Part shown: one piece after another, positions 1 through 44,774 of the stretch
Layout: every line of letters begins with the position of its first letter
Position numbering within the stretch: the first letter of the stretch is position 1
From: a virus
Virus record (IMG/VR): IMGVR_UViG_3300045988_107221
Location: 1-44,774 of that record
Length of the DNA stretch: 44,774 bases
Reading direction: 5' to 3' (one strand)
The notes under the pieces: generated by a model
The model's database searches: none
The model's input: the letters and a program-made list of their open reading frames with translations, nothing else
Told to the model about the DNA's origin: nothing
Made by a program: the position numbers and the translations under genes

Positions 1-89
1 ATTTTTTTTCTATCTCACCTTTTGGCACTACTTCCCTTTTACATTTATTTGTTCCGCAAAATCCATATACTTTTTCGCTCATCCGGTTG
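1..89. repeat. 89-bp terminal direct repeat, identical to 44686..44774 (circular-assembly overlap or terminal redundancy)
   Basis: Read directly: attttttttctatctcacc...cgctcatccggttg occurs at both ends of the window. Positions 1..82 (minus) duplicate the first 27 codons of the CDS at 44390..44767, and its RBS (AAAGGAGG) lies at about 90..97. Confidence 0.95.
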
Positions 90-196
90 CCTCCTTTCTC
101 ATTTTCAAATTTTCCAATTTTTCAAATCGAAAAATCTCATTTTTACCTTTTTCGTGAAAGATGCACTCTTCCCCACAGTCCTCCTCGTGATCGAGA

Positions 197-904
197 TCAG
201 TAGACCCGGGGGGCGTATCGCTTCCACCAATCGATGATGTAGCCTGTCCATTCACCGATATTTCTTCCATCATTACATTTCGCTAAACGTCTGAGACATT
301 CGTCGCGACTTGTATCGATGAATATTTCTTCAGCTCCAAGTTCTCTGCATAAACGCTCACGTTCACTGATTAAAGGATAACCACCAATCACATAAGCATT
401 CAACCATTTACCTCGCCGATATTTTACCGCATCAAGCAAACAATCTCTCACGCTAAATACGCAAGCATTAAGCACTTTCGATTTTTTATATCTCTCTAAA
501 CCACTCACACACTGCCATATAGAATCAATATCGACAATTAAATCTCCTTCGTTCTTTACGTCATTAACCCAAGCGGTCTTACCACTTAGTGGTGAACCAT
601 AAACCAAGTAGACATGTCGCATGCTTGCACCATACTGAAACTTATTATGTATTCTGTTATGACATTTATGGTGAACTAACTGAATCAATTTAGGATTTAA
701 ACTAATCTCAGCATCATTTACATTACTATCATCTAACTCAATGGTGTGATGGCCAATGCAATCGTATGCACGAACGATAGGCTCACCGCAATATTCACAG
801 ACAATATCACCATCATCATTTATCCTTTCAGACTTAATGACCTGCAATAACTTATACCAACCATTGCTCTTATAAAAGGTATCCAATGTGTATTTACCAC
901 TCAT
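197..904 (-). CDS. HNH endonuclease fused to a P-loop NTPase/kinase-like domain
   Basis: ORF track, 235 aa. N-terminal CEYCGEPI...IGHH...LVHHKCHNRIH is an HNH Cys/His pattern. C-terminal half carries a Walker A motif, VYLVYGSPLSGKT. The ATG overlaps the stop of the upstream gene. Confidence 0.75.
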   Translation of the reverse strand: MSGKYTLDTFYKSNGWYKLLQVIKSERINDDGDIVCEYCGEPIVRAYDCIGHHTIELDDSNVNDAEISLNPKLIQLVHHKCHNRIHNKFQYGASMRHVYLVYGSPLSGKTAWVNDVKNEGDLIVDIDSIWQCVSGLERYKKSKVLNACVFSVRDCLLDAVKYRRGKWLNAYVIGGYPLISERERLCRELGAEEIFIDTSRDECLRRLAKCNDGRNIGEWTGYIIDWWKRYAPRVY

Positions 905-1421
905 TATTCTCTACCTGTCTTTCTCTAAGCTCAAGCTCTTTCTTTTTTAAAGCTAAAGCTTGAGGATCATTGGCCCATTCTTCTTTGTCATAATTCTTTA
1001 ATGCAAGATTGATAGCAGCAACATCCGGTGCCATCTTCTTATGAGCAACCTCTACCTTCACTATTCGACTGCTTGCTATTTGATTAGGAGTAAATCCGGC
1101 ATCAAGCAATGCCGCATACATTTCTTCTGGCCATTTAACATGCTCGGTAGTTTCTTTGGTTTCGGTATAATCATAACCGTTTGCCTTCTTAATAAGAGAA
1201 CCCCTAAGCTCAGCAACAAGGTTCTGCCTTCCCTTTTTAATTGCTTCCTTCACTTCTGGATAATCAACTTTATATTGATTCCAAGTGCTATAACCGATGC
1301 CTAATTTCTCAGCGATTTGTTGCTCTGTCATAGTTCTACACCATTCAGAAATAAGCGAAAGATATGGCTTTACGTAATCATCATATTTACGAGGTTTACC
1401 ACGTTTTCTTTTTTCTGCCAT
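894..1421 (-). CDS. HTH DNA-binding protein resembling a terminase small subunit (Terminase_2-like)
   Basis: 175 aa. N-terminal basic KRKRGKPRKYDD, an HTH (TEQQIAEKLGIGYSTWNQY), then ...PDVAAINLALKNYDKEEW. This pattern is recalled from TerS-type proteins. RBS GAAGGTGGTG. Confidence 0.5.
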   Translation of the reverse strand: MAEKRKRGKPRKYDDYVKPYLSLISEWCRTMTEQQIAEKLGIGYSTWNQYKVDYPEVKEAIKKGRQNLVAELRGSLIKKANGYDYTETKETTEHVKWPEEMYAALLDAGFTPNQIASSRIVKVEVAHKKMAPDVAAINLALKNYDKEEWANDPQALALKKKELELRERQVENNEW

Positions 1422-1432
1422 AGCACCACCTT

Positions 1433-2188
1433 CTATTCTAATAACTTATTAACTATTTTCTGAATAGCTTCATAATTATAACCGGCTGCCTTCAGTTTCT
1501 TCTTACGATCTTTACCGTTACCCCACTTACCAGCGATAACTTCCTTTGCGATCTCTGTATTGCTTTTCTTCTTTGCACCACCCTTACCTAATGGAGTACA
1601 GAACCAAGCTTCATTTTTACCTTGACCAGTGATCCGATTAAGGTCGATCTTATCTGAAATACCTGGACAAGTGCCTTTATCAGTAAACTGGTGTAAGTCT
1701 ACACCTCTATGACAAGGATAAGCCGCACGATATTTTCCATCGTTTTTTCCATATCTCGCTTCCCACCAAAAAGTATTTTTGCTGCGTTTTGAAATGACAG
1801 TACGATAACTCGCATAATCTGCATACATATGATATATTCCGCACTTATAACCAAGTCCTTCAATGTAATCAAGGGCTTTCTGTACATTACTCGCTTTGTT
1901 ACTGCATTCTACATCGAGAATGTATCCCACAAAGTACTTGCCAATTAACTTTTTACAAGTATTCACCATGAACCTTGCCTGTGCCAATTCGTCACCTTTG
2001 TTGAGGTACGTGTACAACCAATAAGGAATCTTTCGTTTTTCACATTCATTGATGATCTTTTTTAATGTACTATCTACATATCCCGTACCCTGAGTTGCCT
2101 TTGTAATGATAAAAGGACAAGATGCTTCAATCTTATCCCAGTCTTTAACCGGATGATGATGCGATATATCAGGATATACTTTACTCAT
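1433..2188 (-). CDS. endolysin: GH25-type muramidase with C-terminal Cpl-7 (CW_7)-like wall-binding repeat
   Basis: 251 aa. N-terminal DISHHH...FIITKATQGTGYVD resembles the GH25 signature. C-terminal AKEVIAGKWGNGKDRKKKLKAAGYNYEAIQKIVN matches the CW_7 repeat pattern. Directly downstream of the holin genes. Confidence 0.8.
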   Translation of the reverse strand: MSKVYPDISHHHPVKDWDKIEASCPFIITKATQGTGYVDSTLKKIINECEKRKIPYWLYTYLNKGDELAQARFMVNTCKKLIGKYFVGYILDVECSNKASNVQKALDYIEGLGYKCGIYHMYADYASYRTVISKRSKNTFWWEARYGKNDGKYRAAYPCHRGVDLHQFTDKGTCPGISDKIDLNRITGQGKNEAWFCTPLGKGGAKKKSNTEIAKEVIAGKWGNGKDRKKKLKAAGYNYEAIQKIVNKLLE

Positions 2189-2420
2189 GATTTACCTCCT
2201 CCCGCATATCTTCTTTTATTTCGTCTATGCTATGCCAGACGGTTTTTAAATCTTTTTCTATGATTGCTGTTCGTTCAACCACCGAATTATGCTTTTCTAC
2301 TTTTTTCTCAAGCTGCTCGATACGATAATTTGTCAGCTTAGTACTTGTTAGTATTCCGGTAAAGGTACCGCATAGAGTACCAACAAGAGATAATGCTCCT
2401 ACAATGATCTCGCTCGTCAC
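2181..2420 (-). CDS. small lysis-cassette membrane protein (N-terminal TM helix plus coiled coil)
   Basis: The long ORF 2181..2504 overlaps the holin. I prefer the internal GTG at 2420, preceded by GGAGGTGAAATA, giving 79 aa. IIVGALSLVGTLCGTFTGIL is a TM helix, followed by a charged heptad-like region. Confidence 0.55.
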   Translation of the reverse strand: MTSEIIVGALSLVGTLCGTFTGILTSTKLTNYRIEQLEKKVEKHNSVVERTAIIEKDLKTVWHSIDEIKEDMREEVNHE

Positions 2421-2641
2421 TATTTCACCTCCGGAATACCTGCCACGCTCGTAAGCATAGAAACTACTCCGGCAAGTACTGCTGTACCTGTAACGAGCTT
2501 CCAATCTACTGCCTGAATCGTTGCTGCTGCTGGAATTAATGCGACAGCCGTCTGTGCCATTGTTTTAATGGCCCTAATGCCTGCACGCTTAAACCATTCC
2601 TTTGTATCAACACTTACTTTAAAAACATTATTCTTAAACAT
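2420..2641 (-). CDS. holin (phi LC3 / holin_1-like)
   Basis: 73 aa with two hydrophobic segments (AQTAVALIPAAATIQAV and TGTAVLAGVVSMLTSVAGI). RBS GGAGGG. First gene of the lysis cassette. Confidence 0.7.
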   Translation of the reverse strand: MFKNNVFKVSVDTKEWFKRAGIRAIKTMAQTAVALIPAAATIQAVDWKLVTGTAVLAGVVSMLTSVAGIPEVK

Positions 2642-2841
2642 CTTTTCCCTCCATTCGATCTTTCGGCGCTATATGCCAAAAAATAATAAACCGATTTTGA
2701 ATTAAAGGAGAACGTATGGACAAGTAATCACATATAGCACCGAATTTAAGGTTATCTTAATACGATTTTTCTGAAAGTTACATACACATGATGTGACATA
2801 TAGTGTGATGCATATTATTTTTCTATCATAAAAATCATCTA

Positions 2842-2958
2842 ATATGAACATGGCTGAGAACATCAGATTCATATCCTCGTCGCGTTGAAAATCATTTTAC
2901 ATGTAAATTATCATTTAATATATAAAAGCTCCTAGAAACGCGATCTAGGAGCTTACTA
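2842..2958. repeat. copy A of an imperfect ~115-bp inverted repeat (partner 22255..22372)
   Basis: Aligned by eye. aatatgaacatggctgagaacatcagattcatatc matches the reverse complement of 22334..22372. taatatataaaa...ctagaaacgcgatctaggagct matches the reverse complement of 22255..22300. Confidence 0.75.
2917..2953 (-). terminator. rho-independent terminator (second of two after the late-regulator gene)
   Basis: Perfect 10-bp stem AGCTCCTAGA / TCTAGGAGCT (2927..2953) with a 7-nt loop. On the minus strand it is followed by TTTATATATT. Confidence 0.6.
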
Positions 2959-2974
2959 TACAACTAAAATTGCA

Positions 2975-3006
2975 CAAAAAATAAGCCCCTCATCTGAGGA
3001 GCTTAT
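2975..3006 (-). terminator. rho-independent terminator downstream of 3021..3416
   Basis: Minus strand reads ATAAGCTCCTC-AGAT-GAGGGGCTTAT, an 11-bp stem with one G-U pair, followed by TTTTTTGTGC. Confidence 0.8.
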
Positions 3007-3020
3007 CAAAGGTTTTTATT

Positions 3021-3416
3021 TCACAGAAATAATTCGTATATCACATCATCACTAAATAAGATAGGTTTGATCTTATTGATTAGTCTAGTTTTATTACGGC
3101 TTATCGTCGTCACTGTAGTATCATAATATTCTGCAATTTCTTCCCTTGTCTTTCTTTCAAAATAATACATTGGTATTGTATCATAATAAATATCGTCTTT
3201 GATCATTTCTAAAGCTGAATCTATTCGCTTTACTAATTTGACAGTATAAGGCTGATCGGACGTTTTGAATGCCTCATAATTCCGTAAAAGTTCTTCAGTC
3301 TTTTCGTATGCAGTCCTTTTTCCGTCTTTCATTAAACCTGCCATTTTTAACTTCAATACTGTAGCATTTACTGTCTCATTGATAATCTGTTTAATTTCAT
3401 GGGTTTCATAGTTCAT
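3021..3416 (-). CDS. ArpU-like / sigma-70 region-4-like late transcription regulator
   Basis: Start moved to the ATG at 3416 (RBS AAGGAAGGGG), giving 131 aa. The C-terminal HTH (REEIAEYYDTTVTTISRNKTRLINKI) resembles sigma region 4. It is monocistronic between two non-coding regions and sits immediately upstream of the late operon. Confidence 0.55.
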   Translation of the reverse strand: MNYETHEIKQIINETVNATVLKLKMAGLMKDGKRTAYEKTEELLRNYEAFKTSDQPYTVKLVKRIDSALEMIKDDIYYDTIPMYYFERKTREEIAEYYDTTVTTISRNKTRLINKIKPILFSDDVIYELFL

Positions 3417-3455
3417 ATTTACCCCTTCCTTTGGTCCGCTATTAAAAGTCATCAA

Positions 3456-3902
3456 TTCAAGATAAACTACTATATATTATATATTTACAAAACATCAAAA
3501 ATTTTTAATGATTTTACTTTATATATAAATAAATATAAAGTATCTTGACTTCTTGACTTTTTCAAATTGTCTATACAATTTATATGTGTCAACCGTCATA
3601 CTTTCGGGAGTTTTTTTGCTAAGTCAAGATGAATTGCAACATCTTGACTTATCTTGAATTTATCTTGACTTTTTTCACCATAATCAACCACTCCTAACTA
3701 CTTTTTGTAAAATAACAGTTGAGCGTGCTTACTCAACTGTTATTTTGTTTCATTTTTTATCTGTACTTATCTTGACTTATCTTGACTAGCAAATGTCCAC
3801 GAGCCGAAAGACATTTTCATGCGTGCCTATGAAAAAGTGTCTTTCCCTCGAAGACAAGTTCAAGATAAAGTCAAGATGAATTATTAAAATTCAAGATGAA
3901 TT
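3456..3902. repeat. array 1 of ATCTTGAC(T)/(A)GTCAAGAT boxes (12 copies, both orientations)
   Basis: Boxes start at 3456, 3542, 3551, 3623, 3641, 3651, 3662, 3769, 3779, 3859, 3870 and 3890, many spaced 10-11 bp apart. The array fills the 488-bp gap between dut and the late-regulator gene. Confidence 0.9.
3710..3757 (+). terminator. strong hairpin with a plus-strand T-tract (orphan plus-oriented terminator)
   Basis: Perfect 14-bp stem AAATAACAGTTGAG / CTCAACTGTTATTT with an 8-nt loop, followed on the plus strand by TGTTTCATTTTTT. The minus-strand side lacks a T-tract. Confidence 0.55.
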
Positions 3903-3904
3903 TA

Positions 3905-4324
3905 TTAGATGCCAGTGCTACCAAATGCACCGCTACCCCTCTCAGGACCACTTTCGGTGACAAAATCGGCAATAACTACCGGCACAATTACAAGCTGCCC
4001 GATGCGATCACCGTTGGAAATTTTAAAAGGTTTATCACTGCAATTAGTAACTATCGCATGAATCTCTCCACGGTAACCACTATCAATAGGAGGTAACTCA
4101 CACGTGATACCTTTACTACTTAATCCGCTCCTAGGAAATACATAGGCAGCATATCCATCAGGCAGACACAATCCTAATCCTAAAGGAATTTTTATTGTCG
4201 TATGAGGTGCTAATTTAATAGAACTACAATTGTGGAAACATACGTGTACGTCAGCGCCCGCATCATTATCGTGCGCTCTAAATGGCAATTTCTCATATCC
4301 AAAATCAATCACTTGAACCTTCAT
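3905..4324 (-). CDS. dut: trimeric dUTPase
   Basis: 139 aa with all five dUTPase motifs: AGADV, PRSGL, IDSGYRGE, RIGQLV and RGSGAFGSTG. Confidence 0.9.
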   Translation of the reverse strand: MKVQVIDFGYEKLPFRAHDNDAGADVHVCFHNCSSIKLAPHTTIKIPLGLGLCLPDGYAAYVFPRSGLSSKGITCELPPIDSGYRGEIHAIVTNCSDKPFKISNGDRIGQLVIVPVVIADFVTESGPERGSGAFGSTGI

Positions 4325-5139
4325 TATTTTTCTCCTTTATAAATATTGAATCGGTCTAATAGCTCTAATAATAATTCTTTGACATCCGCATTATGTCTAA
4401 TACCATAATCCACAAGTTCGGCGACAAATATTGCATGTTCGTGGAAATTCTCACGATTAAATGTGATCGGTTTGCTTATTGGGTTGGTTAATATTTCTAC
4501 GATTTTGTCTTCGTCTTTCTCATACATGTGAAGGCTTGTGACAAAATGCGTATAGATCCCATATCCCACATGTAATTCACTGGCGATATATTTCTGTAAC
4601 TCTGTGAAGAATGTAACATCATATGGGAAACCAAACCAAATATCATTACTCCTCATGATTCCCGTACAATGCAACTTTCTATCTCTGATAAGGAACTGTA
4701 GTGCAATCGTACAAGGTTCATCTTTGGTTTCAATCACCTCATCATTTGGCGTATTCAGATTAATGACCGCTCTCCTGCTATTTGGATCCTTTCTAAGTAA
4801 ATCAATCACTGTTTGGATTTGGTCAAAATCAAATGCACTTTTCATCAAATAACCGTATGCGCTATTAGAAGTTTTGCCGTCATCTGAAATTTTCTTCCAC
4901 ATACTACCAAAGGCTCCTATGAAATCAACTGAATTTCTACCAGTAAAGTACCATAATAGTTCACCAAATAAATATGTAGGAGAAATATTTCTAATACTTA
5001 CGATGTTGTTATTAATATCCGTCAGTGTAAACTGCATGTTATTAAGTTCTCTCGTGTTCCCTACCTTTGGGGCCTTTAATAATTTTGCACACACAGAAAG
5101 GTAAATATCATCAATATGACCGCTTATCATTTCTCGCAT
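4324..5139 (-). CDS. thymidylate-synthase-family enzyme, predicted dCMP hydroxymethylase/methylase type
   Basis: 271 aa. Catalytic-Cys region DEPCTIALQF aligns to PCHAFFQF of E. coli ThyA. MRSNDIWFGFPYDVTFF aligns to QRSCDVFLGLPFNIASY. The pyrimidine-specifying Asn is therefore Asp here. Confidence 0.7.
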   Translation of the reverse strand: MREMISGHIDDIYLSVCAKLLKAPKVGNTRELNNMQFTLTDINNNIVSIRNISPTYLFGELLWYFTGRNSVDFIGAFGSMWKKISDDGKTSNSAYGYLMKSAFDFDQIQTVIDLLRKDPNSRRAVINLNTPNDEVIETKDEPCTIALQFLIRDRKLHCTGIMRSNDIWFGFPYDVTFFTELQKYIASELHVGYGIYTHFVTSLHMYEKDEDKIVEILTNPISKPITFNRENFHEHAIFVAELVDYGIRHNADVKELLLELLDRFNIYKGEK

Positions 5140-5140
5140 C

Positions 5141-5899
5141 TTAATCCTCCTTCACTTTTAAAACCCACAGACAATTCCTCGCGTGTTCTGGTTTAATAAG
5201 AGGTGCCATGATTACAGAAAGCATATTCGTGTCATAATATTTTTTAAGCTCATCAAACATCGCCCGGCGCCAATCTCCTGCGATCTCTTCTCTATAATCC
5301 TTTATTGAAGCAAAGGTTCCATATTTAGCTTCAATGTCAAAATATTCGGATAATTTATCCTGCAGCTCGAAATGATCCCACTCCCCAACTTCTTTATTAC
5401 CTTCAGGGCCAAGCATGTGGTTTTTAGCTGCTCCTACATTTGGATCATAATTTGGAGTACTAAGGTAAACCCTTGTATTCTCATCACAATGGAATGCGAT
5501 ATTGTCGAGAAAGGCATCTGCATTCTCATGGCCGATGTGTTCCATGACTTCAAAACAAGTGATAATATCAAATGTCTGACCGAGATCAATTTCACTGCAA
5601 AGGTCCATCTGTCTGAATTCAGCAAAATCGAGCTTTGCAAATTTCTCATTGTTTTCATCGATGGTCTGTTTTCTGATGTCTAATCCTAAATACTGTTCTG
5701 GTCTATATCTGTTACGGTAAAATAACTCAAGCATTTCGCCTGTGCCGCATCCAAAATCAAGGATCGTTTGACCAATCTTTGCAACCTTTAAAATGTGTGT
5801 CCATCTGAGATAATGAGCAAACTGATCTCTATGATAAATATGTCTCTCAAATTCCTGCTGAGGTGTTAACTGTGTCTTGTTATAAATCTGCTTAGCCAT
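5141..5899 (-). CDS. class I SAM-dependent methyltransferase (substrate unknown)
   Basis: 252 aa. Motif I is ILDFGCGTGEM, with a later acidic motif and FEVMEHIG typical of the Methyltransf_11/23 fold. No DNA-MTase DPPY or PC-ENV motifs seen. Confidence 0.7.
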   Translation of the reverse strand: MAKQIYNKTQLTPQQEFERHIYHRDQFAHYLRWTHILKVAKIGQTILDFGCGTGEMLELFYRNRYRPEQYLGLDIRKQTIDENNEKFAKLDFAEFRQMDLCSEIDLGQTFDIITCFEVMEHIGHENADAFLDNIAFHCDENTRVYLSTPNYDPNVGAAKNHMLGPEGNKEVGEWDHFELQDKLSEYFDIEAKYGTFASIKDYREEIAGDWRRAMFDELKKYYDTNMLSVIMAPLIKPEHARNCLWVLKVKED

Positions 5900-6378
5900 T
5901 ATGCTATCTCCTTTTCTTCAACTAAATTAAAAATTTCCTGTAATGTCATTTTGGATGTATCAATGATTGGAATACTAAACTGCTTCGCATAAAATTTAAA
6001 ACGCTCATTGATATGGTTTAAGTTTTCATAAATTCGTTTATCTTCATCGCCTCGTTTATTTAATCTCTCATAAAGAGTGGTCATATCACATGTAAGCACA
6101 AATACCTTTACATTTTCTTTTTTCGCATAGTGTAAAATAATTCTCACATCCTCTGTTCCGAGTTGAGGCTTTCTATCAAAAATCTCAGGATAGATCAATT
6201 CACCAATTGTATGTCTATCCCATACGACGTTTTCTTTTCTTAAGGTCTGACGATAGAAGTTATAATCTGCTGCATCATACTGAGTACAATGACAAATGTC
6301 CAGCCCATATTTTTCTGCCAGAATCTTCGCCAATGTGGTTTTACCGGCTCCATCCACGCCTTCTAATATAACTTTCAT
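5899..6378 (-). CDS. thymidylate-kinase-like dNMP kinase
   Basis: 159 aa. The P-loop ILEGVDGAGKTT matches the Tmk signature (EGxDGxGKST). WDRHTIGE sits at the DRY-motif position. Confidence 0.7.
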   Translation of the reverse strand: MKVILEGVDGAGKTTLAKILAEKYGLDICHCTQYDAADYNFYRQTLRKENVVWDRHTIGELIYPEIFDRKPQLGTEDVRIILHYAKKENVKVFVLTCDMTTLYERLNKRGDEDKRIYENLNHINERFKFYAKQFSIPIIDTSKMTLQEIFNLVEEKEIA

Positions 6379-6379
6379 A

Positions 6380-8293
6380 TTAATCTCCTTTCTTTACAAA
6401 GATCCGATATTTTTTACCTTTGATGGTTTTATCGACTATTTTAAAATCAAAATGCTTTTTTACCTGCTTGCTAAATTCAATGTTACTCATTGGATTAAAA
6501 CTGTTTGCAATACAAAATTCGTTATACTTCTTATAAACATTTCTTGTTGGTTCATTTTCAATCTTTACATCTTCTTTGAAGAATAACAAAATAGGATTAT
6601 TATTTTCTGTGTATTCTTGCAATGCTTTATCCACTTTTTCGGATGATGTGAATTTCCTATTCTTCAATACTCGTTTAAGACCTTGTATCCCTAAATTAAT
6701 CAAATACTGCATTGGTTCTTCCTGTATCAGTTTATACTTGATATAAGGATCAAAATCCGGGTCATTGGGCGAGAATCTCGCATCAAATGGAATGATAACT
6801 AATCGGCTTATTACCGCTCCTGACTTATCTTTGATTCGTGGAATATCATTTGCTGAAAATAGCAGCTTCGCATAATTGGAGAAGTCGAACGGGTCTTTTC
6901 CTTTTCGTTCAACATTGATGGGGTTACCCGAAGCTAATTTCTTAAATACAGAAGGATTTGGAATAAATTCGCTACCAATATCATCACCAATATTTGCAAG
7001 CTTTCCGAATAATTCTGCCGTCTTAAATCTATCCCCAAGTTCCTTTAAATCGAGTGATGCGATATTCTTTCTTCCAAGCAAATTCTCAATCATTGAAAGA
7101 AAGGTTGATTTTCCATTCTCTTTTTCACCCGTCAATATGAAACATTTTCGCAGCTCATTCCTTCTATAAAAGCAATAACCGATACATTCTTCCAAGAGCA
7201 TTCTAATACTCTCATCTTGGCACGCTAACTTATTAAGGGTCTTATCCGTTAACTCTGAATATGCATCTGGGTCATAATCATATTCAATCTTATTTGTAAT
7301 TACGATGTCAGGAGTAAACGGCTCTAATGTATCAGTTTCAATGTTATAAATACCATTGTTAAATGCGATATAATTCGCGTGACTCATTGGTATATCCTTA
7401 TCTATCAAAATATCAAGATAACTTAATACTTCAGTTCGTTTGGTCTTATTCAAATTGCTGATATGTTTTATCATTTGAGCTTCTATCTCTCTAACCCCAT
7501 CCACATAAATGCCATCTTTATAGATATGTAATTGACCATTGATCTTGATAATGTGATTTACATTTTTTAAATAGGTGGCAAACTTATCGAATAAGAAGGA
7601 ATTCTTCTTGAAGAAAATAGGTTTTTTAAAAGCATCATCTCTGGATAATGTTTCTAGTTCTTCTTCATCAAGTGGATTCTTTAAAACATATTTATTAATA
7701 ATTCTGAGAACTTCTCTTGATTCTTTTACACTGAAATCATTGGCTTGTAATGTAAGGATGTAATTAAACAATGCTTGATTTCTGCCATCGCCGGCTTCCA
7801 TTTCGAAAAATTTCATCTTTGTATAGACGGGCAGCAACCATTTTGGCAGCGCTTCATATTCTTCATCGGGAAAAATATCGTATAAAATGAATCTTTCTTC
7901 GTTATTATATTTCAATACCGAATATGAATTTTTGCAGCCAACCTTTATATCTGCCTGTATTCCACAAGCAAGTGTCTTATTTATTCCACATTTATCAAGA
8001 ATGATTTCACCCATTGAGTCGATATTTTTAAATAAGAAATGCTTACCTCTAGTCGTTTCATATACTCGACAATTACATTGGAGATCTTCCACGATGTCCA
8101 TCAATGTTTCTGATTGCTCATAATCATCTACATCAATCAACACTACATTATCCGCAATGATGCCGGCGTACTCAGGTAAATTCTTTACCTGTTCGTATGT
8201 TCTTAATTCTGCTGGTGATTTATTTTTAAAAGGCATTAAGCATTTCTTATCTTTTGTTGGTACATATCCTTTAAATAATGACACCTTTTTCAC
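6380..8293 (-). CDS. bifunctional primase-polymerase / D5-P4 family SF3 helicase
   Basis: 637 aa. N-terminal Prim-Pol motifs LIDVDD and TTRGKHFLF. C-terminal Walker A ILTGEKENGKST and Walker B-like NIGDDIG, as in P4-alpha/D5-type primase-helicases. Confidence 0.85.
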   Translation of the reverse strand: MKKVSLFKGYVPTKDKKCLMPFKNKSPAELRTYEQVKNLPEYAGIIADNVVLIDVDDYEQSETLMDIVEDLQCNCRVYETTRGKHFLFKNIDSMGEIILDKCGINKTLACGIQADIKVGCKNSYSVLKYNNEERFILYDIFPDEEYEALPKWLLPVYTKMKFFEMEAGDGRNQALFNYILTLQANDFSVKESREVLRIINKYVLKNPLDEEELETLSRDDAFKKPIFFKKNSFLFDKFATYLKNVNHIIKINGQLHIYKDGIYVDGVREIEAQMIKHISNLNKTKRTEVLSYLDILIDKDIPMSHANYIAFNNGIYNIETDTLEPFTPDIVITNKIEYDYDPDAYSELTDKTLNKLACQDESIRMLLEECIGYCFYRRNELRKCFILTGEKENGKSTFLSMIENLLGRKNIASLDLKELGDRFKTAELFGKLANIGDDIGSEFIPNPSVFKKLASGNPINVERKGKDPFDFSNYAKLLFSANDIPRIKDKSGAVISRLVIIPFDARFSPNDPDFDPYIKYKLIQEEPMQYLINLGIQGLKRVLKNRKFTSSEKVDKALQEYTENNNPILLFFKEDVKIENEPTRNVYKKYNEFCIANSFNPMSNIEFSKQVKKHFDFKIVDKTIKGKKYRIFVKKGD

Positions 8294-8603
8294 CTGCTGC
8301 CTTTATAAAATCTACTCCGGTTTCTTCTTTAATCACATTGAGGCAATCGTCAAAAGTGATATAACCTTTATTAAATGAATCTAAAAGGTCCAAGACTTTA
8401 TCGGAAAATCGGCTCAATCTAACTGCACCCCAATCAAATCCATCTCTAAGGGCATTCAATGACAATCCCATCATTAAGATGAAGGCTTTCGTCATTGCCT
8501 CATTTGCTGCATCCTCCTTTATCTTTTTAACCTGATCACAATTAAGTGTATAAGTTGGGGATTTTGTCATTACTCCAGCCTGTCTTCTCTGCGCCCTGTT
8601 CAT
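8271..8603 (-). CDS. hypothetical protein
   Basis: 110-aa ORF, translationally coupled (ATGA overlap) to the upstream small ORF. Confidence 0.6.
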   Translation of the reverse strand: MNRAQRRQAGVMTKSPTYTLNCDQVKKIKEDAANEAMTKAFILMMGLSLNALRDGFDWGAVRLSRFSDKVLDLLDSFNKGYITFDDCLNVIKEETGVDFIKAAGEKGVII

Positions 8604-8770
8604 TTGATCACCTCACTTTCCCAACATCTTTTACATGCCCCAGGGTGATTGAATTTTTTACACTTTTTAGATTCTTCGGTCGTTATCCCGAAATCATCCG
8701 GACAAAATTTTTTGACAAGCTTTTCTTTCTCCATGTCTAACTTGTCCATTGCGTATTGCATACCCGTCAT
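8600..8770 (-). CDS. small Cys-rich protein (56 aa, below the ORF-track cutoff)
   Basis: Translated by hand: MTGMQYAMDKLDMEKEKLVKKFCPDDFGITTEESKKCKKFNHPGACKRCWESEVIK. RBS GGAGGGG. It fills the gap between two CDSs exactly, and its stop overlaps the next ATG. Confidence 0.65.
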   Translation of the reverse strand: MTGMQYAMDKLDMEKEKLVKKFCPDDFGITTEESKKCKKFNHPGACKRCWESEVIK

Positions 8771-8771
8771 T

Positions 8772-9377
8772 TCAACCCCTCCTCACAATCACGTACCCGG
8801 CTGCCTTTGCTGCTGTCTTGAACCAATTAGTCTGTTCTTTCGCTTTCGCATTACCTCTTAATGCCTTATTCCTTACCTGATTTCTTACGTTACTTTTGAC
8901 TACTCGACCATTATCAATGATAGTCAGACGGCCTTTTTTGTCATACCCCACAAACGCTACAGTGTGGATTGGATTGCGCTGCTCGAATAACACGATGCAA
9001 TTATCATCTAATGCCGCTTTGATTTTTTTAATAACGTCCCCGTTGTTCTTTCCTGTAATAGCGTGCCACGTTGCGCGCGGGCGATGACAGATACCGTTGA
9101 TCGCTTTTACTGTTCCGTAAACCGTCAATTTACTGCCTGTATAACCGCGAACGTTCTTTTTTACCCAATTATAAATTTCTTTTGGATTCCAAATAGTTCC
9201 GTCTTTCTGTCTTATCTTTAAGAACTGCAAAGCGATACAAACGCCATTACGCAAGGAACAACCATGAGCTTTCTCAAATGCTCCCCATACATATGGTTTT
9301 GGGATTAAAATTTTTGTACCGTCATTTAAAACTAAACGGCTAGAATACCTCTTATCTTTTACAGATAAAATTTTCAT
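8772..9377 (-). CDS. hypothetical protein with a possible papain-like Cys/His/Asn arrangement
   Basis: ATG at 9377 preceded by GGAGGTG, 201 aa. HGCSLRNGVC ... NPIHTVAFVGYD ... IIDNG appear in the order expected of a Cys-His-Asp/Asn fold. Family not recognised. Confidence 0.55.
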   Translation of the reverse strand: MKILSVKDKRYSSRLVLNDGTKILIPKPYVWGAFEKAHGCSLRNGVCIALQFLKIRQKDGTIWNPKEIYNWVKKNVRGYTGSKLTVYGTVKAINGICHRPRATWHAITGKNNGDVIKKIKAALDDNCIVLFEQRNPIHTVAFVGYDKKGRLTIIDNGRVVKSNVRNQVRNKALRGNAKAKEQTNWFKTAAKAAGYVIVRRG

Positions 9378-9389
9378 TGTCAGCACCTC

Positions 9390-9533
9390 CTAAATATGCT
9401 CATGTGGTTCAAACGGTTCCGCATGCTTCTCAGATTCTTTTCTTATTAATTCGTTATATCTTTCAACGAATTCCATCGGTGTAATCTTACCTTCTTTCAA
9501 CTGTTTTTCTAATTCTAAATATATATCGCTCAT
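9390..9533 (-). CDS. small hypothetical protein (47 aa, below the ORF-track cutoff)
   Basis: Translated by hand: MSDIYLELEKQLKEGKITPMEFVERYNELIRKESEKHAEPFEPHEHI. It fills the polymerase-to-next-gene gap, and its stop abuts the next RBS. Confidence 0.55.
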   Translation of the reverse strand: MSDIYLELEKQLKEGKITPMEFVERYNELIRKESEKHAEPFEPHEHI

Positions 9534-9536
9534 TCT

Positions 9537-11237
9537 TTACGCCCCCACTCCATATTGAGCTAATCGCTCTTTTGTAAGATTGATATACCAGTTTTTATCT
9601 AAATTCAAAGGGACTTTTTTATCATTAATATTGCTGTTATCAATAAAACAACGATCTGGCGTATTTGCAAATTTTTCTATTGTTGCACCTTCTTTCTTGC
9701 ATTTGCCGATATAAGTATCATGATTATTCTTTGATGCAAATGCCCGATAACATTTTTCCGACATATATTTTCCGTTATGCCAAGCTCGCCAGTATTTTCC
9801 TGAGAGTTTTACAACCTTTTGGAACATTTTAAGTTCATTACAATCACTAATCGTCTTCTCCACTGGCACACCATTTGTCATATAATCGACCATTGCTTTA
9901 TTGATAATTGGAAGATCATTATCTACCGGACTAAGCGCTTTTGTATAGGCACCTTTGGTCTTTGTTTTACCTTCAGGACTCACCAAAAGGTAGTTGTTTA
10001 CGTCCTTCTGAAATACCTTCGTATAAATATCAAAACCCATTCGCATACCTGTTCGCTTTTCCCATTCCCAAACAATATCATCAATTAAGTCATAATCATC
10101 AATTGATTTCAGTTTGATTAAAATACCATCAGTATTGGACTGGATAAATTTCTCAATATATGGCTCAAGTTTTTCTATAAGATCTACGAGAAGAAGCTGG
10201 CCATTCACACAAATAGCATTGTTTTCTCGTGGATCATATAATGGTGAAAATGCATCTTTGAGCTGACCAGAAATTGCATTATCGGCAATTTTATATGGCA
10301 ATCTCGCAACCTTATTTCCGGTTGCTTTCATCCTAAGATTCTCACCATGAATCTTTTCGAAGTTTTCCGGATTTCCCATATTGCGATAGCCAAACTTATA
10401 TCTTTGTTGTAATGATGGATAGTAAGCTGTAACATCAGCCATGAGATAAATTCCTTCGCCAAAATATTTTTTGATGGCACCGTGTAATCCACCCCATGCG
10501 AGAGTATGCTCAACCCCTGCGATCATGATTTTCTGCTTTTTCTTATAGTCATGATTTTCAGGATTTCTATACCAATCTCTAACAGCTCGATATTTTTTCA
10601 GTTTCAACGTATCAACGATTGGAAATTCAAATTCGTCATCGAATTTCTTACCTTTACCGCCTAGAATTTTAGCTACACGCTGCGCTCCAGTTTTTCCCAT
10701 ATAAGTAAGTGGAAGATTAAAGATTTTCACAAGGCCCATGGCAGCATCAAATTCCGCTTTTCTTGCAAGCCATACTTCGATGGTCTGTTCTACATCATGG
10801 TTACAATAAAAGAATGTTTGTTCTATTTCCTTCTCAGTGAGTGGCCTATCAATATCGAAAGGTACTGAAGTTTCTCGAATGTCATTTCCCATAAATGCCT
10901 CAAGGCTTTTTAAACCTGTATCCATTCTCAACATGGTGTCAAAATTAATCATCGTGATCTTATTGAATAGACCTGAATACATCCAACCCGGTTTATTGTC
11001 TTTAATGATCCAGTCGTTAACTTCCTTCGGATTCATATCCAACAAAATGGCCTTCATAATATATTGATCGTATCGTCGATTGTTATAACCAATCCAGATT
11101 TCTTCACAATGTGCATCAAAATAATTTTTAAGCGCCTGAACGTCATCTACAATTTTAGTGACAATTTTTTCTATTGGATTAATAATGACGACCAACCAAT
11201 TATATTTAAAAATCTCGAAATCATAGAAATTTAACAT
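9537..11237 (-). CDS. DNA polymerase with 3'-5' exonuclease domain (family-B-like motifs)
   Basis: 566 aa. Exo motifs: ExoI YDFE, ExoII NNRRYDQYI, ExoIII YCNHDVEQT. Polymerase motifs: A DVTAYYPSL, B-like KIADNAISGQ, C-like SNTDGI. Confidence 0.8.
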   Translation of the reverse strand: MLNFYDFEIFKYNWLVVIINPIEKIVTKIVDDVQALKNYFDAHCEEIWIGYNNRRYDQYIMKAILLDMNPKEVNDWIIKDNKPGWMYSGLFNKITMINFDTMLRMDTGLKSLEAFMGNDIRETSVPFDIDRPLTEKEIEQTFFYCNHDVEQTIEVWLARKAEFDAAMGLVKIFNLPLTYMGKTGAQRVAKILGGKGKKFDDEFEFPIVDTLKLKKYRAVRDWYRNPENHDYKKKQKIMIAGVEHTLAWGGLHGAIKKYFGEGIYLMADVTAYYPSLQQRYKFGYRNMGNPENFEKIHGENLRMKATGNKVARLPYKIADNAISGQLKDAFSPLYDPRENNAICVNGQLLLVDLIEKLEPYIEKFIQSNTDGILIKLKSIDDYDLIDDIVWEWEKRTGMRMGFDIYTKVFQKDVNNYLLVSPEGKTKTKGAYTKALSPVDNDLPIINKAMVDYMTNGVPVEKTISDCNELKMFQKVVKLSGKYWRAWHNGKYMSEKCYRAFASKNNHDTYIGKCKKEGATIEKFANTPDRCFIDNSNINDKKVPLNLDKNWYINLTKERLAQYGVGA

Positions 11238-11294
11238 AATATCACCTTAAAATACCGTGCGGGGTATTATTTTCCCCGCACAAAAGAATGTAAT

Positions 11295-11771
11295 TTATTC
11301 AGCATCAAAAACTTCATTAATAGAAATATTATTGAAAGCATCCTTTTTATATTCAATTTCATATTCAAGGCCCATATCATCAATGGCTTCTGCTACATCC
11401 ATAATCATTTCATTGAACTGCTCATAAGATTCAAATGATGTATCGATAGGATTTCCATCTTCATCTTCTGCCTCCAGTTTGCTCAAAAATCCGGACACAC
11501 TACCAATCATAGATCCGTCATTTTTTGTTCCATAGATGACACGGTTCATAAACAGGCAGCTCCTTTTATGCTCACCTTCAGTAATACGAAACATCGCTTT
11601 AAACATTGGGCGATGATCTTTTGTTTCTCCAAGTTCGAGCTTTTCAAATATACCAATGTATGTACCGTCTTCAATTTCAGGATAATCTCCCATGCCATTT
11701 TTAGCTGCTTCTGCTGCATCAGCTTTGAGCTGATCCAAATTTACCTGTTCGTCAAATTTACTAAAATCCAT
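11295..11771 (-). CDS. acidic DUF669-like protein (possible ssDNA-binding partner of the AAA_24 ATPase)
   Basis: 158 aa and very acidic. Its position between an AAA_24-type ATPase and the polymerase is the usual context of DUF669. The family assignment is from memory only. Confidence 0.45.
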   Translation of the reverse strand: MDFSKFDEQVNLDQLKADAAEAAKNGMGDYPEIEDGTYIGIFEKLELGETKDHRPMFKAMFRITEGEHKRSCLFMNRVIYGTKNDGSMIGSVSGFLSKLEAEDEDGNPIDTSFESYEQFNEMIMDVAEAIDDMGLEYEIEYKKDAFNNISINEVFDAE

Positions 11772-11786
11772 TTATTTGTCCTCCTA

Positions 11787-12080
11787 TTATCCTTTGATAC
11801 AAGCATCTTTAAAATAAACTGTAATACTATCAATATTTCTACTAGATTTGACCGTGATAACTGTGTCTATATCTTCGAGTGTATTACACTCGGCCATCAT
11901 TAACGGCTCTGTGGCTTCTTCCGTGTACATTTTTCTATACAGCTTGTCAATTCTATCCGGGTCGGCCTCTAACTCGTTACCGCACAGCCCTATAAATTTA
12001 CATTTACTACAGTCATGACTGTCACAATAATTATTGATTGCGTTAAGTTTCTCGCTGGTAGTAAAACTATCAAATTTCAT
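11787..12080 (-). CDS. hypothetical Cys-rich protein
   Basis: Start moved to the ATG at 12080 (RBS GTGAGG), 97 aa. Contains NNYCDSHDCSKCKFIGLCG. Confidence 0.55.
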   Translation of the reverse strand: MKFDSFTTSEKLNAINNYCDSHDCSKCKFIGLCGNELEADPDRIDKLYRKMYTEEATEPLMMAECNTLEDIDTVITVKSSRNIDSITVYFKDACIKG

Positions 12081-12279
12081 TTTTAACCTCACTTTCATAA
12101 TCCGATATGTGTTCATAGCCTCTCTTGTACTTACTAAGTGTTATTTCCACGAAATATTCCCCCGGTTTGTCCGTCGTACTTACCTGTACCGGATAATTAT
12201 TATTTGCCAAAATGTGGAATAAATCATCAACACAAGAACCTTTTATTTTAAGTATTACTCTATTCGGTGTTGTGTCCAT
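12070..12279 (-). CDS. hypothetical protein
   Basis: 69-aa ORF packed tightly between neighbours on the same strand. Confidence 0.55.
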   Translation of the reverse strand: MDTTPNRVILKIKGSCVDDLFHILANNNYPVQVSTTDKPGEYFVEITLSKYKRGYEHISDYESEVKNEI

Positions 12280-12281
12280 TT

Positions 12282-13505
12282 TTACCCCCTTCTACGTCTG
12301 CGACGTGGTGCGGGTGTTTCTTCATGGGCATGGTCCTGTGCGGTAGTTGGGACAGTCATAGTCTTGTCCCCGGCATCCGTAGCACTTGTACGGGTAGACT
12401 CCCCCACACGTTCTTCTTCCGCTGCCTGCTCTGCTTCGGCTTCTGCCTCGGCCGCTGGTTTCTCTCTGTTCTTTCTTGTGCGGCGCGGCGGCTTGTCAAG
12501 TTTCGGCTCCTCGGCCTCCTCGAATGGGATTTCTTCTTTCTCGCCGGTTTCGTCTACGTTCGCATACGCCACTTTCTCGGCGTTGTCTTTCTCTACTTCT
12601 TCTCTGGATTTATCAGTAGCACGTCTTCTACGTTTCTTTGGTGGTTCTACATTTTCCTCAGGAACCTGTCCATCATCTGATTTCTCACCGGACCCGTCTC
12701 CGTCATCCACATTTCTTTCGGCTGTTTTTCTACCTCTCTTTGTTCCTGTTTCTTCTTTCTCTTCTTCCTGAGGTGTGTTCTCAGACTCTTCTTTTTTCGC
12801 ATTTCTTCTACCTCTCCTTTTCTTTCCATCCTCAATAGGAATATCATCTTTTTTAGCTGCCTCATCAATTTCAGCAATTTCATCATCTGTTAAGAACTCG
12901 CCAATTTCATAATAGTTGCGGATTTTTTCATCCACATATTTGAGGTCATTATCAATCACAATACTTGGAAACATGCCAATCGGACTTTTTACTGTATCGT
13001 GGCCACTGTTCTGTGTAATAAATGAATAAACACCGTCTGTCACATTGGTTTTTAACACAATGGTGAACATGCCTTCGACTGTGATTTTCTCATCGAGCAG
13101 CTTTCCAATTGTTTTGATCTTCTCATTACCATTAGCATCTCTTTCGATATGAGCTAAGAAATAAACTACCTGATCAGATGGAAGATCTTTTACCATATTA
13201 ACTAATGACCAGAAGTTTTGCGCAATTTCTATAAATTTGTCAAATCCGCGCTCCGTAGCTCGTCTCATAAATTCATTAGCCATCAAATACTGGGCATCAT
13301 CAATGACTGCAACTTTCTTCTTATTAAGTTTTAACTCCTTAATGACAATGCGATAATCGTCTGTCGTCACACTCTCAATCTTATTTTTGAAAGGAAGTGG
13401 TTTATTTGCTACATTGATAACCTTCAAATCTGACGGTTTAAAGTTTCTCAAACTTGCACTTTTACCTGTGCCTGATTCTCCTAAAATTAATACTGGAATA
13501 CCCAT
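12282..13505 (-). CDS. AAA_24 / Sak4-like P-loop ATPase with a ~190-aa highly charged C-terminal extension
   Basis: 407 aa. Walker A VLILGESGTGKSAS and Walker B-like VAVIDDAQ. From about residue 215 the sequence is E/K/R/A/P-rich low complexity and ends PAPRRRRRRG. The DNA encoding that tail is visibly richer in G+C. Confidence 0.75.
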   Translation of the reverse strand: MGIPVLILGESGTGKSASLRNFKPSDLKVINVANKPLPFKNKIESVTTDDYRIVIKELKLNKKKVAVIDDAQYLMANEFMRRATERGFDKFIEIAQNFWSLVNMVKDLPSDQVVYFLAHIERDANGNEKIKTIGKLLDEKITVEGMFTIVLKTNVTDGVYSFITQNSGHDTVKSPIGMFPSIVIDNDLKYVDEKIRNYYEIGEFLTDDEIAEIDEAAKKDDIPIEDGKKRRGRRNAKKEESENTPQEEEKEETGTKRGRKTAERNVDDGDGSGEKSDDGQVPEENVEPPKKRRRRATDKSREEVEKDNAEKVAYANVDETGEKEEIPFEEAEEPKLDKPPRRTRKNREKPAAEAEAEAEQAAEEERVGESTRTSATDAGDKTMTVPTTAQDHAHEETPAPRRRRRRG

Positions 13506-13696
13506 TATTCAATTACCTCCAATCTATCAACTGTTGCCCATTTTTCACATGCCAGGCCGTTTTTATCTGTGTACTCAATTAACGCCTGTGGACGTCCATA
13601 TAAATATTTGGCAATACATGTAACTGTACCTGTTATACCTGTGATTTCTTCTTTCACTTCCATACCTAATTCCAATTCAACGCTTACTTGTCCCAT
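13505..13696 (-). CDS. hypothetical protein
   Basis: 63 aa with a strong RBS (AAGGAGG). Its stop overlaps the next start. Confidence 0.6.
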   Translation of the reverse strand: MGQVSVELELGMEVKEEITGITGTVTCIAKYLYGRPQALIEYTDKNGLACEKWATVDRLEVIE

Positions 13697-13715
13697 TTAT
13701 TTTTCCTCCTTAAAT

Positions 13716-14150
13716 CTAATCAACCACGAAACTTCCAAACAATGGAAACCATTTATCTTCTGCTAAACTAGCGCCATCTGAGACTGCCTCAATCTTAATT
13801 GCACCATCAACACCTATCAGTAATCTCACAAACTGTGCTCTAGTGGTGCTCAACATAGATGTGTTTTGAACGATCGATACACTTTTAGTTGGTCTAAATC
13901 CTACTGGCAACGTTCCTATTGTACCGACAGCAGTAACTCCTTTAACTGACCCACGAATAAAACAAATGTTTCCTATTTTCCGATACTCTGGTACTGCACC
14001 AGTGTCATTATAAGGCTGGATGCCCGATGTAAGAGGTAGTGTGATCCATCCGCTATCAGTTATGGATGCTTGTTCCAGTGCAGCAACTCTATTTTGTAAC
14101 TGTACAACCTGTTGTTGTAATAACGCAATGTCTTCATAAATAGTAGCCAT
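13716..14150 (-). CDS. fibre-tip-like protein (N-terminal coiled coil plus beta-rich knob)
   Basis: 144 aa, RBS GGAGG. N-terminus MATIYEDIALLQQQVVQLQNRVAALE, then GWITLPL...YRKIGNICFIRGSVKG...LPVGFRP. This pattern is recalled from C-terminal receptor-binding domains of phage fibres. Confidence 0.5.
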   Translation of the reverse strand: MATIYEDIALLQQQVVQLQNRVAALEQASITDSGWITLPLTSGIQPYNDTGAVPEYRKIGNICFIRGSVKGVTAVGTIGTLPVGFRPTKSVSIVQNTSMLSTTRAQFVRLLIGVDGAIKIEAVSDGASLAEDKWFPLFGSFVVD

Positions 14151-14163
14151 AGCTCAATCCTCC

Positions 14164-14844
14164 TTAATTGTTTGTATAGTAAATTTGAACGAACCCGCTC
14201 AATGCAGTTCTGTCTTTACCTGTACCGATGCAGATTTTTCCATCATGTCTCAAGTAACATGAAATAATATTTGCAGGTGTAGGATGTGGATTTGGAAGTG
14301 GAATAGAATCTCCATCGCCATATACCATACCTTTAATATCGACCACTTTAATGTTTGCAGGTGTTAAACCACTTGAAATTTCTTTGATCGCATCATTTGG
14401 CAGATTACCGGTATTAATGGTTTTACAATATACAGGCTTTCCATCAAACATTTCATTTGTTATTTTTGATGAACCGGTGACCATTTCCTTATCGCCAATC
14501 ATAGCCCAATTGGAAAATGTTCCATTTTCCTGCATTCTTGTCCAAATACGATTGTTTGTTCTTTCGATATAATACTGTTTGTTATACTTCGTTCCCTGTG
14601 TACAATGCGGAATATTAATAAAATACCCGTTACTTGTACCGGTTGGTTTATTTACACATCCATTACCATAACCGACATAAATCTTACCAATGTAGGTATT
14701 TAGATTTTTGTCTGTAAGATCTATGGTGTATTTTGATAATAAATCATTTACGTCTGGTATATTCCCTGTTAAATTTGCGACGTCTTGTTGTACTGTTGTC
14801 ATTGCTACTTCTAAAGCGTCAACCCTTTCATATATTGTTGGCAT
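14164..14844 (-). CDS. fibre-tip-like protein (N-terminal coiled coil plus knob domain)
   Basis: 226 aa, RBS AAGGAGG. The N-terminus MPTIYERVDALEVAMTTVQQDVANL is paralogous to that of 13716..14150. The central NGYFINIP...RIWTRMQENGTFSNW resembles knob-type fibre domains. Confidence 0.5.
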   Translation of the reverse strand: MPTIYERVDALEVAMTTVQQDVANLTGNIPDVNDLLSKYTIDLTDKNLNTYIGKIYVGYGNGCVNKPTGTSNGYFINIPHCTQGTKYNKQYYIERTNNRIWTRMQENGTFSNWAMIGDKEMVTGSSKITNEMFDGKPVYCKTINTGNLPNDAIKEISSGLTPANIKVVDIKGMVYGDGDSIPLPNPHPTPANIISCYLRHDGKICIGTGKDRTALSGFVQIYYTNN

Positions 14845-14848
14845 AATT

Positions 14849-15418
14849 TTAATCCTCCTTTTCTATTACTCTTGATGCCCACATGTCTGCAAAATGTAGA
14901 ATCATATAAAGTGGTGTTTCTTTTCCTTGAATCTCATATTTCAACGGACCATAAAGGCCATTGTGATATAAAATCGCATGTTGTTCTTCTTCTGTGAGAT
15001 CAATAAACATGGTAGCAATGACCACACTTCTAATCTCATGTGGAATATTCAATAAATCTGAATTAGTAGTAAATGGTTTTACCTTTGACGGCTTACCATC
15101 TTTCAATATGTTTGGTACATATAATGATTTTCCGAATTGTCCACATTTCCCAAGGTCATGAAGTAATGAACAAATGACTACAGAATCCTGAATCTCATTA
15201 TATTTTGCTCCACCTAACCAAGCTACACCAAGCTTTTCAGCAAGATTTAGAACATTTATGCTATGCTCTGCAAGTCCTCCCTCTTTTGCAAGATGATATG
15301 ACCCGCTACACGGCGCTGTCAGAAATCCAATATTATTCATATAGTCGAGTAATTCAATCACGCCTTCTCTTTTTGTTTTCATAAGATAATCTCGGATAAT
15401 GTCTGCAACATTTTCCAT
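14849..15418 (-). CDS. HD-domain phosphohydrolase
   Basis: Start moved to the ATG at 15418 (RBS AAGGAG), 189 aa. Contains H...HDLGK and a later HNG/HFAD His-Asp pattern. Confidence 0.7.
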   Translation of the reverse strand: MENVADIIRDYLMKTKREGVIELLDYMNNIGFLTAPCSGSYHLAKEGGLAEHSINVLNLAEKLGVAWLGGAKYNEIQDSVVICSLLHDLGKCGQFGKSLYVPNILKDGKPSKVKPFTTNSDLLNIPHEIRSVVIATMFIDLTEEEQHAILYHNGLYGPLKYEIQGKETPLYMILHFADMWASRVIEKED

Positions 15419-15419
15419 A

Positions 15420-15767
15420 TCAAAAACTCCTTTCATTAATCGTTGCGACCAGCGCACGCGCTTGAATGATTCGTTCAGCATTTAACGCCCGAATCATATC
15501 TTTAAACATCTGAAATTGATCGGGATAGAGAATGACCGCATATCCATTCGCCATGCTGTTTATACGGGCTACATTGTATTTTTGCAACTCTGACGGTTTA
15601 CCATTTTGCGCTTTTACTTCAATGGCCACAAAATAACCGTTGATGCACGCCAAAATGTCTGGCACACCGTTCTTTGTCATTCGGTTCGCAAAAAATTTAA
15701 CCTGCCAACCGAAATTATCTTCGATATGTTTTTTTATCTTGTTTTCAAAGTTCTTTTCCTGTGCCAC
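15420..15767 (-). CDS. VRR-NUC domain nuclease
   Basis: 115 aa. GVPDILACINGYFVAIEVKAQNGKPSELQ gives the D...E-x-K nuclease core typical of VRR-NUC. Confidence 0.75.
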   Translation of the reverse strand: MAQEKNFENKIKKHIEDNFGWQVKFFANRMTKNGVPDILACINGYFVAIEVKAQNGKPSELQKYNVARINSMANGYAVILYPDQFQMFKDMIRALNAERIIQARALVATINERSF

Positions 15768-15771
15768 TCTC

Positions 15772-15939
15772 TCACCTCATTTCTGTAAGTAGTACAAACG
15801 CATTATACTTCCAAAAATTCAAATCACCATTTGGACCATTATGCACTATAGTGTCATACCAACTAGCAGCTATCCACATGATGAATACCGCACATCCTAA
15901 AAGAATTGCTTCTTTTATTATTGCTTTAATTATTTTCAT
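15772..15939 (-). CDS. small membrane protein (55 aa, below the ORF-track cutoff)
   Basis: Translated by hand: MKIIKAIIKEAILLGCAVFIMWIAASWYDTIVHNGPNGDLNFWKYNAFVLLTEMR. RBS GGAGG. It has its own promoter (P1) and is in line with the operon. Confidence 0.6.
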   Translation of the reverse strand: MKIIKAIIKEAILLGCAVFIMWIAASWYDTIVHNGPNGDLNFWKYNAFVLLTEMR

Positions 15940-15988
15940 CGTTTTATTTACCTCCGTAATGTGTTTGATTATCTTTAGCTTATGTTTA

Positions 15989-16017
15989 TATTATACCACT
16001 ATAGTTGTATAATGTAC
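15989..16017 (-). promoter_or_regulatory. promoter P1 of the TGTACA-N17-TATAAT family with embedded imperfect palindrome
   Basis: Minus strand: TGTACA (16017..16012), a 17-nt spacer TTATACAACTATAGTGG, then TATAAT (15994..15989). This also reads as an extended -10, TGGTATAAT. Confidence 0.65.
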
Positions 16018-16053
16018 ATAGGCATAACTACCAAAAACTTACATCGGTATTTG

Positions 16054-17361
16054 TTAGTTATTACTTTCCTCAAATAATTTATCCGTATAATCTCGTCGCA
16101 TTGCTAAGGTTCTATAAATCTTCTCCTCTATCGAACCTTTACATGTGAGATAGTAATAGAAACACGTTTTTTCCTGACCTATTCTATGAATACGTTTCTT
16201 TGATTGCTCGAATAACTCAGAAGATAATGGCGGAGTAAAATAAACAATTTTATTTGCCTTTTGTAAGTTAAGGCCCATTGCTCCGGCTTGGTATTGAATA
16301 AATGTGATAGAATCCGGGGCGTTTTCGTATGGTAACAAGTCTTTTTGTTTCCCATTTACGACGGCCACCGGCCGGTGATTCTCCCACGCGATTCGAGATA
16401 ATTTTTCCAGTTCGTCATTGAAATTGTAAAAAACTATCAATCTGTCATTTGTGGATTCTACTAAATCCCGGAACGCCTCCAGCTTTGCCGGGTTATACTG
16501 CCCGCATAACTGCCTTTCATAAAGCATTTTCGTGAGCGTGGTATCTCCAACAAGCTCTATATATTCACTGTAATCATCACCAACCAAAGTATTTACAATG
16601 CAATCTTTTCTGAAAATTCTGTAATCTTTTGTCGTCTGGACCCCAATAGTCTGGTGAATTTGCTCTGGTAAATCAAAAACTTCATCAGTCTTTAAGAAGT
16701 GACATCCATGCTGCCGCATTTTTCTTTTAAGACGTTCCTCATTCTTATAACCATCAATTATCATCAGCGGAAAACCTTCATTGTCTTCATAATGATAATC
16801 GACATACTGATTATAGAAAGTTTTTTTCTTGATATTCCATCCAAGCAAATGTAATTGCGACCATAATCGTTCATATTTTCCACCTGTCGGGGTACCTGAT
16901 AACAAAATCACGTTTTTTGGTTGCAATTTCTTCAATATGAACTTTGATCGCTTGCTATTCTCATTTTGGATTAATGAACTTTCATCCAGCATCAAAGTAA
17001 AATCCTTGAGCTTCGCCAGCTCTGGTCGCCTGAAAGCAAGTTCATAATTGATGATACCTATTTTGTGATCAAAACCATCTATATAAGTTATAAATTTATC
17101 AAACTGCTTTTTATCAGTTAAATCAAATATTAAATTTCTCATTGGAAACTTTTGACTTACATAATTATTCTTAAAATGTTCTATCCAGTCCCGAATCTTA
17201 GATTTCTGACAGATTACTAAATTCACTTTTGCGCCAAGCTGCATCATCTTTTCAGAACCGCCAAACGTTTTCCCCAACCCCATATCCCAATAGAGGGCAC
17301 ATTTATTCAAACCTTTTAGCTCTGCCAATGCTTTAGATTGATGCAGGTATAGTTTAATCAT
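16054..17361 (-). CDS. SNF2/Rad54-family helicase
   Basis: 435 aa. Helicase motifs: I LGKT, II LMLDESS, III LLSGTP, V-VI QAGAMGLNLQ and QSKKRIHRIGQ. Confidence 0.85.
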   Translation of the reverse strand: MIKLYLHQSKALAELKGLNKCALYWDMGLGKTFGGSEKMMQLGAKVNLVICQKSKIRDWIEHFKNNYVSQKFPMRNLIFDLTDKKQFDKFITYIDGFDHKIGIINYELAFRRPELAKLKDFTLMLDESSLIQNENSKRSKFILKKLQPKNVILLSGTPTGGKYERLWSQLHLLGWNIKKKTFYNQYVDYHYEDNEGFPLMIIDGYKNEERLKRKMRQHGCHFLKTDEVFDLPEQIHQTIGVQTTKDYRIFRKDCIVNTLVGDDYSEYIELVGDTTLTKMLYERQLCGQYNPAKLEAFRDLVESTNDRLIVFYNFNDELEKLSRIAWENHRPVAVVNGKQKDLLPYENAPDSITFIQYQAGAMGLNLQKANKIVYFTPPLSSELFEQSKKRIHRIGQEKTCFYYYLTCKGSIEEKIYRTLAMRRDYTDKLFEESNN

Positions 17362-17830
17362 CTTTCACCTCGGTGAGCTCAAGCGTATACGGTGACCAAC
17401 CCAAGTACCTTTCACGGTCTACATCACAACTAAAAAAGTCTTTCACATCTTCAAAATCTTTAAAGAATCCGTCACGATCAAACATATCTGGCACCATCTC
17501 GTTTATACCCGGCGCGTAAATTTGACCGTTTACAACCTCATATGTTTTTCCAGCGATAAATTTTTCATCACCTGTCAGGAAACAGATTTTTCCTGAATAA
17601 TATTTTTCGCATTTTTCTTCGCTTACTTTTTCTAAATAACGTTCATCAAACATGAAGTCTACTTCTTCCATATAATAACCGATTCCACAGTCACGAATTC
17701 CAATTCCGTCAATCGTCACAATCTTGCCGATCAACCTATCCATACAATATGCCCAGCTGCCAAAATAATCGTCAGCAGTGTTTCCATCTAAAATTTTCAC
17801 CTTATCTCCAATATTGAATTTAGTTTCCAT
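17354..17830 (-). CDS. hypothetical protein
   Basis: 158-aa ORF, RBS GGAAAGGAG, overlapping the helicase start. Confidence 0.6.
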   Translation of the reverse strand: METKFNIGDKVKILDGNTADDYFGSWAYCMDRLIGKIVTIDGIGIRDCGIGYYMEEVDFMFDERYLEKVSEEKCEKYYSGKICFLTGDEKFIAGKTYEVVNGQIYAPGINEMVPDMFDRDGFFKDFEDVKDFFSCDVDRERYLGWSPYTLELTEVKDD

Positions 17831-17832
17831 GT

Positions 17833-18003
17833 TTACTCCTTTCCTAAATACTCATATACCTTTGCTTCAGATATATGATATGTCCAAACAGTACTCATTT
17901 TGATTGCGTATCCAAACGGTAAAATTCCTCGTTGCAATCCGATCCGAACAAACTGAGGGGATTTACCAAGTAATTTTGCACATTCGATAACAGACAATTT
18001 CAA
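17833..18003 (-). CDS. excisionase/AlpA-like (HTH_17-type) small DNA-binding protein (56 aa, below cutoff)
   Basis: Translated by hand from a TTG start: MKLSVIECAKLLGKSPQFVRIGLQRGILPFGYAIKMSTVWTYHISEAKVYEYLGKE. This pattern is recalled from Xis/AlpA-type HTH proteins. Start codon uncertain. Confidence 0.55.
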   Translation of the reverse strand: MKLSVIECAKLLGKSPQFVRIGLQRGILPFGYAIKMSTVWTYHISEAKVYEYLGKE

Positions 18004-18210
18004 TCATTCCTTTACCATCGCATTTCTAAGTTCTTCACCAGTTATTCCGAGCTTTAAAGTTAAAACTGAAATATCTTTCTCAGTGAGCTTTGTATTCCCA
18101 TTAAGCTTACCGCTTGCCGATTGTTTTGAAATTCCAAGAATCTCAGCCAGATAATTAACGAAATCATCTCGCCCGGCATCGATCATTTTCTTTTTTATCA
18201 GATTTCGCAT
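18004..18210 (-). CDS. Cro-like / small HTH regulator
   Basis: 68 aa. HTH FVNYLAEILGISKQSASGKLNG. Early position in the lytic-direction operon. Confidence 0.6.
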   Translation of the reverse strand: MRNLIKKKMIDAGRDDFVNYLAEILGISKQSASGKLNGNTKLTEKDISVLTLKLGITGEELRNAMVKE

Positions 18211-18238
18211 TTTCTCATCTCCTTTCTTAAATATTGAA

Positions 18239-18296
18239 TTGCCGCAATGGGAATCGAACCCATGACATCATTGCTCTACCACTGAGCTATGCGACA
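18239..18296 (-). ncRNA. tRNA-like element lacking the anticodon arm
   Basis: The minus strand folds as: acceptor 5' strand TGTCGCA, then TA, the D arm GCTC-AGTGGTA-GAGC, a 9-nt linker AATGATGTC, the T arm ATGGG-TTCGATT-CCCAT, acceptor 3' strand TGCGGCA, and discriminator A. The acceptor stem has 7 bp (one G-U). G18/G19, T54-T55-C56 and A58 are conserved. No anticodon stem-loop is possible. Confidence 0.7.
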
Positions 18297-18358
18297 ACCG
18301 TTTTACAGCGGGCGATACCGCATGACCCTCTCACTAAATAAGAGAAAATTAACCTATA

Positions 18359-18604
18359 TTATTCCTCGCCGTCACCTTCTTTAATGAAGTCAATGACTTC
18401 CTGAACAGTAAGAGGGTCCGTTGCATTATTTTCAAGATAATCTTTGAAAGAAATGTCCGGGGAAATTATCCCGCTTTTAACGCCCGCTAAGTATTCTTTC
18501 ATAAGGGGCTGCTGTACATCTTCTGGTCTTGCTGTTGTGCCATTTTTTAAGATGATAGTTTTTCCAAGTTCAATCTGTTTTTCTAACTGTTTTACAATAT
18601 TCAT
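18359..18604 (-). CDS. hypothetical early protein
   Basis: Start moved to the ATG at 18604 (RBS GGAGAAAGG), 81 aa. First gene transcribed divergently from the repressor. Confidence 0.55.
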   Translation of the reverse strand: MNIVKQLEKQIELGKTIILKNGTTARPEDVQQPLMKEYLAGVKSGIISPDISFKDYLENNATDPLTVQEVIDFIKEGDGEE

Positions 18605-18896
18605 ATTATTGCCTTTCTCCACGTTTCGGCGTTGGTCACCGTGTTTTTGTTTACAATATTATTCTACTATAATTTCCAGCATTTGTATATTGACATTTTA
18701 CACAAAAATTTTATTTTATATTAGTTATTTTTACTAATTTCATAAAATCCTTACTTTTTACGCTTTTATTATATTAAGATAATTTCCAATTGACAACACA
18801 AAATGCGTAATTTCTTTACGAGAACATTTGTTCGATTGACTTTGTATATTGCGGATATTATCCTATAATTGTACATATGCACGGGGAGGCGTTAGA

Positions 18897-19244
18897 ATGG
18901 AGGCAGGAGAAGTTATCAAAAAATTGCGTAATGAAAAGAAATTTACGCAATCAGAATTGGGAATTATGCTAGGAGTGAATACATCGTCAATTCAAAAATA
19001 TGAAAGCGGAGCTACCAAAAATCTGAAATTAGAAACAATCAGGGAGTTATGTCATATATTTGATGTACCTCCTCTAGTCTTTGTTTTTCCAGAAATACTA
19101 GATGAAGGTTTCGATGCATATCATGAAAGAATGTTCAAGGACCATATGAAGGCATCACTAAATGTAAATGAAGAAGGTATAAAGAAGATATTTGACTATA
19201 TAAGCGACATTCAATCTATGCCGAAGTATCAAAAGTCAAGATGA
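18897..19244 (+). CDS. XRE-family repressor (CI-like, no S24 peptidase domain)
   Basis: ATG at 18897 with RBS GGGGAGG, 115 aa. HTH FTQSELGIMLGVNTSSIQKYESG. Divergent from the early operon and upstream of int. Confidence 0.75.
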   Translation: MEAGEVIKKLRNEKKFTQSELGIMLGVNTSSIQKYESGATKNLKLETIRELCHIFDVPPLVFVFPEILDEGFDAYHERMFKDHMKASLNVNEEGIKKIFDYISDIQSMPKYQKSR

Positions 19245-19447
19245 ATTCAAGATAGTTCAAGATAAGGAAATTCATCTTGAATTGGCTTAGGGCTTACGGT
19301 TGACACATATTTGAACTGAAAAGTCAAGAAGTCAAGTTAATTTCTACTTTTTATATATAAGCTAAAATCATTAAAAATTTTTGATGTTTGTAGAAAATAA
19401 TATATAAGTAAATATATATCTTGAACTTGACTTCTTGACTTTTGACA
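19235..19447. repeat. array 2 of (A)GTCAAGAT/ATCTTGAC(T) boxes (about 9 copies)
   Basis: Boxes start at 19235, 19246, 19256, 19274, 19323, 19331, 19418, 19425 and 19433. 19297..19400 is the inverted counterpart of 3484..3597. The array ends in TTGACTTCTTGACTTTTGACA, 20 nt before the int start. Confidence 0.9.
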
Positions 19448-19466
19448 TCAAAGGGAGAGAACATAA

Positions 19467-20471
19467 TTGCGGAGAGCAAATGGAGAAGGTTCAATTTTTA
19501 AGCTAAGCGGTAAACGTCGTAAACCTTACGCCGTAAGAATTACAGTTGGTTATACGAATGAAGGAAAACAGCTATACAAATATGTTGGTTATTATTCCAC
19601 CAAAACAGAAGCCAAAAATGCAATGAGAGAATATCTTGTCAACCCATTCAATTTAGACCATAAGAGCACCAAGCTCAAAGATGTATACGATAGGTGGTCA
19701 GACCAGAGTCAATTGGCCCAAACGACTATGCAGAGTTATGGTTCCGCTTTCAACCAAGCAAAGCAGCTTCACAACATGAGCATGAGAGACATCAAGGCTG
19801 CACACTTGGAAGCTGCTATGGATCAAATGAAACCTCATATGCGCAGCGTGTTTAAAAATGCTATGGGGAAAGTATATACATATGCTATCAAGCACGAGGT
19901 TGTTGATAAGGACCTCATGAGTCTGATCTCAGTGAAAACTACAGTGGAGACAAAAGAGAAAACACCATTCACCTTGGCTGAGATCAACAAACTGAAAACA
20001 TTTAAGCATCCATTAAATGACACCGTTTTCATCCTTTTGTATACGGGATTGCGGATCAATGAATTGCTTGATATTAAATGTGAAAATGTTCACTTGGATG
20101 AACGGTATATGATTGGAGGTAAGAAAACGAAGGCGGGCCAGAATCGAATCATTCCAATTCATGATGCAATTTATCCTTTAATAAAATCAAGATGTGAACA
20201 AGAAAATAAGTATCTGATAACCAAAGATAACAAGAAGATCAATTATGCTACATACAGAATTAGCTATTGGAATAAAATGAACTCTGCACTCGGGTTTAAA
20301 CATACACCGCACGACACACGTCACACATTTACGACATTTGCAGATAGATGCGACGTGCATAAAGTAGCATTGAAGAGAATTTTAGGTCATACGTTGAGCG
20401 ATATGACTGATCATTATACCCATAAAGATCTCGATGAATTACTGGCTGAGATCAATAAAATTGTATATTAA
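19467..20471 (+). CDS. int: tyrosine recombinase / phage integrase
   Basis: 334 aa. TTG start after AAAGGGAGAG. Catalytic pattern TGLRINEL (Arg), HDTRHTF (His-x-x-Arg) and LGHTLSDMTDHYTH (His...Tyr). Confidence 0.9.
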   Translation: MRRANGEGSIFKLSGKRRKPYAVRITVGYTNEGKQLYKYVGYYSTKTEAKNAMREYLVNPFNLDHKSTKLKDVYDRWSDQSQLAQTTMQSYGSAFNQAKQLHNMSMRDIKAAHLEAAMDQMKPHMRSVFKNAMGKVYTYAIKHEVVDKDLMSLISVKTTVETKEKTPFTLAEINKLKTFKHPLNDTVFILLYTGLRINELLDIKCENVHLDERYMIGGKKTKAGQNRIIPIHDAIYPLIKSRCEQENKYLITKDNKKINYATYRISYWNKMNSALGFKHTPHDTRHTFTTFADRCDVHKVALKRILGHTLSDMTDHYTHKDLDELLAEINKIVY

Positions 20472-20497
20472 AAAAGAGCCTCACGGCTCTTTTTTAT
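20470..20497. terminator. bidirectional rho-independent terminator
   Basis: Stem AAGAGCC-TCAC-GGCTCTT flanked by an A-run and a T-run. It lies between the convergent int gene and the 52-aa ORF. Confidence 0.8.
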
Positions 20498-20500
20498 TTG

Positions 20501-20659
20501 TTAGTATTTAATGCATCTGCCTTTAACGAAATATGCGATCGTATCTCCAAGCATGTTTTCAACTTCAACAGGCTCTCCTGTCTGATCGTGAAACTCTTTA
20601 GCTTCTTTCATTGCTCTTTCTTTTGTCATTGTTCCGTTATTTACTATGATTCTTTTCAT
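20501..20659 (-). CDS. small hypothetical protein (52 aa, below cutoff)
   Basis: Translated by hand: MKRIIVNNGTMTKERAMKEAKEFHDQTGEPVEVENMLGDTIAYFVKGRCIKY. RBS GGAGG. It has its own promoter (P2) and terminator. Confidence 0.6.
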   Translation of the reverse strand: MKRIIVNNGTMTKERAMKEAKEFHDQTGEPVEVENMLGDTIAYFVKGRCIKY

Positions 20660-20709
20660 TTTAATTACCTCCGTTTATTTGTTTGATTTATTATTTATTT
20701 TGTAATTAT

Positions 20710-20738
20710 ATTATACAACTAAAGTTGTAGTTTGTACA
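20710..20738 (-). promoter_or_regulatory. promoter P2 (TGTACA-N17-TATAAT) with perfect TACAAC-N4-GTTGTA palindrome
   Basis: Minus strand: TGTACA (20738..20733), a 17-nt spacer AACTACAACTTTAGTTG, then TATAAT (20715..20710). The palindrome spans 20714..20729. Confidence 0.7.
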
Positions 20739-20831
20739 TAGGCAAAATAACCAAAGATTTGATGAGTTTCTTAGTTATTTTGTATATTAAATGTATATTA
20801 TAGATGCTTTTTCATTTGTTTTTATACATTC

Positions 20832-20866
20832 AGGAACGTTGTCGTATCAACGTTCCTTTTGATTTT
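20832..20866 (+). terminator. orphan plus-oriented hairpin plus T-tract
   Basis: Stem AGGAACGTTG-tcgtat-CAACGTTCCT followed by TTTTGATTTT. No plus-strand CDS lies upstream of it. Confidence 0.5.
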
Positions 20867-21000
20867 ATACATTTTTTAAATTTCCCCAACAAAATTTAAG
20901 AATGTGATAACGTCAACGTTTACGTATCAATTTGTATATTACACGCGTATTGCGGAATAGAAAATGAAAAATGCAAATTGTGATATAATTAAATCATATC

Positions 21001-21037
21001 GTTGTACTATGTACAACCAGCGTTGTACTATTATATT
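21001..21037 (+). promoter_or_regulatory. promoter P6 variant with triple half-site GTTGTAC-TAT-GTACAAC-CAGC-GTTGTAC
   Basis: TGTACA (21010..21015), a 16-nt spacer, then TATATT (21032..21037). An extended -10 (TGATATAAT, 20981..20989) lies just upstream, so two tandem promoters are possible. Confidence 0.5.
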
Positions 21038-21075
21038 AGATGCTGTATCGCATCTAATTTACAGGAGGGGAGAAC

Positions 21076-21210
21076 ATGGAAGATATGACACGGTTGGAAA
21101 TACTTACATTATTGTTGTCGCTCAAAGGTTTATTGGAAACCGACAATTCTGAGAAAGCTTTAGAAGTGATCAACAACGTTATTGCTGAAGCACAACGAAA
21201 AGAATTATGA
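21076..21210 (+). CDS. small acidic hypothetical protein (44 aa, below cutoff)
   Basis: Translated by hand: MEDMTRLEILTLLLSLKGLLETDNSEKALEVINNVIAEAQRKEL. Strong RBS AGGAGGGGAG. Confidence 0.55.
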   Translation: MEDMTRLEILTLLLSLKGLLETDNSEKALEVINNVIAEAQRKEL

Positions 21211-21338
21211 AAGAATGAAGGTCTAAGAATCTATATTGCGATCTTAGAATCAGAACTAACTCAAAGGGAGAACGGCAATCTCATGTATGACTTTGATGAG
21301 TTTGCCGCTGATGTGAGAAAGAAATATGGTATAAAATG

Positions 21339-21366
21339 AGGAACCCTTGCGGGTTCCTTTTATTAT
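21339..21366. terminator. bidirectional terminator
   Basis: Stem AGGAACCC-TTGC-GGGTTCCT followed by TTTTATT. It overlaps the stop of the convergent 289-aa gene. Confidence 0.7.
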
Positions 21367-22232
21367 TTTGTTTTGCGTGATGGTGTAGTAAATGCTCTCT
21401 CGACACTCCATCCCATTTTATAAATACGCCCATATAATGTATTTGGAGAAATTCCGAGTTCTTTACCCCAAGCGCAGATGTTTTGAGCTTTTCCATCAAA
21501 CTCAATTAATGCGCCACGCTTCGGAGTCGGTTTGTGTCCTTCCTGATCTTTAATCTCAACATTGATTTTATAACCGTCAGCCTTGAAAAGACCAAGTAGG
21601 TATCCTTTAAGAATAGATTTTCTTACTCTCTTCATTGCACCTGGTGCCTCACCTCCTGCACAATCGGGTTCATATTTAGAGTTCATTGCTTCATCTAAGA
21701 TTTCATTGAAAGCATCATTTGTAATCCAATTGTCGAATTCCTCTTGAGTCATTTCTCCATCTATCATTGCGTTATCATTTCCACCGATAATCCAATTATA
21801 AGCGTTTTCAATATTTTTCTTTGCAATCAGTTCGTCTTTATTTTGTATAGCCTTAATTTTTGTAGGTCTTTCAGGTTTAACCTCAATAGGTTCTTCAGTC
21901 TCTACCTCAGTAGGTTTTTCCTCGATAGGTTCTTCTTCGATAGGTTTTTCCTCACCAATCAACTGAATTTTGCCAGCCTTATATTTTTTGAGGAATTTTA
22001 CAAAATCATTTTTTGGACCATACTCTGCCCAATGTTTCTGATAATGTTCAAAGAGTTTATTTTCTTTTTCGATTTCTTCTTCTCTTTCGGCGGTTTCTTC
22101 TTCACTCATATTCTGGATTTTTTCAATCTCAACAATGAGTTCTGCTTTTTTTAAGTTCCACCAATTTTTAACTTTAAGCTCTTTTGCAATTTCCTTAAGT
22201 TCTTTGCTTGTCATCTCTCTTAATTCTTTCAT
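21363..22232 (-). CDS. hypothetical protein: Rho_N/SAP-like N-terminus, acidic Pro/Glu repeat linker, C-terminal HTH-like domain
   Basis: 289 aa. N-terminal MTSKELKEIAKELKVKNWWNLKKAELI. Linker repeat EEKPIEEEPIEEKPTEVETEEPIEVKPERP. The C-terminal ICAWGKELGISPNTLYGRIYKMGWSVERAFTTP is a DNA-binding motif common at the ends of phage nuclease or regulator proteins. Confidence 0.65.
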   Translation of the reverse strand: MKELREMTSKELKEIAKELKVKNWWNLKKAELIVEIEKIQNMSEEETAEREEEIEKENKLFEHYQKHWAEYGPKNDFVKFLKKYKAGKIQLIGEEKPIEEEPIEEKPTEVETEEPIEVKPERPTKIKAIQNKDELIAKKNIENAYNWIIGGNDNAMIDGEMTQEEFDNWITNDAFNEILDEAMNSKYEPDCAGGEAPGAMKRVRKSILKGYLLGLFKADGYKINVEIKDQEGHKPTPKRGALIEFDGKAQNICAWGKELGISPNTLYGRIYKMGWSVERAFTTPSRKTK

Positions 22233-22254
22233 GTTATATTCTCCTTTTCCTGCG

Positions 22255-22372
22255 AGCTCCAGATTCGCGTTTCTAGATGTTTTTATATATTAGTCATATA
22301 AATTATCATGAAACATATTAAAATGAGAATTTGATATGAATCTGAATGTCTCACGCATATTCATATTGTTTT
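22255..22372. repeat. copy B of the ~115-bp inverted repeat (partner 2842..2958)
   Basis: See 2842..2958. Here the repeat forms most of the ~170-nt leader between promoter P3 and the 289-aa gene. Confidence 0.75.
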
Positions 22373-22403
22373 TAGTTTCATAAGCTCTTTAACTTATATT
22401 CTT

Positions 22404-22432
22404 ATTATACAACAAAAGTTGTATCTTGTACA
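22404..22432 (-). promoter_or_regulatory. promoter P3 (TGTACA-N17-TATAAT) with perfect TACAAC-N4-GTTGTA palindrome
   Basis: Minus strand: TGTACA (22432..22427), spacer AGATACAACTTTTGTTG, then TATAAT (22409..22404). The palindrome spans 22408..22423. Confidence 0.7.
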
Positions 22433-22554
22433 CTGAAAGTTGCATAAAAGGAAGAAGTTTAAACCTTCTGTCAATTGTATCTTTGAAGGTGTAACCAAGG
22501 CGAATTGCAAGAACATTCGTAAGAGATAAGCTTTATTATATATACAACTATTAG

Positions 22555-22583
22555 TGTACATAGTACAACTATCGTCATATAAT
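22555..22583 (+). promoter_or_regulatory. promoter P4 (TGTACA-N17-TATAAT), part of a ~105-bp promoter-leader cassette at 22527..22631
   Basis: TGTACA (22555..22560), spacer TAGTACAACTATCGTCA, then TATAAT (22578..22583). A second TACAAC half-site at 22543..22548 pairs across the -35. Confidence 0.7.
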
Positions 22584-22628
22584 AAGAATATAAGCTAATC
22601 GCTTAATAACTTCTTAGGAGAGATTAAA

Positions 22629-22802
22629 ATGATTGAAAATGAATTATTGCTTGACTTACTGTTTGAACTCAGAGAACGTGAGGCTGATTATATTATTGAG
22701 AATGGTTGGTTTATGACATACCTCGGTAACGAGCGCATTCGCTTCAGAATTGAAGACGAAGAACAGACATGGTGGTTGTTAGATGAAATATGGAATTGGT
22801 AA
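22629..22802 (+). CDS. small acidic protein (57 aa, below cutoff)
   Basis: Translated by hand: MIENELLLDLLFELREREADYIIENGWFMTYLGNERIRFRIEDEEQTWWLLDEIWNW. RBS AGGAGAG. By my count 15 D/E against 5 K/R. Confidence 0.65.
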   Translation: MIENELLLDLLFELREREADYIIENGWFMTYLGNERIRFRIEDEEQTWWLLDEIWNW

Positions 22803-22803
22803 A

Positions 22804-22829
22804 CTGAGGGCAACCTCAGTTTTCTTTTT
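22804..22829 (+). terminator. rho-independent terminator
   Basis: Stem CTGAGG-GCAA-CCTCAG followed by TTTTCTTTTT. Confidence 0.75.
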
Positions 22830-22878
22830 ATATCTAATTGTCAGAAGATATAAGCTTTCTATATCATACAACTTTTAT

Positions 22879-22907
22879 TGTACATAATACAACTTACGTT
22901 GTATAAT
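22879..22907 (+). promoter_or_regulatory. promoter P5 (TGTACA-N17-TATAAT), part of the second copy of the promoter-leader cassette at 22851..22957
   Basis: TGTACA (22879..22884), spacer TAATACAACTTACGTTG, then TATAAT (22902..22907), with a perfect TACAAC-TTAC-GTTGTA palindrome. The upstream ATACAAC-TTTTA-TTGTA spans the -35. Confidence 0.7.
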
Positions 22908-22954
22908 TATATTATAAGCTAATCAAGCTTAATAACTTTTTGGGAGAGATTAAA

Positions 22955-23143
22955 ATGATAGACAAATTCGAAGAAATGCTTCACAACATGTATGGAAAAG
23001 GTTATGAAGATATGATTGATGTATTTATGTATGAATTACATCATCATTATAATGATGATCTTGATCTAGATAAATTATTCATCGAGTTTGGTAAGTATCT
23101 CGAAGATTGCGAGATCATGCGTGCAGCATTCAATCAAAAATAA
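22955..23143 (+). CDS. small acidic protein (62 aa)
   Basis: ATG at 22955 follows GGGAGAGATTAAA, the same leader as at 22629. The ORF-track TTG at 22940 is rejected. By my count 15 D/E against 6 K/R. Confidence 0.65.
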   Translation: MIDKFEEMLHNMYGKGYEDMIDVFMYELHHHYNDDLDLDKLFIEFGKYLEDCEIMRAAFNQK

Positions 23144-23195
23144 AAATGAGGGGCTTCGGCCCCTTACCAAATAAATACCAAAAGGGGATTTTCAA

Positions 23196-23474
23196 ATGAA
23201 ATTTAAGCTTGGCCAAGTAGTAATCACAAAAGGTGTAAATGTTAAAATTAGTGAAAGTATAGAATTTTCCAAGTTCTTCCTTGAATCAATTGCAAAATAT
23301 CGTAATTGCGATTGGGGAAACCTTGGTAACGAGGATTGGGAAATGAATGACCAAGCCGTCAAAAATGGTGACGATAGAATTTTCGCTCGGTATAATAATC
23401 AAGAGGGCGACATCTATATAATTACGGAATGGGACAGATCAATTACTACGATATTGTTTCCATCTGAATATTAA
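23196..23474 (+). CDS. small protein of the CDWG...TTILFPSEY type (family common on plasmids/ICEs, function unknown)
   Basis: 92 aa, RBS AAAGGGGA. The motif NCDWGNLGNEDWEMND...IYIITEWDRSITTILFPSEY is recalled from small ORFs that accompany anti-restriction genes on mobile elements. Not verified. Confidence 0.6.
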   Translation: MKFKLGQVVITKGVNVKISESIEFSKFFLESIAKYRNCDWGNLGNEDWEMNDQAVKNGDDRIFARYNNQEGDIYIITEWDRSITTILFPSEY

Positions 23475-23486
23475 AAGGAGGAAATT

Positions 23487-23723
23487 ATGGCAAAAAAATT
23501 AAAAGAAATGAGGCAAGCCGCCGGCTTGTCTCAATCCCAATTGGCTGAAAAAGCCAACATGAATGTCAGAACACTCCAGCACTATGAGCAGGGAAGTAAG
23601 ATTTTTGATCATGCTAGAATTGATACAATCTTGCGTGTGTGTTTGGCATTAAATTGTAAATTTGAGGATATTATTGAGAATCAAGAATATATTGATTTGA
23701 TTAAACGATATAAAGATTCTTGA
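23487..23723 (+). CDS. XRE-family HTH protein (Aca-like position)
   Basis: 78 aa. HTH LSQSQLAEKANMNVRTLQHYEQG. RBS AAGGAGG. Last gene of the plus-strand moron operon. Confidence 0.8.
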   Translation: MAKKLKEMRQAAGLSQSQLAEKANMNVRTLQHYEQGSKIFDHARIDTILRVCLALNCKFEDIIENQEYIDLIKRYKDS

Positions 23724-23749
23724 AATTTGCATGGGTTACACTGACAAAA

Positions 23750-23780
23750 ATAAAAAGGACCATTAAGGTCCTTTTTATTT
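23750..23780. terminator. bidirectional terminator between the convergent moron operon and tail operon
   Basis: Stem AAAGGACC-attaa-GGTCCTTT flanked by an A-run and a T-run. Confidence 0.8.
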
Positions 23781-23795
23781 TAAATATATTCAATT

Positions 23796-24698
23796 TTAAG
23801 CTTGACCAATCTTTGATTTTAAGGCTGTGATTTCGAGAATATTTTCAGCTTCAAGCTCTGCGTTCGTGTGGATTTCAACGGGTGATTTTGATGTGTCAAG
23901 AATATAATCATAGCCCTCTGTTAGTACTACACCATTGACATTGATGAATAAAATATCGCTTGAGGCGTACGTATAACCATCCATATCGAGTGGGAATATT
24001 CCATTTTTACTACCAATATTGATTGCTTTATGATATTTTTCGATGTATGTATTGACCTGTAGTTGATCCGTAAGAGCGGAAAACCATGTGTCAAACGCAC
24101 TTTCTTGCTGCTGCTGCCATGTCTGCATTTGCTGGTAAAATTCCTCATACGCTGTCTGCCATTGTAAAAACAATTTACTTGTGTCCACCTGCTGCACGAT
24201 GCCAGTCACCCAACCGCATACATCGTTATCCGGTCGGGTATCTTCGATATTAGCCTGACTGATCGACGTTACACCACGTCCAATGTAAATATAAGCAAGG
24301 CACATTTCTTTAATGGTTTCCGAATTTGTTATGATCGGTTTTACAGGTGCCGTTGCATTTTCACCGTCTTTTGTTGTGATTATGATAGTACGTGCTGATA
24401 AATCTAATCGAATTATAATAGCCGTATAGCGATTTAATGTGACGTGTGCAGCATTAATTATGAGTGGATAAGCAGCGGTGTTTTTAATCCACTTCGAATC
24501 GATAATAGCCCTACCCGCTCCTACTTGTACCTGCATACCTGTGCCGGCTAAAACCTGCATCGCATCGTCCACACTCTCATATACTCCGTCACTCACGAGA
24601 CCCTCAAAGTATGTACTCATTTGGTCCGCATTATATGTACGATCATAAGTTCCGTCTGATTGTTTTATTGCATTAAAAAATCCATATGTAATAGCCAT
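23796..24698 (-). CDS. distal tail / baseplate structural protein (last gene of the late operon)
   Basis: 300 aa, immediately after the Tal-like gene. No enzymatic motif recognised. Confidence 0.55.
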   Translation of the reverse strand: MAITYGFFNAIKQSDGTYDRTYNADQMSTYFEGLVSDGVYESVDDAMQVLAGTGMQVQVGAGRAIIDSKWIKNTAAYPLIINAAHVTLNRYTAIIIRLDLSARTIIITTKDGENATAPVKPIITNSETIKEMCLAYIYIGRGVTSISQANIEDTRPDNDVCGWVTGIVQQVDTSKLFLQWQTAYEEFYQQMQTWQQQQESAFDTWFSALTDQLQVNTYIEKYHKAINIGSKNGIFPLDMDGYTYASSDILFINVNGVVLTEGYDYILDTSKSPVEIHTNAELEAENILEITALKSKIGQA

Positions 24699-24701
24699 TT
24701 T

Positions 24702-25763
24702 TTACACCTCCCAAGTGCTAAAGGTTGGAACCGTTGACGTTCCGTTTTCGTCTTCACTTTCAATGATTTCTATAATTCTAGGTGTTGCACTGATCCCGTA
24801 TTCATTGATTACTTGAACAACATCGCCCAAAAAATAATCTTGATTTAAAGTGTAGTTACCATCTGGAACTACATTTCCCTCAAACGATTCTGTAAATGAC
24901 GTTGTATTTAGTTCATCTTTCCCGTAATCTTGCAGCATTTTGTAATACTGTTCCTCTGTGATAATCGCCCCGTTGCTAGATACACTAGAACCGTCAATAT
25001 ACGCTTCATATCGTTCTAAACCGCTAGAGTCGCCTATCGTGGTCGTGCGTTGATTCACACCCTCACCCTCACCTCCTATGAGTGCGGCATTTTTAAATTC
25101 CGCACGTTCGTAGGTATAAGTGGAGGCTAACAGGTTATCAAATTCGTCTGAAAATACAACAGGTAAGCGATCTTTCTGATTATATGAGCGGTCAAGTCCC
25201 TTATAGAGTTTAAAAACAAATTTACCTCCTTTGATGTACACGTCCCAACCGATACCATAAGTTTGGCAAGTGGATGTTATCCATTCATCTAGGTCGTCAC
25301 CTAATAGTTGTATATCGAATGTGTCAGCAATCCCGACTGGTTCGTCAAGGATAAAATTATCAATCTTTCGCTTTTCATCATCAGGACTGATAATATTTTC
25401 TGTAATCACTTGTCGGATACCAGTTTCAACTTTCCCCGTTAGGTTTGTCTGTTTCCAGATTACCCGACGACCAACAATGCTTTTTAGGCCACGCCCGGAA
25501 ACGGTCATGCTGTTACCGTCCTCATAGTCTGCTACTATCCTGATATTTTCAATTATCATGACGTTCTGCCACATATCTCCGTCACGGTCTTTATCGCGAC
25601 AGAGTAAGCGATCTTTTTGCAATAAATCAATATTTTTTGCAGTCGCCGGAACTACTAATTCAAATTCACTTACATTGAAATATTGCACTGTCCAGATCAC
25701 ACTCTCGAATGTATCTATCATATCAAGAATTTGAGCGGATGAATCAAGAACATAAATATCCAC
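24702..25763 (-). CDS. tail-associated protein (Tal N-terminal / siphovirus Gp37-like)
   Basis: 353 aa, GTG start. It follows Dit. The N-terminus MDIYVLDSSAQILDMIDTFESVIWTVQY is a pattern recalled from Gp37-like tail proteins. Confidence 0.6.
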   Translation of the reverse strand: MDIYVLDSSAQILDMIDTFESVIWTVQYFNVSEFELVVPATAKNIDLLQKDRLLCRDKDRDGDMWQNVMIIENIRIVADYEDGNSMTVSGRGLKSIVGRRVIWKQTNLTGKVETGIRQVITENIISPDDEKRKIDNFILDEPVGIADTFDIQLLGDDLDEWITSTCQTYGIGWDVYIKGGKFVFKLYKGLDRSYNQKDRLPVVFSDEFDNLLASTYTYERAEFKNAALIGGEGEGVNQRTTTIGDSSGLERYEAYIDGSSVSSNGAIITEEQYYKMLQDYGKDELNTTSFTESFEGNVVPDGNYTLNQDYFLGDVVQVINEYGISATPRIIEIIESEDENGTSTVPTFSTWEV

Positions 25764-25765
25764 AA

Positions 25766-26614
25766 TTACACCCCCTCAAACTGATTATTAATGATAAAAA
25801 TGCATTGCAATCTTTCTGGAAACTCATCAGCCTCATAAGTAAATACATTATCGCCTGGTATTAAATTAAACCACGTTGATCCGGCATCCAATTTTCCTAC
25901 AATGTTTGTTTGTACACCATCACGCAGAAGGGTGATAGACTTTTCTTTTTTTCGGGTATTTATTGTGATTTCATCCCCCGCTTGCATCTCAACACTTAAC
26001 GTCATACGATCGGAAGTATCCACATTATAAATTTTTGGATTTAAAACTGTCCCTAATGCATTAAGTTTGATGATAATACCAGTTTCCACGTCTCCACCGT
26101 TGATAATGGTTTTCTGAAATCGCACTGGGTGAACAGAAAACGGAATACCTGCTACCTCAATTGCAAACGGAAAAACAAACATGTTTTCTGTATTTGAAAA
26201 CTCGGTAACACTTTCTTTTACCGCTCTGAAAAGCGTCATCGGACAACTTATTTCAATTTGCGCCGTCTGCTTTTTTTCGAAATATTCAACTGAAAACTTT
26301 GAGACATATCCGTCTATGTATACATCACGCACACCATTTTTATAATAGAGGCGTACCGGGTATTTTGTTTTAAAGTAACGATACAATAACAAGCGATTAG
26401 CCTCAGCCGGTCCGTTTATCGCCATTGTAATCGTAATAACACGATTATCAATACGCGAACTATTAAATACAGAACCGTCCATATTTGCCACTTGCGTTGT
26501 ATTTATGACCCCTTCCGGGGGATAGAGGCCATCAATATCTGTGATAGTATAGCGAGGATTATTCGTTATTTCTAACTGTTCCCCGTATTTATTTTCTGCA
26601 ATAAGTGTATACAT
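25766..26614 (-). CDS. distal tail protein (Dit)
   Basis: 282 aa, directly downstream of the tape measure gene, with size and position typical of Dit. Confidence 0.65.
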   Translation of the reverse strand: MYTLIAENKYGEQLEITNNPRYTITDIDGLYPPEGVINTTQVANMDGSVFNSSRIDNRVITITMAINGPAEANRLLLYRYFKTKYPVRLYYKNGVRDVYIDGYVSKFSVEYFEKKQTAQIEISCPMTLFRAVKESVTEFSNTENMFVFPFAIEVAGIPFSVHPVRFQKTIINGGDVETGIIIKLNALGTVLNPKIYNVDTSDRMTLSVEMQAGDEITINTRKKEKSITLLRDGVQTNIVGKLDAGSTWFNLIPGDNVFTYEADEFPERLQCIFIINNQFEGV

Positions 26615-26627
26615 GCCCTATCCCTCC

Positions 26628-29600
26628 TTATATGGGTTGCGTCATGGCTTTAACCATGCTTACCTGTTGCCGTCTAGCTCTATAAGTTTCAAGTGCTGAA
26701 AGTGATTTTGGACTCGTATTATTCTGCACAAGATTGTAATTGTTTACAATCGTCTGATTATTATTTGCAATTCCATTTCCTGTACTACTTTTGACTGCAC
26801 TTCTCATATTTGGAATGTTTGTTGTCACATCAGTGAGTGGAGTGGTTACGCCACTAATAAATTTCTTTGCATTTTCCTGTACTTGTTTGATACTATCAAG
26901 CAATCCGTTTCCAAATCCTCGGCCTGTAAAAATACCGAGTTTTTCAGTAACTTTTGATGGGCTATGTATATCTAGTTCGTCTTTAAATTCATCCACCATG
27001 GCTTTTACCATCGTTTTGATCGCACTAGTCATATAGTCCGTATTCTTAGTGAGTCCAGAAGTAAATCCGGCCATGACTTGTTGTCCAATCTCTTCAAGTT
27101 GTTTTGGTAGATCTTTAAACGCTTGCTTTAAAGAATTTTGATATTCACTTGCAATATTATCGAAATCTTTCGAATAAGTTTTTTGTGCTAACTCTTCAGA
27201 TACTTTCATTTTTTCATCATAAGCATCTGAATACGCTTTTAGATCTGCATCACTCATAGATAAAAGTCTGTCCATGAAGGCGTTTCCTTGGTCCATGTCG
27301 TAACTTGCAATTTGGTCGAATAATTCCGAGGATACTTTATTTTTGACTGTTTGCAATTTATCCGCATAGTCTTTAATGCTTTGCGTCTGTGCCTTAATGT
27401 CATTAACTGTCATAATTCCGGCATCAGAGATTGTAAATAGATCACCAGCACTCTGCAATTTTGAAATCAATGTGTTTTGTTTCTCAATTAAACTGTCATA
27501 TTTTGTTTGATAGGTGTCGGTAATACCATTTATTGTATCATCGATAAGGGCCTGCGCCTGTGTTTGATACTCACTCATAGCGCTCGAAAATTCAGAAAGC
27601 ATCTGGGAAGAAGCTGTCTGATAAGCGTTGTTGAATTCTGTCTGGTCTTTAACTAACTGTTTATAGTTATTAACCTGTTTCTTTGCAGCAGACATATTCT
27701 TTTTCTGAGAAGCCATGGTCTTTTTATCGGCTGCCATTTCCTTTTTGTACGTCGCCATCTGCTTTTTATATTTCGTCTTATCAGACTTTTTCTTTGCTTT
27801 GTCGTAGCTTTTCTTTGCTTTGTTGTAGTTTTTTGACGCTTTGTCATAGCTCGTTTTTGCTTTGTCGTACTTACTCTTAGCGGTATCATATTTTTTCTGG
27901 TAAGTGCTTTGCTTACTTTCGTACTTAGACAACTGATTCTCTAAACCAGCCGTTTTTTGGTCGTTTAGATATTGCATTTTGCTAGTCATATAATTAATTT
28001 TATCTGACATCGCTTTAGAAAATACAGAACTTGCCTCACTTGCCACGCTGGAAAAATTAAAATTACTTAATCCGGCCAGTGTAGTTATGACGCTCTTAAC
28101 TGTATTTTTTACAGTGTTCGTAAGGTCTGTCTGTTCGCTTACAATCCCGTTAATGTACCCTTTCACAAAATTCTTACCGCTGTCATACGTTAACTTGGAC
28201 GGTGAACCCTCTTTTTGCGCGTCCCGTAAGGATTGTACGGACTGTACACCCATCTGCGCCGCGGACTGTACGGCGGCTTTTGTCATAGACTGAATACCGT
28301 TTGTATAACCCTGTCCGAAATATTTACCGGATTGTGTCGTTAACTTGGACGGTGAACCCTCTTTTTGTCCTTTTTTCAGTCCAGCCCATGCCTTTTTAGC
28401 TAGAGACTCGGCTTTAGAATACGCTGCACTTACGAGTGAACCGATACCATTGATAAAACCTTGTGCAAAATTTGTACCGGAACTATATGCACTTACGGAA
28501 CCGGCTCCACTTTTGGCGTTATCTCCTAACGATTTACCCTTACTTCTCGCGGTTCCTGTCTTACTTCCTACGCCGCTAGCGTATTCTGTACCTGCTTTTG
28601 CACCTGTTTTGTGCATCCCGCCGGAACCGCTTTTTGCACCGGTGTCGGCACTCTTTCCGATTGTCTGACCGGCTTTCTGGTTCTGTCCTTTTGTATCCGA
28701 TACTCCGGCGGCGTGATTCTTACCGGCTTTTGTTCCGGTCGCTTTCGCACTCTTTGCTCCGTTTGCCTGTCCGGTGACTACGGCTTTACCGTCTGCCTGT
28801 CCTGCCTTTTTATTCGCGCCGGTCGTACTCTTTGCGCCCGTGGCGTGGTCTTTACCTGGCTTCTTCCCGGCGGCTTTCGCACCTTTAGAACCTTCTTTTT
28901 GTCCGTCAACGGTGGCTTTTCCTAATGCTTTACCCGCTTCTTCCGCGGTCGTTTTCCCGGCTAAAATCTGTTTGACAAGGTTATTGACTGTATTTGTTCC
29001 GTCCTGTCCAGCTTTTGCCGCTACATCCTTAAAGGATACCGCGTCATTGATTAATTTCGCGGCTTGGTCTACGCTGGTTTTTCCTGTTGCAATCCCTTGC
29101 ATGAGTGATTGTGGGATTTGCTTTCCAGTGATACCGGCTTGCGTCAATGTCTGTTTAAAATCAATCGCGGTTTGTAACTGCTTTGTTGCGGTATCCACAC
29201 TGATTTTTCCGCTTGCGATTCCGTTTGCTAACGATTTAGGCACTTCCACACCCGCATTTTTCGCCTTAGTCACAACGTCGCTAGAATTAAAATCTAACGC
29301 ACTTTGTAACTGTTTCGTGGCCTGTTCAACGGACACTTTACCGCTCGCGATTCCATCCCGTAACGATTTAGGTATTTTTATACCTGCTTCTTTTGCGGCG
29401 GCTAACGTCTGTGAATTGTCAAATTTCGCGATATTTGAAAGGCGGTTCACTGCCTCCTGCGCGGAAATTTCGCCGCTGGAAATTCCCTCGGCTAAGCTTT
29501 TCGGGATTTTCACGCCGTCAACTTTCGCCTGTTTTGCCAGATTGTCAAACTTAATAAGGTTTTCCATACCCTCAACGGTGGATGGTACTTCATACTGACC

Positions 29601-32297
29601 TTCTTTGATTCCGTCAGACACGGCTTTCGGGATTTTCTTTCCTTTTGCTTTCATCTTTTCGGTGATTGCGTCAAGTGCTTTCTCGGTTTCGGCGGCGTTT
29701 ATGGTCGTTTCCGCGTATTTTTCTGTTCGGTCGTACTCATTATTAAGCTCTTGTAATTTCTTTTTGTTCTTTTCAAGTGCGCTATTTGTCTTTTCATAAG
29801 CTTCTTTTTTTGTTCTTTCCGCTTTCGCTAACTTCAGATAGTTTTCATACTCTTTACCGTATACGTGCATACCCGCATCGGCCCACGCCTGTTGTGCTTC
29901 CGCGGTCTTTTTCTTTGCTTCGGTGTATGCTTTTTCGTTCTTAGCGTTCTGCTTTGTCAGTTCACCTTGTTGTGTCTCAACTTTTACAATGTCTTGTGCT
30001 ATCGTAGTAAGGTTTGCTTGTGCGGCTTTCGCCTTAATCAGTTCTTTTTGAGCGGAAATATTGTTTTTTAATGCCTCGCTGGACTGATTAAGCTTATCTT
30101 TTTCTTCGTCATACTTTAAATTTAAGTCCGGCATAAGGTCATTGAGCTTTGACACATAATCTTTTATCTGTGCTTTCTGTGCAGCACTCTTATGCTCTAC
30201 CCCAATTAAATCATTCAAACGGTCGTAATAAATATCTGCCTGCGCCCCCTCGGCTTCTGCACTCTTTACACCGTCCTGTCTTGCTTTGTCAGATTCCTTT
30301 AAGGATTTCGCAAGCTCTTTTTGCTTACTGATGAGGTTATCTGTTGCGGCTGCATTTTCATCTATTTTTTTGCTTGATAATTTTGTTTTAACTACATATG
30401 CGGCTACTCCAGCTGTAAGTGCTGCAACACCAGCGACAGCTAGTGTTACAGGATTTGCCAGCATGGCAAGATTGAATCCTGTCGCCGCTCCAGTTGCTGC
30501 GGTAGTTGCAGTAGTAACTAATCCCATTGCAGCAGCCATTCCCGATAATGTCGTAATAAATCCGCTTATCTTGCTCGCTATGAATACAGTGCCGAGCGCA
30601 GTGCCTACTCCCGTGATAGCCGGAATAAGACTATTCATATGCCGGATAGCATAATCCGCAAATGATTTTATCCCGGGTAAAGCTTCCTGAGCTAATGGTA
30701 TAATGAGACCTGTTTGTAATTCACGTCCGATTTCACTAAACTGTGACCCTACATCATCATAGCGAACATCTTTAATCTCCTCCATCTTACCTTTAACATC
30801 ATTAAATGTGTTACCGGTCGATGTGAGTGATTTCACAACTTTGAGGTTCGCATCTTCTCCCATCGTGCCAAAAGCAGTTGAAGCCATGTTCAAAGCTTCT
30901 TGCTCATTTGTACAATTATTAATGTCATTAACGATTGAATCAATGACGTCCTTCATTGTACCTTTTCCATTTTCCCAAGCTTTGAAAGCGGTCTTTGTGG
31001 ACTGACTGAACATGCCAATATTTTTACCTATTGTACCGTCACCAAGGCGATTTTTAACTTCATTAATCGAGTCGTTAACCTTATCGAGATTGTACGCCCC
31101 ATTCTGTGTACCATTCGCGAGTAATTGAAAGTATTCTTGTGCAGAATATCCCGCCTGCTTAAAGTTTCCGCCATACTCGGAGATGTTATCCCCTAATTCA
31201 TCTGTATAGTCAAGTCCTTCCTGTGAACCTTTCGCAAATAAATCAAACGCTGTAGTAGAATCAATGCCGAAGTGTGTCATTAAATTGCTTACGCCACGAA
31301 TTGTTTCATTGAAATCTGATCCGAACGTGTCCTCTAATGTTATTGCATTTTCGGTCAGCTCTTTGATTTTTGACGGATCCGTCTCTTTAGTTACCTGTTT
31401 GACGTATGCCATTTTGTCGCCCACGTCCTGCAAGCTCTCACCATAATTATTGTCGTACAGTTCATTCATTTCTTTTTTGAACGCCTGCATCTGTTTTGCA
31501 CTCGCGCCCGTCTGTGCTTGGAATTTGTTATGAGCTTGATCAGAAGCGGTTGCAAATTCTTTAAATGCACTGATTGCGCCCTTAATTCCATCGGCCACTA
31601 AATCGGCAAGGGCACCTTTCATGATTGTAAAACCGTCAGAACTATCTTCCGCTTCTTCACCGGCACGATCAAGACTTTTGTCTAAATCATCAGCAGCATT
31701 TGCAGCACTTGACATTTTACTTTTATTTTCGGATAATTCACCGGATAATTGGGAAATCTCATTGGCAAGTTGTTGAGCTTCAGTTGAAGCCTTCCCTTGC
31801 TCAAGAACAACGCTAGAATATTTTGTTTTTAGCGACTGCAATTCAGATTCTTGTTTGGAAATAGTATCTTGTAATTCCTCATAAGCTGATCGCATTTCAT
31901 CCGCACCATTCGCGGATTGTTTTACTTCCTGCTCGAGATTATTCAACATTCTACCATAATGCTCTAAAGAGGATTTTGTTTTTCCAATTGCCGCTTCCTG
32001 ATTCTTTATTTTGATCTCAAGTTCCTGTGCAGCTTTAGAGCTTTTTCCCTGTTCTTCTGTTACTTGTTCATATTGAGTTTTGAGATTACTGAGAATCGTT
32101 TTTTCAGACTTCAAAGTGCTTCTTAACTGATTCATCTTTGCAGTCAAACCATCTGCCGATTCAGTCCACTTATTCATCCCAGCAGTGGAAGCCTTAAATT
32201 CCGCATTAGCCAATCTGATTTGACGCCGTGCTTCAGTCATGGACTTTTTCAATTCGGATATATCCATCTTTAATTTTGTCGTTGTCTCACTTGGCAT
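26628..32297 (-). CDS. tape measure protein
   Basis: Start at the ATG at 32297 (RBS GGTGGTGAG), 1889 aa. Long coiled-coil N-terminal region, a central hydrophobic Gly/Ala-rich TM block, and internal repeats. Position after the G/T chaperones. Confidence 0.9.
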   Translation of the reverse strand: MPSETTTKLKMDISELKKSMTEARRQIRLANAEFKASTAGMNKWTESADGLTAKMNQLRSTLKSEKTILSNLKTQYEQVTEEQGKSSKAAQELEIKIKNQEAAIGKTKSSLEHYGRMLNNLEQEVKQSANGADEMRSAYEELQDTISKQESELQSLKTKYSSVVLEQGKASTEAQQLANEISQLSGELSENKSKMSSAANAADDLDKSLDRAGEEAEDSSDGFTIMKGALADLVADGIKGAISAFKEFATASDQAHNKFQAQTGASAKQMQAFKKEMNELYDNNYGESLQDVGDKMAYVKQVTKETDPSKIKELTENAITLEDTFGSDFNETIRGVSNLMTHFGIDSTTAFDLFAKGSQEGLDYTDELGDNISEYGGNFKQAGYSAQEYFQLLANGTQNGAYNLDKVNDSINEVKNRLGDGTIGKNIGMFSQSTKTAFKAWENGKGTMKDVIDSIVNDINNCTNEQEALNMASTAFGTMGEDANLKVVKSLTSTGNTFNDVKGKMEEIKDVRYDDVGSQFSEIGRELQTGLIIPLAQEALPGIKSFADYAIRHMNSLIPAITGVGTALGTVFIASKISGFITTLSGMAAAMGLVTTATTAATGAATGFNLAMLANPVTLAVAGVAALTAGVAAYVVKTKLSSKKIDENAAATDNLISKQKELAKSLKESDKARQDGVKSAEAEGAQADIYYDRLNDLIGVEHKSAAQKAQIKDYVSKLNDLMPDLNLKYDEEKDKLNQSSEALKNNISAQKELIKAKAAQANLTTIAQDIVKVETQQGELTKQNAKNEKAYTEAKKKTAEAQQAWADAGMHVYGKEYENYLKLAKAERTKKEAYEKTNSALEKNKKKLQELNNEYDRTEKYAETTINAAETEKALDAITEKMKAKGKKIPKAVSDGIKEGQYEVPSTVEGMENLIKFDNLAKQAKVDGVKIPKSLAEGISSGEISAQEAVNRLSNIAKFDNSQTLAAAKEAGIKIPKSLRDGIASGKVSVEQATKQLQSALDFNSSDVVTKAKNAGVEVPKSLANGIASGKISVDTATKQLQTAIDFKQTLTQAGITGKQIPQSLMQGIATGKTSVDQAAKLINDAVSFKDVAAKAGQDGTNTVNNLVKQILAGKTTAEEAGKALGKATVDGQKEGSKGAKAAGKKPGKDHATGAKSTTGANKKAGQADGKAVVTGQANGAKSAKATGTKAGKNHAAGVSDTKGQNQKAGQTIGKSADTGAKSGSGGMHKTGAKAGTEYASGVGSKTGTARSKGKSLGDNAKSGAGSVSAYSSGTNFAQGFINGIGSLVSAAYSKAESLAKKAWAGLKKGQKEGSPSKLTTQSGKYFGQGYTNGIQSMTKAAVQSAAQMGVQSVQSLRDAQKEGSPSKLTYDSGKNFVKGYINGIVSEQTDLTNTVKNTVKSVITTLAGLSNFNFSSVASEASSVFSKAMSDKINYMTSKMQYLNDQKTAGLENQLSKYESKQSTYQKKYDTAKSKYDKAKTSYDKASKNYNKAKKSYDKAKKKSDKTKYKKQMATYKKEMAADKKTMASQKKNMSAAKKQVNNYKQLVKDQTEFNNAYQTASSQMLSEFSSAMSEYQTQAQALIDDTINGITDTYQTKYDSLIEKQNTLISKLQSAGDLFTISDAGIMTVNDIKAQTQSIKDYADKLQTVKNKVSSELFDQIASYDMDQGNAFMDRLLSMSDADLKAYSDAYDEKMKVSEELAQKTYSKDFDNIASEYQNSLKQAFKDLPKQLEEIGQQVMAGFTSGLTKNTDYMTSAIKTMVKAMVDEFKDELDIHSPSKVTEKLGIFTGRGFGNGLLDSIKQVQENAKKFISGVTTPLTDVTTNIPNMRSAVKSSTGNGIANNNQTIVNNYNLVQNNTSPKSLSALETYRARRQQVSMVKAMTQPI

Positions 32298-32311
32298 TTT
32301 CTCACCACCTT

Positions 32312-32868
32312 TTAGAACCAATCATCGCCAGCTGGTCGCCGGATAACCCTGTTATCGTTGCTATCATTGTCCCCTCGTTTTGCTTCTCGAAGTTGCAGTG
32401 CTCGAACGTCACTATATAATCTGATCACATCATGAAATGTGTGTTTTTCAATATCATAAGGCGTCATTGCTGGAAATTCTTTGCATAATTGATAGTTAAT
32501 ATCGAATAATACTTCAAAGAGCGGAGTGTCATCCACTCCGCCCTCTAGTTTTTTGGGTCTTTAGGAATAGATAAAATCTCGGAAAAAGAAGATTTTAAGA
32601 TGTTTAATACCGCTGGTACTAACTCTTTTAATTTCACATGCTCCCAATCTTCCGGTTCCATATCTGGAAAACACTGTCCTAAAATTCCTACAAGCTGCTC
32701 CCATGCTCCATAAATAACAGTCAATAATTCACCTGTATCATTCACATTATCAACGTTTAAAAGTTTCATAAGAGAGCGGATTGTTCCAAATTCTAAATCT
32801 ATAGTCTGAGCTTCGCAAGTCTTTTTGATCTGATTATTTTCATCGTAAACATTAATCGCTAATTTCAT
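32312..32868 (-). CDS. tail assembly chaperone G-T fusion made by -1 programmed frameshift
   Basis: The -1 frame is open from the slippery site into ORF 32312..32536, reading KKLEGGVDDTPLFEV... The C-terminus is ...RRPAGDDWF. Confidence 0.75.
32545..32868 (-). CDS. tail assembly chaperone (G-like)
   Basis: 107 aa and acidic, between the major tail protein and the tape measure. Ends ...PKDPKN-stop at the slippery site. Confidence 0.8.
   Translation of the reverse strand: MKLAINVYDENNQIKKTCEAQTIDLEFGTIRSLMKLLNVDNVNDTGELLTVIYGAWEQLVGILGQCFPDMEPEDWEHVKLKELVPAVLNILKSSFSEILSIPKDPKN
32548..32554 (-). promoter_or_regulatory. -1 ribosomal frameshift slippery heptamer A-AAA-AAC
   Basis: The minus strand reads GAC CCA AAA AAC TAG. 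The X-XXY-YYZ heptamer sits in the correct phase, and the last zero-frame codon is followed by the stop. Confidence 0.8.
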
Positions 32869-32891
32869 AAGGTTATCCTCCTTTTAAATTA

Positions 32892-32913
32892 TCCCGGTAC
32901 GAGAGTACCGGGA
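32892..32913 (-). terminator. hairpin after the major tail gene (possible attenuating terminator)
   Basis: 9-bp stem TCCCGGTAC-GAGA-GTACCGGGA. The downstream tract on the minus strand is only TAATTTAAAA, so termination is probably partial at best. Confidence 0.4.
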
Positions 32914-32978
32914 AATGTCAATAATCAATTTAGATTAATCGGTTAATATTAATCGAGTGCTTATCGAGTGAAACTCGA

Positions 32979-33578
32979 TTAGGCTTTTGCGGTAACAGTA
33001 TCAGGTGTCTGAACTGTTTTAAAGAACTCCGTTGTATCCACTTTGTCAAGGCTTGTATCTACGTTAACTGCCTTAGCTGGCTTACCTGTCTTTGTAAATT
33101 TATGTGTTGTAGAAATTCCTGTGTAAGTAAGTTCCTGTCCATTTGCATCTGTTCCGTCATCTTCTGTCGCATGGTCAGAATCAGGAATAGAGAAGGAACC
33201 TTTTAATCTCCATACAAGGATTTCTGTTCCGTCGGTTGTCTTTGTGCGATAACCAAATGCAAAATACTTCTGCGTTCTTTCCTGTTCTACCATCATTCCT
33301 GTTGTCGCATCATAATACTGACCTGTGATCTCTGCGAGGGTATCTAATGGGATAGCAGATGCATTGATCGTTAACTCATCTGATCCAGTAGAAGAAACGA
33401 TAACCGCTGGGATATTGTCATAATAATGCGGCTCATTACTAGAATCAGTGGATTTAGCGATTTCAGATACACCGGTGAAATCTTTTACCTCACCAGTTGT
33501 AAAGGTATCACCATCGGCTGTAACTTCTGCATATACTGCACCGGATACGCCTCTGTACTCATAAATCTTTTTTGCCAT
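32979..33578 (-). CDS. major tail protein
   Basis: 199 aa. Position between the tail-completion genes and the chaperones. Strong RBS, followed by a hairpin. Confidence 0.75.
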   Translation of the reverse strand: MAKKIYEYRGVSGAVYAEVTADGDTFTTGEVKDFTGVSEIAKSTDSSNEPHYYDNIPAVIVSSTGSDELTINASAIPLDTLAEITGQYYDATTGMMVEQERTQKYFAFGYRTKTTDGTEILVWRLKGSFSIPDSDHATEDDGTDANGQELTYTGISTTHKFTKTGKPAKAVNVDTSLDKVDTTEFFKTVQTPDTVTAKA

Positions 33579-33590
33579 AATTTTTACCTC

Positions 33591-33932
33591 CTAAATTTGT
33601 AAAAAATAAACTTCTATACCTCGGCCAATATGTGTGGCCTCATCAGAAGCTACGTCATATCCTCGACCGGGAGTAATCCATCTTTCTTCTTTTAATTTTT
33701 TCCTTGCTTCAGCAAGAATCGAATATGCTTTTTCTGGGTCCGTGCTGTAGAAATTTACATCAAAATCCCAAGTTGTTCCATATTCATCATTATTATAATG
33801 AGAATGATCTGAGCTATCATTATTCCAGAACGTAAAGAAATCATCTGGATAGGGTTCATCTTCCGTTAGACTTCCTTGCCTGAATACTGGATAGCCAAAC
33901 GATTCTAATATACTAATCAAATTATCCTCCAT
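33591..33932 (-). CDS. tail completion / tail terminator-like protein
   Basis: 113 aa. Assigned by position in the head-tail joining block. Confidence 0.5.
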   Translation of the reverse strand: MEDNLISILESFGYPVFRQGSLTEDEPYPDDFFTFWNNDSSDHSHYNNDEYGTTWDFDVNFYSTDPEKAYSILAEARKKLKEERWITPGRGYDVASDEATHIGRGIEVYFLQI

Positions 33933-34377
33933 TTATCCTCCTATCAACTTCTTCTTTAAAGCGTTCGATCATTTTGTCTCTAATCCCATTCATATAACGC
34001 TTACTCTTATAAATTTTATTTAGTTCTTTGTCGGGTGCCATTCTTGGTGTACCAGTGATCAGATAACCACCTGCACCTGGCTTATCAAAATCAAATCCCA
34101 CACCGATTTCAGCGATAGAACCGGACCAAGTTGTCTTTGCATTTCTGACAATAGAAGCTTCGGTCGGATGTCCCGTATGATGATACTTACCATGAGCGGG
34201 AAGATATTGATCTGATACTCCGGCAACGGTGTCTTGCTCGATGGTTTGTCCGGCTTCGTTCAATATATTACTAACAATCGGCTTTAAATCTGCTTGCAAA
34301 TCTTCTAATTTAGCGATATATTCATCAAAACCTTTAACATCTAATTTCAACATATTTTTCCCAATATCAAGCACCAC
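33922..34377 (-). CDS. HK97 gp10-like tail/neck protein
   Basis: 151 aa. Assigned by position and size. Start codon (GTG) uncertain. Confidence 0.5.
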   Translation of the reverse strand: MVLDIGKNMLKLDVKGFDEYIAKLEDLQADLKPIVSNILNEAGQTIEQDTVAGVSDQYLPAHGKYHHTGHPTEASIVRNAKTTWSGSIAEIGVGFDFDKPGAGGYLITGTPRMAPDKELNKIYKSKRYMNGIRDKMIERFKEEVDRRINGG

Positions 34378-34714
34378 CTTTAATACGTTTTACCTTAAAT
34401 TTAGAGTATTGATTTCTCATCTCAATGTTCTCTGGTTCGTTCATAATTTCATAAACTGCCCCGGTATCCGCTAACATTATTCGGCAATCACTTTTAATAT
34501 CAGGACGAAACCATGTTTCTACATTGGCAGTATCTTCAATGGAGTAAACGTCATTGATATTTCTTTCTGTTCCGCCATATGTCTTAAAACTACAGAATAA
34601 TAACTCACCATCATTAGGATAAACCTTCTTTTTTACACCTTTGACAGTCTGATAAGTTGGAACCAATAATTTTATAGGAGTAGCGAACGGTAAACTTGGT
34701 TTATAATGCGCCAT
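34367..34714 (-). CDS. head-tail adaptor / head closure protein
   Basis: 115 aa. Assigned by position after the gp6-like connector. Confidence 0.55.
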   Translation of the reverse strand: MAHYKPSLPFATPIKLLVPTYQTVKGVKKKVYPNDGELLFCSFKTYGGTERNINDVYSIEDTANVETWFRPDIKSDCRIMLADTGAVYEIMNEPENIEMRNQYSKFKVKRIKGGA

Positions 34715-34717
34715 ATT

Positions 34718-34981
34718 TTATCCTCCATAACATAACTGGGCAACTCGCTGCATGAAATATGTTGAAAATTCTCCATCCCCTGAACCATAGTCCCATAAAT
34801 CTGATACACCTCGAGTGACGGCACCGATTATTTTCTTGGACTCCATGGTGGTATTACTTACACCAGCATCAAGCATGAAATCTTTCACATCTTGAATATG
34901 ACCGCTAATCGTATCATCCTGATAGGTTCCAGTAATCCCTATTCTTTTTTTAACTTCCGTCAATAATTCTGCATCCGTCAC
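34718..34981 (-). CDS. gp6-like head-tail connector
   Basis: 87 aa. The N-terminal LLTEVKKRIGITGTYQDDTISGHIQDVKDFM pattern is typical of this family. Confidence 0.6.
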   Translation of the reverse strand: MTDAELLTEVKKRIGITGTYQDDTISGHIQDVKDFMLDAGVSNTTMESKKIIGAVTRGVSDLWDYGSGDGEFSTYFMQRVAQLCYGG

Positions 34982-34995
34982 TCTTTAACACCCCC

Positions 34996-35418
34996 TTAAA
35001 TGTTCGAATTAATTGTGCAAGTTCCAGCTGCAATCGCAAGGTTCTGAGCATCCGCTTCAGCTACACAAATGCTTTCACCATCTGTTGCTGTAATATCACT
35101 CTTACCGTCCCAAGTAGTCCAAGATGAAATATCTTCGAGGTATTCAGGTAAATGGATTGCACCACTTACGTTATAATAAAGCTGACCGGAACCATTACCG
35201 CTCACAGTAATTTTTGTAGTTCCTTTCGCTGTTCCTGGGACAGATGCGAGTGTCAGAGTACCAAGTTCTCCACTAGGATCTTCACCGCCTTTAGCGATTG
35301 CGATCTGATTGATGACTTCCGGGATTGTTTCACCCGGAATGTCTTCAGCTTTTGTGCCATCTGCTTTAATGACAGCACATAAATTTTTCAATGCTTCTAC
35401 AGTTGTATCAATTACCAT
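34996..35418 (-). CDS. Ig-like-domain structural protein (possible capsid decoration)
   Basis: 140 aa, directly after the major capsid gene. TLTLASVPGTAKGTTKITVSG resembles Big_2-type Ig strands. Confidence 0.5.
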   Translation of the reverse strand: MVIDTTVEALKNLCAVIKADGTKAEDIPGETIPEVINQIAIAKGGEDPSGELGTLTLASVPGTAKGTTKITVSGNGSGQLYYNVSGAIHLPEYLEDISSWTTWDGKSDITATDGESICVAEADAQNLAIAAGTCTINSNI

Positions 35419-35430
35419 GATCTCACCTCA

Positions 35431-36762
35431 CTATTTCTTTTTAATGATATAGCAACCCTGAGGGTCAACCATCTTACCGTCAACGATTGTAAGTCCTTTG
35501 TTTACCCATTCATTTTTCTCTTCGTCGAAATAACGTTTCATGCCAAACGCAAGGTTTGTGTTGATCGCGTAGTCATTAGGAATCCAGTAGATACCTACTA
35601 CATCACCAGAAGATGCTGTATCAAAATCATTTACAATATCAGGCTCAACCATTGTTACCTCACGACCATAGAATCGACCTGTAATTGCACTTTCACCAAC
35701 TGTCAGGTCAGCAGCTTCACGGAAAATTGGACGATTATTTGCATCTTTCATCGTTAAAAGATTAGACTCAACGGTTCCGGCTGTGAAAATAAATTCACCC
35801 TGTCCACGTTTAGAAAGAGGGATAATAGCAAATAATTTCTTTCTCCATTTTTCCCAATCGGAAAACTCAGCAGCTGTAAATTCAATCGTGTGGCCGTCCT
35901 GACCAGTAACTCTAGTGTCTTTGAGAATACCGAGCATCTGACCTGCACCAGTTCCAGCGATGATACCTTTGTCCATTGCTTCAACATAAGCTTCTACCAT
36001 AATTCTTACGATTTCCTCTTCAAAAAGAGAAAGGGTAACAACCTGAGAAAGGAGTGTCTGAGATACACGAATTTCACCGATATTATAGGAGAATTCGATG
36101 TATTCTTTGATGTCACCGGCTTTCTGACGTTCGGAAACAGTTGTTTCTGTAATCCACTTGAAATTAGCTTTCAGATCAGAAATCGGGAATTTTACACCGC
36201 CCTGAATATTCAGCTTACGAACTTTGCTATAAAGCTGACCGTAAACCTTGGAAACCTTCTTGATGAACTCATTCATAATAGTAGTTGGAATAATCATTCC
36301 TAAATCTGCTGCAACTGTTGGGCCTGGATCGCCGCCTGCACGCTGAATCAAATTTGTTGGAATTGGTGTTCCACGCTGCACATAATCTTTGAATGCCATA
36401 CGATATTCCATAGAAGCATAAGGGTCTTCGTTGCTACGCTGACCGGTCATATTAGTCTGCTGACCAAATGCACCCTGTACTACGCCACCATTCACTAATG
36501 GAGTATTTAAGGGTGGATTATTTCTCTGCTGTGGCTCTGGGTTTGTTGGTTCTGTAGATGGTTTTGGATCACCGTTCCCTTCATCGTCAATCGCTTTGAT
36601 TTCTTCTTCTGTTTCTGCGATTTCTGCGTTAACATCTTCTAACTGCTCGTTGATGCTTCTTACTTCTGCTGCATCCTGTGACGCCAATGCTCTTTCTTTT
36701 AATTTCTGCTTTTTTGTCTGTAAACGCATTAAGCGTTTTTCTAAAATTGCTTTTCTACCCAT
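35431..36762 (-). CDS. major capsid protein (HK97 fold) with N-terminal coiled-coil scaffolding-like domain
   Basis: 443 aa. Position after the prohead protease. The N-terminal ~60 aa are charged coiled coil. RBS GGAGG. Confidence 0.85.
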   Translation of the reverse strand: MGRKAILEKRLMRLQTKKQKLKERALASQDAAEVRSINEQLEDVNAEIAETEEEIKAIDDEGNGDPKPSTEPTNPEPQQRNNPPLNTPLVNGGVVQGAFGQQTNMTGQRSNEDPYASMEYRMAFKDYVQRGTPIPTNLIQRAGGDPGPTVAADLGMIIPTTIMNEFIKKVSKVYGQLYSKVRKLNIQGGVKFPISDLKANFKWITETTVSERQKAGDIKEYIEFSYNIGEIRVSQTLLSQVVTLSLFEEEIVRIMVEAYVEAMDKGIIAGTGAGQMLGILKDTRVTGQDGHTIEFTAAEFSDWEKWRKKLFAIIPLSKRGQGEFIFTAGTVESNLLTMKDANNRPIFREAADLTVGESAITGRFYGREVTMVEPDIVNDFDTASSGDVVGIYWIPNDYAINTNLAFGMKRYFDEEKNEWVNKGLTIVDGKMVDPQGCYIIKKK

Positions 36763-36764
36763 GA

Positions 36765-37415
36765 TTAAAAACCTCCTAAGATTTTTGTTTTTTCTTTTAA
36801 CAGTTCTAATTCATCAGTATCCACTGATGGTGCACTCTGCCGCCTTGCAGTCTCCACTGCTGACCGAGCATTGTCCAATGCTTCCTTGCTTCGTGCATTT
36901 ATTTCAGTCGATTCATAAGCGGGGAATGTAACCGCACTTACTTCGACGACCGTGCTAATATCTCTAATGTGACGTGTTGGGTGGTCACTATCTAAGTTCT
37001 CCCACTCTTCGTCACGAATTCCAAACATAAATGACATGCCTGAAATATCGCCACGCTGTACAGCACTATATAATGATCTAGCTTCTGAATTATTTTCAGT
37101 ATCTAGTGTGACACGAATTCCAAGCCCATCATTATCAGTGGTCAACTGCATGGTACTATTACCATTATTTCGTCTTGACCTTGCGAGCGGGATTTTACTT
37201 GTGTCATGATTTACAAGGAACCGCACGTCTGTAAGATCGGTATTATTCAATGCCCCTGGCTCTATAATTTCATCGAACCAACCGAGATCTGTTCGGCTGT
37301 TATACACAATTGGGCGACCTGTGATAATATTTCCCTGATCACTTTCCTCAGCCCTCACTTCGAAATTGTAAGAACGCTGTTCAAGCGGTTTATTCTTCTC
37401 CTTTATTTGACCCAT
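36765..37415 (-). CDS. HK97-family prohead protease
   Basis: Start set to the ATG at 37415, 8 nt after GGAGG, giving 216 aa. Contains GRPIVYNSRTDLGWFDEIIEPGAL...FLVNHD. Start uncertain by a few codons. Confidence 0.8.
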   Translation of the reverse strand: MGQIKEKNKPLEQRSYNFEVRAEESDQGNIITGRPIVYNSRTDLGWFDEIIEPGALNNTDLTDVRFLVNHDTSKIPLARSRRNNGNSTMQLTTDNDGLGIRVTLDTENNSEARSLYSAVQRGDISGMSFMFGIRDEEWENLDSDHPTRHIRDISTVVEVSAVTFPAYESTEINARSKEALDNARSAVETARRQSAPSVDTDELELLKEKTKILGGF

Positions 37416-38670
37416 CGCCATCACCTCCATCGTTATCATTACCCGTAGGGGTATTATTTTTTGTGGCATTTCCCACCTGATATTGATTTGCAATATCTAC
37501 GTCAACCCAATTTAACGACATATATCGTTTACCTTCTAATTCGGGTAGTGGACGTAAACCAAATGCTACACGCTTCTCATTCTCATAAATGGAACCCGTA
37601 TTACTCAGCATGTTGACCATTTGCAATGTTTGATCTACAGTCATGAAGATTAAATCCTTTGGATAAAGTTTAATCTCATTTCCAAATGACCTTTCTCTTT
37701 GAGTAAACAACTTTTTTGTAAATGCTTGACTTATTGAAATGATAAGCGGTTCCAAGGTTTTCTGATAAAAAGCTTCATATTGTTCTTTAGTATAATCACC
37801 AGTTAAAATCGCTAAAGGTACGCCCCAGTTTCTTAAAATCTTCTCATCGATAAATTTCAACGTTGGTTCATCAACCAATTGAGTAGATCGTTCTAAAGGT
37901 GTAAACTCTGATTTTAAATCAAGTGGTAAAAATCCACTTTCGGAATTTTTGAGTTTTGTTTCCAGTTCCTTTATTGCCGCTTCCGTCTTACCATCATCGA
38001 GCATAGTGTTGTATTTGACCACGCCATTGATCGCGTAACTGGCATTCATCGCTTTTGCAATACCTTCCAATAAATTTTGATTGAGTTGTAAAGTATCAAG
38101 TAATGCGCTATGATCCGGTTGCCCCGTTACATCTCCGCCCATATATTCATTGACTGAATAGTTATAGCGAATATGAATCAGATTGTCATATTTGATCGTT
38201 GTTTCGAAATTATTTTCAAAACGCATTTTAACATATAATTGGTTGTCCCCATCTTCAATGAAATCCACCTGAGTAGGTTTCAATGGATAAAGTCCATCAT
38301 AAATTCTACGTTCTGTGCCGTCTTTATCTGTCCAAACGTAATAAGTTGGAAGAATAAAAGCATTATAATTTAATAACAATAACCACATGGTCTTCTCTAA
38401 AAATTCACTCGTCGTCATAACTGGATTAGGGTTACTCAATATCATTTGAATGTTCCCATTAATAGGGACCGGATCATTGCCTTTATGGCGTATGTGGGTG
38501 GGATTTAGCTTTTTCATCTCATCCACGATACACTTGACCGCTTGCTGAACCACATCAGATGCATAAATATTTGTGCCAAACTGAGAAAAGATTGGCGTAT
38601 ATCCATTTAACTGTTGTGCCCATTTTTGTGTTTTAGGCGGTCTTCGTTTTAATTTGTCAAGCCATCCCAC
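37390..38670 (-). CDS. portal protein (HK97 family)
   Basis: 426 aa. GTG start after GGAGG. Assigned by size and position upstream of protease and capsid. Confidence 0.85.
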   Translation of the reverse strand: MGWLDKLKRRPPKTQKWAQQLNGYTPIFSQFGTNIYASDVVQQAVKCIVDEMKKLNPTHIRHKGNDPVPINGNIQMILSNPNPVMTTSEFLEKTMWLLLLNYNAFILPTYYVWTDKDGTERRIYDGLYPLKPTQVDFIEDGDNQLYVKMRFENNFETTIKYDNLIHIRYNYSVNEYMGGDVTGQPDHSALLDTLQLNQNLLEGIAKAMNASYAINGVVKYNTMLDDGKTEAAIKELETKLKNSESGFLPLDLKSEFTPLERSTQLVDEPTLKFIDEKILRNWGVPLAILTGDYTKEQYEAFYQKTLEPLIISISQAFTKKLFTQRERSFGNEIKLYPKDLIFMTVDQTLQMVNMLSNTGSIYENEKRVAFGLRPLPELEGKRYMSLNWVDVDIANQYQVGNATKNNTPTGNDNDGGDGDGSNKGEE

Positions 38671-38683
38671 CTTTTATTACCTC

Positions 38684-39253
38684 CTAAATTAAAATGATAT
38701 AACCTTCAAATGTTTCTTCGCTGGTAATGATCACATTATTTCCACTGACAGCCGTCTGAACAAGTGCTTCGGTATATACACCATTTTCATTTCTCATAAC
38801 CTTGACGGGATATTTTCCAGATGCGCCAATGCTCATATTGTAATAACCATCACCATCCGCTGTTCCCCAGCCACTACTTGTGAATGTCTTTTTCTGGATT
38901 GCGGCGGCATTATCGCATTTATTTTTGTATGTGTCCGTAAAATCGTTCGTTGATAAGCCTTTCCCGGTTACCTTATCAACTTTGCCGGATAAATCAATGT
39001 TGACGGCTTTACTCGACGGGGTAAGAGCGGTACCGTCTACTTTTACCGTCTCAATTACGTTTACCTGAGCCTTTGCAGCAATATCAGATAACTTTGTCTT
39101 TTCTGCGGTCGTGTAATCGTTCGTAGAAAGACCTTTTCCAGCTACTTTGTCCTGCTTATTGGCAAGAGAATCATACAACTCTTTAAAATTCTCATTAACC
39201 TTCTGCCATGCTGTTTTAACAAGTTCACCAAGTTTAATTGTCTGTCGTGCCAT
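38684..39253 (-). CDS. fibre-like protein with GKGLSTND(Y/F)T..(E)K.K repeats
   Basis: ATG at 39253 (RBS AAGGAGG), 189 aa. The N-terminus ARQTIKLGELVKTAWQKVNENFKELY is paralogous to that of 39277..39756. Two GKGLSTNDxT repeats. Confidence 0.6.
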   Translation of the reverse strand: MARQTIKLGELVKTAWQKVNENFKELYDSLANKQDKVAGKGLSTNDYTTAEKTKLSDIAAKAQVNVIETVKVDGTALTPSSKAVNIDLSGKVDKVTGKGLSTNDFTDTYKNKCDNAAAIQKKTFTSSGWGTADGDGYYNMSIGASGKYPVKVMRNENGVYTEALVQTAVSGNNVIITSEETFEGYIILI

Positions 39254-39276
39254 AACACGCACCTCCTTATATGTGA

Positions 39277-39756
39277 TTAATTAAATTTGATACCAATAAC
39301 TTTTTTAAGTGGCTTTACAGAATATTTTGTTATATACCGTAAAGTGTAAATATCCAAGTTCGGGTCTTTATCGTAAGCACTGCCCGAATAGATAAATCCG
39401 CTTAATTTTAACCGTTTATTGCTCAAGATTTCACAATTATATCCAAACATATTCCAGCCAGCCATCGCAGCTGTCATATCAAACTGGTTATGTACAGGCT
39501 TCAAAATCTTACCAACTGCCAATGGTCCGAAATATTCATATGCAGAACAATCATCCAACTGTAAGATGATCCCATCATAATTTGATGGATTATCTGTTAA
39601 AGTGATCGTTGTTGACGTCCCATCATTCTTAGCTGGAATATTAACCGAGCTATTGTATAAAATCTTATATGTTTTACGATTATTTAATTCGGTGAAATTT
39701 CCATTAATCGCTTTTAAGATAGCTTTGATAGATTGTCCTAATTTAAGCGTCTGCAT
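39277..39756 (-). CDS. fibre-adaptor-like hypothetical protein
   Basis: ATG at 39756 (RBS AAGGTGA), 159 aa. The N-terminus MQTLKLGQSIKAILKAINGNFTELN is shared with the next gene. Confidence 0.55.
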   Translation of the reverse strand: MQTLKLGQSIKAILKAINGNFTELNNRKTYKILYNSSVNIPAKNDGTSTTITLTDNPSNYDGIILQLDDCSAYEYFGPLAVGKILKPVHNQFDMTAAMAGWNMFGYNCEILSNKRLKLSGFIYSGSAYDKDPNLDIYTLRYITKYSVKPLKKVIGIKFN

Positions 39757-40048
39757 AGTTATCACCTTCTTCTAATAATGTACTCCTACTAACCGGAACA
39801 CCTCGCCCGATTGTCACACGAAGGGAAATGGGTTCATCCACGTAAATTCTTACATCACCATTTGATAATACTTTGTAAGAACATAAGATATTTTCTAATG
39901 CAAGTTGTGAATCTCTATGGACGGCTCTAACAACGAACGCATTTACGCCAAATCCATGATCTGTTGCTAAAATCGTTCCATAATACATCTTATTATCTTC
40001 ATCGTACATCATGCTTTCATCTGTGATCGTTGCCGCGTAAATATCCAT
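39743..40048 (-). CDS. hypothetical protein
   Basis: ATG at 40048, 8 nt after GGAGGG, 101 aa. Confidence 0.5.
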   Translation of the reverse strand: MDIYAATITDESMMYDEDNKMYYGTILATDHGFGVNAFVVRAVHRDSQLALENILCSYKVLSNGDVRIYVDEPISLRVTIGRGVPVSRSTLLEEGDNYADA

Positions 40049-40053
40049 TGCTA

Positions 40054-41775
40054 TCACCCTCCAATCATGGCTTTAAATTCAGTGCGGTATCGTCTGTACA
40101 TTTCATAAAGAATAACTAAACAAACTGCACCATCAATTCGTTTAGGCATTTCTTGCTTTATCAAAAGACATTTTCCATAATCATCAACTTTAATGCCTGC
40201 GTTTTTGAAACACCATTTATCCATTACATTTTCATTGTAATTTACAAGCCGATGTTTCAAATCTGCTTCGCAAAGCTTAATTGCATTTGTGAGCGTTTGA
40301 GCATTCTGCAAAATCATAATCAAGTCAGAATCTTCATCACCAGTTCTTTGCCAACCATAGAAATCCATTCGGGTGATCCAATCTTTTGCGAATTTTTGGT
40401 CATATCCACATTTCCAAAGTCTGACATTATAATCAAGATATAGTTTATAAAACCAATCTGCTACAACGGCGAGATCAATATCATTTCCTTCGGTAATTGT
40501 GAGTAATCCATCTTTTGCCCAATCTTTATATCTTGCTCCTGCATTCCAATCATCAGAATCTTCTAATTTTGATTCAGGAATAAAATAATGAGTATGGATA
40601 TATTTGACTGGGTCATTCGGTTTCATTAACAGAATTTTCGCACAAGTCAAATCAGTCGTTTCAGATAAATCAACTGCTCCCAGACATTTGGCATTTCTAA
40701 ATTCTTCAAGATCATATACCGCTTGATAATCATAATCTTCGAGATTAAGCCAGCTTTCAACTCCATTCTGCTTAATATTAAAATCCTTTGATAAAACAAA
40801 AATTCTATCAGCCTTTGAAGCCTTCGCAATATCAACTTGCTCTTCGAGATATTCCCATTTCTTCACTATGCCAAGAGTAGGATTAGACTTTTCCCATAGC
40901 CTATTTTTACGGTTACCCATCCAAACTTCTTGTTCTGAATCTTGGGTATATAACCAAGGTAGAAGTCTCTCGGCCGCAAGGCCGTCGTCTTCTTTATTGA
41001 TAACTCTTCTCGCTTTCTTTAATTCGTCGTCAAGATAACCGTCAACCACGAATCCTTCGGTTGTGATATTGATAAATTTTGGATTATCCTTTAGTGATTG
41101 CGACTGCTCAATTGATTTACCGATGATATTCTCTTTCATCTCGTGAGTTTCATCTACGATTGCAAAGTCAATATTTCGACCTTCTTTGTTCTTTGTTCGG
41201 TCAGACATTTTAAAAACTTTCGTGTTTGTCACCTTGTTTAATATGAAAGACTGGTTTCGCTTTGTGTCCATATCATTTGGATCATAGAGCCGTCGCATCA
41301 TATCTACCGCATCATAAACCAAGCTACATTGAGCATCGTCGTTTGATGAGCAGCAAATATCAGCACCTTCATTTCCAACAATAAATTCACTGTTAGCTAA
41401 TGCTGAGGATGTTTCTGATTTTGTATTTTTACGGGCTATCAGAAGAATTGTTTTTTTAAACCGATCGAATCCAGTTTCTATCATTTTAAAAGAATAGAAT
41501 GTTTCAATCCACGCTTTTTGCCAAAGCATCAAAACCATAGGTTTATTATAAAAAGGTGATTTTGTTAACCTGATACAATTCTCCATGAAATCCATTCTCA
41601 ATCTTGCAGCATCAGTATTATAAAAATACTTGTCATTATAAAAATCCTCGGCCAAGTTATCAAGCTCCTGCCATAACTCTTGGCCTATGACAATCTCACC
41701 TGCTTCGGCCTTCGCTCGGTATTCTAGTAAGTAGGAGTTGTCAGGTGTCCAAATGGTTTTATCCCGTATCAACAT
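40054..41775 (-). CDS. terL: terminase large subunit
   Basis: 573 aa. Walker A-like LLIARKNTKSET, Walker B DFAIVDETHEM, and a C-terminal nuclease region. Overlaps terS by 17 nt. Confidence 0.9.
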   Translation of the reverse strand: MLIRDKTIWTPDNSYLLEYRAKAEAGEIVIGQELWQELDNLAEDFYNDKYFYNTDAARLRMDFMENCIRLTKSPFYNKPMVLMLWQKAWIETFYSFKMIETGFDRFKKTILLIARKNTKSETSSALANSEFIVGNEGADICCSSNDDAQCSLVYDAVDMMRRLYDPNDMDTKRNQSFILNKVTNTKVFKMSDRTKNKEGRNIDFAIVDETHEMKENIIGKSIEQSQSLKDNPKFINITTEGFVVDGYLDDELKKARRVINKEDDGLAAERLLPWLYTQDSEQEVWMGNRKNRLWEKSNPTLGIVKKWEYLEEQVDIAKASKADRIFVLSKDFNIKQNGVESWLNLEDYDYQAVYDLEEFRNAKCLGAVDLSETTDLTCAKILLMKPNDPVKYIHTHYFIPESKLEDSDDWNAGARYKDWAKDGLLTITEGNDIDLAVVADWFYKLYLDYNVRLWKCGYDQKFAKDWITRMDFYGWQRTGDEDSDLIMILQNAQTLTNAIKLCEADLKHRLVNYNENVMDKWCFKNAGIKVDDYGKCLLIKQEMPKRIDGAVCLVILYEMYRRYRTEFKAMIGG

Positions 41776-42073
41776 GACCTCTCACCCACTTTCTTAACGG
41801 GCTTTCTTCGTCCCCTTCGTCGTGGCCGGTTGCCCGTGTCAGAACTTTGATAATGTTCGTGTACTGTTGCAAAAGCTCCTTGTACTGCTTCTGTGCTGGC
41901 GTGCTTTTCTGCTGCATAGGGTTCTTAGGGTTGACCTTGATAAATGGCAATTTCTTTAAATCCTCTAACCGATTTTCCAGAAAAATAACTTCGTCAATGA
42001 GTGGCATTAAGATGATTTTATCCTCGTCTGAATCACAACAATATTCAATTAATTCTCGTCGTCTGTCTTTCAT
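41759..42073 (-). CDS. terminase small subunit (P27-like)
   Basis: Start set to the ATG at 42073 (RBS AAGGA), 1 nt after the upstream stop, giving 104 aa. The longer 168-aa ORF would overlap the fibre gene. Assigned by size, position and the KVNPKNPMQQKSTPAQKQYKEL pattern. Confidence 0.65.
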   Translation of the reverse strand: MKDRRRELIEYCCDSDEDKIILMPLIDEVIFLENRLEDLKKLPFIKVNPKNPMQQKSTPAQKQYKELLQQYTNIIKVLTRATGHDEGDEESPLRKWVRGHVDTG

Positions 42074-42074
42074 G

Positions 42075-42668
42075 TCACGCCGTCCTTTTCCACATATAAC
42101 AAGTAATGTACGGCTGTAAGTTATTGTGTGCATTACCGCCTCCGGCACTCTCCACCGTCGCACTTGCCGCATGGCTATGCGTTGCATTAATTTTAAATCC
42201 GTCTTTGTATTTTGTTGTTTTATCTGTATTACTCGGATAAAAAGCAGTATCGTCACCTGATGCACTACATATGCCGCTTACCGTGTTCCCCGGACCCCAA
42301 CTTGCACTCTGCCCTGCAAAATTATGCACTGTACCTGTAAGTGATTTTTCTGTAACTTTAACTGTTGTAGAATGTTTGTGTGACGGCATTTCATTAATTG
42401 ATAATGTGTGTGTTTTCTCACCGCCGGTCTTTTCAACCGTTGAAAAATCACCGTCCGATGTGTTTACACTCACGGGTACCCGACCAGCTCCCCACGTTAC
42501 CCATGTGCCACCGAAAAGCGTTCCGGGGTTTGTGTTATTTACACTCATATAAATACTACCTACGGGGTATACTTTATCGAGCGTAACCCCGCCAGATGAA
42601 TGAGCGTCAATGTAATTTTTTATTTTCGCCCACAATCTCGTCAAACCGTCGTTATCCAGATAACCCAT
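42075..42668 (-). CDS. tail-collar-domain fibre protein
   Basis: 197 aa. YPVGSIYMS...GTWVTWGAGR...GGEKTHTLSINEMPSHKH...GGNAHNNLQPY is the phage Tail_Collar pattern. The N-terminal MGYLDNDGLTRLWAKIK adaptor motif is shared with the gene upstream. Confidence 0.75.
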   Translation of the reverse strand: MGYLDNDGLTRLWAKIKNYIDAHSSGGVTLDKVYPVGSIYMSVNNTNPGTLFGGTWVTWGAGRVPVSVNTSDGDFSTVEKTGGEKTHTLSINEMPSHKHSTTVKVTEKSLTGTVHNFAGQSASWGPGNTVSGICSASGDDTAFYPSNTDKTTKYKDGFKINATHSHAASATVESAGGGNAHNNLQPYITCYMWKRTA

Positions 42669-42682
42669 AATCCCGCCTCACT

Positions 42683-43858
42683 TTATACACAAATAGCGTC
42701 AATCTGCGCGTTTGTGATTGCCGTAATAGTAAAGATTTCGCCCAATGCGTCCCAAGCGGTACCGTTCCATGCAACATTCATGCCTGCGCCACCATATTTG
42801 CTGGCTGCTTCGATGTTGTAAACATCACCAACTCTCTGTCCGGTTGTTGGTAATTTGTCTGAAGAAGCTACTGAACCACAATATTTATACATATTAGTGA
42901 TTTCGGATTTCTTAGCATATGTACTCGATAAAGTAGCATTTGTCGGTAACGCGTCAAGTTTACCTTTATCTGTGGCACTCATAAGACCGGCCACGCTACT
43001 AGTTGCCCCGCTAAAGGTAAATCCGCATAAATCTACGGCCGCCTCACCTTCATCCATCGTAATCCAAAAGCCGCGTTTATCCGCAGAGGGGTTGTAATCC
43101 CTTATTTGCAAGCTACCCCAATAGCCACTCGCAAATAATACCATCGTCTCTTGTCCTGCCGCTGGTGCCGGTACAAGTCCATGTGTACCCATCATGTCAC
43201 CACTTGCGGCGGCTTTAAAATCACTGTAAGTTGTATCCTTATCTGCGCCCCAAACGGCCGTTCCGTCTGCGCTCCAACGTAAGATTTGACCGGAAGAACC
43301 GCCCGCCGGGATGTGTTTGTTACCACTTGTCGTAGGGTGTGTATAGTTGTTCGCGTTCGTGGCAATACCGTCTAATTTCTTTTTATCTGCCGCGGTCATA
43401 AGACCGTGTGCGGACTGAGTAGCGTCATTATAGGTTGTATTATTGTCAGGTGGCACGCTCCACGTGCCATCAGAACGCAAATATCTATTTGCGGCCCCTG
43501 CCGCTGGTGCCGGTGCCAGACCATGAGTACCCGCCGCCGTTGTCGTTGCACCTTTCATGTCAGCATATGTGGTGTTAGCCGGTGTTCCCCATGTTCCATC
43601 TGCTTTTAAATATTTACCCTCATTTCCTTTTGTTGGGGCAGGTACTAAGCCGCTCCCGCCATCGGCCGACGCTGTTGCACCTTTAAAATTACTGTAAGTG
43701 GTATTTGTGTCCTGCGTGTTAATCGTTCCAGTTGTTCCATCACCTTTCGTGAATGTGATGGTTCTTCCGTTTACTGATAAATTAGTGATACCTTTATTGA
43801 AAAGTGCTTTGATTTTATTCCACAAGTAGGTAACACCATTACTGTCTAAATAAGCCAT
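42683..43858 (-). CDS. tail fibre protein with G(T/S)HGL(V/A)PAP...YL(K/R).DGTW and GLM(S/T)A.DK.KLD repeats
   Basis: ATG at 43858 (RBS GAGAGGTGGAA), 391 aa. Three GLxPAP repeats and two GLMxAxDKxKLD repeats. N-terminus MAYLDSNGVTYLWNKIK. Confidence 0.75.
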   Translation of the reverse strand: MAYLDSNGVTYLWNKIKALFNKGITNLSVNGRTITFTKGDGTTGTINTQDTNTTYSNFKGATASADGGSGLVPAPTKGNEGKYLKADGTWGTPANTTYADMKGATTTAAGTHGLAPAPAAGAANRYLRSDGTWSVPPDNNTTYNDATQSAHGLMTAADKKKLDGIATNANNYTHPTTSGNKHIPAGGSSGQILRWSADGTAVWGADKDTTYSDFKAAASGDMMGTHGLVPAPAAGQETMVLFASGYWGSLQIRDYNPSADKRGFWITMDEGEAAVDLCGFTFSGATSSVAGLMSATDKGKLDALPTNATLSSTYAKKSEITNMYKYCGSVASSDKLPTTGQRVGDVYNIEAASKYGGAGMNVAWNGTAWDALGEIFTITAITNAQIDAICV

Positions 43859-43871
43859 ATTTCCACCTCTC

Positions 43872-44369
43872 TCATTTGCATATCTCATCAAGTTCTAAAT
43901 TTGTAATTGATTCGGTCGCGTGTTCTTCGGTCCACAGTGTGCCGTCTGACTTTATACCGACGTTTGCGCCGCCTTTAACGACTCCTAAACTTACGACGGT
44001 GGCAATCGGTACGCCCGTTTTATTCTCTGCAATCCCTTGAATCAATTCGTAATTAAAATTACTTTTTTGTGATAGAAATAAGTTTCCGTCAACTTTCGCA
44101 ATCTTCGTTATCTGGAAATAGTCCCCGGCGTGATTGTCGTCCACAATCCGAAATTGCAGGCTCCCGGTTCCTGTGTAGTAGATGGAGCCAATCTCACATG
44201 TAAAAGGATTTCCCTTTATCATTATTTGCTCGCCCGCAATCTCAAGCACTGGATTTAATGAAGTATCGGCTCGTATCTCAATAAAAACACGATTTTCCCC
44301 GTTATCAATGATACTCACCAAATCACATATGCAATTTTTCGTTGCGTCAATAACAATCGTATTTTTCAT
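43872..44369 (-). CDS. hypothetical fibre-module protein
   Basis: 165 aa. The C-terminal ITNLELDEICK resembles the C-terminus (ITNAQIDAICV) of the next gene. Confidence 0.5.
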   Translation of the reverse strand: MKNTIVIDATKNCICDLVSIIDNGENRVFIEIRADTSLNPVLEIAGEQIMIKGNPFTCEIGSIYYTGTGSLQFRIVDDNHAGDYFQITKIAKVDGNLFLSQKSNFNYELIQGIAENKTGVPIATVVSLGVVKGGANVGIKSDGTLWTEEHATESITNLELDEICK

Positions 44370-44389
44370 GAGATTTTAACACCTTCTTT

Positions 44390-44767
44390 TTATGATACCG
44401 TTATAGTCGGGATACCGTCCCTTTTTAGTAAAATCAATCTACATTTAACACTCAAATAATCCGTGTGCGTTGTTTTGAAATATACAGATAATTTATTCGT
44501 ATTGCGTATAAATACGTTTAGTATATCTGTATTTGCCATTGTGTAATAATTTTCGTTATAGGTTGCATCGTCACTACGAACAAACATTTTAGAAATAAGA
44601 GAAGTGTTCACAAAAGTCCACCCGTCGGGTAACTGAATTGACTTAGTTGTGCCTGATTGAATAGACGGTATTTCAACAATCAATAATTTTTTTTCTATCT
44701 CACCTTTTGGCACTACTTCCCTTTTACATTTATTTGTTCCGCAAAATCCATATACTTTTTCGCTCAT
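44390..44767 (-). CDS. hypothetical protein (spans the circular junction region)
   Basis: 125 aa. Its RBS lies beyond the window end, seen in the duplicated copy at about 90..97. Confidence 0.55.
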   Translation of the reverse strand: MSEKVYGFCGTNKCKREVVPKGEIEKKLLIVEIPSIQSGTTKSIQLPDGWTFVNTSLISKMFVRSDDATYNENYYTMANTDILNVFIRNTNKLSVYFKTTHTDYLSVKCRLILLKRDGIPTITVS

Positions 44768-44774
44768 CCGGTTG
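44686..44774. repeat. second copy of the 89-bp terminal repeat
   Basis: Identical to 1..89. Confidence 0.95.

Follow-up and report, generated by a model that had tools for sequence, protein, structure and literature searches.

A probable SaPI-type replication origin, its inverted second copy and its predicted primase-helicase reader in an uncultured temperate phage

The window analyzed here, a 44.8-kb stretch of DNA (44,774 nt), comes from an uncultured temperate phage whose host is probably a gut Clostridia bacterium. It carries two clusters of a short box, ATCTTGA(C/A), one (array 1) lying between the dUTPase stop codon (3905) and the start codon of the late regulator (3416), and the other (array 2) upstream of the integrase gene int. 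The relevant features are listed below; those without a strand are not strand-specific.

3021–3416, minus strand: late regulator with a sigma region-4-like helix-turn-helix (HTH; phrog_36), immediately downstream of array 1
3456–3897: array 1, with 12 iterons, an AT-rich core and two hairpins
3456–3463, minus strand: iteron ATCTTGAA, on the regulator-proximal flank of AT-rich core 1
3464–3541: AT-rich core 1 (10% GC), ranking first in the window for low stability of 78-bp duplexes; a putative DNA-unwinding element
3542–3557, plus strand: two iterons, ATCTTGAC and TTCTTGAC, at 8-bp spacing on the distal flank of core 1, opposite in orientation to 3456–3463
3623–3669: inverted iteron pair (3623–3630 minus, 3641–3648 plus), then plus-strand iterons 3651–3658 and 3662–3669 at 10–11-bp spacing
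3709–3746, plus strand: hairpin 1, with the 8-nt loop CGTGCTTA and a plus-strand T-tract, antisense to the genes
3769–3786, plus strand: two tandem iterons (both ATCTTGAC) at 10-bp spacing
3800–3850: hairpin 2, imperfect, with loop GCGTGCCT; dG −12.7, z −5.6
3859–3866, 3870–3877 and 3890–3897, minus strand: three iterons
6380–8293, minus strand: D5-type primase-helicase (SF3), the predicted initiator by Pfam matches and PriRep5 homology
19235–19281: distal cluster of array 2, with minus-strand iterons at 19235, 19246 and 19256 (10–11-bp spacing) and one plus-strand iteron at 19274, forming an inverted pair
19323–19338, minus strand: two iterons, TTCTTGAC and AACTTGAC, at 8-bp spacing on the left flank of AT-rich core 2
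19339–19417: AT-rich core 2; GC 13%, rank 2 among the least stable 78-bp duplexes in the window
19418–19439, plus strand: three iterons on the right flank of core 2, opposite to those at 19323–19338 and 28 nt before the int start
19467–20471, plus strand: tyrosine integrase, immediately downstream of array 2, with an arm domain that does not covary with the boxes

The clustering of the boxes is non-random. The window contains 27 exact copies of ATCTTGA, whereas 100 dinucleotide shuffles gave 10.6 ± 3.1 (maximum 18), and 16 of the 27 fall inside the two arrays (11 in 3457–3897 and 5 in 19236–19424). Allowing one mismatch adds TTCTTGAC at 3550 as well as boxes at 19323, 19331, 19424 and 19432, for totals of 12 in array 1 (3456–3897) and nine in array 2 (19235–19439). 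Seven boxes of array 1 are on the plus strand (3542, 3550, 3641, 3651, 3662, 3769 and 3779) and five on the minus strand (3457, 3624, 3860, 3871 and 3891), the same totals as in a first-pass annotation of this DNA, whose extended box form, AATTCATCTTGA, was seen again at five boxes. That annotation had also described the array as helically phased. The term holds for the distal sub-clusters, where boxes are spaced 10–11 bp apart (3641/3651/3662, 3769/3779, 3860/3871 and 19236/19247/19257), and is here limited to them, because the pairs beside the AT-rich cores are 8 bp (3542/3550, 19324/19332) or 6–8 bp (19418/19424/19432) apart.

Opposed boxes flank each core. In array 1, the iteron at 3456–3463 is followed by a degenerate second copy, TTGATGACTT, at a place where relatives have TTCTTGACTT, giving two boxes against one exact and one degenerate; in array 2, two oppose three. 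Core 1 itself contains the motif AAATATATAATATATAG and a promoter-like TTGATG-N18-TATAGT on the minus strand. The placement of array 1 upstream of the late regulator had been called correctly and is kept across relatives (L001–L007). Both hairpins noted earlier were found as well: the stem of hairpin 1 is perfect over 15 bp rather than 14 (3709–3723/3732–3746; dG −13.5, z −7.6) and precedes a plus-strand T-tract, and the long imperfect one corresponds to hairpin 2. Terminator scans flagged hairpin 1 on the antisense strand only. Relatives have hairpins at the same site, of other sequence, and hairpin 2 has a homologous counterpart in L002. Rfam searches over the whole window returned only a tRNA-like match, located elsewhere, and ARAGORN found no tRNA.

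The second array reported upstream of int was recovered and proved homologous to the first. Core 1 (3464–3541) matches the reverse complement of core 2 (19339–19417), and no other 78-bp duplexes in the entire window are as unstable as these two. Lying 15.7 kb apart and inverted relative to each other, the arrays form inverted repeats that bracket the whole early region. The first iteron of array 2 (19235) overlaps the repressor gene, supplying its final codons and stop codon, and the distal cluster is kept in L008–L014. In one relative, L026, both arrays carry ATCTTRTAC boxes; because the box type has changed together in the two arrays, their sequences indicate that arrays 1 and 2 are read by the same protein.

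Could this protein be the integrase? The boxes would then be arm-type sites, array 2 an attP or recombination site, and the inverted arrays a pair of sites at which Int could invert the 16-kb early region. The integrase does give a weak Arm-DNA-bind_4 match, and the box layout resembles arm sites, with tandem triplets at 10–11 bp and both orientations around a core. Moreover, in one relative, L015/L026 (the regulator-side junction of L026 being seen up to the contig end), the whole early segment is inverted between the arrays, alongside a perfect inverted repeat spanning at least 85 bp. However, the repressor, array 2 and int run together in every contig, and flipping of the early module is rare, because the repressor–int arrangement is kept in 7/7 informative metagenome loci and 7/8 viral loci. 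A metagenome scan for further inverted ('dUTPase–int') arrangements yielded none in the seven informative loci, for which reason programmed flipping was down-weighted. Sister-clade phages, moreover, possess single arrays with no int nearby, and the Int N-terminal domain of L015, a phage with ATCTTATAC boxes, has two unique residues (S14G and N51E) relative to phages with ATCTTGA boxes. As this nearly identical domain does not covary with the boxes, the integrase arm domain was dropped as a box binder, and we regard the arm-site explanation as very unlikely.

The repressor was dropped for a similar reason: over the first 60 amino acids, the L026 protein is the same as those of L019, L020 and L023, despite the different boxes of L026. 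The earlier suggestion that the boxes are operators co-regulating the late activator and int is accordingly not supported for the repressor, whose HTH is fully conserved (100% identity) in a phage that carries other boxes, or for Int with its two unique residues.

Among relatives, array position and design are conserved, but box sequence is not. About 45 related metagenomic phages carry arrays of the same design at the same position with other boxes, the box types including GAACAGAT, CCTTCAAC, CACAGAT, TAACAGA, CTTGTAACC, CGGGACA and ATCTTRTAC. The boxes of sister phages lack TTGAC, and the presence of this −35 core of sigma-70 promoters in the window's box, remarked upon in the first-pass annotation, is incidental; a −35 reading of the boxes is not supported. 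In L063 (CTTGTAACC), L064 (CGGGACA) and Paenibacillus phage Wanderer (GTAACAGAT), the array sits right behind the primase stop codon, and in Bacillus phage BMBtp15 (GGTTACAG) it lies downstream of the primase, about 0.1–0.3 kb past the stop. A blastn search of INPHARED phages with both arrays gave no match, and a scan of genome contigs for an 18-nt double-iteron pattern returned mostly chance matches, with real arrays in only one gut Clostridia metagenome-assembled genome. Judged from sequence, the SaPI-type design, i.e. a self-loading helicase with iterons around an AT-rich core, is widespread in tailed phages of Firmicutes, in which such origins usually have the replication module on one side and the late regulator on the other.

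The primase-helicase matches the Pfam families D5_N (3e-11), DUF5906 (6e-23) and Pox_D5. In a phmmer search, its residues 254–615 aligned to SaPI5 PriRep5 (PDB 7OLA; E = 2.4e-42), the C-terminal domain included. PriRep5 is a self-loading helicase, and its own C-terminal winged helix recognizes iterons arranged about an AT-rich center. An AF2 model of residues 501–637 (pLDDT 84) has the helix–helix–strand–strand order of a winged helix, and the top Foldseek matches of the C-terminal domain model in the PDB were Orc1/Cdc6 and RFX winged helices on DNA, none of them significant (E ≥ 0.07). The C-terminal winged helix (about residues 565–637, nt 6383–6601) is predicted to be the iteron reader. Array 1 begins 2.5 kb past the primase stop, with genes for a TMP kinase, a methyltransferase, a ThyA-like protein and the dUTPase in between. 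SaPI origins lie right behind the initiator ORF, a placement shared by the arrays of L063, L064 and Wanderer but not by that of the window. Since these relatives have the array directly after the primase, the gap in the window is apparently derived, through the insertion of genes.

Box type follows the C-terminal ~40 residues of the primase exactly, apart from one exception (L050). In 40 loci, clusters of the C-terminal 40 amino acids are pure for box type (C16, G14, A6, T2, G1 and G1), and clusters built on the primase body, the regulator or terS mix the types. These data stem mostly from the sister clade (primase identity about 60%), while the window's own clade provides one contrast, namely L026, its sole phage with a changed wing (KSKSINGKKYRIF vs. 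DKTIKGKKYRIF). When whole 22-kb loci were scanned for strict association (all loci of the same type being closer than any locus of another type), just two regions qualified with L030 or L044 as the reference, namely the 3′ end of the primase gene and the array; no window passed with the G-type reference L053. The two islands are separated by type-independent sequence. Pairwise comparisons illustrate the pattern: L039 and L030 are 98% identical in the primase body, 66% in its C-terminus, and differ in their boxes, and L030 and L044 have regulators that are 99% identical and, again, different boxes. The exception, L050, is a 6.7-kb contig lacking the regulator, in which a C-type wing stands beside a GAACAGAT array, and it looks recombinant or chimeric. 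By covariation only, then, the iteron sequence and the primase C-terminal domain appear to be cognate.

The same comparisons bear on the late regulator, for which the boxes had been proposed as binding sites, and on terS. The boxes might serve autoregulation by the region-4-like protein, given that they contain TTGAC and that the regulator has a weak Sigma70_r4 match, or they might be packaging-recognition sites for terS, as the array lies <1 kb from terS in the sister clade. Yet regulators that are 95–99% identical sit with GAACAGAT, CCTTCAAC or CACAGAT boxes, and regulator and terS clusters alike are mixed for box type. A box scan of the window, moreover, found none in the stretch that separates the regulator gene from the late genes, and the packaging genes are all far from array 2. 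Both proteins were dropped as box binders for want of covariation; the proposal for the regulator is contradicted, and an explanation through either protein is extremely improbable. A host factor was considered as well: the CtsR operator, (A/G)GTCAAA-NAN-(A/G)GTCAAA, has a look-alike in AGTCAAG-ATA-AGTCAAG. This reading was dropped because the box sequences change alongside a phage protein in sister phages.

We consider it likely that the boxes are the iterons of a SaPI-type replication origin, the kind served by a self-loading SF3 helicase, and that they are read by the phage primase-helicase. PriRep5 homology, SaPI-ori architecture and wing covariation all support this option, one of three left unranked in the first-pass annotation, which had raised it as ori-type iterons paired like P4 ori and crr. 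The C-terminal winged-helix domain of the protein (6380–8293) would bind the ATCTTGA(C/A) boxes, with opposed boxes on either side of the ~78-bp core (10–13% GC) positioning helicase assemblies; these may then melt the core and start bidirectional replication. The distal clusters, with their 10–11-bp spacing and one inverted pair, would supply extra cooperative binding sites. On the best reading, array 1 marks the ancestral origin position of the phage family, past the replication module and just ahead of the late regulator, and array 2 is an inverted duplicate of the module, specific to this lineage, that would be bound by the same primase-helicase, either as a second origin or as a P4-crr-like helper site. 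The GC skew of the window follows the coding strand and is uninformative on the origin.

Known systems offer several parallels. The alpha primase-helicase of phage P4 has a C-terminal winged-helix origin-binding domain and acts on ori and crr, which are separate clusters of one short repeat, each bound by the protein and needed in cis; crr lies 4.5 kb from ori and has direct 120-bp repeats. One primase-helicase and two separated clusters of one short repeat are likewise present in the window; unlike in P4, both copies have a complete AT-rich core between inverted iterons, and together, as inverted repeats, they enclose the early region in full. At the origins of SV40 and papillomaviruses, inverted short repeats beside an AT-rich tract load two SF3 hexamers (LTag or E1) and overlap promoters. 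The SF3 helicase, the inverted repeats by an AT-rich tract and a possible promoter overlap are shared features, whereas those viruses of eukaryotes employ an unrelated DNA-binding domain of the OBD fold instead of a C-terminal winged helix.

The closest likeness is to the origins of SaPI1, SaPIbov1 and SaPI5. By definition, a SaPI ori has 6–12 short iterons downstream of rep and an AT-rich center; two or more iterons stand on either side of it, the two sides facing opposite ways, and the C-terminal WHD confers specificity (PMC9371898). The window matches this description in its SF3 D5-type initiator homologous to PriRep5 (E = 2e-42), in its iteron numbers (12 and 9) and in an AT-rich center between opposed iterons, at least two per side if the degenerate copy in array 1 is counted (relatives have two). 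The location downstream of the initiator gene also agrees, as do a predicted C-terminal winged helix as specificity module and iterons that, by covariation, would be cognate to it. It differs in that SaPIs are satellites and the window is a 44.8-kb temperate tailed phage, in its longer iterons (8–10 bp vs. 5–6 in SaPI) and in the four nucleotide-metabolism genes between the initiator gene and the putative origin. The module is, moreover, doubled, inverted and 15.7 kb apart from its copy, it abuts the late-regulator start codon, and array 1 includes two long hairpins that have no described counterpart in SaPI origins. Among tailed phages, the Efquatrovirus Abitsa of Enterococcus provides a precedent: it has a PriRep5-like helicase, and its origin, predicted by analogy to SaPI5, consists of an AT-rich region surrounded by seven 10-bp iterons (PMC13517437). 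Abitsa differs from the window in being lytic and in having a single array, and the published passage on its origin mentions neither a covariation analysis nor a connection to a late regulator or int.

The arrays might instead serve mainly transcriptional control. The AT-rich module would then be a promoter for the late regulator or int, clamped by operator boxes upstream (about −60 to −80) and downstream (about +1 to +25), and the bound protein, possibly the primase-helicase, would tie expression of the late regulator and int to the level of early proteins or to replication. SV40 T antigen likewise acts as a regulator at its own origin. The module is inverted between the arrays and consequently faces the downstream gene in both, in all relatives the array lies immediately upstream of the late-regulator start codon, and close relatives retain the TTGATG-N17/18-TATAGT/TATAAG hexamers, closely followed by a box (at about +1). 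In addition, an extended −10-like motif, AAAAAATATATA(A/G), occurs in 40/47 modules regardless of box type. Against this, a scan for promoter hexamers gave no enrichment (10 found vs. 8.3 expected from shuffles), and the conserved motif lies at variable distance from the start codon (57 to 160 nt). The dedicated transcription factors (repressor and regulator) and terS do not covary with the boxes; the protein that does is homologous to replication initiators, and in its family exactly this site design serves as an origin. Transcriptional control as the main role thus seems unlikely to us, but it is compatible with, and not exclusive of, a function of the boxes as origin iterons: given the orientation of the module toward the downstream gene and the promoter-like hexamers, the same sites may also have a transcriptional role.

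A broader scheme, which we put forward as speculative and rather doubtful, would combine these elements. The modules would be origins with promoters for the late regulator and int inside their unwinding elements, so that primase-helicase occupancy or origin firing times the late genes and int; the inverted repeats would let the 16-kb early module flip, and the wing/iteron pairs would constitute a recognition code. If true, this would amount to a replication-coupled developmental switch, with pairs of wing hairpin and iteron as a natural code for reprogramming origin specificity.

Taken on its own, the reading of the boxes as iterons of a primase-helicase-dependent origin assigns a likely origin, together with its reader protein, in an uncultured temperate phage. 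A doubled, inverted origin around the early genes is uncommon and may bear on replication mode, modular recombination and the timing of late genes. Finally, the about 45 natural variants, in which nothing but a wing hairpin of ~15 residues of the winged helix and the iteron sequence changes, the two in concert, represent a ready data set for decoding and engineering origin specificity.

The first-pass annotation had made its motif depend on an excess over shuffled sequence, and this excess was found: the 44,774-bp window contains 27 copies of ATCTTGA, compared with 10.6 ± 3.1 (maximum 18) in dinucleotide-preserving shuffles. Eleven exact copies fall within 3457–3897 and five within 19236–19424, with additional one-mismatch boxes at 3550, 19323, 19331, 19424 and 19432. 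Both the twelve-box array first described (array 1; 11 exact copies plus 3550) and the second array (array 2; 19236–19439) were thereby recovered, and the oriented list of boxes yielded the consensus ~TT(C/T)ATCTTGA(C/A)TT. Nearly all window genes lie on the − strand, and the arrays are placed among them as follows.

Arrays and gene context in the window
Early genes in transcription order, −: cro-like gene, helicase, Sak4, SSB, DNA polymerase, D5-type primase-helicase (8293 to 6380)
Following genes, −: TMP kinase, methyltransferase, ThyA-like gene, dUTPase (4324 to 3905)
3457: array 1, leftward box
3464–3541: array 1, AT-rich core
3542, 3550: array 1, two rightward boxes
3624/3641: array 1, inverted box pair, then rightward boxes 3651 and 3662
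Between boxes 3662 and 3769: array 1, hairpin 1
3769, 3779: array 1, two rightward boxes
Between boxes 3779 and 3860: array 1, hairpin 2
3860, 3871, 3891: array 1, three leftward boxes
3416 to 3021, −: sigma-region-4-like late regulator, next after array 1
After the late regulator, −: two intrinsic terminators, then holin, endolysin, terS
HTH_3 repressor (to 19244), array 2, then tyrosine integrase (19467–20471): +
19236–19281: array 2, distal cluster, three leftward boxes and one rightward
19323–19338: array 2, two leftward boxes
19339–19417: array 2, AT-rich core
19418–19439: array 2, three rightward boxes

The proposed helical phasing held for the distal clusters (10–11 bp) but not for the pairs touching the AT cores, which are spaced by 8 bp. 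Both hairpins noted at first pass fold far better than shuffled sequence (z = −7.6 and −5.6 for hairpins 1 and 2, respectively), hairpin 1 being terminator-like for antisense (+ strand) transcripts only. The box arrays are a real, well-defined feature. As judged by sequence, they are also homologous modules: core 3464–3541 matches the reverse complement of 19339–19417, and each module is directed toward its downstream gene. With a GC content of 10% and 13% (window, 37.8%), the cores rank first and second for lowest duplex stability among all 78-bp stretches of the window.

Several neighboring features deserve mention. Two strong tandem intrinsic terminators (3007–2980 and 2954–2926, −) directly follow the late-regulator gene, a layout before holin, endolysin and terS that resembles lambda Q–tR′–lysis–terminase and is suggestive of either antitermination or a distinct late promoter. 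At 19230–19244, the last repressor residues, KSR, and the stop codon are encoded by the first array-2 iteron, and the repressor of the related locus L016 continues through several iterons (…KSRSSQDKSR). An Rfam tRNA match at 18239–18296 (−), which scores 48 bits and covers the full model, spans just 58 nt, and ARAGORN called no tRNA anywhere in the window. In the region formed by 197–1421 and 40054–44767, two neighboring ORFs match terS families, one of them also an HNH endonuclease, and five ORFs, one tail-fibre-like, part terL from them in an odd packaging-module order. The window has the character of a complete genome in circularly permuted form; in L016, terS2 is followed by the 44390–44767 ORF.

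While the arrays had no nucleotide match in INPHARED, IMG/VR contains relatives, and conservation of the boxes was evident there. In each of the seven loci from a regulator search (L001–L007) the boxes precede the regulator gene, and this extends to L007, where regulator identity is only 62%; of the loci from an integrase search (L008–L015), L008–L014 retain the exact array-2 layout. Inter-box sequence drifts and the boxes stay constant, a pattern characteristic of protein-binding sites. The only GTDB genome with these arrays, the Clostridia bacterium HGM12858 MAG (L087/L088, L105; CAAFXS010000094.1, CAAFXS010000049.1), suggests a human-gut Clostridia host. Its contigs break at the arrays, and in one 14.8-kb contig a single array connects the dUTPase and helicase sides, which reflects either recombination or a misassembly caused by the repeats.

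A primase search with 10-kb flanks returned 61 loci, in which de novo k-mer clustering revealed arrays built from different short boxes at the equivalent location (GAACAGAT, CCTTCAAC(AT), CACAGAT, TAACAGA or GGAACAG). Their shared design comprises a distal cluster that includes one inverted box pair, opposed boxes flanking an AT-rich core, and the late regulator directly after. In loci L063 (CTTGTAACC) and L064 (CGGGACA), the array lies directly 3′ of the primase stop, and the cultured Paenibacillus phage Wanderer (GTAACAGAT) and Bacillus phage BMBtp15 (GGTTACAG) have an equal design. The nucleotide-metabolism block (3905–6378, −; TMP kinase, SAM methyltransferase, ThyA-like and dUTPase genes), situated between primase and predicted origin, is variable: sister-clade phages carry ThyX and other genes in its place, and it is missing from L063, L064 and Wanderer.

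In the 40 loci with a 'MTDKELSQRAKEYF...' regulator, the primase C-terminal wing agreed with the box type in every case (40/40).

Wing and box type in the 40 regulator-bearing loci
Wing DKWISRLGKCRVF, box CCTTCAAC: 16 loci
Wing (D/G)A(K/R)YI(K/R)G(K/R)KTRIF, box GAACAGAT: 15 loci
Wing VPKWIRNRKTRVF, box GGAACAG: 1 locus
Wing DSRRIKGRACRVF, box CACAGAT: 6 loci
Wing MVKRFRGGNCRVF, box TAACAGA: 2 loci

Clusters of the primase C-terminal 40 aa (80%) were all pure for box type; those of the primase body (95%), regulator (85%) and terS (85%) were mixed. Loci L039 and L030 have primase bodies 98% identical, C-termini 66% identical and unlike boxes; L030 and L044 have regulators 99% identical and unlike boxes; L053 and L039 share boxes with regulators only 62% identical. 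Across 22-kb loci, we scored windows in which every same-type locus was nearer than every other-type locus: with L030 and L044 as references, only windows at the 3′ end of the primase gene and in the array passed; with L053, a reference of the G type, in which two wing subtypes (~77% identical) occur, no window did. Between the 3′ end of the primase and the following type-specific stretch lies about 0.9 kb whose sequence does not depend on type, and the metabolic ThyX gene forms an additional island of mean divergence. The only wing/array mismatch, a C-type wing DKWISRLGKCRVF with a GAACAGAT array, is in L050 (6.7-kb contig, 5880–6170), which lacks the regulator, has unrelated reverse-strand DNA after the array instead, and looks recombinant or chimeric.

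A natural box change is provided by L015 and L026, parts of one 44.7-kb contig (IMGVR_UViG_3300013947_000009) with the whole architecture retained and ATCTT(A/G)TAC boxes in both arrays. In the integrase arm domain, just two unique residues set it apart from ATCTTGA phages, and its repressor HTH is 100% identical to theirs, which argues against either protein as the box reader; the primase wing is changed (KSKSINGKKYRIF vs DKTIKGKKYRIF). Because the box type of array 2 changed together with that of array 1, array 2 is probably selected for binding by the same protein as array 1. In L026 (1–21807 vs window 3456–19447), the entire early segment, repressor through dUTPase, has the opposite orientation with respect to int and the late genes, so that dUTPase reads into int; over at least 85 bp, the two array modules there are perfect inverted copies of each other. 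The inversion was read as a rare evolutionary rearrangement at the repeats in preference to a programmed switch: the window's orientation is kept by 7/7 informative metagenome loci, among which no other inverted genome was found, and by 7/8 viral loci.

Primase residues 254–615 align with SaPI5 PriRep5 (7OLA; E = 2.4e-42), C-terminal domain included. An AF2 model of residues 501–637 (pLDDT 84) shows the helix-helix-hairpin topology of a winged helix, with the type-defining residues in the hairpin wing; its fold matches, Orc1/Cdc6 and RFX winged helices on DNA, were non-significant. SaPI Reps are self-loading SF3 helicases whose C-terminal winged helix recognizes iterons, and SaPI origins have 6–12 iterons downstream of rep, with an AT-rich centre and at least two opposed iterons per side (PMC9371898), a description that fits both arrays. 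A 2026 paper describes an equal logic in Enterococcus phage Abitsa, so that this kind of origin is already known in tailed phages (PMC13517437). Among the three readings offered at first pass, wing-box covariation and PriRep5 homology thus favor ori-type iterons for the primase-helicase, not operators co-regulating late activator and int or sites for the region-4-like protein.

Room must be left for a coupled transcriptional role of the modules, given that they face their downstream genes, contain promoter-like hexamers and have a box close to +1. The AAAAAATATATA(A/G) motif, present in 40/47 origin modules irrespective of box type (window 3469–3485 and 19398–19418; AT cores of L027–L076, L063, L064, L085 and L086), also fits such a role; it has only 11 copies in the window, four within the two AT cores, and may be an unwinding-element core or a −10-like element. 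Another conserved element, ACGGTTGACA(C/T)AT (3586–3597, −; 19298–19309, +), lies ~15–25 bp outside the core-flanking iterons in both arrays and several relatives, and is possibly a degenerate copy of the iteron, or else a −35-like hexamer.

We consider it quite probable that the boxes serve as origin iterons of the primase-helicase, which would bind them, melt the core and fire the origin. Array 1 would then occupy the family's ancestral origin position, from which, in the window, four nucleotide-metabolism genes came to separate the initiator gene. Array 2 is confined to the window's clade, sister-clade loci having a single array, and would be either a second origin or a helper like crr, the second iteron cluster of P4. 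The feature would thus be an origin of the SaPI/PriRep type, uncommon in being duplicated, and the clean wing-iteron covariation set adds to the interest of this predicted origin.

Follow-up and report, generated by a model that had tools for sequence, protein, structure and literature searches.

Organization of the gene cassette

Can a temperate phage replace the cytosine of its DNA, and if so, with what? The question is raised by four adjacent genes in a stretch of viral DNA of 44,774 nucleotides (IMG/VR record IMGVR_UViG_3300045988_107221, hereafter the window). The genes code for a Tmk-like kinase, a class I SAM-dependent methyltransferase (MT), a homologue of ThyA and a protein with the dUTPase fold. 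A preliminary description, made without database searches, had presented them as consecutive, translationally coupled genes that follow the primase-helicase gene and end the replication operon. An ORF check of the sequence confirmed all four reading frames on the minus strand, with the primase-helicase gene immediately upstream of the kinase gene in the same operon (Table 1). The primase and kinase genes are joined by the sequence TAA-T-ATG, the kinase and MT genes by TAATG, the MT and ThyA homologue genes by TAA-G-ATG, and the ThyA homologue and dUTPase genes by TAATG. A GGAG Shine-Dalgarno motif lies 7-10 nt upstream at every cassette junction. These features, taken together, indicate that the tight translational coupling is real, and this part of the description held. 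The claim that the cassette ends the operon held only in part. Its sole support is a terminator-like hairpin whose T-run is on the plus strand, so that termination of the minus-strand operon at this site is merely suggested and remains a possibility.

The genome (44.7 kb, GC 37%) is that of a temperate, siphovirus-like phage. The proposal that this phage has its own polymerase and a temperate lifestyle was borne out by the location of a PHROG 1252 polymerase, a repressor and an integrase. A lysin with GH25 and CW_7 domains and the 37% GC content hint at a Gram-positive host. A scan of genome contigs for the host returned only mis-binned MAG contigs, and the cassette and half the window, compared by Megablast with 50,697 phage records, gave no DNA match. 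Restriction-site avoidance in the genome was uninformative apart from CCWGG and CTAG.

Table 1. Position and assignment of the features discussed in the text.
Feature	Position	Strand	Length	Basis or remark
Trimeric dUTPase-fold dNTP pyrophosphatase	3905-4324	minus	139 aa	PF00692
ThyA homologue, predicted dCMP hydroxymethylase (5hmdCMP synthase)	4324-5139	minus	271 aa	PF00303, active-site signature
Class I SAM-dependent methyltransferase (MT)	5141-5899	minus	252 aa	Pfam Methyltransf_23/12/25/11
Tmk-like P-loop nucleotide kinase	5899-6378	minus	159 aa	Pfam AAA_18 and Thymidylate_kin, PHROG 761
D5-type primase-helicase	6380-8293	minus		Pfam D5_N, DUF5906, Pox_D5; PHROG 864, 687 bits
Phage DNA polymerase	9537-11237	minus		PHROG 1252, 483 bits; no Pfam match
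Hairpin, 17-bp stem	3707-3748	unassigned		terminator-like; ~160 nt downstream of the dUTPase stop
HTH_3 repressor	18849-19244			lysogeny module
Tyrosine integrase	19467-20471			lysogeny module

The ThyA homologue has the active site of a dCMP hydroxymethylase

The ThyA homologue matches PF00303 with 101 bits, and falls below the cut-off of all eight NCBIfam ThyA models (scores of at most 85 bits against cut-offs of 108-576; the best, 85 bits, stand against cut-offs of 174.55 and 327). Its best sequence match in the PDB is MilA (103 bits), thymidylate synthases scoring 63 bits. Foldseek searches with the AF2 model of the protein (pLDDT 94) likewise placed MilA at the top (TM 0.82), with TM values of 0.63-0.68 for thymidylate synthases and 0.67 for the T4 dCMP hydroxymethylase.

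Two alignments with E. coli ThyA had been made by eye, PCTIALQF against PCHAFFQF around the catalytic cysteine and RSNDIWFGFPYD against RSCDVFLGLPFN around the specificity position. Both held under HMMER and MAFFT, and the second places Asp at E. coli position 177 (PYD in the ThyA homologue, PFN in ThyA). Asn at this position had been named beforehand as an outcome that would refute the reading; it was not seen. The canonical residues Asn177, Leu143, His147 and Gln165 of ThyA are replaced by Asp, Asp, Thr and Met, position 143 lying within the motif K-D-E-P-C, and the Asn at position 168 also differs from ThyA. At all 17 active-site positions checked in a MAFFT alignment the protein is identical to T4 gp42; in E. 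coli numbering, the shared signature consists of E58, W80, Y94, R126, R127, D143, C146, T147, M165, R166, S167, N168, D169, G173, D177, H207 and Y209. The catalytic Cys146 is thus accompanied by Glu58, Tyr94, Arg166, His207 and Tyr209, residues that MAFFT alignment found invariant in 120 relatives. The full signature is kept in every one of these metagenome relatives (120/120).

Asp at position 177 specifies cytosine instead of uracil (PMC13326640, PMC5175136, PMC8670742). An acidic residue at position 143 is associated with water access and a hydroxymethyl rather than a methyl product (PMC13326640), a rule for the Leu143 to Asp/Glu change that rests on correlation and is not proof. The D169N change marks the flavin-dependent 5-hydroxy-dCMP synthases of the RB69 gp48 and DLP3 gp80 type (PMC13326640). 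In the same alignment RB69 gp48 has Asn169 and Val173, whereas the present protein keeps Asp169 and Gly173; because Asp169 is retained, the predicted product is the 5-hydroxymethyl and not the 5-hydroxy nucleotide. As for the sugar, Ala176 and Lys133 specify ribose in MilA and BcmA (PMC5175136). The ThyA homologue has the deoxyribose-specifying Ser167 and Arg126 (RSND and SRR, against RAND and SKR in MilA).

We infer, from sequence alone and a predicted structure, that the protein is not a thymidylate synthase: its residues, its NCBIfam scores and its closeness to MilA all point that way. Grouping with ordinary thymidylate synthases, the other outcome named as refuting, was not borne out. The conversion of dCMP and methylene-tetrahydrofolate to 5hmdCMP is the pathway step with the strongest support, from the residue signature and the structure, though it is inferred without any enzyme assay. 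The preliminary claim that a 5-substituted cytosine replaces C is thus supported by sequence and comparative evidence, and of the two candidate bases, 5-mC and 5-hmC, the evidence now narrows to 5-hmC. Public annotations name the ThyA homologue thymidylate synthase.

A methyltransferase family linked to the predicted hydroxymethylase

The MT is a generic class I enzyme. DNA-methylase families are absent among its Pfam matches, and the motifs (D/N/S)PP(Y/F/W) and PCQ/ENV were sought in it without success, so it is not of the C5, N4 or N6 DNA methyltransferase type. The family is recognizable by the motifs HRDxxxHxxRW, GxG, EVxEH, STP, AxNH, YxD, AP and RNxLW, and it is large, with 114 protein clusters at 50% identity and at least 531 stretches in IMG/VR (E<=1e-30).

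The MT gene has a ThyA homologue no more than 6 kb away in 79 of 82 MT-centred viral loci from IMG/VR, in at least eight gene orders, and all 79 of these linked ThyA homologues have Asp143, Asp169 and Asp177. Within the module the MT is better conserved than the ThyA homologue. The order polymerase, primase, kinase, MT, ThyA homologue, dUTPase is kept in the clade of this phage and is seen in at least 15 loci, and relatives of the MT with 27-53% identity occur in the same module in locus L007, MW202510, MW202621 and Stenotrophomonas phage AXL3. The suggestion that the MT performs an additional pathway step is much strengthened by the 79 of 82 loci and by the unrelated phages, AXL3 included.

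What the enzyme methylates cannot be read from the protein. Its structure model is of moderate quality (pLDDT 72.6), Foldseek returned generic class I enzymes (TM ~0.5 to cap-N7, CFA-synthase and small-molecule methyltransferases) and the best sequence matches, MmaA4 and Hen1, score ~30 bits each. With fold and sequence this generic, neither the methylated atom nor the form of the substrate can be deduced, and since the pI of the homologues ranges from 5.2 to 9.2, the family has no consistent DNA-binding signature. Fusions of the MT to other domains exist, their partner regions giving no Pfam match. One MT relative is annotated as a 'capping protein'. Identification of the MT as a Hen1 RNA 3'-terminal 2'-O-methyltransferase was considered and rejected (32 bits with TIGR04074 against a cut-off of 340, ~30 bits with Hen1 in the PDB); no gene for a Pnkp-like protein, the Hen1 partner, is present in the cassette. 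We predict that the MT, which is the new part of the finding, methylates the 5-hydroxymethylcytosine nucleotide or DNA base. This is an inference, the activity being unmeasured.

Kinase and nucleotide-pool genes

The kinase matches PHROG 761, 'thymidylate kinase', with 82 bits; it passes the Pfam Thymidylate_kin cut-off (39.5 against 27) and fails that of the NCBIfam DTMP_kinase model (46 against 83). It has the P-loop GVDGAGKTT and a DRH motif, and its PDB matches are weak. Its role as a dNMP kinase for modified dCMP is inferred. Enterococcus phage Planchet and Lactobacillus phage ATCCB likewise have a kinase gene ahead of the one for the ThyA homologue. In 63 of the 82 MT loci no P-loop or kinase ORF is found within ~5 kb of the MT.

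Membership of the dUTPase family is certain for the product of the last gene (PF00692, 78 bits; NF001862, 104.5 against a cut-off of 103; PDB dUTPases at ~1e-19), and all five motifs could be read (AGADV, PRSG, IDSGYRGE, GDRIGQL and RGSGAFGSTG). Compared with two PDB dUTPases, the motif-3 hairpin (CELPP-ID) is two residues shorter and has the Asn replaced; specificity for dUTP as opposed to dCTP is not readable from it. A role in the pool, acting on dCTP and dUTP, is a possible inference, and the enzyme may be only a dUTPase. Among the MT loci, 62 have a dUTPase-fold gene and 12 a MazG/PRA-PH gene, and the two never occur together. A search of the window for homologues of MazG, dCMP deaminase or glycosyltransferases gave nothing at E<=0.1; distant MT modules do carry MazG and dCMP deaminase. 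With neither a MazG-type dCTPase nor a dCMP deaminase in the window, it is not certain that all C would be replaced. The Pfam families Thymidylat_synt, dUTPase, PRA-PH, dCMP deaminase and Thymidylate_kin are enriched in cytosine-modified metavirome contigs (MetaGPA supplementary table).

An HD hydrolase at 14849..15418 had been proposed as the pool-clearing enzyme. The coordinates needed correction, the longest HD ORF spanning 14849-15481, and the proposal failed for want of support. The protein has a weak Pfam HD match, belongs to a PHROG of unknown function and has no PDB relative; its absence from distant versions of the module also counts against the role.

The module in a cultured phage

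The only cultured carrier of the MT module that we found is AXL3. Its gp27-gp31 are annotated as dCMP deaminase, 'thymidylate synthase', 'thymidylate kinase', NTP-PPase and methyltransferase. The last belongs to the same MT family (27% identity, with every family motif), and the ThyA homologue carries D143, D169 and D177. The authors of the AXL3 study annotate the latter protein as thymidylate synthase, and the phage also has ThyX. According to the published AXL3 data, the phage DNA resists 35 of 37 restriction enzymes; the two that cut it, TasI and Tru1I, recognize sites made up of A/T only. In the AXL3 module a MazG-type NTP pyrophosphatase and a dCMP deaminase take the place of the dUTPase-fold enzyme, and the phage itself is virulent, with a Gram-negative host. 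The nature of its DNA modification is unidentified; no follow-up was found in the open-access literature searched.

A putative pathway for cytosine replacement

We propose that the cassette specifies a T-even-like cytosine-replacement pathway that acts before replication, with the MT in the place where relatives have glycosyltransferases and a methyl group added to 5hmC. This reading is inferred from sequence and comparison, and we regard it as about as likely to be right as wrong. In the proposed scheme, the ThyA homologue would convert dCMP and methylene-tetrahydrofolate to 5-hydroxymethyl-dCMP. The Tmk-like kinase would phosphorylate this nucleotide, the host NDP kinase completing the triphosphate, and the phage polymerase would incorporate the modified dNTP during lytic growth or after induction. 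The dUTPase-fold enzyme would clear dUTP from the pool and may also hydrolyse dCTP, returning dCMP to the ThyA homologue. Finally, the MT would methylate hydroxymethylcytosine. The simplest chemistry would be O-methylation of the 5-CH2OH group to give 5-methoxymethylcytosine, a product that is inferred and not shown; the MT could work either on the nucleotide or on DNA. A small methyl cap would protect the base from restriction enzymes as well as from 5hmC-directed type IV enzymes, at the cost of SAM only. Full base replacement is unusual in temperate phages, which counts against the pathway.

A bolder reading, that the MT family as a whole O-methylates 5hmC as nucleotide or in DNA, falls in our judgement slightly short of an even chance. 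If true, C would give way to 5-methoxymethylcytosine in virions across this temperate gut/rumen clade, in AXL3 and in hundreds of other phages not yet cultured. No report of methoxymethylcytosine as a DNA base, or of an MT partner of a dCMP hydroxymethylase, was found in the open-access literature searched. The whole interpretation rests on sequence and comparative evidence, without wet-lab data on this phage.

Alternative explanations

The strongest alternative, possible though less likely than the proposed pathway, is a differently methylated 5hmC, the MT targeting N4, N3 or a nucleotide phosphate and not the hydroxymethyl oxygen. The co-occurrence of MT and ThyA homologue applies equally to this case, and the fold would allow N-methylation as readily as O-methylation, since the top Foldseek matches include N-methyltransferases and the cap guanine-N7 enzyme. 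Against it, most known phage pyrimidine hypermodifications are group transfers to a pre-existing hydroxyl (PMC13326640), N3 or O2 methylation would upset base pairing, and the MT lacks a DNA N4/N6-methyltransferase motif.

It is unlikely that the phage has plain 5hmC DNA and that the MT acts elsewhere, for instance on a protein, a host metabolite, a cap-like nucleotide or, as Hen1 does, the 2'-O of RNA. The weak similarity to Hen1 and cap methyltransferases, the 'capping protein' relative and the fusions to unknown domains would fit such a role. However, the MT adjoins D177 ThyA homologues almost obligately across unrelated phages and gene orders, within the module it is better conserved than its ThyA partner, and the Hen1 partner Pnkp/ligase is absent from the window.

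Ordinary thymidylate supply, with the dUTPase providing dUMP, ThyA converting it to dTMP, Tmk phosphorylating the product and the MT being incidental, is very unlikely. The three genes do correspond to the canonical dTTP route, the public annotation reads thymidylate synthase and the dUTPase passes its NCBIfam model. Opposed to this are Asp177, Asp143, Thr147, Met165 and Asn168 at the ThyA positions, the sub-cut-off NCBIfam scores, the greater closeness to MilA than to thymidylate synthases, the additional ThyX of AXL3 and the modification of AXL3 DNA at G/C.

A small-molecule pathway of the bacimethrin or mildiomycin kind, in which a MilA/BcmA-type hydroxymethylase, a BcmC-like methyltransferase and a kinase would make a pyrimidine antimetabolite, could draw on MilA being the closest solved structure and on the bacimethrin cluster, which reportedly also combines a ThyA homologue, a methyltransferase and a kinase (Cooper et al. 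2014; BcmA is mentioned in PMC5175136), but is all but ruled out by the Ser and Arg typical of deoxyribo enzymes, the lack of an N-glycosidase among the ORFs scanned, a kinase that is Tmk-like and not ThiD-like, the position of the genes within the replication operon and the fact that AXL3 DNA itself is modified.

Implications

The ThyA-type route to hydroxymethylcytosine is known; the new element is the linked MT, from which we infer that the base is further methylated, to a form not yet described. Should the MT indeed complete the hydroxymethylcytosine pathway, a very common module would yield a new natural DNA base, and would do so in temperate phages, where wholesale replacement is unusual. 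With AXL3 in culture, and its DNA already known to resist restriction enzymes with G/C sites, the hypothesis is directly testable. An enzyme that selectively methylates 5hmC might serve as a tool in epigenetic sequencing and labelling. Moreover, phage proteins that public records call 'thymidylate synthase' are, in thousands of cases, probably dCMP hydroxymethylases.

Comparison with known systems

One close parallel is the T-even pathway. T4 and the present phage have in common the gp42 signature, a nucleotide kinase (cf. gp1), a dNTP pyrophosphatase and their own polymerase, and in both the hydroxyl is expected to be decorated afterwards. They differ in that the ThyA homologue is only ~24% identical to gp42 overall, the counterpart of the MazG-type gp56 of T4 (dCTPase/dUTPase) is a pyrophosphatase of trimeric dUTPase fold, and a class I SAM methyltransferase stands in place of the alpha- and beta-glucosyltransferases. 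T4 is, moreover, a large virulent myovirus and the present phage a temperate siphovirus-like one of 44.7 kb.

The CMP 5-hydroxymethylases MilA and BcmA belong to the mildiomycin and bacimethrin pathways. MilA, the closest solved relative of the ThyA homologue (32-33% identity over 260 columns), resembles it in structure, the C-terminal helices included, and has Asp at positions 177 and 143 as well, but the ribose-specifying Ala176 and Lys133 are replaced by Ser and Arg. No N-glycosidase of the MilB/BcmB type gave a Pfam match among the ~55 window ORFs scanned, small ORFs being incompletely covered.

Among cultured phages, those with the nearest relatives of the ThyA homologue (44-55% identity) are the Enterococcus phages of the Planchet/VPE25/9183 group and Lactobacillus phage ATCCB, whose genomes measure 80-86 kb. 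They share the signature and the order kinase-ThyA homologue(-dUTPase). Just downstream of these genes Planchet and ATCCB have glycosyltransferases, ATCCB additionally encoding a UDP-galactopyranose mutase, and no MT of the present family is annotated in them.

The same logic underlies the 5-carbamoyloxymethylcytosine pathway described with MetaGPA, in which an Asp177 dCMP hydroxymethylase makes the hydroxyl and a linked 5hmC carbamoyltransferase decorates it. It is met again in the arabinosylation of 5-hydroxycytosine in RB69 and DLP3, where a handle is made and then decorated; unlike RB69, the present phage keeps Asp169. In contrast to the carbamoyltransferase of the one system and the arabinosylation of the other, the predicted decorator in this phage is a SAM methyltransferase.

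A predicted dCMP hydroxymethylase in the replication operon

The ThyA homologue was aligned with E. coli ThyA, with the T4 dCMP hydroxymethylase gp42 and with RB69 gp48, a 5-hydroxy-dCMP synthase, each taken from its genome. The window protein carries the signature E58 W80 Y94 R126 R127 D143 C146 T147 M165 R166 S167 N168 D169 G173 D177 H207 Y209 (E. coli ThyA numbering). T4 gp42 has the same residue at 17/17 sites, whereas E. coli ThyA departs at L143, H147, Q165, C168 and N177, and RB69 gp48 at N169 and V173. Position 177 reads uracil when Asn and cytosine when Asp (PMC8670742, PMC5175136, PMC13326640); position 143 is Leu with a methyl product and Asp or Glu with a hydroxymethyl one, and Asn instead of Asp at position 169 is the hallmark of flavin-dependent 5-hydroxy-dCMP synthases (PMC13326640). 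Deoxyribose is specified by Ser167 and Arg126, replaced by Ala and Lys in the CMP 5-hydroxymethylases MilA and BcmA (PMC5175136). Since the signature fits these rules and matches T4 gp42, the protein is probably a folate-dependent dCMP hydroxymethylase, a prediction based on the residues and the modelled structure, with catalysis inferred. The signature is kept in 120/120 of the closest metagenome relatives. The preliminary description had placed Asp at the specificity position by eye, which the proper alignment confirmed; its choice between 5-mC and 5-hmC is narrowed by the signature to 5-hmC.

Database comparisons gave a match to Pfam Thymidylat_synt (101 bits) and no more than 85 bits on any NCBIfam thymidylate synthase model, far below all cut-offs (108-576). 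In sequence searches of solved structures MilA scored best (103 bits), as against at most 63 bits for thymidylate synthases and 54 bits for T4 dCMP hydroxymethylase. The confident AlphaFold model (pLDDT 94) was also closest to MilA (TM 0.82, 32-33% identity over 260 columns), with TM 0.63-0.68 to thymidylate synthases and 0.67 to the T4 enzyme.

The four cassette ORFs proposed earlier held exactly, in coordinates and in strand. Their junctions read, in order, TAA-T-ATG, TAATG, TAA-G-ATG and TAATG. With these junctions, and a GGAG ribosome-binding site 7-10 nt 5' of each start, the cassette forms a single tightly coupled unit behind the primase-helicase and polymerase. A hairpin lies about 160 nt downstream of it. 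The polymerase matches PHROG 1252 (483 bits) but nothing in Pfam at E<=0.001, and is of a divergent lineage that is always found with the cassette in the window's clade. For two further ORFs of the replication operon, matches are confined to the C-terminal portion of PHROG 'minor tail / tail fiber protein' families (E about 1e-10 for one and 1e-5 for the other), with nothing in Pfam, which is odd for such an operon.

Coordinates of features in the window
Feature	Position	Strand	Remarks
Terminal direct repeat	1-89; 44686-44774		89 nt, exact
Regulator-like ORF	3021-3455
TCAAGATA cluster	3457-3867		7 copies
Hairpin	3707-3748		17-bp stem
dUTPase	3905-4324	minus	139 aa
ThyA homologue	4324-5139	minus	271 aa
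Methyltransferase (MT)	5141-5899	minus	252 aa
Kinase	5899-6378	minus	159 aa
D5-type primase-helicase	6380-8293	minus	upstream of cassette
DNA polymerase	9537-11237	minus	566 aa; upstream of cassette
Tail-like ORF	13716-14150
Tail-like ORF	14164-14844
HD protein	14849-15481
TCAAGATA cluster	18432-19424		4 copies
HTH_3 repressor	18849-19244		lysogeny module
Tyrosine integrase	19467-20471		lysogeny module
Tape-measure-like ORF	26628-32321		1897 aa
Two direct repeats	28143-28367		75 nt each

A methyltransferase associated with the ThyA homologue

Taken alone, the sequence and fold of the MT are uninformative, and the evidence is carried by its genomic company. The protein belongs to class I families (Pfam Methyltransf_23/12/25/11), and no DNA-methylase family match or motif was found in it. 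Its best PDB sequence matches are MmaA4 and Hen1 (~30 bits); the model is moderate (pLDDT 72.6), and its nearest folds, at TM about 0.5, are cap guanine-N7, cyclopropane-fatty-acid and small-molecule N-methyltransferases. The family comprises 114 clusters (50% identity) at E<=1e-30 and shares the motifs HRDxxxHxxRW, GxG, EVxEH, STP, AxNH, YxD, AP and RNxLW over its full length. Four representatives (P0278, P0338, P0386, P0266) have N-terminal extensions of 70-210 residues without a Pfam match; such fusion partners might betray the substrate.

The order pol-primase-kinase-MT-ThyA homologue-dUTPase recurs in 19 loci of the window's clade, where the MT is always better conserved than its ThyA neighbour (e.g. 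92% vs 74%, 84% vs 57%). Unrelated phages with the same kind of module carry MT relatives at 27-53% identity. Examples are locus L007 (HM-MT-kinase-MazG-dCMP deaminase, HM being the predicted hydroxymethylase), MW202510 (MT-MazG-Tmk-HM-deaminase-polymerase), MW202621 and the cultured Stenotrophomonas phage AXL3, whose host is S. maltophilia D1585 (gp31 MT, gp30 NTP-PPase, gp29 kinase, gp28 'thymidylate synthase', gp27 deaminase). Scanning IMG/VR with an MT profile returned at least 531 stretches. Analysis of 82 MT-centred loci showed a ThyA homologue no more than 6 kb away in 79, with at least eight different gene orders; two of the three exceptions are truncated by a contig end. D143, D169 and D177 are present in 79/79 of the linked homologues. 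This company suggests that the MT, whose activity is itself inferred, is most likely a dedicated partner of the dCMP hydroxymethylase rather than a passenger. In many relatives a small ORF (about 106 aa, no Pfam match), absent from the window, separates the two genes (7688-8008 in locus L004; similar gaps of 210-310 nt in L015-L026).

Kinase and nucleotide-pool genes

The kinase combines a P-loop of Tmk type with a DRH motif and matches PHROG 761; by analogy with T4 and RB69 (PMC13326640) it would serve the modified nucleotide as dNMP kinase. It is not seen nearby in most distant MT loci. The dUTPase is a genuine member of its family; compared with two PDB dUTPases, its motif-3 hairpin is short by two residues and does not have their Asn, and dCTP hydrolysis cannot be read from the sequence. 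Of the 82 MT loci, 62 contain a dUTPase-fold gene and 12 a MazG-fold gene, never both, and this mutual exclusion suggests the same pool-controlling role for the two, filled in T4 by the MazG-type gp56. The HD protein, earlier put forward as the pool enzyme, found no support. No homologue of MazG, dCMP deaminase or glycosyltransferase was found in the window.

Deaminase homologues occur with MazG-type modules alone (13 loci, e.g. AXL3, L002, L007, L035), never with the dUTPase type; according to a 2024 preprint (10.1101/2024.12.05.627091), some such phage deaminases prefer 5mC. The largest group of loci (L063-L101, 41 loci) has the order MT-dUTPase-ThyA homologue. In its dUTPase-fold protein (e.g. 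7237-7731 in L069), 18 additional residues, KWACLGAGRTPKAEAFES, are inserted between motif 2 and motif 3, and motif 2 reads DKSG, not PRSG. L069, a 51.5-kb viral contig, also has a response-regulator gene (Response_reg + Trans_reg_C, 11213-11911) ~1.6 kb downstream of the ThyA homologue, possibly in prophage-flanking host DNA or as a phage-borne regulator.

The phage genome

The terminal repeat marks the assembly as circular or terminally redundant; the genome is therefore complete, with a unique length of 44,685 bp. It encodes terminase, portal, protease, capsid and tail proteins and a GH25/CW_7 lysin. No near DNA match to the cassette or to the half of the window compared was found among 50,697 phage records, and window proteins appear in GenBank solely as third-party metagenome annotations (DAU64696.1, DAU64697.1, 'Bacteriophage sp.'). 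The octamer TCAAGATA occurs 14 times (2.5 expected). One cluster, with copies running in either direction and often reading GTCAAGATAAGTCAAGATA, occupies the gap that separates the cassette from the regulator-like ORF, and another surrounds the repressor gene. The sites are likely operators of one regulator that couples late or early control with the lysogeny switch, and might alternatively be iterons. The 75-nt repeats (75% identity, 150 nt apart) lie inside the tape-measure-like ORF.

Proposed pathway and its relation to known systems

According to the AXL3 paper, virion DNA of this phage was uncut by 35 of 37 restriction enzymes, and TasI (AATT) and Tru1I (TTAA) alone cut it. As only these A/T-site enzymes cut, a G/C base must be modified; AXL3 also encodes ThyX, so that gp28 is free to serve a different function. 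The paper leaves the modification unidentified, and no follow-up was found in the literature searched. In the MetaGPA experiment the Thymidylat_synt, dCMP deaminase, PRA-PH (MazG), dUTPase and Thymidylate_kin Pfams were enriched in cytosine-modified contigs.

We propose that the ThyA homologue would convert dCMP to 5hmdCMP, the step best supported, by signature and structure; that the product would, by inference, be phosphorylated up to the triphosphate for the phage polymerase to incorporate; and that the MT would methylate hydroxymethylcytosine, most simply at the hydroxyl, to give 5-methoxymethylcytosine, an inferred product. It may act on the nucleotide or on DNA; the pI of MT homologues spans 5.2 to 9.2. 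Methylation at a different atom remains possible. Plain 5hmC DNA with an MT unrelated to the pathway is unlikely, as it would make a passenger of a gene so regularly linked to the ThyA homologue. Ordinary dTTP supply is very improbable and a bacimethrin-like small-molecule route still more so, both being at odds with the tested residues and the context.

The module is widespread, and the presence of AXL3 in culture makes the proposal directly testable there. No mention of methoxymethylcytosine, or of an MT partner of dCMP hydroxymethylase, was found in the literature searched. Among cultured phages, Enterococcus phage Planchet and kin and Lactobacillus phage ATCCB carry the nearest relatives of the ThyA homologue; they share the kinase-ThyA homologue(-dUTPase) arrangement and then have glycosyltransferases in place of the MT. 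Such a replacement fits the rule that hypermodified pyrimidines of phages are generally made by transferring a group to a hydroxyl handle (PMC13326640). The T-even-type pathway is known; what is probably new here, by inference, is the decorating enzyme, the MT, and its presence in a temperate phage.

What the first reader, a model, noticed from the sequence alone, without database searches (positions are those of the whole stretch)
15989..22907. Six copies of one promoter-operator module (TGTACA-N17-TATAAT with embedded TACAAC-N4-GTTGTA) define a phage regulon
**Seen in sequence:** the same architecture recurs six times.
- P1 at 15989..16017 (-).
- P2 at 20710..20738 (-).
- P3 at 22404..22432 (-).
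- P4 at 22555..22583 (+).
- P5 at 22879..22907 (+).
- P6, a variant, at 21001..21037 (+).

All but P6 have an exact 17-nt spacer; P6 has 16.

The palindrome overlaps the -10 hexamer: GTTGTATAAT shares its last four bases with TATAAT. It is perfect in P2, P3 and P5. P6 instead carries perfect GTACAAC/GTTGTAC palindromes. The start of the transcript, ATAAGCTAA, is also conserved in P1, P3, P4 and P5.

The genes these promoters drive are all small or unknown: 55-aa membrane, 52-aa, 289-aa, 57-aa, 62-aa and 44-aa. A degenerate seventh copy (tatacaactaaaattgca) sits at about 2961..2980.

**Inference:** a single dimeric DNA-binding protein switches this set on or off by occluding RNA polymerase. Candidates are the 78-aa XRE at 23487..23723 or the 115-aa repressor. 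The set looks like prophage-expressed morons or an immediate-early anti-defence regulon.
Basis: partly seen in the sequence, partly recalled or inferred. Interest (0 to 1): 0.65.

Follow-up and report, generated by a model that had tools for sequence, protein, structure and literature searches.

The report
Repeated repressor-controlled promoter cassette in phage
A gut phage drives six small accessory-gene cassettes from copies of one strong promoter that carries a palindromic binding site, and comparison with related phages points to a 78-residue phage repressor, encoded behind one of these promoters, as the protein that most likely shuts them all off; this is a large example of a known kind of control.

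Summary
P6 is a weaker copy. Each copy embeds TACAAC-N4-GTTGTA, far above chance. The "seventh copy" near 2961-2980 is not distinguishable from chance.

The module is not a host promoter type. Its 22-base core has two matches in 185,579 species genomes, both on phage-like contigs. It has more than 100 copies in about 20 related uncultivated phages from gut and rumen metagenomes.

The binder is most likely the 78-aa XRE protein (23487-23723), not the 115-aa repressor.
- The XRE gene is the last gene of a module-driven operon in every relative examined.
- Relatives lacking it lack the module.
- Across distant homologues, the three inner operator bases change together with the first residues of the recognition helix.

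Most likely mechanism (inferred, not shown): dimers on the -10 operator, and on a -35 operator in half the window's copies, exclude RNA polymerase. That would give a burst of expression on entry followed by self-limiting shut-off.

The closest known systems are Aca autorepressors of anti-CRISPR operons and restriction-modification controller proteins. I rate it a new member of a known kind, notable for 6-10 copies per genome and its cassette-like spread.

The parts
15990..16018 (-). P1 module: -35 TGTACA (16013-16018), operator TACAACTATAGTGGTA (15994-16009, 1 mismatch), -10 TATAAT (15990-15995). It sits inside the early operon between the SNF2 helicase and VRR-NUC genes.
   Evidence: Weight-matrix score 42.4 bits. 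The same slot in relative L021 holds a module with a different small gene.
15772..15939 (-). 55-aa hydrophobic protein, the first gene after P1.
   Evidence: A ribosome-binding site and ATG lie about 45 nt after the -10 hexamer. No family match.
20710..20738 (-). P2 module (class A, single operator): perfect operator at 20714-20729. The conserved upstream element (AATCTTTGGTTATTTTGCCTA) extends to about 20763.
   Evidence: Weight-matrix score 44.7 bits.
20501..20659 (-). 52-aa protein driven by P2. The cassette is inserted between the integrase terminator and a block that adjoins the integrase gene in relatives.
   Evidence: family C15, also in L016. One search shows the slot holds a different 41-aa gene in L020 and is empty in L048.
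21001..21038 (+). P6, a weaker variant module: perfect operator TACAACCAGCGTTGTA at 21012-21027 (7+4+7 palindrome at 21011-21028), an overlapping GTTGTAC-TAT-GTACAAC at 21001-21017, and a weakened -10 (TACTAT at 21026-31 or TATATT at 21033-38).
   Evidence: (D3). Weight-matrix score 16.4 bits. The cassette 20981-21366 is conserved at other positions in L023, L007, L048 and L052.
21076..21210 (+). 44-aa acidic protein driven by P6.
   Evidence: Its family (C19) is the last gene of a module-driven Phd/ParE operon in L021 and L024.
22404..22444 (-). P3 module (class B): -10 at 22404-09, perfect proximal operator at 22408-23, -35 at 22427-32, degenerate distal operator at 22429-44.
   Evidence: Weight-matrix score 41.1 bits.
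21363..22232 (-). 289-aa protein with an N-terminal Rho_N/SAP-like domain, driven by P3.
   Evidence: Pfam Rho_N, E 2.4e-8. Family C3 is the first gene behind a module in 16 of 17 loci, with variable C-terminal parts.
22543..22583 (+). P4 module (class B): distal operator at 22543-58, -35 at 22555-60, proximal operator at 22564-79 (2 mismatches each), -10 at 22578-83.
   Evidence: Weight-matrix score 32.9 bits.
22629..22822 (+). 57-aa acidic protein (pI 4.1, 22629-22802) with its own intrinsic terminator (22801-22822).
   Evidence: Family C1 is the first gene behind a module in 16 of 19 cases.
22867..22907 (+). P5 module (class B): distal operator at 22867-82 (1 mismatch), -35 at 22879-84, perfect proximal operator at 22888-903, -10 at 22902-07. 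This is the promoter of the operon that encodes the repressor.
   Evidence: Weight-matrix score 43.0 bits.
22915..22931 (+). Hairpin at the 5' end of the P5 transcript, TAAGCT-AATCA-AGCTTA. Equivalent hairpins follow P3 and P4.
   Evidence: Stems of different sequence occur at the same place in other modules.
22955..23143 (+). 62-aa acidic protein (pI 4.6), first gene of the P5 operon.
   Evidence: (family C4).
23196..23474 (+). 92-aa conserved protein of unknown function, always immediately upstream of the XRE gene in the close group of phages.
   Evidence: The model is confident (pLDDT 96) but has no significant solved-structure neighbour.
23487..23723 (+). 78-aa XRE-family helix-turn-helix protein, the proposed repressor of all modules. 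It is the last gene of the P5 operon.
   Evidence: Pfam HTH_3, E 8.8e-11. Co-occurrence. Covariation of recognition helix and operator. Model with recognition helix at residues 27-35.

Best explanation
The six sites are copies of one portable expression cassette. Each has a strong host sigma-A type promoter (TGTACA-N17-TATAAT) and a 16-bp palindromic operator, TACAAC-N4-GTTGTA, whose last two bases are the first two of the -10 hexamer. P3, P4 and P5 have a second operator 21 bp upstream that overlaps the -35 hexamer.

The operator is most likely bound by a dimer of the phage's own 78-aa XRE protein, the last gene of the P5 operon (62-aa, 92-aa, XRE). The protein would therefore repress its own synthesis and, in parallel, five other single-gene or short cassettes by keeping RNA polymerase off the -10 and -35 hexamers.

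The expected behaviour follows. When the genome enters a cell without repressor, all cassettes fire at once.

**Shown here:** the anatomy, its non-chance recurrence, its restriction to this phage group, its strict linkage to the XRE gene, and the covariation of operator and recognition helix.

**Inferred:** binding, repression rather than activation, the timing, and the idea that the cargo serves establishment or counter-defence.
For: **1. Recurrence.**
- 5 exact and 1 variant module in the window.
- 106 module instances in about 20 related loci, each followed 25-60 nt later by a ribosome-binding site and a start codon.

**2. Binding-site signature.** Half-sites are conserved and the central four bases are not.

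**3. Not a host promoter type.** The 22-base core matches only 2 stretches in 185,579 species genomes. One lies on a 24.5-kb contig whose length equals that of an IMG/VR viral contig; the other lies on a 47.8-kb contig.

**4. Linkage to the XRE gene.**
- The XRE protein (73-95% identical) is found at every motif-selected contig, whereas the 115-aa repressor is found in only 2.
- Loci fetched by XRE homology alone: 14 of the 15 with at least 73% identity have 3-8 operators. The fifteenth (L027) has the same module with a variant half-site. The 9 loci with 29-43% identity have none.
- In 16 of 16 loci the XRE gene is the last gene of a module-driven operon.
- Relatives chosen by the tail gene that lack the XRE protein (L124, L130) have no modules.

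**5. Specificity covariation, in the same register relative to the -10 hexamer.**

| Start of recognition helix | Operator half-site | Loci |
|---|---|---|
| NVRT | TACAAC | many |
| SLRT | TACCAC | L027/L044, and independently L093 |
| KFRA | TAC[CT]GC | L064, 3 palindromic sites |
| SVRV | TACATC | L073-81, L088 |
| STRT | TACGCT | L087/L090 |
| SVRT | TACCG[TA] | L084, L086 |

These residues lie at the N-terminus of the predicted recognition helix. In short contigs such as L087 the XRE protein is the only DNA-binding protein in the operator-bearing operon.

**6. Fold.** The nearest solved folds are small dimeric repressors that bind palindromes in their own promoters: C.BclI, C.AhdI, SinR, 434 Cro and ImmR.
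Against: - No binding, footprint, transcription start or expression data exist. Everything is comparative.
- Covariation rests on few independent lineages per class. One case is discordant: L060 has NVRT with TACCAC/TACTAC, and NVRT phages also tolerate TACCAC half-sites.
- All close relatives share synteny, so co-occurrence partly reflects common descent.
- Other conserved proteins could in principle bind and were not excluded experimentally. These are the 56-aa helix-turn-helix protein of the early operon and the Rho_N-domain proteins.
- A hairpin lies between the 62-aa and 92-aa genes (23149-23164). Read-through from P5 to the XRE gene is therefore assumed, not shown.
- The function of the cargo genes is unknown.
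Confidence: 0.7

Rival explanations
1. The operator is bound by the phage's lysogeny repressor, the 115-aa XRE protein at 18897-19244 next to the integrase gene. The modules would then be ordinary prophage-repressed early promoters.
For: It is a helix-turn-helix protein in the classical repressor position, divergent from the early genes. In relative L029 a module sits at the head of the early operon.
Against: - Homologues are absent from several phages that use the same operator. L004 and L029 are covered across the integrase-to-early-gene region; L026, L044, L057, L058 and L059 have no homologue in the stretch fetched.
- L064 has a 59% homologue but a different operator, one that tracks its XRE protein instead.
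- The window's own switch region (18623-18896) has different repeats (TGGAAATTAT..., D19) and no module.
Confidence: 0.07
2. The 92-aa protein and the XRE protein form a toxin-antitoxin pair of the HigBA type, with the toxin gene first and an XRE antitoxin second. The operator would be the antitoxin's autoregulatory site, copied onto other promoters, and the toxin:antitoxin ratio would set the output of the regulon.
For: - The gene order and sizes fit HigB-HigA.
- The pair is strictly conserved in the close group.
- The best solved-structure neighbours of the 92-aa model are YoeB, RelE and HigB2.
- Nearly invariant Arg61 and Arg81 and an invariant C-terminal Tyr92 recall catalytic residues of that superfamily; this last point rests on my own knowledge.
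- Other module-driven cassettes in relatives are ParE-type toxin pairs.
Against: - The fold matches are not significant: E 0.19-0.8 and TM 0.40-0.48.
- There is no sequence-family match.
- More distant XRE homologues with the same promoter-operator design are preceded by unrelated acidic proteins or by nothing. The regulator therefore does not depend on the 92-aa partner.
Confidence: 0.12
3. A host transcription factor, or only RNA polymerase with a particular sigma factor, recognises the conserved sequence. The palindrome would be a host regulatory box, or simply part of an extended promoter, that the phage borrows.
For: The -35 and -10 hexamers are ordinary sigma-A type. The host genome is unknown, so a host factor cannot be excluded directly. 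A conserved upstream element (AAACTTTGTG.ATTTT) suggests further promoter recognition.
Against: - The full module is essentially absent from 185,579 species genomes.
- The left half-site lies in the spacer, where sigma-A makes no base contacts (established knowledge).
- The half-site changes between phages in step with a phage-encoded protein, which a host factor would not explain.
- The sequence does not fit the Firmicutes LexA box CGAAC-N4-GTTCG (my own knowledge).
Confidence: 0.05
4. The repeats matter mainly as recombination substrates. The conserved promoter/terminator cassettes would be mobile regulatory units that shuffle accessory genes between phages, and any common regulation would be secondary.
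For: - Homology between related phages breaks at module and terminator edges.
- The same slot carries different cargo in different phages.
- The P6 cassette occurs at different positions.
- Cargo differs widely behind the same module.
- This parallels the promoter-stem-loop cassettes of T4-type phages (PMC2839356, PMC4122927).
Against: - This does not explain the dyad symmetry, the conserved half-sites with a free centre, or the covariation with the XRE protein.
- It is compatible with the best explanation rather than exclusive of it.
Confidence: 0.06

Closest known systems
Aca (anti-CRISPR-associated) autorepressors and acr-aca operons, including the recent prediction that Aca proteins co-regulate neighbouring anti-defence operons (PMC13551039; also PMC6765145, PMC9410906)
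   Same: - A small helix-turn-helix protein is encoded last in an operon of small, variable, often acidic genes.
- Inverted repeats in the strong operon promoter overlap the -35 and -10 hexamers.
- The logic is negative autoregulation, giving a burst and then shut-off.
- The same operator appears in front of other nearby operons.
   Different: - No cargo gene is a known anti-CRISPR.
- There is no detectable sequence match to any solved Aca structure.
- The published cases report up to three motifs per locus. Here there are 6 in the window and up to 8 or more in relatives, one of them inside the replication operon.
- The promoter, operator and 5'UTR behave as one repeated cassette.
Controller (C) proteins of restriction-modification systems (C.BclI, C.AhdI)
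   Same: - These are the closest solved folds: TM 0.66-0.71 and rmsd 1.1-1.3 A over about 60 residues.
- Proteins of similar size bind tandem palindromic operators in their own promoter.
- They time gene expression after entry into a new cell (the last two points are established knowledge).
   Different: - No restriction or methylase genes are linked.
- C proteins activate at the first operator before repressing at the second. Nothing here indicates activation.
- Sequence identity is only about 25%.
Phage and plasmid regulons with one repressor and many scattered operators: SPbeta MrpR with its repeated element (PMC10516654); also P1 C1, mycobacteriophage L5 gp71 and IncP KorA/KorB (my own knowledge)
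   Same: One element-encoded repressor has many copies of its site spread over the genome, mostly at promoters.
   Different: Those repressors maintain lysogeny or control core functions. Here the sites mark accessory cassettes, and the window has a separate classical repressor and switch. The operator and protein are unrelated.
Promoter-stem-loop cassettes (PeSL) of T4-type phages (PMC2839356, PMC4122927)
   Same: Repeated promoter-plus-hairpin units flank small unknown genes in variable regions and coincide with gene gain, loss and replacement between close relatives.
   Different: PeSLs are in virulent Gram-negative phages and carry no repressor operator. Here the cassette also carries a palindromic operator tied to a phage repressor.
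Phage 434 repressor/Cro and their ACAA-N6-TTGT operators (my own knowledge)
   Same: - The operator here contains ACAA-N6-TTGT within TACAAC-N4-GTTGTA.
- 434 Cro is among the fold neighbours, at 29% identity.
- Adjacent operators overlap the promoter hexamers.
   Different: The base-contacting residues differ (NVRT against QQS), and the sites are not at the lysis-lysogeny switch.

Membership tests
Aca repressor / acr-aca operon | Helix-turn-helix (or RHH) regulator encoded downstream of small genes in the same operon | tested here: met
   The XRE gene is the last gene of a module-driven operon in the window and in 16 of 16 related loci. The same holds in distant homologues.
Aca repressor / acr-aca operon | Inverted-repeat binding sites within the operon's own promoter | tested here: met
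   P5 has a perfect proximal operator overlapping the -10 hexamer and a distal operator overlapping the -35 hexamer.
Aca repressor / acr-aca operon | At least one co-operonic gene is an anti-CRISPR | not testable with these tools
   No anti-CRISPR library is on hand. The cargo proteins have no Pfam, PHROG, NCBIfam or PADLOC match.
Aca repressor / acr-aca operon | Sequence membership in a named Aca family (Aca1-14) | tested here: inconclusive
   A sequence search against all solved structures gave only generic XRE matches, and fold neighbours are C proteins, SinR and Cro. Aca families without solved structures could not be compared.
Aca repressor / acr-aca operon | Demonstrated repression of the promoter by the protein | not testable with these tools
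   This needs gel-shift and reporter assays.
Restriction-modification controller (C) protein | Small XRE-fold dimer with tandem palindromic operators in its own promoter | tested here: met
   Fold match to C.BclI and C.AhdI. Tandem operators lie 21 bp apart at P3-P5.
Restriction-modification controller (C) protein | Genetic linkage to restriction endonuclease and methyltransferase genes | tested here: not met
   No such genes were found among the annotated representatives of module-driven operons in the window or relatives.
HigBA-type toxin-antitoxin module | Upstream partner has a RelE-superfamily toxin fold | tested here: inconclusive
   The 92-aa model is confident (pLDDT 96), but its matches to YoeB, RelE and HigB2 have E 0.19-0.8 and TM 0.40-0.48. 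There is no profile match.
Classical CI/Cro switch operators | Sites lie between the divergent repressor gene and the early lytic operon | tested here: not met
   The window's switch region at 18623-18896 has other repeats and no module. The modules lie in the accessory region and at the SNF2/VRR-NUC junction.
Firmicutes LexA (SOS) box | Consensus CGAAC-N4-GTTCG | tested here: not met
   The operator consensus from 83 modules is TACAAC-N4-GTTGTA. The LexA consensus is from my own knowledge.
T4-type PeSL mobile regulatory cassette | Repeated promoter-plus-hairpin units at the borders of gene replacements between close relatives | tested here: inconclusive
   Homology blocks end at module and terminator edges, and slots carry alternative cargo. 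No statistical test of junction enrichment was made.

The most novel reading that the evidence does not exclude
The module is a self-contained mobile expression cassette made of an upstream element, a promoter, a repressor operator and a 5' hairpin. It both recruits newly acquired accessory genes into one timed, self-limiting programme and serves as the homology that shuffles those genes among phages. In effect it would be a repressor-gated gene-cassette platform for counter-defence and establishment genes in temperate phages of gut Clostridia. The module itself would then be a searchable flag for new anti-defence genes.
Probability: 0.3. Interest if true: 0.65.

Novelty: new member of a known kind. 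Interest (0 to 1): 0.5.

Why it matters
The module is a sharp, easily searched signature: 22 fixed bases that are almost absent outside this phage group. It marks more than 100 small, mostly unannotated genes in uncultivated gut and rumen phages. In relatives these lie beside families typical of establishment genes of mobile elements, such as DUF932, SprT-like, amidoligase and ParE pairs.

If the Aca-like reading holds, "driven by this module" becomes a guilt-by-regulation criterion for finding counter-defence genes in Clostridia phages, where few are known.

The family also offers a natural series of matched repressor-operator pairs. At least six half-site variants track two to four residues of the recognition helix. 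This series could be used to study, or engineer, orthogonal small repressors for Gram-positive hosts.

Tried and rejected
- **Known phage relatives.** A megablast of 15000-24000 against 50,697 deposited phage genomes gave no match, so no annotated relative exists.
- **Literature.** A full-text search for TACAAC/GTTGTA operators in phages returned nothing relevant.
- **Seventh copy (2959-2974).** Rejected. It scores -4.6 bits, within the shuffle range, has no -35 hexamer, and lies between two terminator-like hairpins upstream of the lysis genes.
- **The hit at 18870-18898.** Its only resemblance is TGTACA; it has no operator. Rejected as a module.
- **The 115-aa repressor as binder.** Rejected on phyletic grounds.
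- **More TACCAC-type phages.** A pattern scan found only the same phage again, one short related contig without the XRE region, and one probable chance hit. The NV-to-SL covariation was therefore extended through metagenome loci instead.
- **The 92-aa protein.** Pfam, PHROG, NCBIfam, PADLOC, sequence and profile searches of solved structures, and two fold searches gave no function.
- **Host identification.** Not achieved. Hints point to Clostridia: a MAG label, a Spo0A_C gene in a relative, and a homologue of the 92-aa protein in Ruminiclostridium josui.
- **Lysogeny repressor of relatives.** Whether the XRE protein is the lysogeny repressor in relatives that lack a CI-like gene was examined. 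Only L029 has a module at the early-operon promoter. L004 has the same promoter skeleton without the operator. This is left open.

Full report
**1. The observation**

The region was read directly. The pattern TGTACA-N17-TATAAT is exact at five sites: 15990-16018(-), 20710-20738(-), 22404-22432(-), 22555-22583(+) and 22879-22907(+). With one mismatch allowed there are 6 hits against 0.63 expected, and none of 100 shuffles reaches 6.

The embedded palindrome TACAAC-N4-GTTGTA, with up to 2 mismatches, occurs 12 times against 2.16 expected. None of 100 shuffles reaches 12. It is perfect at 20714, 21012, 22408 and 22888.

P6 carries a perfect operator (21012-21027, extended palindrome 21011-21028) but weakened hexamers.

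A weight matrix built only from modules of other phages scores the window copies at 44.7, 43.0, 42.4, 41.1, 32.9 and 16.4 bits. The best score in 20 shuffles is 9.0. The proposed seventh copy near 2961-2980 scores -4.6, lacks a -35 hexamer, and is not supported.

The conserved transcript start reads ATAAGTTAA, not ATAAGCTAA, in P3.

**2.

P3, P4 and P5 have a second operator 21 bp upstream of the first, about two helical turns. It overlaps the -35 hexamer (22429-44, 22543-58, 22867-82). TGTACA is therefore the right arm of the distal site plus two bases.

Across 83 non-redundant modules from related phages there are two classes.
- Class B (29 modules) has the distal operator and a conserved 5'UTR.
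- Class A (54 modules, including P1 and P2) has one operator and a conserved upstream element, AAACTTTGTG.ATTTT..cta.

Half-sites are strongly conserved and the central four bases are not.

P4 and P5 share about 120 nt, including the 5'UTR. Each small gene ends in its own terminator. The units are therefore promoter-operator-leader-gene-terminator cassettes.

**3. Genome context**

The window has an 89-bp exact terminal direct repeat. It is therefore a complete, circularly assembled phage genome of about 44.7 kb and 38% G+C.

Structural and replication genes run on the minus strand. A classical divergent switch lies at 18623-19244: the 115-aa XRE repressor (+), its own repeats, and a TTGTCA-N17-TATAAT promoter pointing to the early genes. 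Next come the integrase gene and then the accessory region 20500-23723 that holds five of the six modules. P1 lies inside the early operon between the SNF2 helicase and VRR-NUC genes.

There is no close relative among deposited phage genomes.

**4. Distribution**

The 22-base core of the module is found on 11 IMG/VR contigs of 7-45 kb. It occurs in only two stretches among 185,579 species genomes. One is a 24.5-kb contig of a Clostridia MAG whose length equals that of an IMG/VR viral contig. The other is a 47.8-kb contig binned as Bacteroidaceae.

In about 20 related loci I counted 106 module instances. Each is followed 25-60 nt later by a ribosome-binding site and a start codon.

**5. Which protein binds**

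*Linkage.*
- A translated search (tblastn) shows the 78-aa XRE protein (73-95% identity), and the 92-aa gene before it, at every motif-selected contig. The 115-aa repressor appears in only two. The integrase drops to 36-41% identity in several.
- Loci fetched by XRE homology alone give an independent sample. Of the 15 with at least 73% identity, 14 have 3-8 operators against 0-0.15 in shuffles. The 9 loci with 29-43% identity have none.
- In 16 of 16 loci a module drives [variable small gene] - 92-aa gene - XRE gene, with the XRE gene last.
- Relatives chosen by the neighbouring tail gene that lack the XRE protein have no modules. These are L124 (tail protein 84% identical) and L130.

*Covariation.*
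- The one exception in the XRE-selected sample, L027, has the same module with the half-site TACCAC-N4-GTGGTA. Its XRE protein begins the recognition helix with S-L-R-T instead of N-V-R-T.
- A metagenome scan seeded with that protein gave a graded series of homologues. Each has a palindrome of the form TAC-NNN-N4-NNN-GTA in the same register on the -10 hexamer of the promoter of its own operon. Two further loci reach the same design by a different reading: in L075 the promoter that faces the XRE gene is TTGACA-N17-TACCAT, and in L064 the site directly upstream of the XRE gene is a 4-of-6 hybrid (TACTGC-AATT-GTTGTA).
- The inner three bases follow the helix start:

| Helix start | Half-site | Loci |
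|---|---|---|
| NVRT | TACAAC | many |
| SLRT | TACCAC | L027/L044; again in the independent L093 lineage |
| KFRA | TAC[CT]GC | L064 |
| SVRV | TACATC | two lineages |
| STRT | TACGCT | L087/L090 |
| SVRT | TACCG[TA] | L084, L086 |

*Structure and conservation.*
- The predicted structure (pLDDT 92.7) places residues 26-29 at the N-terminus of helix 3, the recognition helix.
- The top 120 of 650 homologues all keep N-[VIA]-R-T.
- In short contigs the XRE protein is the only DNA-binding protein of the operator-bearing operon.

*Limits.* There are few lineages per class, and one case is discordant (L060). NVRT phages also tolerate some TACCAC half-sites.

**6. Mechanism**

The operator fills the spacer and the first two bases of the -10 hexamer. 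The distal one covers the -35 hexamer. The spacer is the optimal 17 bp. This geometry fits repression by exclusion of RNA polymerase, not activation.

Because the repressor gene lies behind one of its own targets, the set should fire together in a repressor-free cell and then be turned down together. Copies with weaker operators (P4, and the single-operator P1) should stay more active at steady state. This is inference; nothing was measured.

**7. What the regulon carries**

The window's cargo is:
- a 55-aa membrane protein;
- a 52-aa protein;
- acidic proteins of 44, 57 and 62 aa (pI 4.1-4.6);
- a 289-aa Rho_N-domain protein;
- the conserved 92-aa protein.

None has an informative family match.

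In relatives the same module drives DUF2786+DUF7168, DUF932, two kinds of ParE toxin pairs, Amidoligase_2 with a GGACT enzyme, SprT-like, Pyr_excise and Spo0A_C proteins. To my knowledge, several of these families are typical of establishment or leading-region genes of mobile elements.

The 92-aa protein gives a confident model, but its solved-structure matches are weak and non-significant. They are to RelE, YoeB and HigB2. It also matches uncharacterised viral proteins. A HigBA-like reading of the 92-aa/XRE pair stays open at low probability.

**8. Cassette behaviour**

DNA comparison with 14 relatives shows homology blocks ending at module or terminator edges.
- The P6 cassette (20981-21366) sits at different positions in four phages.
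- The slot after the integrase gene holds the 52-aa gene in the window and L016, a different 41-aa gene behind the same module in L020, and nothing in L048.
- The slot between the SNF2 and VRR-NUC genes holds a module with a different small gene in L021.

This resembles the promoter-stem-loop cassettes of T4-type phages (PMC2839356, PMC4122927). No statistical test was made.

**9. Comparison with known systems**

- *Aca autorepressors.* The design matches acr-aca operons with their Aca autorepressors. A 2026 study predicts that Aca proteins co-regulate up to three neighbouring anti-defence operons, and shows this for Aca14 (PMC13551039). Membership cannot be claimed: no cargo is a known anti-CRISPR, and there is no sequence match to solved Aca structures.
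- *Controller proteins.* The nearest folds are restriction-modification controller proteins, then DdrO, SinR, 434 Cro and ImmR. No restriction-modification genes are linked.
- *Many-operator regulons.* These are known for other mobile elements, for example SPbeta MrpR (PMC10516654).

**10. Verdict**

I classify this as a new member of a known kind: an Aca-like or controller-like autorepressor regulon. It is unusual for its copy number and its cassette-like spread. It is useful as a search handle for accessory genes in uncultivated Clostridia phages.

Interest is 0.5.

Noticed in passing
window 1-89 and 44686-44774: An exact 89-bp direct repeat at the two ends of the window. The window is therefore a complete, circularly assembled (or terminally redundant) phage genome of about 44.7 kb, not an integrated prophage.
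   Followed up: partly
window 18236-18300 (- strand): A tRNA-like sequence with acceptor stem, D arm and T arm but no anticodon arm. ARAGORN calls no tRNA in the window. Relatives have intact tRNA genes (Arg, Gln, Asn) at the same place upstream of the 68-aa helix-turn-helix gene, and the window copy aligns to them with the anticodon arm deleted.
   Followed up: partly
window 22915-22931 and equivalents after P3 and P4; many modules in L016-L030: About a third of module transcripts begin with a hairpin whose 5' arm is the conserved UAAG... start. The stem sequences differ between modules (UAAGCU/AGCUUA, UAAGGUU/AACCUUA, UAAGUUA/UAACUUA). This could be a 5' stabiliser or a second regulatory site, and it recalls the RNA motifs reported for some Aca proteins (PMC13551039).
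   Followed up: partly
window about 20739-20763 and 16019-16045; class A modules in relatives, also L064, L084 and L086: A conserved element, AAACTTTG[TG]N.ATTTT..cta, lies directly upstream of the -35 hexamer. It is kept even in distant phages whose operator half-site has changed. It could be an UP-like element or the site of a second factor.
   Followed up: no
window 18657-18678 and 18767-18788: Direct repeats TATTAT.CTA..ATAATTTCCA lie in the switch region between the 115-aa repressor gene and the early genes. One lies in the spacer of a TTGTCA-N17-TATAAT promoter (18796-18768, - strand). These are probably the operators of the 115-aa repressor, and they differ from the module.
   Followed up: no
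window 19310-19338 / 19424-19452: A 29-nt inverted repeat, 90% complementary and made of GTCAAGAAGTCAAG-type units, lies between the repressor and integrase genes (I6). It may be a regulatory or recombination-related site.
   Followed up: no
window 20778-20975: This block is 91-93% identical to sequence that directly follows the integrase gene in several relatives (L020, L048, L052, L007). It contains a strong hairpin at 20832-20857. It is a candidate attachment-site region, separated from the integrase gene in the window by the inserted P2/52-aa cassette.
   Followed up: no
window 21283-21339: A short reading frame ending ...DFDEFAADVRKKYGIK resembles the C-terminus of the Phd-like antitoxin of a module-driven Phd/ParE operon in L021 and L024. 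It is probably a remnant of a decayed toxin-antitoxin cassette.
   Followed up: no
L029 about 4125 (- strand) = L006 13536 (+): In this relative there is no CI-like gene beside the integrase gene, and a module with a one-mismatch operator heads the early operon (two tRNA genes, then homologues of the 68-aa and 56-aa proteins). There the small XRE protein may also control lytic genes. L004 has the same promoter skeleton at that place but no operator.
   Followed up: partly
window 15985-16013 (+ strand): Because the extended operator is palindromic (ATTATAC...GTATAAT), P1 also reads as TTTATA-N17-TATAAT on the opposite strand (28.3 bits), pointing antisense into the SNF2 gene. Similar mirror hits occur at other modules. 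Whether any of them fires is unknown.
   Followed up: no

What the first reader, a model, noticed from the sequence alone, without database searches (positions are those of the whole stretch)
18239..18296. tRNA-like RNA that keeps the acceptor, D and T arms but has no anticodon arm, embedded in the early operon
**Seen in sequence:**
- The minus strand folds into a 7-bp acceptor stem (U1-A72, one G-U pair).
- It has a canonical D arm (GCUC-AGUGGUA-GAGC) and a canonical T arm (AUGGG-UUCGAUU-CCCAU) with G53-C61.
- The elbow-forming residues G18, G19, T54, T55, C56 and A58 are all present.
- Only 9 nt (AAUGAUGUC) connect the D stem to the T stem, where about 22 nt of anticodon arm plus variable loop should be.
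- No CCA is encoded.
- It sits between the 81-aa early gene and the Cro-like gene on the same strand, so it would be co-transcribed with them.

**Established knowledge:** the acceptor/T-arm/elbow portion is what RNase P, RNase Z, CCA-adding enzyme and several tRNA-binding factors recognise. Bacterial Y-RNA-like molecules and viral RNAs mimic exactly this part. Several phage-defence nucleases target tRNA anticodon loops.

**Inference, in no order:**
- An mRNA processing signal (tRNA punctuation) that uncouples the first early gene from the rest.
- A decoy or sponge for a tRNA-binding host factor or defence enzyme, immune to anticodon nucleases because the target loop is absent.
- A decayed captured tRNA gene.

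It is unlikely to be attP, because integration there would split the early operon and it is 1.2 kb from int.
Basis: partly seen in the sequence, partly recalled or inferred. Interest (0 to 1): 0.75.

Follow-up and report, generated by a model that had tools for sequence, protein, structure and literature searches.

The report
Phage tRNA look-alike lacking anticodon arm
A gut phage carries a 58-base RNA gene that keeps every part of a tRNA except the anticodon arm. It is one of many such elements in phages, is kept intact by selection, and most likely marks where host tRNA-trimming enzymes cut the phage's early messenger RNA.

Summary
Window 18296..18239 (minus strand) matches the Rfam tRNA model end to end at 48 bits, with the 17-position anticodon arm replaced by 3 nt. 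ARAGORN calls no tRNA.

It is not a one-off. In close relatives of this phage, a tRNA-like element ends 27-29 nt before the same small Cro-position gene. The acceptor, D and T arms are kept through compensatory changes. The segment where the anticodon arm should be is 9, 13 or 17 nt, or a non-decoding insert that brings the element to 81-112 nt. None of these is a real decoder. More distant relatives have no element there.

The same arm-less design recurs in at least 24 unrelated acceptor families in viral contigs and bacterial genomes. It often lies 9-43 nt upstream of a gene.

Best reading (confidence about 0.45): a bacterial/phage counterpart of the plant-mitochondrial and haloarchaeal "t-elements". 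RNase P and RNase Z would cut it out of the early transcript, splitting the mRNA and releasing a small tRNA-like RNA. A trans-acting role for that RNA is not excluded, and plain decay is unlikely.

Side discovery: another arm-less sub-class, often with alanine identity (G3•U70, A73), is tightly linked to a small Cys-rich protein gene.

The parts
18239..18296 (-). Arm-less tRNA-like element, 58 nt. Acceptor 5' strand 18296-18290; U8 A9 18289-18288; D stem/loop/stem 18287-18273; linker AAUGAUGUC 18272-18264 (position 26, 3 nt, then variable-loop positions 44-48); T stem/loop/stem 18263-18247; acceptor 3' strand 18246-18240; discriminator A 18239.
   Evidence: Rfam tRNA 48 bits. Own covariance model R1 73.9 bits. 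MFE fold equals this structure. Covariation in the class and in the lineage.
18211..18238 (-). 28-nt spacer that would become the 5' UTR of the downstream gene after RNase Z cleavage. It begins UUC and carries the AAGGAG ribosome-binding site at 18224-18219.
   Evidence: Sequence. Spacer length is 27-29 nt in all relatives that carry an element, although the spacer sequences have diverged.
18004..18210 (-). 68-aa gene at the Cro position (HTH-like, weakly supported) immediately downstream of the element.
   Evidence: ORF list. MarR_2 HTH match below threshold. 65 homologues. In distant relatives it follows the early promoter directly.
18359..18622 (-). 87-aa ORF (81 aa from the ATG), acidic, with no family match. 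It is the upstream gene on the same strand and its stop lies 62 nt before the element.
   Evidence: Present in L381 and L383-385 and absent from the 111-112-nt-type relatives L386-L396.
18768..18796 (-). Best promoter-like site for the early (minus-strand) transcript, TTGTCA-17-TATAAT. A second, weaker site lies at 18689-18661.
   Evidence: Consensus scan, 11/12 matches; no terminator-like site in 17700-19400. The TGTCAAT box recurs at the early promoter of relatives. This is a consensus match only.
18849..19244 (+). Divergent CI-type repressor (HTH_3). Context only.
   Evidence: Pfam HTH_3, E = 4.9e-11.
19467..20471 (+). Tyrosine integrase. Context only; it marks the phage as temperate.
   Evidence: Pfam Phage_integrase, E = 1.2e-17.

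Best explanation
The element is a tRNA-derived cis processing signal, a phage counterpart of the 't-elements' of plant mitochondria and haloarchaea.

**Shown**
- It has a tRNA acceptor stem, D arm, variable-loop remnant and T arm, but no anticodon arm.
- It lies in the early minus-strand unit, 62 nt after the 87-aa ORF and 28 nt before the Cro-position gene.
- Relatives keep the helices and the spacing while the body varies.

**Inferred mechanism**
1. The early promoter transcribes the 87-aa ORF, the element and the downstream genes as one RNA.
2. The element folds into the tRNA L-shape without its lower limb.
3. Host RNase P cuts at its 5' end (between U-1 and U1).
4. Host RNase Z cuts after A73, as it does for CCA-less pre-tRNAs.
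5. This separates the 87-aa ORF message from the rest of the early operon. It gives the Cro-position gene a fixed 28-nt leader with a 5' monophosphate.
6. It also releases a 58-nt tRNA-like RNA that the CCA-adding enzyme would probably extend to 61 nt.

The selected function is taken to be the cut. The released RNA may be a by-product, or it may have a role of its own.
For: 1. **tRNA homology.** The only defect is the anticodon arm: Rfam 48 bits, with 17 model positions replaced by 3 nt.
2. **Conserved slot.** All 16 distinct variants from close relatives end 27-29 nt before the same gene's start codon, even though the spacer sequences have diverged.
3. **What is conserved matches what RNase P/Z read.**
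   - In 12 distinct lineage variants, 97.9% of acceptor and T cells pair.
   - 8 of 12 pairs changed on both sides. The covariation score is 0.64, against 0.22 for shuffles and at most 0.16 for slid registers.
   - The D loops keep GG.
   - The anticodon position holds 9, 13 or 17 unpaired nt, or non-canonical inserts in elements of 81-112 nt.
4. **The window against L179.** The linker AAUGAUGUC is identical, but four stem pairs are swapped by double changes. This is the signature of a constrained RNA.
5. **RNase Z substrate features.** No CCA is encoded in any of the 24 class families. The trailer starts with a pyrimidine in 20 of 24 families, and with UU in the window lineage.
6. **Transcription context.** The best promoter-like site is upstream of the 87-aa ORF and there is no terminator-like site up to the downstream gene.
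7. **The same layout in other phage families.** Several unrelated families place an arm-less element 9-43 nt before a gene. Examples are terS, portal and other genes in L017, L048, L052 and L004. It often sits directly after a leader hairpin or terminator.
8. **Precedent.**
   - t-elements lacking the anticodon arm direct RNase P/Z cleavage at mRNA 5' and 3' ends (PMC1920247, PMC5499578, PMC6546412).
   - An anticodon-arm-deleted pre-tRNA is cut as fast as the full one by protein-only RNase P.
   - Bacterial RNase P accepts even minimal stem-loops (PMC4836652).
Against: - No transcript data exist, so every cleavage step is inferred.
- The promoter and terminator evidence is a consensus scan only.
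- Bacterial RNase P does not need a D arm or the variable-loop core. Their retention (17 of 24 class linkers end in GUC, 23 of 24 in C) hints at a requirement beyond cutting.
- The 111-112-nt relatives have internally co-varying stems, so those bodies are not simply drifting.
- In those phages the element lies in the leader before the first gene, not between genes. 'Punctuation between cistrons' is therefore not the universal use.
- More distant relatives express the same gene with no element at all, so it is dispensable.
- Some class members sit in tRNA arrays, where mRNA processing is not an obvious need.
- Conserved spacing within the lineage could partly reflect shared ancestry.
Confidence: 0.45

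Rival explanations
1. The released arm-less RNA is the functional product and acts in trans. It would be an immediate-early, tRNA-pathway-matured small RNA that binds a factor recognising the tRNA acceptor/elbow. Candidates are a tRNA-targeting defence nuclease or toxin, a modification or CCA enzyme, or a synthetase. It cannot be inactivated at an anticodon arm it does not have.
For: - It is the first or second feature of the early transcript in every relative that carries it.
- The full tertiary core is kept, not just the minihelix that suffices for bacterial RNase P: G18G19, the T loop, and a linker ending in GUC (positions 46-48) (PMC4836652).
- Arm-less elements also occur inside same-strand tRNA arrays of large phages, where they would be matured like tRNAs.
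- A separate sub-class is tightly linked to a small basic Cys-rich protein and often carries the AlaRS identity set. This shows that at least some arm-less elements are more than cut sites.
- Several defence nucleases attack the anticodon arm or loop (PMC12445682).
Against: - No partner is identified in the window. No relative of the Cys-rich protein is encoded there.
- The window element has U3•G70, not G3•U70. The class shares no discriminator or 1-72 pair, so there is no common synthetase identity.
- Close relatives carry hairpins of 20-60 nt at the anticodon position, so absence of that arm is not the conserved trait in this lineage.
- There is no antisense complementarity to the neighbouring transcript: the longest match is 9 nt, and 14% of shuffles do as well.
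Confidence: 0.25
2. It is a non-functional remnant. A captured phage tRNA gene lost its anticodon arm by deletion or by recombination between tandem tRNA genes, and simply has not yet decayed further.
For: - Relatives carry a genuine tRNA-Gln(UUG) about 80 nt upstream of the slot.
- L382 is a chimera of that tRNA-Gln and the tRNA-like element, fused at the shared T loop. This shows such rearrangements happen.
- Distant relatives lack any element.
- The 58-nt form is known only from the window and one near-identical group (L381, one linker difference), so selection on this exact form cannot be measured.
- Several array-located class members have poor acceptor pairing (2-5 of 7).
Against: - Across 12 distinct lineage variants the acceptor and T helices stay 97.9% paired, with 8 of 12 pairs changed on both sides.
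- 32 of 37 unique viral elements, not pre-selected for pairing, have at least 6 of 7 acceptor pairs. Random re-pairing of strands gives about 24%.
- The spacing to the downstream gene is conserved.
Confidence: 0.17
3. It works at the DNA level, as an attachment or recombination site (attP-like, or a landing site for another mobile element) that happens to be tRNA-shaped.
For: - Temperate elements commonly use tRNA genes as integration sites (PMC9897764).
- The slot is a recombination-prone place: body types are swapped and L382 is a chimera.
- The 87-aa ORF is present upstream in some relatives and absent in others.
Against: - attP sites carry only the 3' part of a tRNA, whereas here both halves are present and pair.
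- Compensatory changes preserve RNA helices, which a DNA site does not require.
- The element lies inside the early operon, 1.17 kb from int.
- No second copy or tRNA fragment exists elsewhere in the window.
Confidence: 0.03

Closest known systems
t-elements of plant mitochondria (wheat, Arabidopsis nad6, ccmC, cox1) and of Haloferax
   Same: - They are tRNA-derived cloverleaf remnants with acceptor stem, T arm and a more or less intact D arm; some lack the anticodon arm.
- They are embedded in longer transcripts next to mRNA 5' or 3' ends.
- They are not decoders.
- They are cut out by RNase P and RNase Z, and the excised piece can receive non-templated C/A (PMC1920247, PMC5499578, PMC4836652, PMC6546412).
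   Different: - Those are organellar or archaeal. Nine full-text searches found no description in bacteriophages or bacteria.
- Cleavage here is untested.
- The phage elements keep a near-perfect tRNA core, whereas many plant t-elements are degenerate.
tRNA punctuation and tRNA genes co-transcribed with mRNAs (mitochondrial punctuation model; MALAT1/mascRNA in mammals). From my own knowledge, not tested here.
   Same: A tRNA-shaped module inside a longer transcript is excised by RNase P/Z. This defines the ends of the flanking RNAs and yields a small tRNA-like RNA that gets CCA.
   Different: - mascRNA retains a shortened anticodon-like stem.
- Punctuating mitochondrial tRNAs are real decoders.
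- The element here has neither.
tRNA-like domain of tmRNA (with SmpB)
   Same: It has an acceptor stem plus T arm with no anticodon arm, and it is matured by RNase P. The G3•U70 sub-class found in other phages shares the alanine identity set.
   Different: - tmRNA has no D stem and carries a large mRNA-like domain with a tag reading frame.
- ARAGORN finds no tmRNA.
- The window element has U3•G70, not G3•U70.
C4 antisense RNA of phages P1 and P7
   Same: It is a small structured RNA excised by RNase P from the leader of a phage immunity-region operon (listed among RNase P substrates in PMC11143913).
   Different: - C4 acts by base-pairing with a downstream ribosome-binding region. No such complementarity exists here.
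- C4 is not a tRNA homologue by sequence.
Bacterial Y-RNA-like YrlA
   Same: It mimics the tRNA acceptor, T and D regions (from my own knowledge).
   Different: - In YrlA the RNA ends lie in a Ro-binding stem and the 'acceptor' is closed by a loop. Here the ends are at the acceptor stem.
- No Rfam family other than tRNA matches.
Phage-encoded tRNAs that evade anticodon nucleases
   Same: They are phage-borne tRNA genes, with selection centred on the anticodon arm (PMC12445682).
   Different: Those tRNAs still decode and rescue translation. An arm-less RNA cannot.

Membership tests
Canonical (decoding) tRNA | 7-bp acceptor stem, D arm with G18G19, and T arm with a UUCRANY loop | tested here: met
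   Sequence; Rfam alignment; MFE fold.
Canonical (decoding) tRNA | Anticodon arm: 5-bp stem with a 7-nt loop containing U33 and a purine at position 37 | tested here: not met
   Only 9 nt lie between the D and T stems. Infernal replaces 17 model positions with 3 nt. ARAGORN finds no tRNA. The element is therefore not a member.
t-element (tRNA-like cis processing signal) | tRNA-derived fold with acceptor/T-arm mimic and conserved T loop, non-decoding (the anticodon arm is missing in some members) | tested here: met
   Definition from PMC5499578 and PMC1920247.
t-element (tRNA-like cis processing signal) | Embedded in a longer transcript with its ends next to an mRNA 5' or 3' end | tested here: inconclusive
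   - The position fits: same strand, 62 nt after one ORF and 28 nt before the next, with spacing conserved in relatives.
- Co-transcription rests only on a consensus promoter/terminator scan.
- No transcript ends are known.
t-element (tRNA-like cis processing signal) | Cleaved by RNase P at the 5' end and RNase Z at the 3' end | not testable with these tools
   This needs enzyme assays or end mapping. Indirect support only: no CCA is encoded and the trailer is U-rich.
tmRNA tRNA-like domain | G3•U70 alanine identity plus an mRNA-like domain with a tag reading frame | tested here: not met
   The window has U3•G70. ARAGORN finds no tmRNA. The element is 58 nt in total.
YrlA / bacterial Y RNA | Ro-binding stem formed by the RNA's 5' and 3' ends, with the tRNA-like module as an internal domain | tested here: not met
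   The 5' and 3' ends form the acceptor stem. There is no Rfam match other than tRNA, even at E up to 10.
P1/P7 C4-type antisense RNA | Loops complementary to a target in the same operon | tested here: not met
   The longest complementarity to the early transcript is 9 nt, and 14% of shuffles reach it. The unpaired linker and loops match at most 6 nt.
attP / tRNA-gene fragment left by integration | Only the 3' part of a tRNA gene, next to the integrase and at the edge of the element | tested here: not met
   Both halves are present and pair. The element lies inside the early operon, 1171 nt from int.
Arm-less tRNA-like class defined here (model R1) | Acceptor, D and T arms in tRNA register, with a linker of roughly 6-15 nt between the D and T stems that usually ends in GUC | tested here: met
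   The window scores 73.9 bits against R1, but it is one of the 38 sequences R1 was built from, so this score is expected. The class was built from viral and genome scans. It has 24 acceptor families.

The most novel reading that the evidence does not exclude
Arm-less tRNA-like RNAs are an unrecognised, widespread class of phage-encoded small RNAs. They are matured by the host tRNA pathway and act in trans. In this reading the window's copy is an immediate-early tRNA-core mimic. It would occupy or mislead a host factor that reads the tRNA acceptor/elbow, for example a tRNA-targeting defence enzyme. The G3•U70 sub-class would work as an alanine-accepting mini-tRNA together with its linked small basic Cys-rich protein, much as SmpB stands in for the missing anticodon arm of tmRNA.
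Probability: 0.2. Interest if true: 0.85.

Novelty: new variant of a known kind. Interest (0 to 1): 0.62.

Why it matters
**If the processing model holds.** Phages would be using degenerate tRNAs as host-enzyme-dependent cut sites to shape their operon mRNAs. This principle is documented for plant mitochondria and haloarchaea, but I did not find it described for bacteria or their viruses. It would explain some tRNA "pseudogenes" in phage genomes. It would also add a natural counterpart to engineered tRNA-based insulators and scaffolds.

**If the released RNA acts in trans.** It would be a new kind of phage small RNA at a time when many defence systems are known to attack tRNAs.

**Testability.** Either way the element is small, sharply defined and recurrent. 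There are at least 24 acceptor families, plus a protein-linked sub-class. Northern blots, end mapping and RNase P/Z assays would therefore settle the question quickly.

**Practical point.** tRNA finders miss these elements or mislabel them. ARAGORN gives either nothing or inconsistent anticodons for the relatives.

Tried and rejected
- **GenBank phages.** Near and distant searches with 1.5-3 kb around the element found nothing, and the 58-nt element alone found nothing. A search with a family consensus returned only ordinary tRNAs. It also gave one false lead: the Cronobacter phage GAP32 'tRNA-Lys' is 127 nt, a tRNA with an insertion and not arm-less.
- **Metagenome scan.** Only L323 was a true relative.
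- **Bacterial-genome scan.** About three quarters of the hits are a different object and were set aside. They are D arm plus T arm with no acceptor pairing, mostly in Bacteroidota.
- **Literature.** Nine full-text searches found no description of arm-less tRNA-like genes in phages or bacteria. Subscription-only papers are not covered, so prior description cannot be excluded.
- **Antisense (C4-like) model.** Rejected.
- **tmRNA, Y-RNA and other Rfam families.** Rejected.
- **attP.** Rejected on anatomy and position.
- **Host identity.** None of the named genome loci shares sequence with the window. Relatives come from pig and human gut metagenomes and the window is 37.8% G+C. The host is therefore only inferred to be a low-GC gut bacterium.
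- **Thermodynamics.** The z-scores of -1 to -2.4 are not persuasive on their own.

Full report
**1.
- The minus strand of window 18296..18239 reads UGUCGCA UA GCUC AGUGGUA GAGC AAUGAUGUC AUGGG UUCGAUU CCCAU UGCGGCA A.
  - a 7-bp acceptor stem with one wobble pair (U3•G70);
  - canonical D and T arms, with G18G19 and the T-loop residues;
  - a 9-nt linker where about 22 nt should be;
  - no encoded CCA.
- The Rfam tRNA model matches exactly these coordinates at 48 bits (gathering score 29; E = 2.4e-7 for the whole window). All 71 model positions are covered and the 17-position anticodon arm is replaced by 3 nt.
- ARAGORN finds no tRNA or tmRNA in the window. No other Rfam family fits, even at E up to 10.
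- The minimum-energy fold is the three-arm structure, but its z-score is only -1.8. The case therefore rests on homology and comparison, not on energy.

**2. Context in the window.**
- The element lies in a 148-nt gap. The stop of an 87-aa ORF with no family match is 62 nt upstream. The start of a 68-aa gene is 28 nt downstream. Both genes are on the element's strand.
- A CI-type repressor and a tyrosine integrase lie divergently upstream.
- The 68-aa protein is 'Cro-like' by position and by a sub-threshold HTH match only.
- The best promoter-like site on this strand (TTGTCA-17-TATAAT, 18796-18768) precedes the 87-aa ORF. No terminator-like site occurs between 19400 and 17700. Co-transcription is therefore plausible but inferred.

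**3. The window's own lineage.**
- *How relatives were found.* Through the SNF2 helicase (loci L177-L256) and through the 68-aa protein. They come from pig and human gut metagenomes.
- *A fixed slot.* In every close relative a tRNA-like element ends 27-29 nt before the start codon of the 68-aa gene. The one exception is the L382 chimera.
- *Shared features.* All have a UGNN... acceptor stem (UGYC... in all but the L178 group), a D arm whose loop contains GG, a 5-bp T arm, A73 and a UU trailer.
- *The body differs.*

| Element length | Loci |
|---|---|
| 58 nt | window, L381 |
| 62 nt | L177, upstream slot |
| 69 nt | L180 |
| 81 nt | L383-385 |
| 85 nt | L179 |
| 88 nt | L220 |
| 110-112 nt | L177b, L178, L257, L323, L386-396 |

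- *None is a decoder.*
  - None has a canonical anticodon arm.
  - ARAGORN either ignores them or assigns mutually inconsistent anticodons: Tyr-AUA at position 39, Thr-CGU, and Leu-CAA at position 28.
  - Rfam scores them at 36-48 bits, against 63-64 bits for the genuine tRNA-Gln(UUG) about 80 nt upstream in several relatives.
- *The shared helices are under constraint.* Over 12 distinct variants, 97.9% of acceptor and T cells pair, and 8 of 12 pairs changed on both sides. The covariation score is 0.64, against 0.22 for shuffles and at most 0.16 for slid registers.
- *The window against L179.* They share the identical linker AAUGAUGUC but differ by four double (compensatory) changes in the stems.
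- *Recombination reshapes the locus.* L382 is a chimera of the tRNA-Gln 5' part and the tRNA-like 3' part, joined at the shared T loop.
- *The element is dispensable.* More distant relatives (68-aa protein 78% identical or less) have no tRNA or tRNA-like element. There the gene follows the early promoter directly or after a short leader.
- *Position varies with respect to the 87-aa ORF.* In the 111-112-nt-type phages the element lies in the leader between the early promoter and the gene, with no 87-aa ORF.

**4. A wider class.**
- *How it was found.* I used a pattern that requires a common D arm and a T loop too close together for a normal tRNA.
- *Viral set, with no pre-selection.* 32 of 37 unique elements have at least 6 of 7 acceptor pairs. 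Random re-pairing of strands gives about 24%.
- *Well-formed elements.* They fall into 24 acceptor families.
  - Linkers are 7-10 nt in 19 of 24 families.
  - 17 of 24 linkers end in GUC (positions 46-48) and 23 of 24 end in C.
  - None encodes CCA.
  - There is no shared discriminator or 1-72 pair.
- *Covariation.* On 38 of them all 7 acceptor pairs and the 3 unconstrained T pairs co-vary, with a score of 0.795 against 0.155 for shuffles.
- *Caveats.*
  - The D arm and T loop were fixed by my pattern.
  - The rows were chosen for pairing.
  - Shuffle controls ignore phylogeny.
- *Genomic position.* Several phage families place the element 9-43 nt before a same-strand start codon. Examples are terS in a large gut family, portal in another, and L017, L048, L052 and L004. 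It often comes directly after a terminator-like or leader hairpin. In large phages and some chromosomes it sits in same-strand tRNA arrays, sometimes with degenerate stems.

**5. Mechanism.**
- *What is conserved.* The conserved parts are those recognised by RNase P, RNase Z and the CCA-adding enzyme. The part needed for decoding is free or absent.
- *Precedent from the literature.*
  - Plant mitochondrial t-elements are tRNA-like structures, some without an anticodon arm. Their ends coincide with mRNA 5' or 3' ends, and they are excised and receive non-templated C/A (PMC1920247; summarised in PMC5499578).
  - Haloferax t-elements are used in the same way (PMC6546412).
  - Removing the anticodon arm does not slow cleavage by a protein-only RNase P, and bacterial RNase P accepts even stem-loops (PMC4836652).
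- *Favoured model (0.45).* RNase P/Z excise the element from the early transcript. This uncouples the 87-aa ORF, or the leader, from the Cro-position gene and fixes a 28-nt 5' UTR.
- *Points against it.*
  - Retention of the whole tertiary core.
  - Internally co-varying bodies in the 111-112-nt relatives.
  - The array-located and protein-linked class members.
  Together these keep a trans-acting role open (0.25).
- *Other readings.* Plain decay is disfavoured by the compensatory changes (0.17). A DNA-level site is unlikely (0.03). An antisense mode like P1 C4 is not supported.

**6. Side discovery.**
- *The pairing.* In six loci with different acceptor sequences, a small ORF stops 4-11 nt before the arm-less element. 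The protein has a basic N-terminal part (..AERLRRT..RKxKRK..). In four of the six it has a Cys-rich tail (C-x2-C-G-G-x-M-S/T-W-C ... C-C-x-D-Y-G-T-C-x-C-S-stop). It matches no Pfam or PHROG family.
- *The reverse test.* I searched with the protein alone. An arm-less element lay next to the gene in 13 of 14 loci, either just after the stop or just before the start. These elements have D stems my original pattern could not have found (ACUC/GAGU, GCAU/GUGC), so the D stem co-varies too.
- *Alanine identity.* Nine of the 13 (seven distinct sequences) carry G1-C72, G2-C71, G3•U70 and A73, the classical AlaRS identity set.
- *Not in the window.* The window element is not of this type, and the window encodes no such protein.

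**7. Novelty and verdict.**
- The object is real, recurrent and under structural selection.
- Its nearest known kind is the t-element. I found no description of such elements in phages or bacteria, but the searchable library is incomplete.
- I rate it a new variant of a known kind, with interest 0.62. The mechanism remains inferred, but it is directly testable.

Noticed in passing
L417-L430 (e.g. L417:1501-1783, L426:1501-1719, L427:1501-1735, L424:1426-1707); also L008, L013, L021, L029, L050, L159: A gene-RNA pair. An uncharacterised small protein has a basic N-terminal part and a Cys-rich tail (...MSWCSxCQxWxSTCCxDYGTCxCS-stop), with no Pfam or PHROG match. Its gene lies within about 4-53 nt of an arm-less tRNA-like element in 12 of 14 loci found by the protein alone; in a thirteenth (L419) the element is 288 nt away. 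Nine of the 13 elements carry the AlaRS identity set G3•U70 + A73.
   Followed up: partly
L116:7099-7140, L084:5442-5489, L093:2470-2527 and about 70 further genome loci among L057-L176: A large, mostly Bacteroidota group (Chitinophagaceae, Spirosoma, Flavobacterium and others) has a tRNA D arm and T arm joined by an AACAGA... linker. There is no acceptor-stem pairing. In L116 it sits at the end of a tRNA array. Rfam gives only partial tRNA hits.
   Followed up: partly
L382:1900-1975: A chimeric gene. The 5' part of tRNA-Gln(UUG) is fused at the shared GGTTCGAATCC T loop to the 3' part of the tRNA-like element, so the two acceptor strands no longer match. This is direct evidence of recombination between tandem tRNA(-like) genes.
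   Followed up: yes
L386:1860-1971, L394:1862-1972, L177:2893-3002: The 110-112-nt variants in the same slot have internally co-varying stems. At the anticodon position they have a 7-nt purine-rich, Shine-Dalgarno-like loop (UGAGAAA, GGAAGAA, GGAGGCA) without U33. These bodies look structured rather than drifting.
   Followed up: partly
L178:3009-3082, L179:3034-3107, L180:2790-2863, L220:3049-3122, L383:1735-1806: A genuine tRNA-Gln(UUG), scoring 63-64 bits, sits about 30-90 nt upstream of the tRNA-like slot in several relatives. It is absent from the window. In L177 an arm-less 62-nt element occupies that upstream position instead.
   Followed up: yes
Immediately 5' of the element in L005, L007, L009, L011, L035, L052, L017: A canonical terminator-like hairpin plus U tract (for example AGCACCCUUCGGGGUGCUUUUCUU) abuts nucleotide 1 of the arm-less element, which is followed 18-34 nt later by terS or another gene. 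RNase P cleavage there would leave the upstream RNA ending in the hairpin.
   Followed up: partly
L002:~1905-1985; the equivalent 80 nt upstream of the element in L001, L016, L045, L051: Two different element families share an upstream motif. It starts with CACCUCCUUUC, which resembles the 16S rRNA 3' tail. A hairpin with an AAUCG loop follows, showing a few compensatory changes, and then GGUGCUGGCA. There is no Rfam match.
   Followed up: partly
window 18796-18789 and 18696-18687 (minus strand); the same box in L386, L394, L397-L415: A TGTCAAT(A) box recurs at the early-promoter -35 region of the window and its relatives. It may be the operator of the repressor/Cro switch.
   Followed up: no
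L397-L404 and L409-L414, about 25-45 nt upstream of the 68-aa gene's start: Relatives that lack the tRNA-like element have a small conserved hairpin (CCCU-N11-AGGG) in the leader at roughly the corresponding place.
   Followed up: no
L416:594-720 (Cronobacter phage GAP32, JN882285.1 300083-300209): The annotated 127-nt 'tRNA-Lys' has an insertion of about 50 nt between the D arm and an apparently normal UUU anticodon arm.
   Followed up: no
L005:5265-5328 (minus strand): A match to the Rfam GP20-b RNA motif (RF03003, 48.8 bits) in a contig of the gut phage family that carries the arm-less element.
   Followed up: no

Follow-up and report, generated by a model that had tools for sequence, protein, structure and literature searches.

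The locus considered here raises the question of what a short run of small genes, ending in one for a putative repressor, does for the phage that carries it, and of how far that terminal protein governs its expression. The window, i.e. the whole 44,774-nucleotide stretch that we analysed (IMG/VR record IMGVR_UViG_3300045988_107221), belongs to a temperate, siphovirus-like gut phage. In it a plus-strand island of four genes codes for proteins of 57, 62 and 92 aa (ORF1, ORF2 and ORF3) and a 78-aa protein with an XRE-type helix-turn-helix (HTH) domain. A preliminary description had seen in it an anti-defence locus autoregulated by this HTH protein. Comparative evidence supports the repression half of that proposal; as for the anti-defence half, we infer such a role from genomic context only. 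Our preferred reading, to which we assign a probability of roughly 45%, is that of an autoregulated accessory operon of acr/Aca-like build, whose cargo probably counters host defence during establishment.

The sizes first given for the four ORFs are correct, and their coding nature is backed by purifying selection on all of them in comparisons with relatives (dN/dS 0.03-0.23). The counts of D/E against K/R residues are also as had been stated, with 15 vs 5 in ORF1, 15 vs 6 in ORF2 and 15 vs 11 in ORF3; three acidic ORFs followed by a repressor would amount to the typical arrangement of a phage counter-defence locus. The island is bordered by the virion-structural operon and by a lysogeny module with a CI-like gene (18849-19244) and an integrase (19467-20471), is transcribed against the flanking late operon, and has a GC content of 31.7% vs 37.8% for the genome. 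It shares with the converging virion-structural operon a bidirectional terminator (23747..23781; dG -18.6, z -5.9), a perfect 15-bp stem flanked by an A tract and, at its opposite end, a T tract. When the island proteins were scanned against Pfam, PHROGs, NCBIfam and PADLOC, only generic HTH matches were returned: ORF1, ORF2 and ORF3 matched no anti-defence, defence or toxin family in these collections, in agreement with the original remark that none could be assigned to a nameable family. In PADLOC the 289-aa protein and two small proteins encoded nearby were equally without a match, and the 78-aa protein matched generic HTH models alone. Structure searches gave no convincing PDB fold match for ORF1 or ORF3. 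At the DNA level, neither the island nor the late region had a similar sequence among 50,697 phage records, and a scan of GTDB genomes found no close prophage.

The regulatory layout is best approached from the promoters. ORF1 and ORF2 are each preceded by a plus-strand cassette (22527..22631 and 22851..22957) comprising promoter, leader and RBS up to the ATG. The two cassettes match in 91 of 108 alignment columns, including the RBS and the initial ATGAT; this amounts to 84%, close to the 85% or so estimated earlier. Both carry a TGTACA-17-TATAAT promoter (22555-22583 and 22879-22907) with a 16-bp dyad at the -35 and another at the -10 box, the starts of the two being spaced by 21 bp. In cassette 1, the dyad O1 (22543-22558) overlies the -35 TGTACA (22555-22560) and O2 (22564-22579) abuts the -10 TATAAT (22578-22583); the corresponding positions in cassette 2 are 22867-22882 for O1, 22879-22884 for the -35 box, 22888-22903 for O2 and 22902-22907 for the -10 box. 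The claim that a TACAAC-N4-GTTGTA palindrome covers the -10 region of both promoters holds fully for cassette 2, where O2 is perfect, but that of cassette 1 is imperfect (TACAAC-TATC-GTCATA, 2 mismatches). Similarly, the second pair reported over the -35 boxes is present, but with 2 mismatches in cassette 1 (22543) and 1 in cassette 2 (22867).

Further signals punctuate the operon. As had been noticed, the ORF1 unit ends in an intrinsic terminator (22801..22832, plus strand; dG -13.8, z -4.7), with a hairpin of 9-bp stem (22801-22822) followed by UUUUCUUUUU. Just 5' of ORF3 lies a conserved GC stem with a UUCG tetraloop (23147..23166), which has no U tract on the plus strand and is terminator-like when read on the minus strand. 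A perfect stem of at least 6 bp recurs here in 26 of 32 distinct upstream segments of relatives, and complementarity is retained across its 6 stem variants. An AAGC/GCTT hairpin considered in the leader was dropped, since none of the structure predicted for the leaders was significant (z about -0.3).

The dyad also occurs outside the island. With up to two mismatches allowed, the window contains 12 copies of TACAAC-N4-GTTGTA where 2.2 would be expected, and none of 100 shuffles attained 12. The earlier reading had missed a third, inverted copy of the promoter region (22389-22446), which is 81% complementary to each of the plus-strand cassettes. Its minus-strand TGTACA-17-TATAAT promoter and operator (22404..22444) contain a perfect TACAAC-AAAA-GTTGTA dyad (22408-22423) and a degenerate one upstream (22429-22444), and drive the 289-aa gene with a Rho_N domain (21363-22232) through a leader of about 165 nt. 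Comparable promoters are found with a perfect dyad on the minus strand (20714..20729) ahead of a 52-aa gene (20501-20659), with a perfect dyad and an extra upstream half-site on the plus strand (21012..21027) ahead of a 44-aa gene (21076-21210), and with a dyad of one mismatch on the minus strand (15994..16009) inside the early gene block. The last of these drives genes for a 55-aa hydrophobic, a 115-aa and a 210-aa protein (the latter with an HDLGK motif), going by domain assignments read by eye. The operator is thus found at no fewer than six promoters, one of which serves ordinary early genes, and in relatives it also precedes ParE-type toxin modules and other tiny genes of the same region. 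Hence, the HTH protein would be a wider regulator than an 'Aca of this operon', and its regulon would not be specifically one of anti-defence genes.

Two other candidates for binding the dyad were considered. The CI-like repressor appears less likely to bind it, given that the region between CI and Cro lacks such a dyad; as for a candidate operator of CI, TTTGTATATTG, it showed no genome-wide enrichment (5 vs 2.7 expected). The host LexA box has the consensus GAAC-N4-GTTC, and a reading of the dyad as such a box was rejected because its half-site is CAAC.

The 78-aa protein (23487..23723, plus strand; pI 8.6), the proposed repressor acting at TACAAC-N4-GTTGTA, is encoded 12 nt 3' of ORF3. Its assignment to the XRE/Cro-C1 class, made at the outset, is secured by the Pfam HTH_3 model (E 8.8e-11; 42.1 bits vs a cutoff of 23). 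Its gene directly follows ORF3 in all 16 IMG/VR loci of the phage clade (L098-L113) and in 17 of 19 metagenome loci (L205-L223), the two exceptions being L214, which ends at the contig end, and L217, with no ORF3 detected beside the HTH gene. Among the HTH homologues, a change in the recognition helix is accompanied by one at the dyad centre (TACNNC). The main clade combines the helix NVRT..H with TACAAC (109 of 145 half-sites); SLRT..H goes with TACCAC in L110/L216 and, independently, in L265; SVRV..N with TACATC in distant homologues; NLKT..A with TACTAC in L252; and KFRA..C with TACTGC in L231, the independent switches being few, in about five or six lineages. In distant homologues (40-57% identity), the operon that closes with the HTH gene has one perfect TACNNC-N4-GNNGTA dyad at its promoter, mostly placed between a -35 box of the form TTGACx and the -10 box; we estimate the chance frequency of a perfect dyad at about 0.01 per 10 kb. 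Between dyad and HTH gene these operons hold one to three unrelated ORFs, mostly small and acidic (pI 4.1-5.5). Conversely, a phage with a 67%-identical terminase that is devoid of the HTH gene is also devoid of the dyad. The covariation of helix and dyad, along with the recurrent order of dyad, acidic ORFs and HTH, therefore supports autorepression. On these comparative grounds the original idea of an HTH that acts through dyads overlapping its promoters gains support: this particular 78-aa protein is predicted to bind DNA, and very probably represses its own duplicated promoters.

The cargo of the two cassettes differs in its distribution. ORF1 (22629..22802, plus strand; pI 4.06, 5 Trp) is usually present upstream of the ORF3-HTH pair in the phage clade. 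Its homologues fall into 14 database clusters of at least 77% identity, with Jackhmmer recovering a diverged form in most clade loci, and its dN/dS is 0.03-0.18. The best of its AF2 models reaches a pLDDT of 91.6 (53-89 for the others) and has a predicted fold of a helix, three strands and a helix, for which Foldseek found no match in the PDB. ORF2 (22955..23143, plus strand; pI 4.55; 4 database clusters, dN/dS 0.10-0.21) is confined to a subset of the clade (L086-L095, L007, L098-L101, L103 and L106) and is missing from phages of the L001 type. It sits in a cassette that joined the operon later; the duplicated promoter-leader marks the insertion of an extra ORF2 cassette, and the recipient would have been an older operon of ORF1, ORF3 and the HTH gene.

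Taken as an operon that regulates itself, the island might work as follows. The two near-identical sigma-A-type promoters (TGTACA-17-TATAAT) would fire on phage entry and express the two very acidic small proteins ORF1 and ORF2, and read-through past the conserved UUCG stem-loop would yield ORF3 and the HTH protein. As the latter accumulates, it would bind as dimers to the two 16-bp dyads of each promoter, with O1 over the -35 box and O2, 21 bp away, between the -35 and -10 boxes. Its binding would silence the operon itself, together with the divergent promoter ahead of the 289-aa gene and no fewer than three further promoters of like kind. The cargo would most likely aid the establishment of the incoming phage, probably through action against host defence; in this scheme we infer both the timing of expression and any anti-defence activity.

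The position of the island invites a different account, namely that of a prophage moron array, in which accessory genes for superinfection exclusion, host fitness or addiction are expressed in the lysogen and the HTH protein serves as a dedicated moron regulator rather than as a repressor in early-phase feedback. We consider this unlikely, if the best placed of the competing explanations. It accords with the location between virion-structural operon and lysogeny module, with the promoter-gene-terminator units, with the ParE-type modules and tiny genes that relatives place in this region under a promoter of this type, and with the GC content below that of the genome. Indeed, a classical moron position beside an integrase and a CI-like repressor weighs against the anti-defence reading, and prophage genes of benefit to the host would fit it too. 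However, dyads over both promoter boxes point to tight shut-off rather than constitutive expression, one like promoter lies within an early lytic gene block, and the relatives of ORF3 occur in early replication modules of phages and in leading regions of plasmids.

ORF3 (23196..23474, plus strand) belongs to a nameless family of mobile elements with 9,113 clusters (at 50% identity; E<=1e-3), defined by the conserved pattern DWG...D...N...ITEWDRS.TTILFPSEY. About 20 of its polar residues are invariant or nearly so across phyla, and the invariant positions of ORF3 include D39, W40, G41, D47, N51, R61, Y66, E78, D80, R81, T84, T85 and Y92; such conservation looks more like that of an enzyme or ligand-binding protein than that of a fast-evolving inhibitor, which counts against the anti-defence reading. 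Its AF2 model is of high confidence (pLDDT 96.5), and Foldseek gave no PDB match at E<=0.001 (best E 0.18, TM 0.46-0.51) and three viral proteins, all nameless, in BFVD. Sequence and profile matches to PDB chains were to SRCR domains, spurious hits to the DWG motif only. Ten longer proteins have ORF3 as a C-terminal domain, with no Pfam domain in the remainder, and our search of the literature for the motif strings or for DUF7145 found no paper. Plasmid homologues carry the RefSeq name 'type I restriction endonuclease subunit M'. This label misfits because proteins of the family have only 88-111 aa (92 in ORF3, about 107-111 in the annotated plasmid homologues), and the HsdM identity, implying about 500 aa and an N6-adenine methyltransferase domain, was rejected; neither ORF3 nor 40 family members contain a methylase domain.

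The family is encountered in early regions of phages and in the leading regions of plasmids, close to genes of known anti-restriction or anti-Thoeris function. In other phages its members adjoin genes for SSB, helicase, ParB-methylase and Bro-N proteins in early regions, and the family is present on 171 plasmids, 78 of them conjugative. Two Vibrio MOBF plasmids have the homologue near traI, in a same-strand block with ArdC, a ParB-like gene, RadC and DndB. Among 130 non-redundant flanking genes of the family we found RadC (3), a DUF6094 methyltransferase (2), ArdC, Tad3 and an N6/N4 methylase. As a point against the anti-defence reading, no known anti-defence protein in the collections searched (Pfam, PHROGs, NCBIfam, PADLOC and the PDB) matches ORF1-3 in sequence, or ORF1 and ORF3 in fold.

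The same context could suit factors of early host takeover or establishment that are unrelated to immunity and act on host replication, transcription or the SOS response, with the HTH protein as a Cro-like, delayed shut-off of an early-promoter class. The operator common to a promoter of ordinary early genes agrees with this, as do the SSB, helicase and RadC neighbours of the ORF3 family and its cross-phylum conservation, which fits a conserved cellular or nucleic-acid target. We nevertheless regard it as a doubtful account: variable small acidic cargo ahead of a conserved HTH gene is a hallmark of counter-defence, as are ArdC, Tad3 and orphan methylases as neighbours, and no positive evidence singles out a specific host target. 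Finally, a HigBA-like type II toxin-antitoxin system, with ORF3 as the toxin placed first, the XRE protein as the antitoxin placed second and autoregulation via the dyads, is very improbable: the pair is tight and invariant in the clade across its 12-nt gap, RelE/YoeB/HigB toxins are the best PDB fold matches of ORF3 and the HTH weakly matches antitoxin models such as HipB and HigA, but we rejected these fold matches as non-significant (E 0.18-0.6, TM about 0.5) and ORF3 as a RelE/ParE fold, and ORF3 is acidic (pI 4.73) unlike RelE-type toxins, its family has an HTH partner only in this clade (HTH_3 in 1 of 130 non-redundant neighbours) and mostly stands alone rather than in obligate pairs, and PADLOC and Pfam contain no toxin match.

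Returning to the autoregulated operon, a tentative extension, which we hold to be possible, joins two proposals: the 78-aa protein would found a new Aca-like family with a readable recognition code, and ORF3 would represent a counter-defence or establishment family. In this combined form, the central NN in TACNNC-N4-GNNGTA would be determined by residues located at the start and in the middle of the recognition helix, and the HTH family would govern a shuffling array of promoter-gene cassettes in the phage lineage; the ORF3 family, with about 9,000 clusters, would be one common to phage early and plasmid leading regions and mislabelled in RefSeq. If the HTH protein is indeed of the Aca type, a TACNNC-N4-GNNGTA dyad between -35 and -10 boxes offers a search handle for cargo genes in phages of gut Firmicutes and in further mobile elements, for which the list of known counter-defence genes is short. 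Duplication and inversion of the promoter also suggest that such phages have a simple means of gaining, exchanging and inverting cassettes of small genes. ORF3 would be the larger prize, as its family counts thousands of clusters, lacks a Pfam model, and has a confidently predicted fold unlike solved structures and a consistent place beside anti-restriction genes in phages and conjugative plasmids. Knowing its function would put a name to a very common gene and remove a widespread mis-annotation.

In terms of known systems, the closest comparators are the acr-aca operons, such as acrIF-aca1 of Pseudomonas phage JBD30 and acr-aca2 of Pectobacterium phage ZF40. Common to both are a strong promoter, small, often acidic and fast-swapping cargo, and a conserved small HTH gene at the 3' end; in the island, too, a terminal HTH gene follows variable small genes, which in the clade are ORF1 and ORF3, in some phages joined by ORF2, and in the distant homologues are acidic ORFs unrelated to these. 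The inverted repeats of acr promoters are binding sites for Aca repressors (PMC6765145, PMC9410906), a parallel to the repeats over the promoter boxes here and their putative repression by the operon's own HTH protein, and Aca repressors have been predicted to co-regulate neighbouring operons (PMC13551039), just as putative sites for the regulator are found at operons next to the island. Unlike in acr-aca operons, no cargo gene of the island matched a known Acr or any further protein of known anti-defence function, the operator extends to at least six promoters, including the one of ordinary early genes, and the promoter-leader is duplicated in tandem and once inverted. Sequence and profile searches (E<=0.01 and E<=1) for Aca families with solved structures returned no PDB chain named Aca. 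The best sequence matches of the HTH protein among solved structures were instead 3mlf, CylR2 (2xiu), 7t8i, C.BclI and 434 Cro. Small dimeric XRE repressors bind short dyads within promoters, and the island protein resembles those of 66-82 aa such as CylR2, 434 Cro, the controller (C) proteins of RM systems and the Xre-family regulator of ICEBs1. This likeness does not go beyond what HTH_3 proteins have in common (E 1e-4 to 1e-2), whereas the HTH group of the island is set apart by its TACNNC-N4-GNNGTA operator family and its gene context. Anti-defence genes are enriched in plasmid leading regions (PMC11541004), and the homologues of ORF3 share neighbourhood and orientation with establishment genes such as ArdA, ArdC, PsiB, SSB and orphan methylases, although ORF3 itself resembles none of these in sequence or fold. 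Lastly, the island resembles phage morons in the ORF1 unit with its own promoter and terminator, in its orientation against the late operon and in its lower GC content, but unlike morons its units share one operator and one repressor and are linked into a repressor-ending operon.

The window looks like the whole, or almost the whole, genome of a temperate siphovirus-like phage, with nearly all of its long ORFs on the minus strand. For its large terminase, identity is 67% with the counterpart on an unannotated human-faecal phage contig and 44% with those of Butyrivibrio phages, and a nucleotide similarity search of 50,697 phage records returned no match. In the lysogeny module two plus-strand genes, for a CI-like HTH protein (18849-19244) and an integrase (19467-20471), face minus-strand Cro-like and Xis-like genes. 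The sole other sizeable plus-strand block is the island considered here, which is flanked by two minus-strand genes, one coding for a 289-aa protein with a Rho_N domain (21363-22232) and the other (23796-24698) closing the virion-structural operon. The island codes for ORF1 (57 aa, 22629-22802), ORF2 (62 aa, 22955-23143), ORF3 (92 aa, 23196-23474) and a 78-aa XRE-type HTH protein (23487-23723), with the sizes and charges given in the preliminary description. Comparison with relatives yields dN/dS values of 0.03-0.23 for all four; given this purifying selection, they are genes rather than chance ORFs. A set of 5.8 billion proteins contains only close homologues of ORF1 (14 clusters) and ORF2 (4 clusters). 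One confident AF2 model of ORF1 shows a helix, three strands and a helix, the five models being mutually inconsistent, and its predicted structure found no match in the PDB. Separately, the Cro-like gene and an 87-aa gene flank a tRNA-like element (18239-18296, minus strand); its 58 nt span the whole Rfam model at 48 bits (gathering score 29), ARAGORN called no tRNA over the entire window, and the element may be a truncated tRNA or an attachment-site remnant.

The island is a real, conserved accessory operon with a duplicated promoter cassette. The claimed duplication of the promoter-leaders before ORF1 (22527-22631) and ORF2 (22851-22957) holds, at 84% identity over 108 aligned columns through the RBS into ATGAT, with TGTACA-17-TATAAT in both; likewise, the terminator described after ORF1 is a genuine intrinsic one. 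The inverted repeat TACAAC-N4-GTTGTA, the proposed HTH operator (hereafter the dyad), occurs with up to two mismatches at 12 sites against 2.2 expected, a count reached in 0 of 100 shuffles. Each plus-strand promoter has two dyads whose starts are 21 bp, or two helical turns, apart, one over the -35 box and the other abutting the -10 box. Such palindromes had been reported at both promoters and are present at both, but the -10 dyad is perfect in cassette 2 only, that of cassette 1 having two mismatches. A third promoter copy, inverted and previously missed (22389-22446), shows 81% complementarity to each cassette. It contains a perfect dyad and is the promoter of the 289-aa gene; hence, the island begins with two divergent promoters. 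A promoter/dyad of this type also precedes a 52-aa gene (20714, minus strand) and a 44-aa gene (21012, plus strand), and recurs inside the early block (15994, minus strand). There it drives minus-strand genes for a 55-aa hydrophobic protein (15772-15939), a 115-aa protein resembling a VRR-NUC-type nuclease (15420-15767) and a 210-aa protein containing the motif HDLGK (14849-15481), all three read by eye; thus, the shared operator extends past the accessory genes. The CI/Cro intergenic region has no dyad of this type.

That region has two perfect copies of TTTGTATATTG (18682-18692 and 18841-18851), a possible CI operator, of which two one-mismatch copies lie upstream of the 21012 promoter (20779-20789 and 20931-20941); genome-wide it shows no enrichment (5 matches against 2.7 expected). 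The leader of the 289-aa gene, 3' of its promoter copy, measures ~165 nt (22233-22403, minus strand), with similar spacing in relatives (2105 to 2280 in L086). As the C-terminus of its product matches PHROGs annotated as HNH-endonuclease-associated, this protein may bind DNA.

The relation between the HTH and the dyad was examined through covariation of the recognition helix with the dyad half-site. On this sequence evidence, which comprises few independent helix/dyad switches, autorepression by the HTH appears well supported, at a probability of about 0.7. In the main clade of close relatives sharing ORF3 and the HTH, the helix NVRTLQHYEQ goes with a dominant TACAAC (109 of 145 half-sites); SLRTLQHYEQ goes with a dominant TACCAC (L110/L216), and NLRT, in the L001 type, with a mixture of the two. 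Several lineages outside the clade (L230-L248, L234, L240, L269) pair SVRV..N with TACATC. Further pairings are NLKT..A with TACTAC (L252) and KFRA..C with TACTGC (L231), and an independent protein with SLRT..H again has CCAC half-sites (L265). Distant HTH homologues (40-57% identity) occur without ORF1, ORF2 or ORF3, and each locus has a single perfect TACNNC-N4-GNNGTA dyad (by our own estimate expected by chance at ~0.01 per 10 kb) in the promoter of an operon ending in the HTH. The L240 promoter, TTGACA-aag-TACATCAAATGATGTA-TAAT, has a layout that agrees with the window and is shared by L269 and L265. A phage of the same terminase lineage lacking the HTH has no dyad.

Between dyad and HTH, the distant operons hold 1-3 unrelated ORFs, mostly small and acidic (pI 4.1-5.5) and with no Pfam domain; this combination of a conserved HTH at the end and small acidic cargo that varies is the pattern used for Acr discovery via Aca (PMC9410906). 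In a gut contig group, the ORFs of a ~92-aa acidic protein and the HTH share 4 nt (ATGTGA; L238, 4672-5225) or are fused as one 167-aa ORF (L242, 4722-5225; L230; L234), and in L238 the opposite strand adjoining the HTH encodes a 224-aa protein whose sequence HELGH fits the HExxH motif. In L257 (3868-5204), a perfect TACTCC-CACA-GGAGTA dyad is followed by a DUF3990 protein and then by a more distant HTH homologue, which has a longer N-terminal region fused to it.

Within the clade, the HTH lies directly 3' of ORF3 in 16 of 16 IMG/VR loci and 17 of 19 metagenome loci (L205-L223). Iterative searches of the fetched loci found a diverged ORF1 usually upstream of this pair, and ORF2 in a subset only. 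Phages of the L001 type have the order promoter, ORF1-like gene, stem-loop, ORF3, HTH, to which the window adds a terminator of ORF1's own and a second promoter copy driving ORF2 before the stem-loop. Elsewhere ORF1 has two paralogous copies and ORF2 lies on the other strand (L111, 1291-2775), additional 55-aa or 79-aa genes are present (L086-L093), or a whole island is co-oriented with the tail genes, i.e. inverted relative to the window (L094, 1-5195). Dozens of promoter/dyad copies precede small genes, including ParE-type toxin modules, in the accessory regions of clade phages. The repeated promoters are thus regulatory units that would plausibly also serve as recombination sites for cassette shuffling; inverted and direct repeats could mediate rearrangements like those of L094 and L111. 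L001 (5152-5593) and L090 (101-379) each have, in this accessory region, a ParE-type toxin gene and a small partner, those of L001 directly behind the same promoter/dyad type (TACAAC-CTTC-GTGGTATAAT).

Immediately 5' of ORF3, regardless of the preceding gene, stands a hairpin with a GC stem and UUCG or UACG as its tetraloop. A perfect stem of at least 6 bp is kept in 26 of 32 distinct upstream segments, and its 6 variants retain complementarity. Most phages have no U tract behind it on the plus strand; its minus-strand sequence reads as a terminator. Possible roles are to stabilise the message upstream, to damp ORF3-HTH expression or to halt antisense transcription.

ORF3 belongs to a large family: of the clusters built at 50% identity, a profile search recovered 9,113 with E<=1e-3 and 4,809 with E<=1e-10. 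Homologues are present on 242 contigs of IMG/VR and, in GTDB genomes of Clostridia, Bacteroidota and Proteobacteria, at over 592 places. No model in Pfam, PHROG or NCBIfam covers it. Its AF2 model is very confident (pLDDT 96.5); the fold has no significant match in the PDB (best RelE/YoeB-like, E 0.18), its only structural matches being unnamed viral proteins, and some 20 polar residues show little or no variation. In other phages the homologues lie among early genes (SSB, helicase, ParB-methylase, Bro-N), and 171 plasmid records, 78 of them conjugative, also carry them. In two Vibrio MOBF plasmids the homologue belongs to a gene block next to traI that also contains ArdC, a ParB-like gene, RadC and DndB. 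Across 130 non-redundant flanking genes, the recurrent neighbours are RadC, a DUF6094 methyltransferase, ArdC, Tad3, an N6/N4 methylase, SSB and recombinases, with an HTH as neighbour in this clade only; this context is guilt by association, not proof. RefSeq names the 88-111-aa plasmid homologues 'type I restriction endonuclease subunit M' (L096, 7929-8264 of NZ_CP025540.1, and about 30 other Vibrio/Photobacterium plasmids), a name with which their size is incompatible; as they have no methylase domain, it looks like a propagated mis-annotation.

The island may alternatively be a moron array or a set of general early-takeover genes; a toxin-antitoxin reading fails on fold significance, charge and the lack of pairing across the family. 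The anti-defence role put forward in the preliminary description is plausible; judged from sequence, the operon is probably self-repressed, and its regulatory mechanism appears well supported. Most worth following are the ORF3 family and the operator code. No Aca-named protein matched the HTH among solved structures. The cargo of the island includes no known inhibitor. In its workings the island resembles an acr-aca operon, and recent work describes Aca proteins as tending to control adjacent operons too (PMC13551039), which fits the island.
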